NCBI GenBank assembly: GCA_964397315.1
Contig: CAYNHV010000014.1
Span: forward strand, 1-34,395
DNA from: an uncultured Methanosarcinales archaeon
GTDB taxonomy: Archaea > Nanobdellota > Nanobdellia > Woesearchaeales > UBA12501
Reading direction: 5' to 3'
Length of the DNA: 34,395 nucleotides
The translations under genes were made by a program, and so were the position numbers. Shown here one piece after another: positions 1 to 34,395 of the stretch. How positions within the stretch are numbered: the first letter of the stretch is position 1; the number at the start of each line of letters is the position of its first letter. The notes under the pieces were generated by a model that was not told the origin of the DNA, made no database searches, and was given only the letters and a program-made list of their open reading frames with translations.

Positions 1-190
1 CTTATTGGTGAGAGAAGCGGGGAATTGTGCTGTTTTGGAATGTGTAAACCTGAGGATGGTTCTGCAGAAAGGGTGGGAAGTACCTGGAGCTATCAGCATT
101 AACCCAGCCTCGCAAGGGTGGGAATTACCAGGAGTTATAAGCATAAACCTATTATCCCCCCTGGAAGCACCCTGAATTACTAACATACCC
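1..190. repeat. Dispersed intergenic element, copy 1 (probably truncated by the window edge), with two 34-bp direct repeats at 70-103 and 115-148
   Basis: AGGGTGGGAAGTACCTGGAGCTATCAGCATTAAC and AGGGTGGGAATTACCAGGAGTTATAAGCATAAAC; the whole segment aligns by eye with 22048-22250. Confidence 0.8.
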
Positions 191-237
191 CCACCCCCTT
201 GGGACTGTAAGCGCCTGCCTCATGCATCCTCCTTAAT

Positions 238-252
238 CGCAATATTTATAAA
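238..252 (+). promoter_or_regulatory. Archaeal BRE/TATA promoter
   Basis: CGCAATATTTATAAA upstream of the first gene; same pattern precedes several other genes in the window. Confidence 0.65.
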
Positions 253-300
253 TGAAAATCTATTGAACAGCCAGAAAAGGCCTTAAAAGAGGGGATTCCT

Positions 301-744
301 ATTATAAGGAGCACTAAAGCGCAAACATGGTCTGTTGATATACTCATGGCTGTCTTTGTGTTCATGGTAATAATGATCTTGTTCTTCGGCATAATGTCAA
401 GCATGTCAACCCCTGAGAGGGGCGAGAGGCTCTCCAAGGATGCAGAGCTCATAACAAAGGCCCTCACAGGAGAGGGGGATGACTCAATCGTTAAGGAGAA
501 CAAGCTTGACGAGGAAAAGGTGAGCAGCTTTGTCATGGACTCCTCAAGATACCAGGAGCTTAAGAAAGAGCTCGGCGTAAATGGGGATTTCTGCATATAC
601 TTTGAGGACGGCCAGGGAAACCTGGTTCCCATAAAGGTTACAGAAGTGGACGGAGAGCCCCAATTTATCAACGGCCTCGGAAACGAGACAGCAATGATAA
701 ATGATGTCCCATGCGGGGAGATGTACGAGAAAGAGCAAGAATGA
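301..744 (+). CDS. Small pilin-like protein with class III signal peptide; probable non-canonical ATT/ATA start
   Basis: In-frame upstream of ATG346 the sequence reads IIRSTKAQ-TWSVDILMAVFVFMVIMILFF (KAQ motif plus hydrophobic helix). GAGGGG at 289-294. No in-frame ATG/GTG/TTG between TGA253 and 346. Start position uncertain. Confidence 0.8.
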   Translation: MIRSTKAQTWSVDILMAVFVFMVIMILFFGIMSSMSTPERGERLSKDAELITKALTGEGDDSIVKENKLDEEKVSSFVMDSSRYQELKKELGVNGDFCIYFEDGQGNLVPIKVTEVDGEPQFINGLGNETAMINDVPCGEMYEKEQE

Positions 745-3700
745 GCAGCAAAAGAAAGAGAGCTGGGATGTGGATTGTGGTTTTGGTAGTGATGGCTGTG
801 ATGGTTTCCCTGCCAATAATGGCAGCACCCACGCAAGAAACACCTGTTTATTGGGAGAGTGGGGCATCCACCACTTGTAGTGGACATGAAACTGAGGAAT
901 GCGAAGATCCTACCAGCTGCACAGTAACTGCCCAGGAAGATGGGTGCGCAGTATCCACATCAGGATTGCCTCAATCCTGTGATTACAGGAGTGGTATCAT
1001 AATTTTTCCCTTTCAGGATTGCCGGGATGAGACCTGCACTTTTAGTGATTATGAAACATGTGACGACGGCAATTCGGACACAATTAATGATTGTGATCCT
1101 AACACTGGCTGTTTGTATTACCCTTGCGGGGATGGCCAGTGCAATGTGGGAAATATTAATAGTGAAGATGCCTCTACCTGCCCTGAAGACTGCTGCACAG
1201 ACTCTGACGGAGACGGTTATTACATTGATGGCGGTGATTGCGGGCCTGTTGACTGCGATGATTCTGATCCTGATGTTCACCCCGGAGCTTCGGAAGCTTG
1301 CGATGACAGCATTGACAATGACTGCGACGGCATGACTGACTGTGATGATTCTGAGTGCTCTGACCATCCTGCGTGCGAGTGCACCTTTGATAATGCCTAC
1401 TGGTCTCATGAGGAGACAACAGCAGGTGTGAGGGTTAAGATGACAGTTGAGGGAACAAACTGCGATGGCAAGGAAATCATGTTCAACATATATGAGGATG
1501 ACTTAATAAATGACGAGGACACAAGCGACGAGTTTGTTGTTAAGCCAAAGGCAGTGTTTGACAGCGGAAAGGCAGAGGCGGGCTGGTATGCGATATACAC
1601 CCCTGACGGGCCTGGAGGCCTGTTTGACCCTCCTGAGTACTACTTCAATGCGCAGCTCTCAGAGGATTCTGCAGTCTCAATAAGATCGCAGGGCCCGGGA
1701 AGCAACGGGCTGCTGAAAGTTTGGCCCAACCAGAGGCCCTATAATGAGACACCCTTCCTCATAAAGCCGAACGGAGGGGAGGTCTACAATGAAAGCGCGC
1801 TTGTGACATGGAATCCTGCAATAGACCCTGAGAATGACACGATAATATACTCGCTTTATTACTCCAACACCTCAGGAAACACGTGGCACGGGCCCATAGT
1901 GCAGGATTACGGATTCATAAACACAATAGAAGGGGAGGAGAACCTTCTCTTTGATTTTGATAATGTGAATGTGGACTCTAATGTTGTGTGCTGGGGAAAT
2001 AATGATCGGGGTCAGGCTGAGGATTATAATGGGGGGGATGCTGTTGATGTGAGCGCAGGATGGTGTCATACCTGCGCTGTTCTTGAGGATGGTGATGTTG
2101 AGTGCTGGGGTTGTGACGGCCCATCTGCGGGTTATGATGGCGGTGATGCTGTTGATGTAAGCTCAGCAGCCCCGGCTGTAAGTATTGAAGGAGGTTTCTC
2201 CTGCGCTCTTCTTGAAGGTGGTGATATTGCTTGCTGGGGAGATAATAATTATGGCCAGTCTGAGGATTATAATGGGGGGGATGCTGTTGATGTGAGCGCA
2301 GGATGGTGGCATGCTTGCGCTGTTCTTGAGGATGGCAATGTTATATGCTGGGGGTCTAACCTTCATGGGAGGTCTAATGGCTATCAAGAGGGTGATGCAA
2401 TAAAGGTGGGTGCAGGAGCTTATCACACCTGCGCTGTTCTTGAGGATGGTGATGTTGCTTGCTGGGGTTCGGATTATGAGGGCCAGTCTGCTGGTTATGA
2501 TGGCGGTGATGCTGTTGATGTGAGCTCTGGAAGATATCACTCCTGCGCTGTTCTTGAGGATGGTGATGTTGCTTGCTGGGGAGGTAATAGGATGGGCCAG
2601 TCTGAGGATTATTATGGTGGTGATGCTGTTGATGTGAGCGCAGGAAACAATCACTCCTGCGCTGTTCTTGAGGATGGTGATGTTGCTTGCTGGGGAGATA
2701 ACAGGGTGGGCCAGTCTGAGGATTATTATGGTGGTGATGCTGTTGATGTGAGCGCAGGAGCCTTTCATACATGTTCTGTAATAAGAGAAAAAGAGTGTTC
2801 CGAGACTGAAAAGTGCCCCGAGGATCCTAGTGAGGAGATATGCGATTTCTTTGACAATAACCGCAACGGCATCATAGATGATATTGAAACAACTCCAACA
2901 AGAGGAAGGGCTCTTGGTGGGCCTCAGTCAGAGGATGCTGACGCTGTGGAGACTGATGAGGGCTTTGGTGTTGTATGGAAGCAGTGGAACAGAACAACCC
3001 TGAAGTGGGATGTTTTCTTTGTTGAGACTGACAAGCACGGAATGCCCCTCATAGATTCTGTTATGGTTTCAGACCCATCCTCAGGCTCAAAGCCTGTCAT
3101 GCCTTCTGTTGCGTGGGACTCAGCTAATGATGTTTTTGCTGTTGCCTGGGACAGCAGGTCTGATGAGGAGGTTTACATTTCCATTGTTGACGGCAGCGAC
3201 TACTCCGCCACCGAGCCGGTGATGGTCAGCGAGGATGATGGTAAAAAGTCCATACTTCCTGAGGTTGAATGGTCAGGCAGCTCATTCGGGGTTGCATGGC
3301 TGGATGCATCAAAAGGAGCTGCTTACACAACCAACCTCTTCTTCAGGGAAGTAAGCGCTGATGTAAGTATGCAGCCCATTAAACAAATCACTGCAGGAGA
3401 TGACGCAAGAGGGTTCCCTGAGATTGAGTGGAATAACGACAATGGAAAATATGCTGTTGCGTGGGAGAGGGACGATTACGGCTCTTACGGCATCATGGTT
3501 ACACTATTTGATGCTGACGGCAGCAATACTGTGAGCAAGGATATATTCTATGAGTATGGAACCCAGGCCATGGAGCCTTCCATAACCTGGAATTCAGAGC
3601 GTAACGAATATGCTCTTGTCTGGAGGGATGACAGGGATGATAGCTATGACCTTTACTTCACCAGGCTCGCTCCGGACGGAGAAAAGCTGCTGCCGGAGGT

Positions 3701-4448
3701 GGCGCTCACAGATGACAATTCCGCCCAGCAGTTCCCATCCATTACATGGAGCAGCGAGGCTGGAGAGTACGGCATTGCATGGATGCAGGATTACGGCTAT
3801 TTCACAAGGGTTGTGCCTGAAAGAGAATCAATCCTTCCTGGAAAAAGGTATCAGGAATTTGCTGACATGAAAGTAACAAAGCCAACATCATGGCGTCCAA
3901 AGCTGTTCCACACAGGAGCAGCTTACAGGATGGTATACTCTGATGACAGGGCAAGGTTTATAAGGCTCAATGACTGCGGAAAGCGCCTGAACATGACAAC
4001 AAAATACCTTGATATTCCGAAAGTGGCTAACGTGTACAAGGCAGGCATGGCATTCACAGGGGAGAACGTGTTCAATCTTGCAGTATATGCAGGCAATGAC
4101 ACAACAGCCTCTTACACAAACTCAGGCACTTTCTCTGATGTTGCTGACTTCAGGAAGCAGGTCAATGAGAGCGTTAAGAGCTGCGATGAGGATATTGGAG
4201 GAACCTGCAAAGTGCCCATAAACATAGCTGCTGATAACGGCGAGGTGACAGTGAGCAGCATTGATGTGGGCTTCACAAATTACCTCTGGAACACCTGGCT
4301 CATGCCAGAGGGCTTCAACTACAGGATTAAGCTTATTGCAGAGGAGCTGCCTGTGTGCGGCAACGGCAAGATGGAGGCTGACGAGGAGTGCGACGACGGC
4401 AATGTTGCCGACGGAGACGGCTGCTCAGGAGATTGTACTATTGAATAA
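741..4448 (+). CDS. Large exported modular surface protein: Cys-rich/MopE-like repeats, split Ig-like domain, 7 RCC1/BLIP-II-like repeats, second propeller-like region, C-terminal Myxococcus Cys-rich (DUF4215-like) repeat
   Basis: ATG741 overlaps the previous stop (ATGA); signal peptide MSSKRKRAGMWIVVLVVMAVMV; motifs DCDDSDPDVHPGASEACDDSIDNDCDG, VSAGxxHxCAVLEDGDVxCWG, and CGNGKMEADEECDDGNVADGDGCSGDC. Confidence 0.9.
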   Translation: MSSKRKRAGMWIVVLVVMAVMVSLPIMAAPTQETPVYWESGASTTCSGHETEECEDPTSCTVTAQEDGCAVSTSGLPQSCDYRSGIIIFPFQDCRDETCTFSDYETCDDGNSDTINDCDPNTGCLYYPCGDGQCNVGNINSEDASTCPEDCCTDSDGDGYYIDGGDCGPVDCDDSDPDVHPGASEACDDSIDNDCDGMTDCDDSECSDHPACECTFDNAYWSHEETTAGVRVKMTVEGTNCDGKEIMFNIYEDDLINDEDTSDEFVVKPKAVFDSGKAEAGWYAIYTPDGPGGLFDPPEYYFNAQLSEDSAVSIRSQGPGSNGLLKVWPNQRPYNETPFLIKPNGGEVYNESALVTWNPAIDPENDTIIYSLYYSNTSGNTWHGPIVQDYGFINTIEGEENLLFDFDNVNVDSNVVCWGNNDRGQAEDYNGGDAVDVSAGWCHTCAVLEDGDVECWGCDGPSAGYDGGDAVDVSSAAPAVSIEGGFSCALLEGGDIACWGDNNYGQSEDYNGGDAVDVSAGWWHACAVLEDGNVICWGSNLHGRSNGYQEGDAIKVGAGAYHTCAVLEDGDVACWGSDYEGQSAGYDGGDAVDVSSGRYHSCAVLEDGDVACWGGNRMGQSEDYYGGDAVDVSAGNNHSCAVLEDGDVACWGDNRVGQSEDYYGGDAVDVSAGAFHTCSVIREKECSETEKCPEDPSEEICDFFDNNRNGIIDDIETTPTRGRALGGPQSEDADAVETDEGFGVVWKQWNRTTLKWDVFFVETDKHGMPLIDSVMVSDPSSGSKPVMPSVAWDSANDVFAVAWDSRSDEEVYISIVDGSDYSATEPVMVSEDDGKKSILPEVEWSGSSFGVAWLDASKGAAYTTNLFFREVSADVSMQPIKQITAGDDARGFPEIEWNNDNGKYAVAWERDDYGSYGIMVTLFDADGSNTVSKDIFYEYGTQAMEPSITWNSERNEYALVWRDDRDDSYDLYFTRLAPDGEKLLPEVALTDDNSAQQFPSITWSSEAGEYGIAWMQDYGYFTRVVPERESILPGKRYQEFADMKVTKPTSWRPKLFHTGAAYRMVYSDDRARFIRLNDCGKRLNMTTKYLDIPKVANVYKAGMAFTGENVFNLAVYAGNDTTASYTNSGTFSDVADFRKQVNESVKSCDEDIGGTCKVPINIAADNGEVTVSSIDVGFTNYLWNTWLMPEGFNYRIKLIAEELPVCGNGKMEADEECDDGNVADGDGCSGDCTIE
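1980..2780 (+). repeat. Intragenic tandem repeat, ~114-bp (38-aa) unit, 7 copies (RCC1-like propeller blades)
   Basis: CTGCGCTGTTCTTGAGGATGGTGATGTTGCTTGCTGGGG recurs at 2429, 2543 and 2657 (period 114), with more diverged copies upstream. Confidence 0.9.
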
Positions 4449-4467
4449 AATGATGCTTGACTTGAAA

Positions 4468-7185
4468 ATGCCCAAGAAACACAAAGCAGGACTGTGGATT
4501 GTGGTTTTGGTAGCTCTGGCTGTGATGGGTGGGAGTGTTAATGGTGCTTGTGACATAAGTGGAGATCAAGACTTGGCGGCCATTTATGGTGATAAGATTG
4601 TTTGGGAGGATGACAGGAATGGCAATTCGGATATTTTTATGTATGATTTAAGTTCTGGGACAGAGACCCAGATAACTTCAGATGGATCAGGCCAGTATAA
4701 CCCAGCTATTTATGGTGATAAGATTGTTTGGGAGGATGACAGGAATGGCAATTCGGATATTTTTATGTATGATTTAAGTTCTGGGACAGAGACCCAGATA
4801 ACTTCAGATGNNNNNNNNNNNNNNNNNNNNNNNNNNNNNNNNNNNNNNNNNNNNNNNNNNNNNNNNNNNNNNNNNNNNNNNNNNNNNNNNNNNNNNNNNN
4901 NNNNNNNNNNCAATTATGATATTTTTATGTATGATTTAAGTTCTGGGACAGAGACCCAGATAACTTCAGATGAAGGGCATCAGTACGACTCGGCCATTTA
5001 TGGTGATAAGATTGTTTGGCATGATGCTGGCAATATTTTTATGTATGATTTAAGTTCTGGGACAGAGACCCAGATAACCTCAAACACAGCAAGGCAGCAT
5101 AGGCCTGCAATTTACGGTGATAAGATAGTCTGGGAAGACTTTAGACATGATTCAAATGGATTTTGTAATACTCCTGAAACTACAGATACAGATTGTAACT
5201 CTGATATTTTTATGTATGATTTAAGTTCTGGGACAGAGACCCAGATAACCTCAAACACAGCAAGACAGAGCAGGCCGGAGATTTATGGTGATAAGATTGT
5301 TTGGGATGATAACAGGAATGGCAATTATGATATTTTTATGTATGATTTAAGTTCTGGGACAGAGACCCAGATAACTTCAGATGGATCAGGCCAGTATAAC
5401 CCAGCTATTTATGGTGATAAGATTGTTTGGGATGATAACAGGAATGGCAATTATGATATTTATATGTATGATTTAAGCACCGGCGAGGAATGGCAGGTTG
5501 GCTGTTGTGATGCAGATGGTGATGGCTATTTGAGGAGTGATTATTGCGGAGGGGTTGACTGCGATGATGACATAACAGATGATCCCTCGGGCTGTCCCAC
5601 AGACCCGGCAAACTGCGACTCAACAACATCTGAATGCGCCATATGCATAAACCCCTCAGCTACAGAATCCTGCGACGGCATTGACAACGACTGCGACGGC
5701 CAGGTTGATGAGGGGTTTGATCAGGATGGTGATGGCTTCACCACTTGTGAGGGTGACTGTGATGACACAGCTACTAATGTAAATCCTGGAGTTGCAGAGG
5801 TATGCGGCAATGGGATTGATGATGATTGTGATGGTGAAACAGATGAGACCTGTGAGGAGGAAAGCAGCGGAGGAGGAGATGCCGCGTTCCTTGTAAGATT
5901 TAACCTGCAACTCAGTGAAGGCGCTGACTCGGAGATTGCATTGTACGGCTGGTCATTCGGTGACGGAGCAACCTACACAACAGAGGATTTCTCAGAGGCA
6001 GACGGAAAGCTTCACGCTTACACAATGCCCGGAGAGCATGATTACAGCCTGACTGTGGTGGACAATGAAGGAGGATACCAGAGAATGGAGGACACAATAA
6101 CCATAGAACCCTTCTCACACGGCCACGCCTGCGCTTATGACGAGCAGTGCAGCAGCGGATACTGCAGCAGTGCCGGAGCTTGCGTTGCTCCTCCTGAATG
6201 CGGAAATGATAAAGTTGATGATGGGGAGGAGTGTGATGATGGCAACACGCAAAGCGGGGACGGCTGCTCTGCTGACTGCACTTTAGAAGCTGCTGAATGC
6301 GGAAACGGCATTATTGAGGATGGAGAGGAATGTGATGATGACAACAATGAGAATTATGACGGCTGCGATTCAGAATGCATGGGGGAGAGCATAGCTTTCA
6401 TAACCTCCCAAACATACTCAGGAGACCTTGGAGGGCTTTCAGGAGCTGACAAGAAATGCCAGGGCCTTGCAGACAATGCAGGCCTTCACGGAACATACAA
6501 GGCATGGCTCTCTGACAGCAGCACTGCTGTAAAGGACAGGTTCTCGCATTCAAGCAGGCCTTACTACCGCGTTGATGGAGAGAAGATAGCTGATAACTGG
6601 GAGGATCTGACCACTTGTGATGATCCTTATAATTGCATTGATGCTCCAATTCAGATAGATGAGAATGGAGATAATGTGTATATAGAAGAGGTTTTCACTT
6701 ACACAAAATCAGATGGCTCAATAAATGATGAAACCCATGTTGGAGAGTGTGATGGCTGGACTTATGGGGCAAACCAGCCACCAGAGGACAGGCTGGAGAC
6801 ATATGGGGCAAACTCACATTCGACAGGTGAAAAATGGACTAGGTATGCAGACAATCACCGCTGCGACTGGTATGCAAGGCTCTACTGCTTCTCACAGGTT
6901 GAAGGAAGCGCGTCTGCCCCAACACAGGAGTGCGGAGACGGCGTTGTTGATGAGGGTGAGGAGTGTGATGACGGCAACGCGCAAAGCGGGGATGGGTGCG
7001 ACAGCAATTGCAATGTTGAGTCTGACTGTGAGGCTGTCTCTGCCGGCGACGGGAAGTCGTGCGAGGATGCCTGTGACGAGACAGGAAAAGAGTGCTCCCA
7101 GGTCTGCCAGGACGGCTCCTGCAGTACTGACACTTATGCCTGCGGCTTCCTTGACGAGGGAGACAAGGAGTGCATATGCTGTTAG
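4468..7185 (+). CDS. Exported modular surface protein: Methanosarcina-type beta-propeller repeats, MopE-like repeats, PKD domain, three DUF4215-like repeats, DUF1554 (endostatin/lectin-like) domain; spans an assembly gap
   Basis: Start ATG4468 (or 4450/4453); signal peptide MPKKHKAGLWIVVLVALAV; repeats PAIYGDKIVWxDxRNGNxDIFMYDL; PKD motif WSFGDG...HAYTMPG...LTVVDNEG; AFITSQTYSGDLGGLSGADKKCQ...YKAWLSDS. Continuity across the gap is assumed. Confidence 0.85.
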   Translation: MPKKHKAGLWIVVLVALAVMGGSVNGACDISGDQDLAAIYGDKIVWEDDRNGNSDIFMYDLSSGTETQITSDGSGQYNPAIYGDKIVWEDDRNGNSDIFMYDLSSGTETQITSDXXXXXXXXXXXXXXXXXXXXXXXXXXXXXXXXXXNYDIFMYDLSSGTETQITSDEGHQYDSAIYGDKIVWHDAGNIFMYDLSSGTETQITSNTARQHRPAIYGDKIVWEDFRHDSNGFCNTPETTDTDCNSDIFMYDLSSGTETQITSNTARQSRPEIYGDKIVWDDNRNGNYDIFMYDLSSGTETQITSDGSGQYNPAIYGDKIVWDDNRNGNYDIYMYDLSTGEEWQVGCCDADGDGYLRSDYCGGVDCDDDITDDPSGCPTDPANCDSTTSECAICINPSATESCDGIDNDCDGQVDEGFDQDGDGFTTCEGDCDDTATNVNPGVAEVCGNGIDDDCDGETDETCEEESSGGGDAAFLVRFNLQLSEGADSEIALYGWSFGDGATYTTEDFSEADGKLHAYTMPGEHDYSLTVVDNEGGYQRMEDTITIEPFSHGHACAYDEQCSSGYCSSAGACVAPPECGNDKVDDGEECDDGNTQSGDGCSADCTLEAAECGNGIIEDGEECDDDNNENYDGCDSECMGESIAFITSQTYSGDLGGLSGADKKCQGLADNAGLHGTYKAWLSDSSTAVKDRFSHSSRPYYRVDGEKIADNWEDLTTCDDPYNCIDAPIQIDENGDNVYIEEVFTYTKSDGSINDETHVGECDGWTYGANQPPEDRLETYGANSHSTGEKWTRYADNHRCDWYARLYCFSQVEGSASAPTQECGDGVVDEGEECDDGNAQSGDGCDSNCNVESDCEAVSAGDGKSCEDACDETGKECSQVCQDGSCSTDTYACGFLDEGDKECICC
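4575..5490 (+). repeat. Intragenic tandem repeat, 126-bp (42-aa) unit, at least 7 propeller blades
   Basis: The 44-nt block ATTTTTATGTATGATTTAAGTTCTGGGACAGAGACCCAGATAAC is identical at 4633, 4759, 4921, 5035, 5206 and 5332. Confidence 0.92.
4811..4910. other. Assembly gap (100 N) inside the tandem repeat
   Basis: Run of exactly 100 n. Confidence 0.99.
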
Positions 7186-7220
7186 GGATGTCATGTTTTA
7201 AATGGGAGATATTCCCTTCC

Positions 7221-7235
7221 AAAACCTTTTTATTC
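7221..7235 (+). promoter_or_regulatory. Putative BRE/TATA promoter, likely leaderless transcript
   Basis: AAAACCTTTTTATTC about 25 nt upstream of ATG7259. Confidence 0.5.
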
Positions 7236-7258
7236 TGCTCTCTTTTATTGCCCGGCTG

Positions 7259-10200
7259 ATGAGAGCAAAAAGAGGCAGCGCAGGCCTTTCAAGGCAGAGA
7301 AGGGGCCAGCTCACAGCATTCATTCTGCTGGGAATTGTCATACTTGCGGTTTTCGGATTCATGTACATGATATCCTCATCCCTAAAAAGGGCGAGGATGG
7401 AGAAGGAGATTGATGTTGCTGCAGAGAGGATAAGGGAGACAGAGATACTTGCAAGGTATGTGAGGCTCTGCCTGAAGAACGGGCTCAAGGAGGGCCTCAC
7501 AAAAGCAGGAGATCAGGGAGGCAGGATATACTTCGCAAACCCTGACGAGCATGCTGAACACAAGCAGACAAATGTGGGTTACGGCATTCTCGCCCAGGAC
7601 AGCCTGGAGTCAATGGCAGATGATCCTGAGCTTCCAGAGCCTCCGGAATACCCCTGCATCAACAATCTAGGCACTGACTCATACTCCTGCGAAGCTCCAT
7701 ACAACAGCCTAATTCCCTCAAAGCTCTACCCTTTTGGAATCAAAGCACTTCCTCCATTGTGCAGCCCCACAGGACCCAATGCAGCAAACCTTGAAATATT
7801 CCCATACCCCTGCCCCACAGGCACTTACGGGCCCGGCTCTGTTCAGCAGCATCTAAAAACATTCGTGGAGAGCAGCATGGCAGGCTGCCTTGATGAAGAG
7901 TCAATAGAGTCAATGGAGAATGTGACCCAGATGGGAATAACACCAGGAGAGCCTAACGTCACTGTAATGCTGGGTGAGGATGATATTATAGGCACTGCAT
8001 CCTTCCCCCTCAACATAAGCCTTGGAGATTACGGCTCAACAAGATTCTTTGACTTTGAGGTGGGGCTTCCTGTGAGGCTCAAGAAGATGTTCGGGCTTGC
8101 CAAGTTCATAGCAGAGAGGGAGGCTTATAACATAAGCTTTAATGCAACAAGGGATTATGCTGATTACAGGTATTTCAGCAGGGAGATACGCCCCCAGATG
8201 AAAGTTGCAAGATTCAGGGCAGAGACAGGGAATGGTGTGGATGATGATACAGACATCATAAGGATTAATGACTCAATATCCATAATAGAGGGGGAGGCTT
8301 ATGAGTTCATGTTCGCTGTGCAGAACATGATTCCCGCGCTTGAGCCCATACCAGAGCCTGTTGAGCCAGGCAAGAAGTTTGACATTGTTGTTTCTGAGGG
8401 AGAGAAGATAAGCATAAGCCCGCAGGGCAGGGACCCTGATGACACAGACCAGCCAGAGCTTGATTATGGGTATGAAGGGTGGAAGGGTGATGAGGATGCA
8501 AGTTTCAGCCCAAGCATGTGCTTCAGCGACATTGAAAAATGCAAGCAGGAGCCTTACTGGGCTGTTGACATAGAGAACAGCATTGACCCTAATGTGTGGG
8601 AGGACTCAGAGCCATACACAGACCCTCAGGATGTCAGGGAGGGAAAGAACGCGGAGTATGAGACAAAGACAAAGGATGAAAATCCTGTTCCTGCAGACTG
8701 CGAGGATGATGATGCTGTTACCTGCTACAGCAGGGACCTGGGAGGCCATAATGTGACAGTCAAAGTCTGCGATGAGTCAGGAAAGTGCGACTGGCAGACT
8801 GTGAGGGTGCTTGTGATAGACACTCCCTCTCCGACAATAGATGTTAACCCCCCTTATGGGGCAGACTATGCTTCTGTAGAAGACCCTTTTGTGCTTGATG
8901 CCTCAAGATCAGCAATCTGGCCGGGGTTTGAGTTTGAATGGACTGACTCAAAAGGGGATTTTACTTACACCTCAGATGATGACAATGATGGTGATGGAGT
9001 TCTTGAGATACCGCTTGACATTGACATAAGGACAATTCACGAAAAAGCGTTCCAGACTCAAGGAGAACACACCCTCACGCTTACAATTCCAGGGGGAAGT
9101 CCTGAATCCGCGGATTACACCCTTAAAGTGAAGGAATGCCTGCCCTTTGACCATGATCCAGGGCTTGATCACGCTCCATACCCTTACAATGACAACAGCA
9201 GGTTCAACAATCCGAGATATGCATATAATCCTGAGACAAACGCAAACCCTTTTGTTGCAGACCACGCCTGCTGCGACAGTTATGAGTATGTTGATAAAAC
9301 TGATTTGGAAAACCCATGCTACATTTATAAATCTTATGGAAGCTATCTTTCCTTTGACAAGGAAAAATTCAAAACACCTGCACTGGATTTTACTTTCCTG
9401 CAAAATGATGATGACAGCCATATGCCCAACAATGAAAAGAAGAATGACATATTCTGGAGGCATTTTGAGAGGTACTGCTCAGGAGACAGGGGCAACATCT
9501 GCTCTGGTGATGCAACCCAGAAAATTGAAGTCTTCAAGGCTTGCGCTGATGAGGACAATGATTTTGACCTGGACTATGGGGTTGAGATTGGAGGAACAAC
9601 CACATACCCTAATGCTAACATTGAGCAGACAGAAAGGTGCATGGGCCCCCCAAAGAATTACAGGAGCGCGAACACAGAGGTTGCAACAACCACTCCCGGC
9701 TCCATAAACTGCATAAACTACGGGGCTGCTCTTGCATACGGGCCAACAACCTTTGAGCAGTATTATGATGTTGGCTCAAGCCAGACAGGCAAGTGCTCTG
9801 ACACTCCAGCCTGCTCATCAGGAGAAGGTGATGACACTTTTGGGGTCGGAGGGCCTTTCAGGTGCGGGTACGCGCTCTGTGATGGAGACACTGCCTCAGG
9901 TGATGACACTCATTGTGATGTGGGAAAGAACTGCGCCTGCGATGAGGAATGCGGTGCAGAGCCTGCCTGCGGGGGCATCTCATATAATGCTGTTGTTTCA
10001 GGAGATGAGAGCGCTTATTCCAGCACAAGCAGCGGAGAGAGAATAAAATGCGGAAGCCAGTGCCAGGCAGTTGAGCCAGACAAGGACGAGAATGCCTGCG
10101 TGTGGGTTGTAAGAGACATGAAGCCCTCAATAGCAACACCTAATGACAGGCTGATTTTCAGGGACGCGGGAAACCTCTTTGGAGTGGAAACTCCAGGAAT

Positions 10201-10534
10201 GGGCAACTGCTGCGGTGACGATAACAACGAGTATTACATTGAGGGATTCCAGGGGACCACAGCAGCCTGCTGCAACTCACTCACTGACTGCGTTTATAAT
10301 GGGGAGTGCATAAGCTCAGGCCAGAGATCAGAACACGGCCCTCTTACTGACAAACAGGAGGGAGTATGTAAAGACCTTACCAAGAAGTGTTCTGACGGTG
10401 TTTTCAATAATGGCTACATTGAGATACCTGGTTTTGAGCTCATAGAATCAAGCTGCGATGACGGCCTTGACAATAACTGCAATGGCAAAACTGACATGGA
10501 TGACCCTGACTGTCAGGGAGGGCCAGGGGCCTAA
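7259..10534 (+). CDS. Large pilin-like protein (class III signal peptide) with Ig/PKD-like domains and a Cys-rich C-terminal half
   Basis: MRAKRGSAGLSRQRRGQ-LTAFILLGIVILAVFGF; HNVTVKVCDESGKCDWQTVRVLV; ends SCDDGLDNNCNGKTDMDDPDC. Start chosen from promoter spacing (ATG7202 is the alternative). Confidence 0.87.
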   Translation: MRAKRGSAGLSRQRRGQLTAFILLGIVILAVFGFMYMISSSLKRARMEKEIDVAAERIRETEILARYVRLCLKNGLKEGLTKAGDQGGRIYFANPDEHAEHKQTNVGYGILAQDSLESMADDPELPEPPEYPCINNLGTDSYSCEAPYNSLIPSKLYPFGIKALPPLCSPTGPNAANLEIFPYPCPTGTYGPGSVQQHLKTFVESSMAGCLDEESIESMENVTQMGITPGEPNVTVMLGEDDIIGTASFPLNISLGDYGSTRFFDFEVGLPVRLKKMFGLAKFIAEREAYNISFNATRDYADYRYFSREIRPQMKVARFRAETGNGVDDDTDIIRINDSISIIEGEAYEFMFAVQNMIPALEPIPEPVEPGKKFDIVVSEGEKISISPQGRDPDDTDQPELDYGYEGWKGDEDASFSPSMCFSDIEKCKQEPYWAVDIENSIDPNVWEDSEPYTDPQDVREGKNAEYETKTKDENPVPADCEDDDAVTCYSRDLGGHNVTVKVCDESGKCDWQTVRVLVIDTPSPTIDVNPPYGADYASVEDPFVLDASRSAIWPGFEFEWTDSKGDFTYTSDDDNDGDGVLEIPLDIDIRTIHEKAFQTQGEHTLTLTIPGGSPESADYTLKVKECLPFDHDPGLDHAPYPYNDNSRFNNPRYAYNPETNANPFVADHACCDSYEYVDKTDLENPCYIYKSYGSYLSFDKEKFKTPALDFTFLQNDDDSHMPNNEKKNDIFWRHFERYCSGDRGNICSGDATQKIEVFKACADEDNDFDLDYGVEIGGTTTYPNANIEQTERCMGPPKNYRSANTEVATTTPGSINCINYGAALAYGPTTFEQYYDVGSSQTGKCSDTPACSSGEGDDTFGVGGPFRCGYALCDGDTASGDDTHCDVGKNCACDEECGAEPACGGISYNAVVSGDESAYSSTSSGERIKCGSQCQAVEPDKDENACVWVVRDMKPSIATPNDRLIFRDAGNLFGVETPGMGNCCGDDNNEYYIEGFQGTTAACCNSLTDCVYNGECISSGQRSEHGPLTDKQEGVCKDLTKKCSDGVFNNGYIEIPGFELIESSCDDGLDNNCNGKTDMDDPDCQGGPGA

Positions 10535-10550
10535 TCAAGCCATGAGCACC

Positions 10551-10566
10551 GCAACATTTTTAAATA
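10551..10566 (+). promoter_or_regulatory. Putative BRE/TATA promoter
   Basis: GCAACATTTTTAAATA in the short intergenic gap. Confidence 0.5.
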
Positions 10567-10621
10567 TATGTGGGTTAAAAACAGCCAATCGCAGCTACAT
10601 ATGCCAAAAACCGGTGAATGC

Positions 10622-13600
10622 ATGGACAAAAAGAGGTTAAGCATAGTAATATTGACAATTTTCGCGTTTGCCATATTCTTGAGTGTCTCTGCCTCAACAG
10701 TTATAGGGGCTTGCTGCGTATATGAGGGGGCAGAAGAAGTAACATGCGATGATGTTACAATAGGTCCTGAAGAGACTGAAGCTGAGGTGCAGGCTGCATG
10801 CGAGGATGCAGACGGCGATTTCTACACTGACGACTGCACCGAGATAGAGGACTGCCCCTCATATGAGGAGTGCACAGAGGATACAACAACAGTATGCCCT
10901 GACGGCACAGAGATAGTAACAGAAGAGTGCGAGGACGGCCAGCGTGTCTCCACAGGCATAACCTGCGATAATATTGAGGATGTCTGCAGCGATGGAGAGC
11001 AGGGTGATTATGAGTCTGATGTTGACTGCGGCGGGATATGCGGGCCTTGCCATGATGGAATGGCCTGCAGTGAGGATTCTGACTGCGAGAGCGGCAGCTG
11101 TGTTGGTAATGTATGCGAGCCAGCAGAAGAGGCTCCTGAATGCTCTGACGGAATTGACAATGATGGTGATGGGCTTGTTGACATGGATGATCCTGGCTGC
11201 GATGACGAGCAGGATGACACAGAAGAGGAGGTTGAGCCTTCAGAGCCTGAGCTTCCCGGCTGCGGGGATGGGGAATGTGTGGGAGATGAAAGCTCTGAGA
11301 CCTGTCCTGAGGACTGTGGAATATGTGGGGATGGAATAGTGCATAATGAGGAGTGTGATCCTGCAGCAGAAGATCCTGATGCAGCCTGCTTCAGCGGGGA
11401 GTGCAATGAATACTGCGAGTGCGGGTATGAATGCTCAGAAGGCACTGTTCCGGTTCCTGAAAGCCTTTACACCTCGTATAGTGAAGGCAGCATAATTCTT
11501 GAATGGTACCTTGATACTGGCTGCGAGCTTGAAAGGATTGACATCCGCAGGTGTGAGACTGAAGGAGAAGAATGCACTCCCCGGAATGTTGTCAGCTCAA
11601 AAACAGAAAGAGATTCATCCTATACATTCAATGATGAGGACATTGCTCCTGAGAACACGTACTGCTACATGGTAAAGGCGTATTATAAGGAGGAAGGGGC
11701 TGTTGCGTCCTCTGAAACCCTTTGCTTTGCCACAGGCCATGAGAAGTGCATGCAGGGAAGAGGCACTTTCTGCGAGAATAACATAGTATACGGCTGCGAC
11801 AGCAACAACAACCCTGTGGAGCAGATTAATTGCAATGAAGAAACAGGCCCTGCAGGGCTTCCAACCACCTGCGTGGAGCGCAATGACGGCAGCGCATCAT
11901 GCGAGGCATCCAACATCTGCGACAGGTGCAACGGAGTTTTCGGAATGTTCGGGTTCACAGAAGGGATTGAAGAAGGAGGACCCTGGGGGGGAATAGAATT
12001 GTGCAGCGAGATGGACCTTCTAGAGTGCTTCTTTGACAGGACAACCACGAACATTGACAAGTTCCACTTCTGCGGTGATGTGAACTCATGCTATGATTAC
12101 GGGACAGAAGAGGTATGCGAGGAGAACAAGTGCGGTATGGGCTCTCTCGGGGAAACAGGAGAGGCAGAGGAGAGCTCTATAGGATGCGAGTGGAAATCAT
12201 CACCAGAGGCAGCAGAGGAGTTTGGTGTTGGAGTGTGCAGGCCAAAGGACGAGGAGATGCAGTCCTGCTCTGCATGTGAAACAACCTATTCTGACAAGAG
12301 AAATGCCTTCTTCGGCCGCTGCTCTGATGCTGTGTGCAGGCTTTACGGCGACTGCTACTTCCACTATGGATGTTATGATTCTGAAAGCCTTGGCTGCCGC
12401 GCTTATGACAACAAGGAGGACTGCACAGGCTCTGGAGACTCTGCCCAGGATGTGGAAGTTGATGTTGAGTATGACGAGAACACAAGGAGGACAGGCATTA
12501 CCAACGAGATAACAGAAAGGAGCAATGATTATTTCAGCTACGGAACCTGCAGGTGGATTGAGGATGAAAACCCTGACGCAGGAGGCCATTGCGTAAAGGA
12601 TGCTGACGGTGATGAAGAGGCTGACTGCGAGTATGGTGACGGAGCATGCATAAAGGACAACACGCCCCCAGAGACAAAGCTTATACCTGACATTCCTGTT
12701 GTTGACGGAAGGCTTCTTCTTGGAAAGAACATCCTCATAAAAGCAGACACAGGAGAGCCTGCAAAAACCCACTTCTGCATTGTGGAAGAAGGAGGAACGT
12801 GCTATCCTGACAAGAGCACTGCATGCGGCATACAGATGACAGTTGACGAGGACAGTGACTGGTACAATGGAGAGGGGGATTATACAATATACTATTACTC
12901 AGAGGACAGGGCGCATAACCTTGAGGAGCTGAAGAGCGTTGAGGTGAGGATTGACACCTCATTCCCATCCATCACCTCATATGCAAGAAAGCTGAACAAT
13001 ATGGATGATGCAAGGATTGTGACACTGGAAAGCGGCTCTGAGGCAGTAACCTGCTCCGGCCATCTTGAGACAGAGATCGGAGTTCCAGCAGCCTCTGACA
13101 ATGTGATAGACAAGGAGAAAGCAGGGGCAGGAGAGAAGATAAGCAGGACCTACACCAATCTTGATGATGAGACATATTATTTTGTCTATGACTGCAGGGA
13201 CAAGGCAGGGAACAACCAGCATGGAGAGGTCTCATTCAGCGTTGACACGAACAGGATACACAATCCAAAGCCATTCGGTCCAAAGGGGAAAGGATTCATT
13301 GAACTCTCTGTTGAGACAGAAAGCGAGGCAGTATGCAGGTATTCAAAAGACACCAGCAACTTTGAGGAAATGACAGAGCTTTCAGCCAGCGAGACAGATA
13401 ACGGGTTTTCGCATTCAGCGACTGTCTCTGTCCAGCCGGGATATCACGCTTATCATGCAAGGTGCGAGTTCAATGATGGAGAGGTTGAGGGAAACAAGAA
13501 CGACATGATACGGCTGGCTTATGATAATTATGAGCCAGAGGTTGAGCTGGTCAGCACGTTTGAGGAATTCCCTGTTGACACAAGCATTGAATACGGCGCA

Positions 13601-16258
13601 GAGCAGACTGTCATGCTCAGGTGCAGGGACAGTTACATATATGATACTACAAGAATCAGGAGGATGGATGCAGGATGCAAACAGACAACATACAGCATTG
13701 GTGACAGCGAGGAAACCTTTGAGGGAGAGCTCAGCAGGCCCTTCAGCATCTCAACATCAGAAACAATAAACTATGAGGCAGAGGATAATGTGGGGAACGT
13801 GAATGCGGGAAGCTTGCGCATTGATATTGTTGAGCCTGAGATAAGCATTGAGCTCTACAAGAGGAGCTCCTTCGGGGTTTCAGAGCCATTAGATGCAGTT
13901 TCTTACGGAGAGTATGAGGTTAAGGTCAGCTCTGAGCACATGATTGCCTCAGCAGAGCTTGACGCAGTGATAACAGCAGGAGACAGCTCTTACAATGTTC
14001 CCTCCTCTTACCTGAGAAGCGAGGACCTGGGCAAGGCTCATTACTTCAGCCTTAGCATCACAAAAAACAACATCCCTGAGATAGAGGGGGGAACTCTTGA
14101 GATAAACGCAGAAGGGGTAGTTGCCCAGGCAGGAGAGTTCTGCTCAATAAGCGCCCCTACTGAGGAAAACATTGTGACTGAGACAAAGACATTGTCTGTT
14201 GACACCACAATGCCTTCAGCAACTCTTGACCCTGATCCTGAAAACTATTTCAGCAGTTATGGCTATCCTCTCAACCTTCATGATGATATCTATTACACCA
14301 ATGAAAGCGAGGTTTTCATAACAGGCACTGCAGATCCCTCAAAGACAAGATGGGTTAACTTTTACGTATGGCCGTCAGGAAGCGAGGTAAGGCTCCAGAA
14401 GCAGTATGACATGAGCTCTAATGAAGAGGATTACCCAGAGGATGGAGATTATTCCCTCATTGGGTTTGTAGGCGAGGCAGGAAGTGAATATGTCATTCAT
14501 TATGCCCTGGGAACAATGTCACAGGGTCTTGCCCTTGAGGGAGAGCTCAGAGACCAGTACCTTGAGTTCAGCTACGGCCTCAGGACAGACTACGGCAGTT
14601 ATGGAAGGTATTATGATGTGACAGGCATAAGCAGCAACAACCAGCAGGTCAACATTGACGGCCCTCTTGAGGAGGACATAGAGTCATCTGACGAGGTGAC
14701 ATTCCACAAGGTTCCCCACCCGCAGAACTGGTTCGGAGAGCATATAGAGCTGCAGAGGGGAAAAAACTATTTTTTCATGAGCGCAGAGAGCAGCGCAGGC
14801 CTGGAAAATTATGGGGATAAAGGGATTGAATACCATACAATAGTCTATGATCCTGAGCCTCCGATGGTTATTGGAAGGTCTCCATCTGCAGGAACAATAA
14901 ATGACAACACCCCCCTTGTCTCAATACTCATAAAAGAGCCCCTTAACAGCGGAGCGCCGCTTGACATCAACAGCCTGAAGCTTCATGGAATAAAAAGCAA
15001 CTCCATAAGCGGGAGCAGCCTTGAGAAAGAGACCTATGTCAGGGGCGCTTCAAGGTATTACAACATCTCATACCAGCCAAATCAGGACCTTGATGACGGA
15101 ACATACCATGTGAGGTTTGAAGGAAGGGATTATGCTGTCAACGCTCTTGAGAAGGACTCTGTAGGGCCGGAGTGGGTGTTCACGATAAACGAGGACGCTC
15201 CCTCAAGGCCTGTTTTTGAGGTTATAGGGGGGACAATGCACAAGAACATGTGGTTCACCCGGGAATCGCCTGAGTTCAATCTCATGTTCAGCGAGCCTGT
15301 AAGGGTTAATGCTTATTATCTCAATGATCCCGGAAATTATGTGAATGTGCCTGGCTGCTATGACACCCAGGAAACTAACATGTTCACAAACTGCGAGTTT
15401 GAAGAGCCTCTTGAGCCCCAGGAGATGGGAGACGTGATTGAGGATGAGTTCCAGATAATAGTGGCAGCCCAGAAGGTGTTCTCCTTCGGAGACAGGCAGA
15501 CAACAGGCCCTGAGGCAAACATCTACCTTGAGAAGGTTGTGATAGACCAGACAACACCTGAGATCGGAACAATCTATGACCTTGAGGAGATAAGGGAGAA
15601 TTACGGCAAGATGTTCTCTGTCAGCATACCCAACGAGCAGAGAGACCTCAAGGGAGAAGTGCATGTCACAAGCCCTGACGCCTGCATGGGGCAGGAAGTC
15701 TATGAGCTTGAGCAGGTGGACAGGGACAGAAGCAACCACAGGTATTACTTTAAGTGGAAAATACCAAGATGCGATCCAAGCAGGACTGACGTGCCCATGG
15801 AAAAAAAGATCAGGCTTGTGATATCAGATTACGCAGGAAACAGCGCAGGAAAGAGCCATACTGTAACAAGGGATTTCACGCCTCCTGAGTTTGACAGGAT
15901 GGACATCAAGGTGAAGCCAACCAGGCTCATAACAAAAGGCAACTACACCACAAGAGAGACAGAGGTCATCCTAATGGGCAACCTCACAGGAGAGAGCGAC
16001 GACATAGTCTCGGTTTATGTCATACCCTCAAACCTCACAGATGCTCCTGAAGAGAAGAGGATAAGGGAGAGGCAGACAGGCTCCATAGCCAGGAACTCAT
16101 TTGAGATAAGGATGACAATAGAGGGAGAATTCAACAAGGAAATACTCAACCAGCTGGATGTTTTCCTTGAGGATGATGCAGGAAACAGCGTTTCCAAGCA
16201 TCTTAATGTCATAGCTGACCTGCAGCCTCCGCAGGCAGTAAGCACAAGAGTCAGCTGA
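10622..16258 (+). CDS. Giant secreted protein (~1880 aa): acidic Cys-rich N-terminal third, FN3-like domain, then tandem Ig-like domains
   Basis: GGTGA RBS at 10613-10617 before MDKKRLSIVILTIFAFAIFLSVSAS; motifs ESDVDCGG and CSDGIDNDGDGLVDMDDPGC; repeated DxxPP...DxAGN Ig-type motifs; no C-terminal TM. Confidence 0.88.
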   Translation: MDKKRLSIVILTIFAFAIFLSVSASTVIGACCVYEGAEEVTCDDVTIGPEETEAEVQAACEDADGDFYTDDCTEIEDCPSYEECTEDTTTVCPDGTEIVTEECEDGQRVSTGITCDNIEDVCSDGEQGDYESDVDCGGICGPCHDGMACSEDSDCESGSCVGNVCEPAEEAPECSDGIDNDGDGLVDMDDPGCDDEQDDTEEEVEPSEPELPGCGDGECVGDESSETCPEDCGICGDGIVHNEECDPAAEDPDAACFSGECNEYCECGYECSEGTVPVPESLYTSYSEGSIILEWYLDTGCELERIDIRRCETEGEECTPRNVVSSKTERDSSYTFNDEDIAPENTYCYMVKAYYKEEGAVASSETLCFATGHEKCMQGRGTFCENNIVYGCDSNNNPVEQINCNEETGPAGLPTTCVERNDGSASCEASNICDRCNGVFGMFGFTEGIEEGGPWGGIELCSEMDLLECFFDRTTTNIDKFHFCGDVNSCYDYGTEEVCEENKCGMGSLGETGEAEESSIGCEWKSSPEAAEEFGVGVCRPKDEEMQSCSACETTYSDKRNAFFGRCSDAVCRLYGDCYFHYGCYDSESLGCRAYDNKEDCTGSGDSAQDVEVDVEYDENTRRTGITNEITERSNDYFSYGTCRWIEDENPDAGGHCVKDADGDEEADCEYGDGACIKDNTPPETKLIPDIPVVDGRLLLGKNILIKADTGEPAKTHFCIVEEGGTCYPDKSTACGIQMTVDEDSDWYNGEGDYTIYYYSEDRAHNLEELKSVEVRIDTSFPSITSYARKLNNMDDARIVTLESGSEAVTCSGHLETEIGVPAASDNVIDKEKAGAGEKISRTYTNLDDETYYFVYDCRDKAGNNQHGEVSFSVDTNRIHNPKPFGPKGKGFIELSVETESEAVCRYSKDTSNFEEMTELSASETDNGFSHSATVSVQPGYHAYHARCEFNDGEVEGNKNDMIRLAYDNYEPEVELVSTFEEFPVDTSIEYGAEQTVMLRCRDSYIYDTTRIRRMDAGCKQTTYSIGDSEETFEGELSRPFSISTSETINYEAEDNVGNVNAGSLRIDIVEPEISIELYKRSSFGVSEPLDAVSYGEYEVKVSSEHMIASAELDAVITAGDSSYNVPSSYLRSEDLGKAHYFSLSITKNNIPEIEGGTLEINAEGVVAQAGEFCSISAPTEENIVTETKTLSVDTTMPSATLDPDPENYFSSYGYPLNLHDDIYYTNESEVFITGTADPSKTRWVNFYVWPSGSEVRLQKQYDMSSNEEDYPEDGDYSLIGFVGEAGSEYVIHYALGTMSQGLALEGELRDQYLEFSYGLRTDYGSYGRYYDVTGISSNNQQVNIDGPLEEDIESSDEVTFHKVPHPQNWFGEHIELQRGKNYFFMSAESSAGLENYGDKGIEYHTIVYDPEPPMVIGRSPSAGTINDNTPLVSILIKEPLNSGAPLDINSLKLHGIKSNSISGSSLEKETYVRGASRYYNISYQPNQDLDDGTYHVRFEGRDYAVNALEKDSVGPEWVFTINEDAPSRPVFEVIGGTMHKNMWFTRESPEFNLMFSEPVRVNAYYLNDPGNYVNVPGCYDTQETNMFTNCEFEEPLEPQEMGDVIEDEFQIIVAAQKVFSFGDRQTTGPEANIYLEKVVIDQTTPEIGTIYDLEEIRENYGKMFSVSIPNEQRDLKGEVHVTSPDACMGQEVYELEQVDRDRSNHRYYFKWKIPRCDPSRTDVPMEKKIRLVISDYAGNSAGKSHTVTRDFTPPEFDRMDIKVKPTRLITKGNYTTRETEVILMGNLTGESDDIVSVYVIPSNLTDAPEEKRIRERQTGSIARNSFEIRMTIEGEFNKEILNQLDVFLEDDAGNSVSKHLNVIADLQPPQAVSTRVS

Positions 16259-16300
16259 CAACCCGGAAGCATCCGCCAATAAACCAGACAGTGTATTAAT

Positions 16301-19300
16301 ATGGTCTTAAAAAAGAGGCTGATCCTGATAGCAGTTTCTCTATTTTTGATACTTCTCTCCATGTCAGGCCTAAACGCCCAGGACAGGGAGGAGGAAAGCC
16401 TAAACCTCACAATTCTCTCCAAAGCAACACCTGACATACAGGTGGAATTCCAGGAGGATGTTGAGGTTGTAAAGGCAACAATGTACGGCATGTACGGGGA
16501 CATGATAGAGAACAACGAGGAATATCTCAGGGAGTTCATGGAAAGTGAGGACACGAAATACATACAGTCCATGAGGCTTGTTGAGATTGCCGTGAACGCA
16601 GAAGCAACAGAGAATGTGGTGCACGTAATCCCTGTAAACCCCATGTTCAACGGCTATTACATCCTTGAGCTTCAAGTGCAGGATCTTGCAGGCAATGAAG
16701 CCACCCACTACGGCTACTTTGATCTTTTTGTGACTGAAACAGACATCGCAATAATAGAGCCCCGGCTCGGGGTTTCAGACAAGACGTTTGACAATCTCAC
16801 AATAAGGACAACAAGAGGGGGAGCACCTGAAGAGACAAGGTGCAAGATAGGGGTTGAAGACCCTGGCTACAATTTTGAAAGCCCCTCCCTTGTCCCTTTT
16901 GATCCCTTTGAGTGGGGCAGCAGGCACAGCATAAGCAATGTGTTCAGCAGGTTCAACATAGGCTCTGCAGGCCACGTCTACATCCTCTGCAGGGACAGAT
17001 CTCTTAACAGGGTTAACCAGAAAAGATTCCCTCTCCAAACAGACGGCAATAATCCTGTCATAAAAAGCTTCACATTCATACCAAAAAAAGTTGTGGAATA
17101 CCCTGAATTCAGCGATGAGATATTTGTAAGGCTGAATGTGACAGCAAATGAGCCTGTAATATGCAGGTACACCCAGGACAAGGATGCATCATATGAGGAG
17201 ATGACAAACTTTGACAGCTTCAATGAGTGGGACCCTGACACTTACTCAAAAGAGAACATACAGAGGCACGAGCTTCCTTCAGCAGAGAAGGCAGCATACA
17301 ATTTCTACGTCCAATGCGAGGACATGGCAGGATGGAAGTCAGGAAGGAAGCCAGGCACCCTGGAGGTGGACCTCTCAGCAGGCCTTGGAATTGAAGTGCT
17401 CAGGCCGAGAAGATACACAGCGAATGATACAATAAGCATGATCTTAAGGACCAACAAGAGGTCAGAGTGCAGCCTTAAAGGAGAGGGTCTGGAGGAGCAA
17501 ACAATAATGACAGCATCGCCTGACAGGAAGCAGCACTCGTACAGCCTTGGCACTCTGGAGGAGGGCTCCTACACCTATGACATACGCTGCCAGAGCTCTG
17601 CTGCAGGCGCGATACAGGAGCAGGCAAAAAGCTACACCTTCACCATAGACCAGAGCGAGCCAGAAACTCCCTCAATAAACGGAACACTGGTTACGTGCTA
17701 TAACAACAAGTTCTCTTTTGAAAAGCCTCTCCAGCTCTCATCAGAAGACCCTGAGTCAGGAATAAGCCACTTCCTGGTGCAGCTCAAGAACAGCACAGGA
17801 ATACTGATAAACTGGACAAGAACAGGCAGCTCCCTGAAAGAGGTGGAGGGTGATGACATCCAGCTAAAGAACGGCTCATCATACTCCTTCCTTGTAAAGG
17901 CAGTGAACAATGTGGGGCTGGAAAGCACTGCAGAGGTGGCAAGCATTGACTATGACCCAGGCCATGACATATGCCTGGAGAAGAACCCCCCTATTGTAAA
18001 AATAGAGGAGAACAAGAGCAAGGGCGTCACAAAACTGAAGTTCACTTGCAGGGATGAGTCAGGATGCGACAATAGCAGCTTCTATTACGGCACAGCAGGC
18101 TCAGAAGAGAACTGCACTGCCGGCAGCACATTACAACCCCCTTTCACCTCAGAGGTAAGGGAAACCTCTTACGTCTGCTATCTGGCTTATGACACGATAG
18201 GGAATAACGCAACAGGAGGAAAGCTCATAGAGGTTGAATACGCTGACGCGTGCAACAACCTCAGGAAGGACGGTGACGAGACAGGAGTTGACTGCGGGGG
18301 AAGCTGCCCGCCCTGCGAGGCCGGCAGCAAATGCAGAGAGAATTCTGACTGCAGCTCAAACTACTGCGAGAATGGAACATGCGCAACACCAACCTGCAAT
18401 GACAGCGTGATCAACGGGCCGCTTAATGATGTTGAGAGTGATGTTGACTGCGGAGGCCACTGCTCTGAGCTTGGGCTAAGATGCAGCCTAAACCAGTCCT
18501 GCTTTGTTAATGACGACTGCGAGAGCGGATTCTGCACTCCAGATGGGGCTTGCGCAATAAGCACGTGCAATGACACTTACAAGGGGCCTGAGGAGACAGG
18601 GGTTGACTGCGGAGGGGTGTGCGCAGCAGAGGGGAAGCTTTGCGGGATAGGCTCGGGATGTCACAACAACAGCGACTGTATAAGCGGAAACTGCCTTGCA
18701 GGGACCTGCGAAAGCCCTGTGGAGATGGATGAGGGCATTGAATTTCCCATCTCAACAATACTCATCATACTAGGAGTGTTGATGGTTGCAGGAGGCTCGG
18801 GCTATCTCATATACAAGAGAGCATCCTCAGCAGGAGCAGTTGCCGCAGCTCCTGGAGCTGCCGGCCCAGCAAGGCCAGAGGCGCAGCCATCAAGAAGGCT
18901 TTCACCAGCAGAGCAGGAGAAGGAGAGAGCAAGGCAGGCTGAGCAGGAGAGAAGAAGAAAGGCAATGGAGGAGCAGAGAAGAAAACAGGCTGAGGAGAGG
19001 AAAAAGAGGGGGGAAGAGGCCAGGAAAAAGCTGGAGATGATAAACAGAAGGAAGATAGAGGAGAGAGAAAAGCTTTTCAAGGCCTTTGGAGAGGGAAAAG
19101 AAACAGAAGAAAAGGCTAAAGAATCCGGAAAGGCGGCTGCAAGGCCTGAAGAGGAGAAAGAGGAAAAACAAGAGAAAGCTCCAGGGAAAGAAGGGTGGAT
19201 GAGCCTCAGCGCATTAAAAAACAAGCTCAGCCCTGCAAAAAAAGAGGAGAAAGCAGAGGGAAAAGAGGCTGGAGCGCCCCAGGAAAAAGCGCAGGCTGAG

Positions 19301-19594
19301 GAAAAAAAGGAAGAAACATCCCTGGAAAAAGCATCAGAAGGGGATGCTGAGCAGAGGAAAGCTCCTGCCGCGCCAAAACCCACAAGCACTTTTGAGGAGC
19401 TTGAAAGCCTGGGCAGAGGCGGGGAAAAAGAGGAATCCCCTCCAGAGCAGGCCAGACCCGCAGAAAAAGAGGGAGAGGATGTTTTCAGCAGGCTGGGGGA
19501 GATACCAGAAAAGCAGGACAATGTTTATGACAAGCTCAGGGATTACATCAGGCCCTCATCCAAGAGCAAAAAAGGCAACAAGGGAAACAAGTGA
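16301..19594 (+). CDS. Single-pass membrane surface protein: Ig-like domains, three E(T/S)xVDCGG Cys repeats, TM helix, long charged C-terminal tail
   Basis: N-terminal signal peptide; QDLAGN and AVNNVGL Ig/FN3 motifs; TM ISTILIILGVLMVAGGSGYLIY at ~18750-18815; E/K/R-rich tail. Confidence 0.88.
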   Translation: MVLKKRLILIAVSLFLILLSMSGLNAQDREEESLNLTILSKATPDIQVEFQEDVEVVKATMYGMYGDMIENNEEYLREFMESEDTKYIQSMRLVEIAVNAEATENVVHVIPVNPMFNGYYILELQVQDLAGNEATHYGYFDLFVTETDIAIIEPRLGVSDKTFDNLTIRTTRGGAPEETRCKIGVEDPGYNFESPSLVPFDPFEWGSRHSISNVFSRFNIGSAGHVYILCRDRSLNRVNQKRFPLQTDGNNPVIKSFTFIPKKVVEYPEFSDEIFVRLNVTANEPVICRYTQDKDASYEEMTNFDSFNEWDPDTYSKENIQRHELPSAEKAAYNFYVQCEDMAGWKSGRKPGTLEVDLSAGLGIEVLRPRRYTANDTISMILRTNKRSECSLKGEGLEEQTIMTASPDRKQHSYSLGTLEEGSYTYDIRCQSSAAGAIQEQAKSYTFTIDQSEPETPSINGTLVTCYNNKFSFEKPLQLSSEDPESGISHFLVQLKNSTGILINWTRTGSSLKEVEGDDIQLKNGSSYSFLVKAVNNVGLESTAEVASIDYDPGHDICLEKNPPIVKIEENKSKGVTKLKFTCRDESGCDNSSFYYGTAGSEENCTAGSTLQPPFTSEVRETSYVCYLAYDTIGNNATGGKLIEVEYADACNNLRKDGDETGVDCGGSCPPCEAGSKCRENSDCSSNYCENGTCATPTCNDSVINGPLNDVESDVDCGGHCSELGLRCSLNQSCFVNDDCESGFCTPDGACAISTCNDTYKGPEETGVDCGGVCAAEGKLCGIGSGCHNNSDCISGNCLAGTCESPVEMDEGIEFPISTILIILGVLMVAGGSGYLIYKRASSAGAVAAAPGAAGPARPEAQPSRRLSPAEQEKERARQAEQERRRKAMEEQRRKQAEERKKRGEEARKKLEMINRRKIEEREKLFKAFGEGKETEEKAKESGKAAARPEEEKEEKQEKAPGKEGWMSLSALKNKLSPAKKEEKAEGKEAGAPQEKAQAEEKKEETSLEKASEGDAEQRKAPAAPKPTSTFEELESLGRGGEKEESPPEQARPAEKEGEDVFSRLGEIPEKQDNVYDKLRDYIRPSSKSKKGNKGNK

Positions 19595-20694
19595 TGCTAA
19601 TGAGCGCTTCAGCCAGAAAAAAAAGAGTGAAGGATATCTCAGGAAAAAAAGGTGTTGTTGAGGTGCAGTTCAACTGGATATTCATACTCATAGCCGGGGC
19701 CCTCATCCTGGTATTCTTCATAATGATAGTAAACAAGCAGAAAAGCGTGTCAGACAAGAAGCTCTCTGTGGAGATACTGAACTCAATGGACAGGATAATG
19801 TCAGGCCAGAAGACCGCGCAGAACAGGCAGGACGTGATTGACATGTACGAGATAAGATTATCCTACTTATGCGGAGGTTGCGACTGTGAGTTCTCCCTGG
19901 AGGGCATGTCAAAGAGCAAGGGCAATCTTATAGTCTTTGCTCCATCCAGCATGAAAAGCGACAGGCTCCTTACGTGGACGCAGAGCTGGAGCATGCCTTT
20001 CAGGGCAACAAACATGATCTACATGAGCATACCAGAGATAAAATACTACTTCATAGAGCCCCCTGACAGGATTGAGAGGGACTTCATAAGCAACATGCCC
20101 GCTAATGTCACCTATGAGGTTGTGAAGGATGATGACGAGCATGAGATAAAGGACATGGATGATATAGAATATGGCGGGGAGCAGATGATAAGGCTTGTGT
20201 TCTTTGAAAACCCTTCAATGCCTGAAGGGCTGAGGAATGTGGAGGACAGCCTTGTCACAGCCCTTTACATAGACGGCACAGGAGGAAACTGGCAGAACGG
20301 CAAAGCAATGCTCAAGTTCTACAAAAAGGATGGAAGCAGCTTTGCTCCTGACAAGGGAGAGTGGGACTCTAATGATTATCCTGTGCTGGGAGCTGAGTCA
20401 GCATACGGGGCAGTCTACACAGACAGCTTCCAGGCATTCAAGTGCAACATGATTGACGCTGTCAGGAGGCTGGAAATGGTTTCCAGAGTGTATGAAAAGA
20501 GGTCAGAAAAGCTCAGCAATGCTGTCATAGACACTCCTCTCGCATACTGCAGTGTCTATTATGCCACAAACTATTTTGACGGATTTAATGTTGCTCCTGC
20601 CTCTCAAGAAGCAGGGCAGCTTTACAGCTCAATAAACACCCTGGCCACATTCAATGAGGGAGCAGTGATCCAGTCCTGCCCCAGAATATACTAA
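19591..20694 (+). CDS. Pilin-like protein, class III signal peptide
   Basis: GKKG-VVEVQFNWIFILIAGALILVFFIMI; GTGA overlap with the previous stop (exact start uncertain). Confidence 0.87.
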   Translation: MMLMSASARKKRVKDISGKKGVVEVQFNWIFILIAGALILVFFIMIVNKQKSVSDKKLSVEILNSMDRIMSGQKTAQNRQDVIDMYEIRLSYLCGGCDCEFSLEGMSKSKGNLIVFAPSSMKSDRLLTWTQSWSMPFRATNMIYMSIPEIKYYFIEPPDRIERDFISNMPANVTYEVVKDDDEHEIKDMDDIEYGGEQMIRLVFFENPSMPEGLRNVEDSLVTALYIDGTGGNWQNGKAMLKFYKKDGSSFAPDKGEWDSNDYPVLGAESAYGAVYTDSFQAFKCNMIDAVRRLEMVSRVYEKRSEKLSNAVIDTPLAYCSVYYATNYFDGFNVAPASQEAGQLYSSINTLATFNEGAVIQSCPRIY

Positions 20695-20701
20695 ACAGGG
20701 G

Positions 20702-21217
20702 ATGGCTCGCATGATTTCAAGAAAGGCCCAGGTAAGGATGATGGAGACAGTGATGATACTTGTCATCTTCTTCATAATTGTTGTTCTGGGGTTCATGTTC
20801 TATTCAAGAATGCAGGAGAGCACAATGAAAGAGCTGAGAAGGGAGAGGTTTGAGGAGGAAGCCATAGCCATATCCCAGAACATACTCTACCTGCCAGAGC
20901 TTGCCTGCACTGAAAAGAATGTTATGGTTGACATCTGCTTTGACATTCACAAGCTTGAGGCATTCTCTGAGATTGTGGTTCCTGAGAACAGGCAGGCATT
21001 CCTGTTCTACCAGAAGGACCTTGGGGAGAGCAGGATAACTGTCAAGAAGATATTCCCTCCTGGCCAGGAGGATAAGTGGGTCATATATGACAACCCTCCT
21101 GTGAATGCAGAGGAGATTAGCTCAATAAACACAAGCATACCAGTATCCCTCAAGAATCCTGTGAAAAGATACAACCAGTACTCTGTGGGGGTTCTTACAG
21201 TGGAGGTGTTCGGTTGA
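20702..21217 (+). CDS. Pilin-like protein, class III signal peptide
   Basis: SRKAQ-VRMMETVMILVIFFIIVVLGFMFY. Confidence 0.9.
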   Translation: MARMISRKAQVRMMETVMILVIFFIIVVLGFMFYSRMQESTMKELRRERFEEEAIAISQNILYLPELACTEKNVMVDICFDIHKLEAFSEIVVPENRQAFLFYQKDLGESRITVKKIFPPGQEDKWVIYDNPPVNAEEISSINTSIPVSLKNPVKRYNQYSVGVLTVEVFG

Positions 21218-21765
21218 TGGCCCTCAACAGATTATGTGGAAAGACAAAAGGAAGAAAGGCCCAGCTTGAGATGATAGGCATAGCCATAGTTGTCGTGCTT
21301 GTTGTGATGGGCTTCCTCTTCATAATGGCAGCAACCATAAAAGAGCCGTCAAGCGCCCAGGCAGGATTTGTAAGGGCCCACATAGCCCAGGATGTTCTCA
21401 ACACAATGAGCATCTCAGATGCTGACTGCTACGGGCTTGACATGACAGAGCTCTTGAAGGCCTGCGCAGAGGGAAAAAATGTAAAATGCGGGGGGCCCTG
21501 CCAGATATTCAATGATTCGCTGAAGATAATAATGGAGTCCACGCTTGAGGAGCAGAGGCTGCCATACAGGCTCAGAGCCTACAAGTTCAACCCCCCCAAC
21601 GAGCCCAAAGATGCTCTTGGAGGCATTTACATGGAGTACCATGGCTGCAACGAGACAAGCCTTACAAGAGGATACTACCAGATAAAAGAGAGGCCGGGCA
21701 TACTGGTGATACCTGTCAAGGGAGGTGATGCCAAGGTAATGCTTGAGATATGCTCAAGGCCATGA
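21214..21765 (+). CDS. Pilin-like protein, class III signal peptide
   Basis: GRKAQ-LEMIGIAIVVVLVVMGFLF; GGAGGTG RBS at ~21202; start TTG21214 or ATG21217. Confidence 0.9.
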   Translation: MMALNRLCGKTKGRKAQLEMIGIAIVVVLVVMGFLFIMAATIKEPSSAQAGFVRAHIAQDVLNTMSISDADCYGLDMTELLKACAEGKNVKCGGPCQIFNDSLKIIMESTLEEQRLPYRLRAYKFNPPNEPKDALGGIYMEYHGCNETSLTRGYYQIKERPGILVIPVKGGDAKVMLEICSRP

Positions 21766-22047
21766 AAAAGAGCCAGTCAAGAGATATACTGTTTTTCTCA
21801 GGTGATATTGGCAAGCGCCCAGATGTCGCTTTTGATAAGCGGATTTTTGGAACTTTTAAAAGCCTTCATCTCCACTCTAAATTGAGGAGCTTCCGGCTTA
21901 TTAAAAGTAAAATATGAATCCCTCCAGAGTTTACCGCCAGCCTCCTAGCAGTTACAGACCGATTTTTCCCGCCCTCCACCCCCATGCACAGCTTTAAAGC
22001 ACCAAACTCACAAGCCCCAAGCGCACCCACGCATATTACTGGGCGGG

Positions 22048-22250
22048 CTTATTAAGGTGAGAAGCAGGGAGTTGTGCAGTTGGAGAAGTTATGAGCCTGC
22101 CTGTTGGTTGTTGATAAAGGGTGGGAAGTACCAGGAATCATAATCATAAAAATATCGTCTCCCCGAGGGCGGGAAGTGCCAGGAGTTATCAAAATAAACA
22201 TCTTCTCACTAAAATGGAGGGGGGATTACTAGGTTAACTTAAACACCCCA
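22048..22250. repeat. Dispersed intergenic element, copy 2, with 34-bp direct repeats at 22118-22151 and 22166-22199
   Basis: AGGGTGGGAAGTACCAGGAATCATAATCATAAAA and AGGGCGGGAAGTGCCAGGAGTTATCAAAATAAAC; the 5' part CTTATT..GAGAAGC.GGGA.TTGTGC.GTT matches 1-34. Confidence 0.8.
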
Positions 22251-22312
22251 TAAACCAAAATCCTGCTGGAAGGCTGTGGAATGCCCAGAACACCAGCAAC
22301 GCCTGAAGCCAC

Positions 22313-22327
22313 CGAAACTTTTATATA
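22313..22327 (+). promoter_or_regulatory. BRE/TATA promoter of the second pilin block
   Basis: CGAAACTTTTATATA; strong RBS GAGGTGA at 22377-22383. Confidence 0.7.
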
Positions 22328-22389
22328 GCGCAGTATAATAAAGGCTTTTAAGATGCGTGTTTTCCTTTAATCAAACGAGGTGAAAAACA

Positions 22390-22671
22390 ATGAAAAAAGG
22401 CGACCTTTCTCTCAATCTTATAATAGTTGCAGCCATACTCATGATAGTGTTTGTCGTGATTGTGGTCATATTCTCAGGCAGGATGGGGATGTTCAGGAGC
22501 TCAATAGACAAGTGCGAGTCCTATAAGGGAGTTTGCTCAAAGACAGGCTGCACAGGTGCTTATGAGATAGAGAAGCCCGAATATGACTGCGATCTTGACG
22601 GCGACGGCAAGTATAACGAAGGTCAGCAAATAGACGGTGTCTGCTGCATAACCGTAAGCCAAAATAAATAA
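22390..22671 (+). CDS. Small pilin (candidate major pilin), disulfide-rich head
   Basis: MKKG-DLSLNLIIVAAILMIVFVVIVVIFSG; 6 Cys including a terminal CC; DLDGDG Ca-binding-like motif. Confidence 0.9.
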   Translation: MKKGDLSLNLIIVAAILMIVFVVIVVIFSGRMGMFRSSIDKCESYKGVCSKTGCTGAYEIEKPEYDCDLDGDGKYNEGQQIDGVCCITVSQNK

Positions 22672-22690
22672 TCTTTAATTTCTTTTTATG
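22672..22690 (+). terminator. Possible oligo-T archaeal terminator
   Basis: TCTTTAATTTCTTTTTATG immediately after the stop, on an otherwise purine-rich strand. Confidence 0.4.
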
Positions 22691-22706
22691 ATATTAGCAG
22701 GTAAAG

Positions 22707-23705
22707 ATGGTTTCCAAAACCTTTAAGTCAAGAAAAGGCATGGCTGCAACATTGAAAAACCTTTTGATGGCTCTTGTAGTCCTTGTAGTCCTTATCTCAT
22801 TAGTGGCCTACTTCTCATCAAACTTCAGGAGGTCAATCGGCTGCGAGGGAGCGGCGGACATGATAAGCTCCACAGGAGCCCACTGCAATCCAGGAAGCAG
22901 CTGTCCAGAGGGAAGTGAGAGGATGTCCAACACCATTCTTGCAGTGGTTTCAGGAGGCTGCCCAAAAGAGTATGTCTGCTGCAGCGGAGAGAAGCCAGAG
23001 GACCTTCCAGAGCCTGGAGAGGGTAGTATTGAGATGGAGTACAAGAAAGGGAATGAACCCTCTGAAGATATTATTGCAAAGTCCTCAATAACTGTCAGCA
23101 CAGGAACAAGCGTTGATTTCACCTTCAGGGGAGAGGGTGATGCTGAGAGGTGCAGCGCTGAAATAACTCTGCCTGACGGAAGCAGGGACAGGAAGAAGTC
23201 GCCTGACACTAGCTGCACAAGCGATGTCAGTTTCTCCCACACCTTCAACAGCCCGGGAAAGCACAAGATAACTGTAACAGGTTATGATGATAACAGCGAG
23301 CCCGTGGCATCCTACTATGCCTATGTTGTCGCAATAGGCGAAGAAAAGGAGAGCGAGGAGGATATAGAGGAGGCAAGCATGGAGATAGTGCTGTATTATA
23401 AAAACAGGTTATATGAGAGCAAACAGATAGCTCTGGCCCAAGGAAGCATAAATGATGTGGGGCCGCTGAACCAGGACAAGGCTGATCCTGCCATTGATGA
23501 CACCATATATTACAGCCTCTTCTGCACCAAATCCTGCGTGTTTTACTTTAATGGCCAGGAAAAAGCCAGTGTGAGCTCAGGCTCAAAAGAGGGCACAATA
23601 ACAATGGAGGAGGGCATGAACCTCATCAGAATAGATGCAACTGAGGGAGACAAGTCAATAAGCTATCAGCTCTACTACACCGGCTCAGAGCAGGGCCAGA
23701 CATGA
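22707..23705 (+). CDS. Pilin-like protein with Cys-rich pilin head plus PKD/Ig-like domains
   Basis: SRKG-MAATLKNLLMALVVLVVLISLVAYF; FSHTFNSPGKHKITVTGYD; EEGMNLIRIDA. Confidence 0.88.
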   Translation: MVSKTFKSRKGMAATLKNLLMALVVLVVLISLVAYFSSNFRRSIGCEGAADMISSTGAHCNPGSSCPEGSERMSNTILAVVSGGCPKEYVCCSGEKPEDLPEPGEGSIEMEYKKGNEPSEDIIAKSSITVSTGTSVDFTFRGEGDAERCSAEITLPDGSRDRKKSPDTSCTSDVSFSHTFNSPGKHKITVTGYDDNSEPVASYYAYVVAIGEEKESEEDIEEASMEIVLYYKNRLYESKQIALAQGSINDVGPLNQDKADPAIDDTIYYSLFCTKSCVFYFNGQEKASVSSGSKEGTITMEEGMNLIRIDATEGDKSISYQLYYTGSEQGQT

Positions 23706-23710
23706 GAAGG

Positions 23711-23725
23711 AAAAACATTTAAAAA
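23711..23725 (+). promoter_or_regulatory. Putative BRE/TATA promoter
   Basis: AAAAACATTTAAAAA upstream of 23768. Confidence 0.45.
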
Positions 23726-23767
23726 CATGAAGGCAATAATCCAATAAAAATTCAATAAAAAGGTGGC

Positions 23768-24052
23768 ATGATGAGCTCAAGAAAGGGAATAAGCCTGTCA
23801 ATGAACGCGATAATAATTGCCGCTCTTGCCCTCATAGTGCTTGTTGTGCTTGTGCTCATATTCACGGGCCAGGTGGGAAAGACAAGAGAGGGCCTGAACA
23901 GGACATCATCAACATACTCAGGAAACACCTGCGAAATTCCAGGCACTGCAAGACAGTGCAGGTTTCCCAGCCAGTGCCAGAGCAGGGGAGGCATAAATTA
24001 TGGTACAGACTTCAGCGACTGCGTGATGAACGAAGTGTGCTGCTCTGAATAG
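23768..24052 (+). CDS. Small pilin, paralogue of 22390-22671
   Basis: SSRKG-ISLSMNAIIIAALALIVLVVLVLIFTG; 6 Cys with a terminal CC. Confidence 0.9.
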   Translation: MMSSRKGISLSMNAIIIAALALIVLVVLVLIFTGQVGKTREGLNRTSSTYSGNTCEIPGTARQCRFPSQCQSRGGINYGTDFSDCVMNEVCCSE

Positions 24053-24100
24053 GCAGGAAAACAGGCAGTATTTGCTGGCGGAAGAGCCCCTGCATTCTTC

Positions 24101-24115
24101 AAAAGATTTATAAAT
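24101..24115 (+). promoter_or_regulatory. BRE/TATA promoter, likely leaderless transcript
   Basis: AAAAGATTTATAAAT about 22 nt before ATG24137. Confidence 0.6.
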
Positions 24116-24136
24116 AAATATTGAGTAATTGCCTCC

Positions 24137-24262
24137 ATGCCAGGGACGCTGAAAAAAGAAGGTGGAGTTGAAGCCAGGATAGTCCTTATAATAATCGCGA
24201 TAATTCTTGTGATGTCATTCCTTATATACACAGTGCTCAAGGTGAGGGATATGCTTGGTTAA
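24137..24262 (+). CDS. 41-aa mini-pilin (not in the ORF track)
   Basis: Hand translation: MPGTLKKEG-GVEARIVLIIIAIILVMSFLIYTVLKVRDMLG*; preceded by a TATA box; overlaps the next start. Confidence 0.75.
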   Translation: MPGTLKKEGGVEARIVLIIIAIILVMSFLIYTVLKVRDMLG

Positions 24263-25049
24263 GGGAAAAAAGGGGGGAATGCAGTATGATCTTGTCAAGA
24301 TAGTGTCTGTATTGATAGCTTCCATTGTAATCCTTGGTGTTGGCCAGACCCTGAGAGCAGCCTCAAAGGATGTTTATGAGCTCAGGGCGTGCCATGACGC
24401 GCTTGTATTCCAGCAAAAGGCAGCAGAAAAGCTCGGAGGAGATGTGGCCCAGACAGCAAGGCCGTGGCCTGCATCATGCCAGACAGTGGAGAAGACAATA
24501 GAGACAGGAGACAGGGAGGAGGCAATGAGGCAGATAGCCCAGTATATGATGAGATGCTGGTGGAGCCTTGGGGGAGGAGGAAAGCAGGGGATTGACCCTT
24601 TTGCAAAGAATCTCTTTATAGGAGATGAGAAATGCTTCAACTGCTTCCTAATCAAGACAGAGAATGTTGATATTAATGCAGAAGACTTCAACAACTGGCT
24701 CATGACAACCCACATAAACTATGACGAGAACAGGCTTACATACTGGAATTACCTCAAGGGCCTTTCAAGTGATGAGGAGGGGGCCTCTAGAAGAGCCCCC
24801 ATAGTGAGTAACGACATAAAACCAGGAGAGTATTATTCTGTTGCTTATGTTGACCAGCAGTCCTCACTATATGATGATATTCAGGAAGCGCTTTGTTCAG
24901 AAGACTCCCCTATTACCCCTGCATGGTGTGGTGTAGATAAAGCGCTTAAAGAAGCCGCGGAGAGGTCAGGAGGAACAGTTACAGTAAAGGATTACCTCTT
25001 TCTCATTGACTGGAACAAAGCCCAGGAAAAATGCATAACAGGAGGTTAA
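24255..25049 (+). CDS. Pilin-like protein, class III signal peptide
   Basis: TTG start after GGTGAGGG; MVKGKKG-GMQYDLVKIVSVLIASIVILG; MMRCWW and CFNC motifs. Confidence 0.85.
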   Translation: MVKGKKGGMQYDLVKIVSVLIASIVILGVGQTLRAASKDVYELRACHDALVFQQKAAEKLGGDVAQTARPWPASCQTVEKTIETGDREEAMRQIAQYMMRCWWSLGGGGKQGIDPFAKNLFIGDEKCFNCFLIKTENVDINAEDFNNWLMTTHINYDENRLTYWNYLKGLSSDEEGASRRAPIVSNDIKPGEYYSVAYVDQQSSLYDDIQEALCSEDSPITPAWCGVDKALKEAAERSGGTVTVKDYLFLIDWNKAQEKCITGG

Positions 25050-25054
25050 GGATC

Positions 25055-25231
25055 ATGAAAAAGGCGGGATCAAAGGGAATGTCCAACATGAGCATGTGGT
25101 TTATTGTTGCTGTCACTCTTGCGCTGCTTGCATTCTTTGCATTTGTGATGCTCACCCAGACAGGAAGGCAGGTGGCCCTGAATATGATCGACACAACAAA
25201 ATCAGCAGTCACGCCGGGTGCGCTTTCATGA
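25055..25231 (+). CDS. 58-aa mini-pilin
   Basis: GGAGGT RBS at 25041; MKKAGSKG-MSNMSMWFIVAVTLALLAFFAFVML. Confidence 0.8.
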   Translation: MKKAGSKGMSNMSMWFIVAVTLALLAFFAFVMLTQTGRQVALNMIDTTKSAVTPGALS

Positions 25232-26043
25232 TATCAGGAACAAACTCAAGAAAGGGAATGGCATTTTTTGAGCTGGCAGGGATAATACTTGCGCTGGTTG
25301 CTTTTATGCTCCTGGCAGGCATCTACTTTGGAAACCAGTTTCCAAGGGTGAGAGAGATGGTGACAGGCACAGAAAAGACATTCAACGAAAGCATCGGAAC
25401 TGAAACCCAGCAAAGTGAGGTTGCGCTTTCAGAAGAGGCAATAACCCTAAAAGGCTCTTTCCAGAGCATGGTCACAAGCATAGAATCCTGCGCTCAAGGC
25501 AGCAGTAAGAAGTGCGTCTGCGACCTGCACATTCCTGAGTTCAACTCCAAGTATGTCATGGCATTCAGGGCATCCTCCTCAGGAAAGGGCTTCACTGCAT
25601 ACGCGTTTGAAGGCAGGGCAGAAAAACTCAATTACCCAAACAAGATGATAATCTCATCACATTATTTCAAGAATCTCAGGTTCTGCACATCAGAGGACCT
25701 CCTGGGTTATGATGTGGGAGAGCTGGAGAAAGCAGGTTTTGTGGAGGAGGAGATGTCCAACCTCTACAGGGGGAATGGAAAGCTTGCGTTCCATCACCTG
25801 CCTGCAGGAATGTTAAGGAGCGATGGTTTTTATGTTCTCGGCTCCAGCAGGAATCCTGAGAAAGAGCCTCAAGACAAGGAGAGATTCAGCCTCTACAAGG
25901 TTGATGATGAGCATGTTTGCTTTTTCATAGGAAGGCAGGGCAATGAGTACAGGTGGGCGGGCCATACTTTCTATCTTGAATCAAGCAGAAACAGGCTAAG
26001 AAAGAGGATATACGAGCTTGAGCAGAAGGTGGGAAAATGCTAG
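25228..26043 (+). CDS. Pilin-like protein with canonical G|MxxxE type IV motif
   Basis: ATGA overlap; MISGTNSRKG-MAFFELAGIILALVAFMLLAGIYF (Glu at +5). Confidence 0.88.
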   Translation: MISGTNSRKGMAFFELAGIILALVAFMLLAGIYFGNQFPRVREMVTGTEKTFNESIGTETQQSEVALSEEAITLKGSFQSMVTSIESCAQGSSKKCVCDLHIPEFNSKYVMAFRASSSGKGFTAYAFEGRAEKLNYPNKMIISSHYFKNLRFCTSEDLLGYDVGELEKAGFVEEEMSNLYRGNGKLAFHHLPAGMLRSDGFYVLGSSRNPEKEPQDKERFSLYKVDDEHVCFFIGRQGNEYRWAGHTFYLESSRNRLRKRIYELEQKVGKC

Positions 26044-26074
26044 GCTGCATAAAAGGATATGGGGTGAGGGTGTC

Positions 26075-26416
26075 ATGAACAAAAAAGGAATGAGCATGGT
26101 GCTTGTAGGAGCGATCCTTGCAATAGTTATGATAATACTTGGAGTTGCATATTATGAAACAGCTTATGCAGGAGTGGAGAAAAGCACAGACAAAGTGATG
26201 GATCAGCAGGGTGATTTTGACAATGACGGAATAATAAACGCCTTTGACAGGTGCTGCCCGACAGCATGCGAGGTGCTGTCAGGTTACAGGGACACTGTGG
26301 ACACAGACCCTTCCAGCAGGAGGTACGGCTGCGCTGAATACCAGGAGCCAACTTCCTGCACAGCAGAGCAGTGCAACATAAAGCCTGAGTTCATAGGAGA
26401 GAAACCCAATTCATAA
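26075..26416 (+). CDS. Small pilin-like protein with a thrombospondin type 3-like Ca-binding motif
   Basis: GGGGTGAGG RBS; MNKKG-MSMVLVGAILAIVMIILG; GDFDNDGIINAFDRC. Confidence 0.85.
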   Translation: MNKKGMSMVLVGAILAIVMIILGVAYYETAYAGVEKSTDKVMDQQGDFDNDGIINAFDRCCPTACEVLSGYRDTVDTDPSSRRYGCAEYQEPTSCTAEQCNIKPEFIGEKPNS

Positions 26417-26455
26417 AAGACAGGGGAGAATAAAAAGAGGGAGATGTAAGTCTTT

Positions 26456-27676
26456 ATGGCCAGAATGCGATTGAACAGAAAAGCAAATCTCATGCTCTAT
26501 ACGCTTATAGGGCTTATACTGGTTGGGATAACAGTGTTCGCGATAATAAACGGAGTTGCCAAGGGAATGAACCTTTTCGGAAAGGACCTCACAGCATCCT
26601 CATTCCTGAGCCTGAACAGCAGCATCGCAAGGGTTGCAGGAAAACAGCCAGGAACAGTTGAGTCAGTGCTGATAAGGCTGGATGAGAAAAGCTCTTTAAT
26701 GGCATACCCGAGAGGCTCCCATGAGATTGTAGTTCCAAGGTGGGGTGATGATTACCGTTTCCCAAGGCCTGAGGAATGCCCTGCTGACAAAGCCTGCCTC
26801 TGCGCGTGCAGGAGGGTTGATTACGGGGAGGGAGGATATGCATGCCAGGAGGAGACAAGAGAAGGAAAGCAGAAAAGCAGCCTGATATGCACAAGCTATG
26901 ATAAGATTGACTTTGTGGACTACATGGAAGAGGAGGAGTTCGGAAAGCAGGACTGGAACTCTTACGAGCTCAATGGAGGCTTCATAATGGGAAGGTTCAG
27001 GATTATGGGGCTTGAAAGCAGAACCTTCAATGTGCCTGACAGGTCTGTCCTGAGAGTGCACAAGATATCAGACAGCCCCACAAGGCTCATAGGGCTTACA
27101 TTCAGGCAGGAACTTCCCCAGGAGGCTACTGACAGGGCTGTAAATGCTGACAGGGCCCAGGCAGTATTCAGCCTTGCAGAGAGAAATCTCAGGGAGGGTG
27201 ATTATGAATCAGCAATGAGATACCTTAACAACATAATAGATGATCCCACTCTTACGACCGCGCTTGAGACAGCAGACCCTCACACCCACAACATGGCATA
27301 CTATTACAGGGCAATAATCCTTGAGAGGCAGGAAAAGCATGAGGAGGCAAAACAGGAGTTTGAGGAGATAAAGGGGAAGTTCGCGGGCAGCCCTGATGAG
27401 AGGAACAGGATGGAATCCCAGGCTGAAATGCACATCTGCAACCTCCTGCAAAACACAGAAGGAGAGCTGACAAACTTCTATGCTGTTTCTGAGGATAATT
27501 ATGAATGCCTGAAGTGCAGCAAGATACGCAACTGCCGTGATTACAGGACTCTTGACATAGTGACAACCCAGGGAGAGCCGCTGTACAAGATAAAATGCGA
27601 GGATGACTTCTGCAATATCGGCTGTGAGTGGGATAGTGGTGCAAATGAATGCACCATGAGAGAGATAATCGCATAA
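26456..27676 (+). CDS. Pilin-like protein with a TPR-like helical region and Cys-rich tail
   Basis: NRKA-NLMLYTLIGLILVGITVFAII; AERNLREGDYESAMRYL...AYYYRAIILERQEKHEEAKQEFEEI. Confidence 0.85.
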   Translation: MARMRLNRKANLMLYTLIGLILVGITVFAIINGVAKGMNLFGKDLTASSFLSLNSSIARVAGKQPGTVESVLIRLDEKSSLMAYPRGSHEIVVPRWGDDYRFPRPEECPADKACLCACRRVDYGEGGYACQEETREGKQKSSLICTSYDKIDFVDYMEEEEFGKQDWNSYELNGGFIMGRFRIMGLESRTFNVPDRSVLRVHKISDSPTRLIGLTFRQELPQEATDRAVNADRAQAVFSLAERNLREGDYESAMRYLNNIIDDPTLTTALETADPHTHNMAYYYRAIILERQEKHEEAKQEFEEIKGKFAGSPDERNRMESQAEMHICNLLQNTEGELTNFYAVSEDNYECLKCSKIRNCRDYRTLDIVTTQGEPLYKIKCEDDFCNIGCEWDSGANECTMREIIA

Positions 27677-27738
27677 TGCGAACACACACTGCAGGGCATG
27701 AATGCTCTCAAGTCTCAAAATGCGCTGAAAAGCCACCA

Positions 27739-27752
27739 CAAACCTTATAAAT
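27739..27752 (+). promoter_or_regulatory. BRE/TATA promoter, likely leaderless transcript
   Basis: CAAACCTTATAAAT about 23 nt before ATG27775. Confidence 0.6.
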
Positions 27753-27774
27753 CAAACCCTCATGAAATACCATC

Positions 27775-28791
27775 ATGGGAGCTGCTCTCAAAAAAAGAGG
27801 CAAAAAGGGCACAATCACTATCTACCAGGCATTCCAGCTTCTCTTTGCAGGGATAATAATAATCCTCCTTCTTAACTTCGCCCACAGGGCAGGAACAGGA
27901 GTCCAGTTTGAGAGGGTTTATGTCGCTCATGACATGGCCCTCAACCTCAACGCCCTCTACGCTGTTCCTGGAGATGTCGTGCTTGACCATGACCAGGGCA
28001 TGGCAAGCCCTTACTTCAGCAAGTTCACAGAGCGCATAAACAAGGGCATTGTTGAGGTTTACGGCACAGAGAACACAACATCCAGAACAACATACCTTTA
28101 TGCCCAGTCAAAATCATCTGTAATAGACAAGGAATTCACAAACCCCTCCTACCTCTCATTCATGAGGCAGAACGGAAAGGTTATTGTCAGCGAGACAAAA
28201 ACAGCAACAGCAGGGTCTGCATGCCCCATCATTGACACAAAAGGGGATGTAATGGAGAAGAGGATCATTATTGAGCCTGGCCAGCACGCAGGAAACCCTG
28301 GAAAGAATAGCCAGAACAGGGAGGAATACAAGCTGACAGACAGGATAGCAAGAACCATAAAGCTGCTTTGTGAAGGAAGGGGCTATGAGTGCATAATCCT
28401 GCAGCAGGGCCCCCTGGAGGACAAGATAGCAGAGCTGAGGGACTCATCAGCAGACGTACTGGTGAGCATTCAAATAGGAGATTCAGAAGAGCATGACAAC
28501 CCCCTCCTGGTAAAACACCCTCTTGGCAGGGAGAAGAGCAAGAAACTGGCTTGCATAATATCCAACAATGCTGGAGAAAGCTTTGACAAGATTACAACAG
28601 AGGATGTGGACACGAGCAAGCTGGAGGAGGATAATGAGAGGATTCTTCTCCCATCCACAGAAGAGGGAGGGTTTCCTGCTGTAATGCTGGAGATAGGCAA
28701 TATCAGGAATGCTGATTCCCTAAGCCCCAACAGCATATCAAAAGCTGCATCACTGGTATTGCAGAGCATTGAGGATTATTACAGGGAATAA
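27775..28791 (+). CDS. Pilin-like protein fused to a degenerate N-acetylmuramoyl-L-alanine amidase (Amidase_3-like) domain
   Basis: GKKG-TITIYQAFQLLFAGIIIILLL; RIIIEPGQHAG...EEYKLTDRIARTIK...ADVLVSIQ...PAVMLEIGNIRN follows the Amidase_3 motif order. Confidence 0.8.
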   Translation: MGAALKKRGKKGTITIYQAFQLLFAGIIIILLLNFAHRAGTGVQFERVYVAHDMALNLNALYAVPGDVVLDHDQGMASPYFSKFTERINKGIVEVYGTENTTSRTTYLYAQSKSSVIDKEFTNPSYLSFMRQNGKVIVSETKTATAGSACPIIDTKGDVMEKRIIIEPGQHAGNPGKNSQNREEYKLTDRIARTIKLLCEGRGYECIILQQGPLEDKIAELRDSSADVLVSIQIGDSEEHDNPLLVKHPLGREKSKKLACIISNNAGESFDKITTEDVDTSKLEEDNERILLPSTEEGGFPAVMLEIGNIRNADSLSPNSISKAASLVLQSIEDYYRE

Positions 28792-28808
28792 TAAAAGAAC
28801 ATAACGGA

Positions 28809-29324
28809 ATGGCACGCATGAGAATACCAAGGATATTCAGGTCAAGGAAAGGCCAGGAAGAGGCAGCTATAATCCCCAGCAAGCTGGTCCTGTACATGGT
28901 CCTGGCAGTCATAATCCCGCTCATGGCCCTTGCGCTTGTGCTGATCACCACCCATTACAGGGCCCAGGTTAACTCATACCTTGATGATGTGGAGGACACG
29001 GTTCTTGAGGCAAGATTCCTCAGCTCTCCAGACTGCTTCGCCCGTGTGGACAGCGTAACAGGAAGAGTCTACCCAGGGGTTATTGACCAGAGCAAGTTCA
29101 CCCAGAAAAGGATGGACTACTGCTATGATGTTCCAAAAGATTTTGAGAGGGCATGCTTCAGCATAGACCTAAGGGATATGGAGAAGGAGAAAGTGATAGG
29201 GAGTGTGTCCTCAGAGAACTGGGAACAGTGCAGCAAGAAAAGCATAGAGAGAGAAGGGCATTATGTTGTGCTTGAGGACGGCACCCCTGCAGTGATGTAC
29301 ATCTCCTCACTGGACATGAAGTAG
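28809..29324 (+). CDS. Pilin-like protein
   Basis: SRKGQ-EEAAIIPSKLVLYMVLAVIIPLMALALVLI; RFLSSPDCFA...YPGVIDQSKFT. Confidence 0.87.
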   Translation: MARMRIPRIFRSRKGQEEAAIIPSKLVLYMVLAVIIPLMALALVLITTHYRAQVNSYLDDVEDTVLEARFLSSPDCFARVDSVTGRVYPGVIDQSKFTQKRMDYCYDVPKDFERACFSIDLRDMEKEKVIGSVSSENWEQCSKKSIEREGHYVVLEDGTPAVMYISSLDMK

Positions 29325-29327
29325 GAT

Positions 29328-29915
29328 TTGATAAAACACAGCAGAGACAAGGCAAAAATGAACTGCAAAAAAAGCTCAGGAAAAAGCAAAAGAGCGGCAA
29401 GGGGCAAGAAAGGCCTCTGGCTTCCGTCCATAGTAAACATCCTGCTGCTGCTCCTTGCAGTTTTTGTCTTTATTATCTTCTGGTGGCTGCTGGTAGGGGA
29501 TGAGATAAAAGCAGGCGCAGCAGCAGAGGACACGAGCTTCACGCTTAAGACTGACAGGGAGCTCCTTTCAATACTGAGGACAGAGAGCAGCATTGAGGGA
29601 ATCACCATTGCAGAGCTCATAGAGCTGGCCTATTATGACAATAATAAAGGCGAAGAGTACGCAAAAATCCTGGAGAGGGATGTCAGCGCAACACTTGATG
29701 AGGCCTATGGAGAGGGAAATTACGGCTTTCACGCAAGAAGGATGGAATACGGGCTGGGAAGGGAGAAGGAGCTTGAGGTTGGAAGCATGAGAAGCGAGGA
29801 GAACAAGTTCATCACCATCGGAGGCATGGGGGCTGCAGAGCACGTGGCTCACGCCTTCCTTCCAGGCAGGGACGGCACCATGTTCAGGGTAAGGCTGATG
29901 GTGCGCAAGGAATAG
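29328..29915 (+). CDS. Pilin-like protein
   Basis: GKKG-LWLPSIVNILLLLLAVFVFIIFWWLL; start TTG29328 or ATG29358. Confidence 0.85.
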   Translation: MIKHSRDKAKMNCKKSSGKSKRAARGKKGLWLPSIVNILLLLLAVFVFIIFWWLLVGDEIKAGAAAEDTSFTLKTDRELLSILRTESSIEGITIAELIELAYYDNNKGEEYAKILERDVSATLDEAYGEGNYGFHARRMEYGLGREKELEVGSMRSEENKFITIGGMGAAEHVAHAFLPGRDGTMFRVRLMVRKE

Positions 29916-29940
29916 AGCAGGGGAAACAGGATAAGGGATA

Positions 29941-32900
29941 ATGAGAATGCACGAGCAAGAGACTGGAAAAGGCACGGGCTTGGGAAATGCAAGAAAGGCC
30001 CAGATGACAAGCACCTTGATAATAATAGGCCTTTTCCTAGTGTTCATAGTGTTCGCGGGCTACGCGCTGATTGAGAAAAAGGAGGAGGGAAGGCCCGACT
30101 ACATAGGCCAGAACCAGCTTGCTGTGCTGGAGACAGCGATAAAGGCAGAGAAGTCCCTGCTTTATGTTGATGCGGCTGCGAGAATATCCTCAGAAGAGGC
30201 TATGATTGAGCTTGCAGAGGCAGGGGGAGAGCCATTAAAGGAGTGCGGGGAATACTATGGTTATAATTACTGGCAGAGCATGGCAGAAGGGTTTACAGAA
30301 GACTGCCAGGCTGCTGAAAGCCCAGAGGAGTGCGCAGGAGTGCAGGAATGCTATCCAGGGGACATGACCGCGGGAATGGAGGTTCTGATGAACTCCATCA
30401 TGGGTCCTCTCATAAAGGATTTTTCAGAGAATTCAGAAAAAGAGTTCTCAAGAATAGGCATGCCCACCTATGACATAAAAACAGAAAGCCCCGGACAGGC
30501 AGAGCTCATAGGCATGACAGCCCACTACTTCAACATTCCCATAATAGTTGAGACAGGGGAGGAGGTTGAAACACCTGAGGTATCAGGAGCTCAGAAAAAA
30601 GAGGGGCTTGAATGCTTTTACTGCCATGACGGCAAGGCCCATGTCAGGGATCTTTTTGGTGAGGAGAGATACGAGCAGTGCAGGAACAACGGAAAGTCAT
30701 GCTGCAGGGAGCAGTGCCCTCCAGGCTCATTGTTTGTCTCAAATCTTCCTGAATACAAGAACCAGCACAGGGACTTCCGCGACCTCGGCGCCTGCGGTGG
30801 GCCTGGAAAGACAGTGAGCAGCTCTGGCTGCGGGCCTGTCTCAACCCACATGGCGCTTGAGTCAGTGGGGGTAAGCATGACTGTGGAATCCCTGTTCTGC
30901 GAGGGAGGGGAGAACAGGATATACAAGCCTGGAGGCACCTGGTTCAAGCTTCTTAAGGATGTTGTAAGCGAGCATGTTCCCGGCTCAAAGGCTTACTGGA
31001 AGCTTGACTTTGACAAGATAGCGGAAGAGGTAAGGAAGGGAAATCCTGTGGTTCTGGACATAAAACAGAAAGGGGTGTCAAGAACAAACAGCCTGAACGA
31101 GAGATGCTATGAAACACGGGGGCATTATGTTAACATTGTGGGCGCGTCAGATGATTATCTTGTCGTAAATGACCCGGCCACAGGCTCAAGGTCATGCGAC
31201 AGGGACAGGACAGTGGGGGAGAGGCAGGTATGGTCAAGGGAGTTCGTGAATGACATATCTTATTATGGTGTTGCTGTTAAGAGCGGTGCAGCAGCCCAGC
31301 CTCTGGAGTCAGCCAACATAAATTTTGTAAAGAGCAGCTTTAAAGGCAGGGAGATGTACAAGATAGAGGTGGATCCCTCTTATTTTGATGTTGAAGTTGC
31401 CACTGCAGAAAGGGCGGCAGGTAAAAAGATGTCAGAAACAAGGGAAATCATGAAGGGTGCGGGTGCTGTAGCAGCAATAAACGCGGGATTCTTTGAATCT
31501 GGGGGGGATCATTCCTCCTTCATAATTGAGAACAGCAATGTTGTCTCTGAAAACACTAAGGAATGGATGAATGCTTTTTTTGTTGTGAAAGAGAAGGATG
31601 GTGAGAGGGATTACAGCATAGTGATGGAGGAGAACTTCAACCCTGAAGGAGCTGTTTTTGCTATAGAATCACCCTGTTTTGTCAAAAATCATGAGTATTG
31701 CTTCCCTTGCGACCGGCTTTCAAACAAGAATTATTGCAATGGAAAGAGCAAAAGGTCAGTGCTTGGAATAAAAGATGATGGGACAATTGACCTTATTATT
31801 GTAGAAGGCGCGACAATCCCTGAGCTGGGAGATTACCTGTCAGATAATTATAAAGACGCGATTGGCTTGGATGGAGGGGGCTCTGTGTCGCTGGATTACC
31901 ATTATGGAGGATCAGAACAATCAATAGGGTGGGAGCACAGGCCTGCCTGCGAAAGCAGAGGGATAGAAGGGGAGTGCCAGAGAAGGGTAACAAGCGCGAT
32001 AGTTGTAAAGCCAGGGGGAGAGATAGCTGCTCCGCAAAATACCGCAGAGATAGAGCTTTCAGCCTCAGAAAAGAAAAAAGTGGAGAGAGTAAACCAGTAT
32101 GATAATCTCATAAACAAGTACAGCACAAAGAGAGGAGTAAAGCCCGCTGTCGTCAAGGCCATGATCGCATGGGAGTCAGGAGGCGATCCAGACGCAATCT
32201 CATACACCGGCTGCGTTGGCCTGGGCCAGTTCTGTTATGGCACTGCAGCAGGAGGCACTTATGATGACATATTTGAGAAAGTCACTTCCTGTAACTGCGG
32301 TCCTGGCAAGAGACCGTGCTCTGAATACCATGAGTGCACTCCTGAAAATGATGACAGGTTCAACCCTGAGAAGAACATAGAGGCAACAGCAAAATACCTC
32401 TCCAGGTCATACAAGGCTTATGACGGCAACATATACCTGATTGCAATATCCTACAACGCCGGGCCGGGTGTTGCAAACATAATCAAGGAAAACCTGGACG
32501 GCCAGCCCGGCAATTACGAGAACATAAGGGTCCTGCTTGACGAGGCAGTTCTGGAATATCATAAGGAGAAAAAGATCAAGGAAGTTGACAATCACATGAA
32601 AAAGGTGGCAAGGTACTATGAAGTGTTCGGCGGGGATGCTGAAACGCCTCTTGTCACATCTCACGGAAAGACTTATGTTGTCAGGACAATAGGGGAGTAC
32701 GCTGTTAACCCCTCATTCTCTATTGACCTCCCCCACAACCTGGAAGATTATGAGGTGATTGAGAGCCAGGTGAGGGGTTATGGAGACAGCAAGGGTATCC
32801 TTGGCCTTGCGGCAGAATGTGAAAATGAAGGCAAAGGTTCAGAGGATTGCGTGGCCGAGGCAGTGTCAAAAGTGAATGAAAGGAATGAGATGAAAGACAA

Positions 32901-34299
32901 TAAGCTTAAGATGTTCAACGGCCCCTGCAGTCCAAAAGAGAACCTCTGGAGCGACTTTGTAGAGGACTTCGGAGACTGCATGGAGGTCATGGACGAAAGA
33001 GAGGGAGATTGCTACTGCAGCATAAGCCTTAACCAGTCAGAGCAGTCTGATTCAGAGGGGGGGATTATAATAACAGCTGAAAACAAGGAGGGCATAAGGG
33101 TTTATTCAGAGGAAAACGAGGCTCTCAGCCACACTTTTGCCAGGGAGATAGAGGACAGCACAGAGCTTGAGGCAGAAGGGAGAAACTCCATGTTTTATGT
33201 CATAAATAAGGGAGGCAAGCTTCTGCTGAGAGAGGAGGCTCCAGAGGGCATGGCAGAATGCGGCATGGAAAAGAGGAATTTCAAGTTCTGCGTGAGGTCA
33301 GACAAGAGTCTTCTGCATTATGATGAAAAGAGGGGGGAAACACTAAAAAAGAACATGGAGTACAAGTTCGCTCTTGAGCTCACAGATTCAGTGCCGCCGG
33401 CCCCTGTAAAAGGAGCTGAAGTTCTTGACGCGCCCCTTGGAGAGGAATCCTTTCTCCTGAAGTGGGACAGGAACAAGGAGCAGGACGTGAGCAGGTACAG
33501 GATCTACCTGGCAGAATCAGAACATGATGTGTTCAGGATGGATCTGGGTATGGACGCGATAAAGAAGAGGGTTGAGCTGAAAACCACAGAGGTCATCCTG
33601 GCAGAAGAGGAGGTGGTTGAGCTGGAGCATGATATCTTAACAGACCATTATGGGCTTGCTGATGGAGAGGTGTGCATGAGAACAGCGGCAGGCCGGGAAT
33701 CACCAGGCAGAAACGCCTGCGAATCCGGAAACAACCTGTGCTGCATGAAGGACAAAAGCCAGGGAGTTGTAATAGAAAGCGGAAAGCTGTATCATGTCAA
33801 GACAGATGAGAAGGACTATTACATGTATGTGCTTGAGAACAAGTCCTACACACCAGATTACTCCTCAATGATAAAGGAAGGTGTTCCTTATGACATTGCA
33901 ATAACTGCTGTTGATTATTACGGAAACGAGATAGACAACAAAGGGGAAGGCAGGAAGCTTCCTGTCGTGAGAGAGAAGAAGTCAAAAGACGACCTTCCTC
34001 CAGCAGGTGTTGAGCTCATGGCGCTTGAGCGAGGAGAGGAGGACACCATCTCATTAATAATGCCTGACAGGAATGCTGACGGCTCAGAGCTCGTGGATCT
34101 TGAGGGCCTTAATGTGTATTACAGCCAGGAGGATTTCAGCAGCACACAGGGAATGAGCCCCTTTGCCTCAGGAATAATGCCCTCCTGCTCTGACAGCATA
34201 TGCCTGGTCACGGTCAGCAGCCAGGGGCCGGGTTTCTATGTGGTGTCTGCTGTTGACGAAGCCGGAAATGAGCGTGAGATCATAAACACAATAGCATAA
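29941..34299 (+). CDS. Giant pilin-like multi-hydrolase: class III signal peptide, C39-like peptidase, NAGPA phosphodiester glycosidase, SLT lytic transglycosylase, FN3-like C-terminal domains
   Basis: ARKAQ-MTSTLIIIGLFLVF; SSGCGPVS/GHYV/VNDP; INAGFF/RSVLGI/LDGGGS; AMIAWESGG/GCVGLGQ/SYNAGPG; AVDYYGNE and AVDEAGNE. Confidence 0.88.
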   Translation: MRMHEQETGKGTGLGNARKAQMTSTLIIIGLFLVFIVFAGYALIEKKEEGRPDYIGQNQLAVLETAIKAEKSLLYVDAAARISSEEAMIELAEAGGEPLKECGEYYGYNYWQSMAEGFTEDCQAAESPEECAGVQECYPGDMTAGMEVLMNSIMGPLIKDFSENSEKEFSRIGMPTYDIKTESPGQAELIGMTAHYFNIPIIVETGEEVETPEVSGAQKKEGLECFYCHDGKAHVRDLFGEERYEQCRNNGKSCCREQCPPGSLFVSNLPEYKNQHRDFRDLGACGGPGKTVSSSGCGPVSTHMALESVGVSMTVESLFCEGGENRIYKPGGTWFKLLKDVVSEHVPGSKAYWKLDFDKIAEEVRKGNPVVLDIKQKGVSRTNSLNERCYETRGHYVNIVGASDDYLVVNDPATGSRSCDRDRTVGERQVWSREFVNDISYYGVAVKSGAAAQPLESANINFVKSSFKGREMYKIEVDPSYFDVEVATAERAAGKKMSETREIMKGAGAVAAINAGFFESGGDHSSFIIENSNVVSENTKEWMNAFFVVKEKDGERDYSIVMEENFNPEGAVFAIESPCFVKNHEYCFPCDRLSNKNYCNGKSKRSVLGIKDDGTIDLIIVEGATIPELGDYLSDNYKDAIGLDGGGSVSLDYHYGGSEQSIGWEHRPACESRGIEGECQRRVTSAIVVKPGGEIAAPQNTAEIELSASEKKKVERVNQYDNLINKYSTKRGVKPAVVKAMIAWESGGDPDAISYTGCVGLGQFCYGTAAGGTYDDIFEKVTSCNCGPGKRPCSEYHECTPENDDRFNPEKNIEATAKYLSRSYKAYDGNIYLIAISYNAGPGVANIIKENLDGQPGNYENIRVLLDEAVLEYHKEKKIKEVDNHMKKVARYYEVFGGDAETPLVTSHGKTYVVRTIGEYAVNPSFSIDLPHNLEDYEVIESQVRGYGDSKGILGLAAECENEGKGSEDCVAEAVSKVNERNEMKDNKLKMFNGPCSPKENLWSDFVEDFGDCMEVMDEREGDCYCSISLNQSEQSDSEGGIIITAENKEGIRVYSEENEALSHTFAREIEDSTELEAEGRNSMFYVINKGGKLLLREEAPEGMAECGMEKRNFKFCVRSDKSLLHYDEKRGETLKKNMEYKFALELTDSVPPAPVKGAEVLDAPLGEESFLLKWDRNKEQDVSRYRIYLAESEHDVFRMDLGMDAIKKRVELKTTEVILAEEEVVELEHDILTDHYGLADGEVCMRTAAGRESPGRNACESGNNLCCMKDKSQGVVIESGKLYHVKTDEKDYYMYVLENKSYTPDYSSMIKEGVPYDIAITAVDYYGNEIDNKGEGRKLPVVREKKSKDDLPPAGVELMALERGEEDTISLIMPDRNADGSELVDLEGLNVYYSQEDFSSTQGMSPFASGIMPSCSDSICLVTVSSQGPGFYVVSAVDEAGNEREIINTIA

Positions 34300-34348
34300 G
34301 AGCACAACAGAACAGGGGGAGCGCATCAGGATATAGGCATTAAACAAC

Positions 34349-34365
34349 AAAAAACTATATAAATA
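34349..34365 (+). promoter_or_regulatory. BRE/TATA promoter for a gene beyond the window
   Basis: AAAAAACTATATAAATA-like element near the window end. Confidence 0.45.
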
Positions 34366-34395
34366 AAGGCATAACCTGCTCTTCAGGGTGTTGAT

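Follow-up and report, generated by a model that had tools for sequence, protein, structure and literature searches.

A predicted three-enzyme wall hydrolase encoded at the end of a pilin-like gene cluster in a Woesearchaeota-type archaeon

Large exported proteins carrying an SLT/GH23 domain have been published from Woese- and Pacearchaeota (Castelle 2021, PMC8204110; Vigneron et al. 2022, PMC9723730), and are interpreted there as attaching to or attacking bacteria. Hydrolase activity was demonstrated experimentally by Strock et al. (2025, PMC12352652), whose main account mentions Woesearchaeota in passing only. Among surface fibres, the PilY-like adhesin arCOG03511 is assigned to archaeal T4F subsystem 4A/4B, and T4F systems are described as rare in DPANN (PMC13705601). 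The protein considered here is encoded in a window of 34,395 nucleotides, the whole stretch of DNA that was analysed, and its sequence suggests that it is probably a hydrolase of the cell surface that combines three enzymes against bacterial walls and is produced by a murein-less Woesearchaeota-type (DPANN) archaeon. The novelty implied by an earlier note on this DNA was overstated, since large extracellular murein-transglycosylase proteins and the idea of a bacterial host had already been published (PMC8204110, PMC9723730).

The open reading frame spans positions 29941-34299 (+ strand, as do all features given below) and encodes 1452 aa, with the boundaries that the earlier note had stated. 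The chain opens with a class-III-like signal and hydrophobic helix, an N-domain, and a Cys-rich module with a C39_2 cysteine peptidase; NAGPA and the SLT lytic transglycosylase come next, and a helical module with Cys residues leads to the closing FN3-like β-sandwiches. The proposal that three bacterial wall-hydrolase folds lie in tandem was borne out by Pfam matches to Peptidase_C39_2, NAGPA and SLT, all above the curated cut-offs and all enclosed by the ranges first proposed (residues 267-447, 460-692 and 719-847). The key residues named at that time (C297, H395, D411, E745 and the DGGGS motif) are correctly placed and are conserved in relatives. Three domain matches together with placed, conserved key residues are far more than chance.

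The papain-like peptidase domain (Peptidase_C39_2; 30817..31275, from Pfam) matches over residues 293-413 (E 5.1e-9, 37.3 bits, cut-off 24). Its triad lies in the motifs GCGP (C297), GHY (H395) and NDP (D411), and persists across the aligned relatives, with C297 and H395 in 14/14 and D411 in 13/14, the remaining one having E. Among phages that infect Gram-positive bacteria, C39_2 is listed as one of the catalytic domains of lysins (PMC8223927). The NAGPA phosphodiester glycosidase domain (31306..32028), recognised by Pfam and by motif (INAGFF; D644-GGG-S648), matches over residues 508-689 (E 1.1e-16, 62 bits, cut-off 25) and covers profile positions 2-168 of 169. Within LDGGGS (residues 643-648), L643, D644, G646, G647 and S648 are conserved at 90% or more in 10 NAGPA domains; DGGGS is described as the invariant motif of NAGPA, holding the catalytic Asp (PMC13474241). 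Fusions of NAGPA to surface phosphoesterases are also reported (bioRxiv 10.1101/2024.03.27.587046).

The SLT (GH23-type) lytic transglycosylase domain (32053..32580, from Pfam; E745-S746, G760-L-G-Q763, Y838-N-A-G841) matches over residues 723-844 (E 3.1e-19, 69.1 bits, cut-off 21.3). E745, in its ES motif, is conserved in 94/99 aligned relatives, and the domain, which bears a Cys-rich insertion (C784, C799), aligns with EmtA/MltE around the ES motif of the latter. The family profile matches MltC (E 4.9e-24) as well as Slt70, MltF and T7 gp16, the last at E 1.2e-10; the PHROG matches are to an endolysin, an internal virion protein with endolysin domain and a lytic tail protein. The trio of C39_2, NAGPA and SLT in one chain is unique among the 152 relatives examined.

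Beyond the SLT domain, residues 881-1200 (32581..33540) form a helical Cys-containing part (~935-1019) followed by β-sandwich domains. The first half of this module occurs in 58/152 relatives and the second in 77/152; its AlphaFold2 model has a mean pLDDT of 83 and resembles tandem FnIII structures (Foldseek E ~1e-8). FN3-like β-sandwich domains (residues 1201-1452; 33541..34299 including the stop codon) complete the chain, with a low-confidence loop in the model at residues ~1235-1273. Pfam fn3 matches are seen in relatives P0002 and L008.

At the other end of the protein, a class-III-like (prepilin-type) signal is evident in the sequence of residues 1-20, ending R18-K19-A20 (29941..30000). 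The N-terminus reads ...GNARKA/QMTSTLIIIGLFLVFIVFAGYALI, the slash marking the inferred cleavage after A20, before Q21. The prepilin-type N-terminus claimed in the earlier note finds support in the strong conservation of this motif, the residue after the last K/R being A, G or S in 76/81 family members (an N-K-K-[AGS] boundary), and in the single Peptidase_A24 (prepilin peptidase) of the genome, located on contig C8. A hydrophobic helix follows (residues 21-47; 30001..30081), which AlphaFold2 models as helix 15-47 with block pLDDT values of 95-97 across residues 21-40. The conserved N-domain (residues 48-212; 30082..30576; consensus IGxxQ...EKxLxYxDxxAK...GG...CGxYxGY.W...C.P) was detected by phmmer in 93/152 relatives. 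It has no Pfam or NCBIfam match and matches no pilin family, and a search for a convincing fold match, pilin folds included, found none; in the ESM Atlas it lies closest to clusters of hypothetical proteins from archaea. A Cys-rich module (residues 213-292; 30577..30816) is shared with 12 relatives, each time immediately before C39, and its C225, C228, C247, C254, C255 and C259 are at least 90% conserved.

The hydrolase gene closes an uninterrupted run of 14 genes with class-III-like signals. Every ORF of this run (19591 to 34299) has [KR][KR][GA] immediately before a hydrophobic stretch, and the strict motif is densest on this contig, C14 (0.29 per kb; genome mean 0.07). The first conserved gene (19591..20694; 367 aa, KKG/VVEVQF...), recognised by homologues and synteny, is followed by two genes of 171 and 183 aa (20702..21765; RKA/Q..., from sequence and synteny) that come after the first gene in relatives also (E 1e-9 to 2e-43, 14 loci). 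Seven more genes (22390..27676) encode proteins of 93, 332 (PKD), 94, 264, 315, 132 and 406 aa; the 406-aa protein gives weak TPR hits, and relatives have two or three copies of the small Cys-rich 93- and 94-aa genes. The next protein (27775..28791; 338 aa) has a divergent Amidase_3-like C-terminal half (residues 164-332), detected by hhalign with a probability of 95.7%, E 1.1e-8 and 161 columns, in which Gln replaces the third zinc ligand His (VSIQIG). It has no Pfam match, matches PHROG phrog_435 'endolysin' (E 6e-6), and has positional homologues in relatives. Two genes of 171 and 195 aa (28809..29915) lie immediately upstream of the hydrolase; a relative of the 195-aa gene sits directly upstream of the terminal gene at 15/16 loci by an iterated profile, in which drift is possible.

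Neither the cluster nor the scanned flanks of relatives contain an assembly ATPase or platform gene, so that the anchor can be read in two ways, incorporation into a fibre being just one of them. T2SSE and T2SSF genes are located on contigs C3, C11 and C19. The earlier description of the protein as pilus-borne went too far, given an N-domain with no pilin-family or convincing fold match and a cluster with no assembly ATPase. Peptidoglycan hydrolases from archaea are reported to be capable of killing bacteria (Strock et al. 2025, PMC12352652), as would be expected of a bacteriolysin that is processed, shed and lethal to nearby bacteria at a distance. Such a simple secreted enzyme, however, would not explain why the hydrophobic helix and N-domain are conserved, or why the gene keeps its linkage to 13 others of the class-III-like type; release of this kind seems quite improbable.

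Homologues of the first cluster gene occur in 50/52 genomes of the same order and 128/301 genomes of the class, with synteny kept in L008 and L031-L043, and colinear for the cluster in L008 and L031-L041. In 11/14 same-contig cases the first gene is followed, 7-12 kb downstream and on the same strand, by an N-domain gene. The cluster is shown to be near-universal in the order and mostly present as a single copy, and its last position to be a slot that an N-domain protein fills, with wall-hydrolase cargo that varies by lineage. Cargo seen at the cluster end in relatives includes M23, Amidase_2, 3D, NlpC/P60 and SLT. Nine loci were selected solely for N-domain adjacency; their terminal genes encode M23 (three), 3D (one), M23+SLT (one), Amidase_2 (one) or no detected cargo (three). 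At least one wall-acting catalytic domain is present in 99/121 Pfam-scanned family members, a set biased by a retrieval query that itself contained such domains. The hydrolase is a member of a large DPANN family with a class-III-like signal, N-domain, swappable cargo and FN3-like tails. The linkage of cluster and terminal hydrolase is not universal. In G030, the closest sampled relative, the cluster occupies two separate loci with 64 kb between them, and the terminal gene is without an enzyme; among same-order relatives that have an SLT match, just 4/27 carry it shortly downstream of the cluster.

The range of cargo bears on the nature of the target. Cultivated DPANN have archaea as hosts (PMC11291902), and ORF 27775 gave a non-significant match to a pseudomurein-binding repeat (E 0.057), both in favour of action on the cell's own envelope or on a pseudomurein-walled archaeal host. 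An archaeal target is nevertheless very improbable, as every cargo family in the relatives (SLT, M23, Amidase_2, Amidase_3, NlpC/P60, VanY, YkuD, Glucosaminidase and 3D) acts on bacterial murein or its appendages and a search of the genome for Mur-type ligases found none. Pseudomurein has β-1,3 links, which are insensitive to lysozyme-type enzymes.

The genome is that of a Woesearchaeota-type (DPANN) archaeon, and its rRNA fits archaeal models best. The contig itself is a compositional near-outlier: its tetranucleotide correlation is the second-lowest of 21 contigs of at least 20 kb (r 0.918), its GC is 0.484 versus 0.458, and it has no taxonomic marker gene. These features, and a relative (P0009) labelled as a KSB1 bacterium, would fit a mis-binned gene from a murein-making bacterium that remodels its own wall. 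Yet the first cluster gene, so widespread among archaeal genomes of the order, has its only copy found in this genome (G000) on C14; archaeal housekeeping genes (RPA-like, RadA) lie immediately downstream of the cluster in L008 and L004; and 7/8 source-named relatives are labelled archaeal, six as Nanoarchaeia, Nanoarchaeota or Woesearchaeota. Mis-binning is therefore extremely improbable. SLT has one match in this genome and is found in 0/4 archaeal control genomes. Because neither Mur_ligase_M nor a PBP transpeptidase was found in this 93%-complete archaeal genome, self-remodelling is unlikely, which implies that the target is bacterial, as the earlier note had proposed.

A working scheme can be outlined. 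The single prepilin peptidase would cut the hydrolase after A20, and the hydrophobic helix would keep it in the membrane or allow its incorporation into a short fibre. Such a fibre would consist of the co-encoded pilin-like proteins, with the hydrolase most plausibly at the tip, and its assembly would be driven by one of the pilus ATPase/platform sets found at other places in the genome. When a bacterium is touched, SLT would cut MurNAc-GlcNAc bonds, the C39_2 peptidase would cut peptide stems or cross-links, and NAGPA would strip GlcNAc-1-phosphate-linked wall polymers; family associations, namely the phage-lysin listing of C39_2 and the fusions of NAGPA to surface phosphoesterases, indirectly suggest the last two substrates, which the earlier note had also proposed. 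The neighbouring Amidase_3-like protein might bind or trim the wall, and the FN3-like tail could act as spacer or binder. The outcome would be a local breach or firm attachment through which the archaeon reaches a bacterium, as partner or as prey.

A set cutting glycan, peptide and polymer links would also suit complete digestion, and it is conceivable, though unlikely, that the enzymes scavenge amino acids and amino sugars from the peptidoglycan of dead cells in a habitat rich in bacteria and do not attack living ones. Peptidoglycan of dead bacteria has been proposed as an amino-acid source for Pacearchaeota (PMC11537232), and the DNA is present in three runs (X1-X3) from a single study labelled microbial mat metagenome. 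Amino acids may be harvested from peptide stems in this way. Amino-sugar salvage, however, fits poorly: neither AnmK, needed to use the lytic-transglycosylase product 1,6-anhydroMurNAc, nor a NagB-type deaminase was found in the 93%-complete genome. Moreover, the hydrophobic anchor and conserved pilin-like cluster suit contact better than diffusion, and action on a touching bacterium remains the preferred reading.

Several known systems share parts of this design. Modular type IV pilins of Streptococcus sanguinis fuse a pilin-type N-terminus to a functional module, and the PilY-like adhesin, as described, is a large functional protein whose gene accompanies pilin genes and which is displayed on, or by, the fibre. 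In the present protein, by contrast, the module consists of wall hydrolases, the N-domain has no recognised pilin fold, and the locus is without an ATPase or platform gene. In the Sulfolobus bindosome, class III signal peptides are found on sugar-binding proteins that are assembled with small pilin-like proteins. There too class III signals mount large non-pilin proteins on an archaeal surface, but the present cargo would be an enzyme set that acts on another organism, and it comes from a different phylum. Likeness to phage virion lysins (T7 gp16-type, lytic tail proteins), which place SLT on a structural or filament-associated protein for local murein breach, is supported by the PHROG matches and the family profile match to T7 gp16; the present gene, unlike theirs, is cellular and archaeal, in a vertically conserved chromosomal locus, with three enzymes per chain. 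Gram-positive conjugation hydrolases such as PrgK (LytM+SLT+CHAP) and TraG of pIP501 (SLT+CHAP) similarly have an N-terminal membrane anchor, then SLT with a papain-like or metallo-peptidase, in a cell-to-cell apparatus. PrgK and TraG open the producer's own wall, whereas the producer of the present hydrolase would have none.

The main text of the archaeal T4F survey (PMC13705601) contains no occurrence of peptidoglycan, hydrolase or transglycosylase. The study of Strock et al. (PMC12352652) shares the principle, as presented there, that murein-less archaea encode murein hydrolases against bacteria; its main text has no occurrence of 'SLT', 'NAGPA', 'pilin' or 'multi-domain' and does not describe the pilin-like cluster. 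Closest are the proteins of PMC8204110 and PMC9723730, which come from the same archaeal group and are likewise large and exported with an SLT/GH23 domain, the comparison with fam00969 being one of published descriptions. The main-text passages compared concern the transglycosylase domain alone and mention neither the class-III-like signal, N-domain, C39_2 and NAGPA nor the swappable cargo and conserved 14-gene cluster. Large transglycosylase proteins are thus already known in Woese- and Pacearchaeota, and what is added here is the N-domain family, the 14-gene cluster, the variable cargo and a trio of enzymes unique among the relatives examined.

The open reading frame at 29941–34299 (+ strand) encodes a protein of 1452 residues in which the earlier note had recognized three cell-wall hydrolase folds, and profile comparison bears this reading out. 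Matches to PF13529, PF09992 and PF01464 were obtained, each above the curated Pfam cut-off: C39_2 (PF13529) at residues 293–413 (E = 5.1e-9, 37.3 bits against a cut-off of 24), NAGPA (PF09992) at residues 508–689 (E = 1.1e-16, 62 bits against 25, covering profile positions 2–168 of 169), and SLT (PF01464, GH23-type) at residues 723–844 (E = 3.1e-19, 69.1 bits against 21.3). Cys297, His395, Asp411 and Glu745 lie where the note had placed them. The first three constitute a putative C39_2 Cys/His/Asp triad and are conserved in 14 of 14, 14 of 14 and 13 of 14 aligned relatives; sequence searches of the PDB with the C39 segment returned nothing significant and no solved relative.

For the SLT domain, the family profile matches solved MltC (E = 4.9e-24) and also Slt70, MltF, EmtA and phage T7 gp16, and in an alignment with EmtA of E. 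coli, Glu745-Ser746 of the target falls on the ES motif. Among 99 aligned sequences, Glu745 is retained in 94, Ser746 in 92, Gly760 in 98, Gln763 in 93, and Tyr838, Asn839 and Gly841 in 84, 82 and 85, respectively; these residues fall in what we take to be the E-S, GLxQ and YNxG motifs of SLT domains, with the catalytic glutamate in E-S. Between GLGQ and YNAG the family carries a Cys-rich insertion (32290–32360, residues ~784–806), in which Cys784, Cys799, Asp804 and Arg806 are conserved in at least 90% of the 99 sequences. We know of no such insertion in bacterial SLT domains.

The DGGGS motif claimed for the NAGPA domain is present as Asp644-GGG-Ser648, and Asp644, Gly646, Gly647 and Ser648 are each conserved in at least 90% of 10 aligned domains. 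This motif is described as invariant from bacteria to man and as holding the catalytic aspartate in a 2026 paper on the structure of human NAGPA (PMC13474241). A sequence search of the PDB with the NAGPA segment gave nothing significant, and the pairwise match to the solved NAGPA 6pkg reached only E = 0.61.

Residues 1–20 of the target end in Arg18-Lys19-Ala20, followed by Gln21 and a hydrophobic stretch, the arrangement of a class III signal at the level of the motif. The prepilin-type N-terminus proposed earlier thus stands as a [KR]-[GAS] motif preceding a hydrophobic helix and not as membership of a curated family, for no pilin or class III signal family of Pfam or NCBIfam was matched by the target at E up to 1. 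The motif recurs among the 81 relatives that possess the conserved N-domain (target residues 48–212), begin with Met and have an uncharged stretch: in 76 of them the last Lys or Arg is followed by Ala (35), Gly (30) or Ser (11). The consensus reads N-K-K-[AGS], then Q-[IV]-F. A small residue held so constant at this position would give the segment, at motif level, the look of a prepilin (class III) cleavage site, a feature that a plain signal anchor would not need.

The N-domain itself occurs in 93 of the best 152 relatives collected and has no Pfam or NCBIfam match. A model of residues 1–215 built from 49 aligned sequences (mean pLDDT 76) contains a helix at 15–47, helices at 57–93 and 142–164, and two short strands. 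Foldseek comparison of the fold with the PDB and with the viral models of BFVD gave no match at E up to 0.001; the best hit in a VIA search was to a phage sheath with Z = 6.8, a value common where a model has no clear counterpart. In the ESM Atlas the clusters closest to the N-domain hold hypothetical archaeal proteins only, and nothing usable was obtained there for the post-SLT module, residues 881–1200. A Cys-rich module (residues 213–292) directly precedes C39_2 in all 12 relatives that have the module. Beyond the enzymes, residues 881–1452 were modelled (mean pLDDT 83) as a helical part with Cys residues followed by beta-sandwiches in tandem, which match fibronectin type III tandems at E ~1e-8.

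The enzymatic equipment of this family is varied. A HMMER search with residues 1–1200 against 1.84 billion representatives retrieved 1980 proteins with an E-value of 0.001 or lower, 260 of them with 1e-10 or lower; the best 152 relatives, pooled from that search and one further search, were examined, and 121 of them (all but P0122–P0152) were scanned with Pfam. At least one wall-acting catalytic domain was found in 99 of the 121, a share that is biased upward because the retrieving query itself contained such domains; the remaining 22 have none, or fn3 only. The cargo, that is, the wall-hydrolase domains carried by these proteins, comprises SLT, Peptidase_M23, Amidase_2, Amidase_3, NlpC/P60, C39_2, NAGPA, Glucosaminidase, VanY, YkuD, Polysacc_deac_1/2, 3D and Metallophos. 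The combinations Amidase_2-M23-SLT and NlpC/P60-SLT recur, and Metallophos-NAGPA fusions are seen in P0009, P0015 and P0024. The trio of C39_2, NAGPA and SLT is found only in the target among the best 152 relatives. Of the 301 genomes sampled from the class, 85 have an SLT domain; among the 205 high-quality ones the count is 80. P0009 (1633 aa) combines Metallophos, NAGPA, Glucosaminidase, post-SLT and C39_2 modules and is labelled by NCBI as 'candidate division KSB1 bacterium', which reflects either cross-domain transfer or a binning error.

The hydrolase gene is the last of 14 consecutive + strand ORFs (19591–34299), all of which have [KR][KR][GA] directly before a hydrophobic stretch. In its strict form the motif occurs in 104 ORFs genome-wide, and no other contig is as dense in it as this one (0.29 per kb; genome mean 0.07). 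BLASTP and phmmer recovered these genes, with their order kept, in the Woesearchaeota contig L008 and in loci from twelve other genomes. When profiles of the small cluster proteins were iterated, they took in all paralogues by way of the shared N-terminal helix; orthology here therefore rests on position and on first-pass phmmer matches. A separate locus search, run from an 8-sequence alignment with a single pattern, gave only 15 loci, a list that is no census.

The first gene of the cluster (19591–20694) has a homologue in 50 of the 52 genomes of the same order, Woesearchaeales. An N-domain match was found in 21 genomes of the order, on the contig of the first-gene homologue in 14; 11 of those 14 have it 7–12 kb downstream and on the same strand, which is not so in G030, G177 and G286. 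By comparison, of the 27 relatives of the order with an SLT match, only 4 have the domain right behind the cluster, so that the statement that an SLT protein always closes the cluster would be too strong. The terminal genes of nine loci chosen solely for this adjacency of an N-domain gene to the cluster encode M23 (three), 3D (one), M23 plus SLT (one), Amidase_2 (one) or no recognized enzyme (three), and one of the three enzyme-less proteins is 42.5% identical over its full length to the 3D-bearing protein. G030, the closest sampled relative and a member of the same family, has its cluster split into two loci, L043 and L044, 64 kb apart; all that remains of its terminal gene is one ORF for the N-domain (184 aa) and one for the post-SLT part (173 aa), neither encoding an enzyme, and its SLT genes are elsewhere. 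The limited linkage of SLT and the split cluster of G030 indicate that the conserved feature is the cluster with its terminal N-domain slot, and that the enzymes are exchangeable cargo. On these counts, the hydrolase domains occupy an exchangeable terminal position in a pilin-like cluster found throughout the order.

Family searches do not name the cluster proteins as pilins. No pilin or class III signal family was found for the 13 neighbours of the target in NCBIfam (E up to 1), nor for 11 of them (all but ORFs 22390 and 23768) in Pfam (E up to 0.01). No ATPase or platform gene is present in the window or in the scanned flanks of relatives. Elsewhere in the genome there are five T2SSE-type ATPase matches and six T2SSF matches, on contigs C3, C11, C19, C44 and C4 and none in the cluster, and a single match to the prepilin peptidase Peptidase_A24, on contig C8.

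Two small Cys-rich proteins with class-III-like starts, of 93 and 94 residues (22390–22671 and 23768–24052, both +), have homologues that form tandems of two or three in most related clusters; should a fibre exist, they could be its main subunit. A sequence search of the PDB with the 94-residue protein found nothing. Three genes upstream of the target, the ORF at 27775–28791 (+) encodes a class-III-like protein of 338 residues, of which residues 164–332, taken with homologues, align to the Amidase_3 domains of the family (hhalign 95.7%, E = 1.1e-8, 161 columns). It also matches the PHROG phrog_435, 'endolysin', at E = 6e-6; it has no Pfam match, and BLASTP against the Amidase_3-bearing relative P0005 was not significant. 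Since the third zinc-ligand position is occupied by Gln rather than His, this divergent domain, which makes up the C-terminal half of the protein, may bind the wall instead of cutting it.

Upstream of the cluster, 711–19594 (+) encodes five giant exported proteins (974–1896 aa) with RCC1 repeats, MopE metal-binding motifs, PKD, DUF4215 and Big_13 domains; two of these proteins also have class-III-like starts. The one at 16301–19594 (+) combines a Sec-type signal with a membrane helix near the C-terminus and a long tail rich in Lys and Glu. In G030 (L043, E = 2e-38) and in L008, its homologues are found right before the cluster. The genes for the giant surface proteins also contain DNA that is tandemly repeated with periods of 114 and 126 bp, at 2198–2759 and 4582–5477; one 126-bp unit occurs 1.8 times at 100% identity (4582–4810), which suggests recent repeat expansion.

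An alternative to an outward-directed function is that the contig might derive from a peptidoglycan-making bacterium, whose enzyme would then remodel its own wall. Composition offers this alternative some room, as the contig is a near-outlier in its bin (GC 0.484 against 0.458; tetranucleotide r of 0.918, the second lowest among 21 contigs of at least 20 kb) and carries no marker gene. The source labels of eight named relatives include one KSB1 bacterium, alongside one Thermoproteota and six Nanoarchaeia, Nanoarchaeota or Woesearchaeota. The genome of 1.47 Mb in 61 contigs, one of which (C14) is the window in its entirety, is rated 93% complete and has an rRNA operon (contig C8) that scores best with archaeal SSU and LSU models. 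The contig is placed in the archaeal lineage by the spread of first-gene homologues through the order, by its holding the only copy of that gene found in the genome, and by the genes that abut the cluster in two distant relatives, where an RPA-like OB-fold protein, a YdjM-like membrane protein and RadA follow it (L008, 11746–14662; L004, 10049–14920). Such downstream housekeeping genes are invisible in the window because the contig ends 96 bp past the hydrolase gene; in five further loci the terminal gene is followed by unannotated ORFs of 331–365 residues. The genome contains one SLT match, and neither Mur_ligase_M nor a PBP transpeptidase was found. On the absence of these two families, the 50 of 52 first-gene homologues and the archaeal neighbours in relatives, a bacterial origin was rejected. 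Self-remodelling is likewise unlikely, with the proviso that absence from a genome rated 93% complete is no proof. Another contig of the bin, C12 (35,298 bp), is a strong outlier (GC 0.381 against 0.458; tetranucleotide r of 0.80) and may be foreign, mobile or mis-binned.

How an archaeal protein of this kind might act on a bacterium can be sketched. The A24 peptidase would cut the target after Ala20, and the hydrophobic helix would either hold the protein in the membrane or let it enter a short fibre of the co-encoded proteins, where, for a subunit of ~160 kDa, the tip would be the most plausible place. Once a bacterium is touched, SLT would cut the glycan, the C39_2 peptidase could cleave peptide stems or cross-links, and NAGPA might remove polymers linked through GlcNAc-1-phosphate, the linkage units of wall polymers being its proposed natural substrate. 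The roles of the last two domains have indirect support: a catalogue of lysins gives C39_2 as a catalytic domain restricted to phages that infect Gram-positive bacteria (PMC8223927), and NAGPA has been seen fused to calcineurin-like phosphoesterases of bacterial surfaces, for which teichoic acids are the predicted target (bioRxiv 10.1101/2024.03.27.587046).

The 'pilus-borne drill' of the earlier note is a hypothesis. A more far-reaching reading is that the cluster specifies, once per genome throughout the order, a fibre or tip complex of about a dozen pilin-like proteins whose last subunit is an exchangeable warhead slot; the whole would be a contact-dependent organelle for breaching bacteria. 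Here the slot would also hold NAGPA and C39_2, a pair that, as C39_2 is catalogued for lysins of Gram-positive phages only, would point to a monoderm partner with polymers of the teichoic-acid or another secondary type. This we regard as a speculative proposal, with the odds against it. Amino-sugar catabolism has been weighed as another purpose; neither AnmK nor a NagB-type deaminase was found in the genome, which counts weakly against it. Should the target only scavenge, it would still show that very abundant, tiny archaea recycle wall carbon and nitrogen.

To our knowledge, most Woesearchaeota have no known host. The locus makes the question of whether DPANN archaea live on bacteria experimentally concrete: three activities can be assayed on a defined ectodomain and its point mutants, a processing site is specified together with its peptidase, and the conserved cluster can be tagged or imaged. 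With cargo that can be exchanged, the kind of wall that the bacterial partner of each lineage possesses may be readable from the enzyme set.

Related ideas have a history. Castelle 2021 (PMC8204110) proposed bacterial hosts, citing Rinke 2013 and Castelle 2015; large GH23 proteins of Woesearchaeota were presented as part of a 'vampiristic' lifestyle by Vigneron 2022 (PMC9723730), an idea repeated for Pacearchaeota in PMC11537232, where scavenging of peptidoglycan from dead cells is also raised. Strock 2025 (PMC12352652) reports archaeal peptidoglycan hydrolases that kill bacteria, with Woesearchaeota mentioned in passing only. On the side of the appendages, Hamm 2024 (PMC11291902) describes two type IV pilus loci that are conserved among cluster 2 DPANN, and archaeal type 4 filaments are surveyed in PMC13705601; the words 'peptidoglycan' and 'transglycosylase' are absent from the main text of both. 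A full-text literature search found no paper joining Woesearchaeota, transglycosylase and pilin.

A close known counterpart is the fam00969 type of Woese- and Pacearchaeota (PMC8204110), whose members reach 3,000 residues. The target, from Woesearchaeota itself, shares with it, in a likeness drawn by description, large size, export and a murein transglycosylase domain. Module 98 of the same study, a set of 51 co-distributed families, may already include genes of the cluster. The general kind of protein has thus been published; what is new here is the cargo of C39_2, NAGPA and SLT, unique among the relatives examined, and its Amidase_3-like neighbour.
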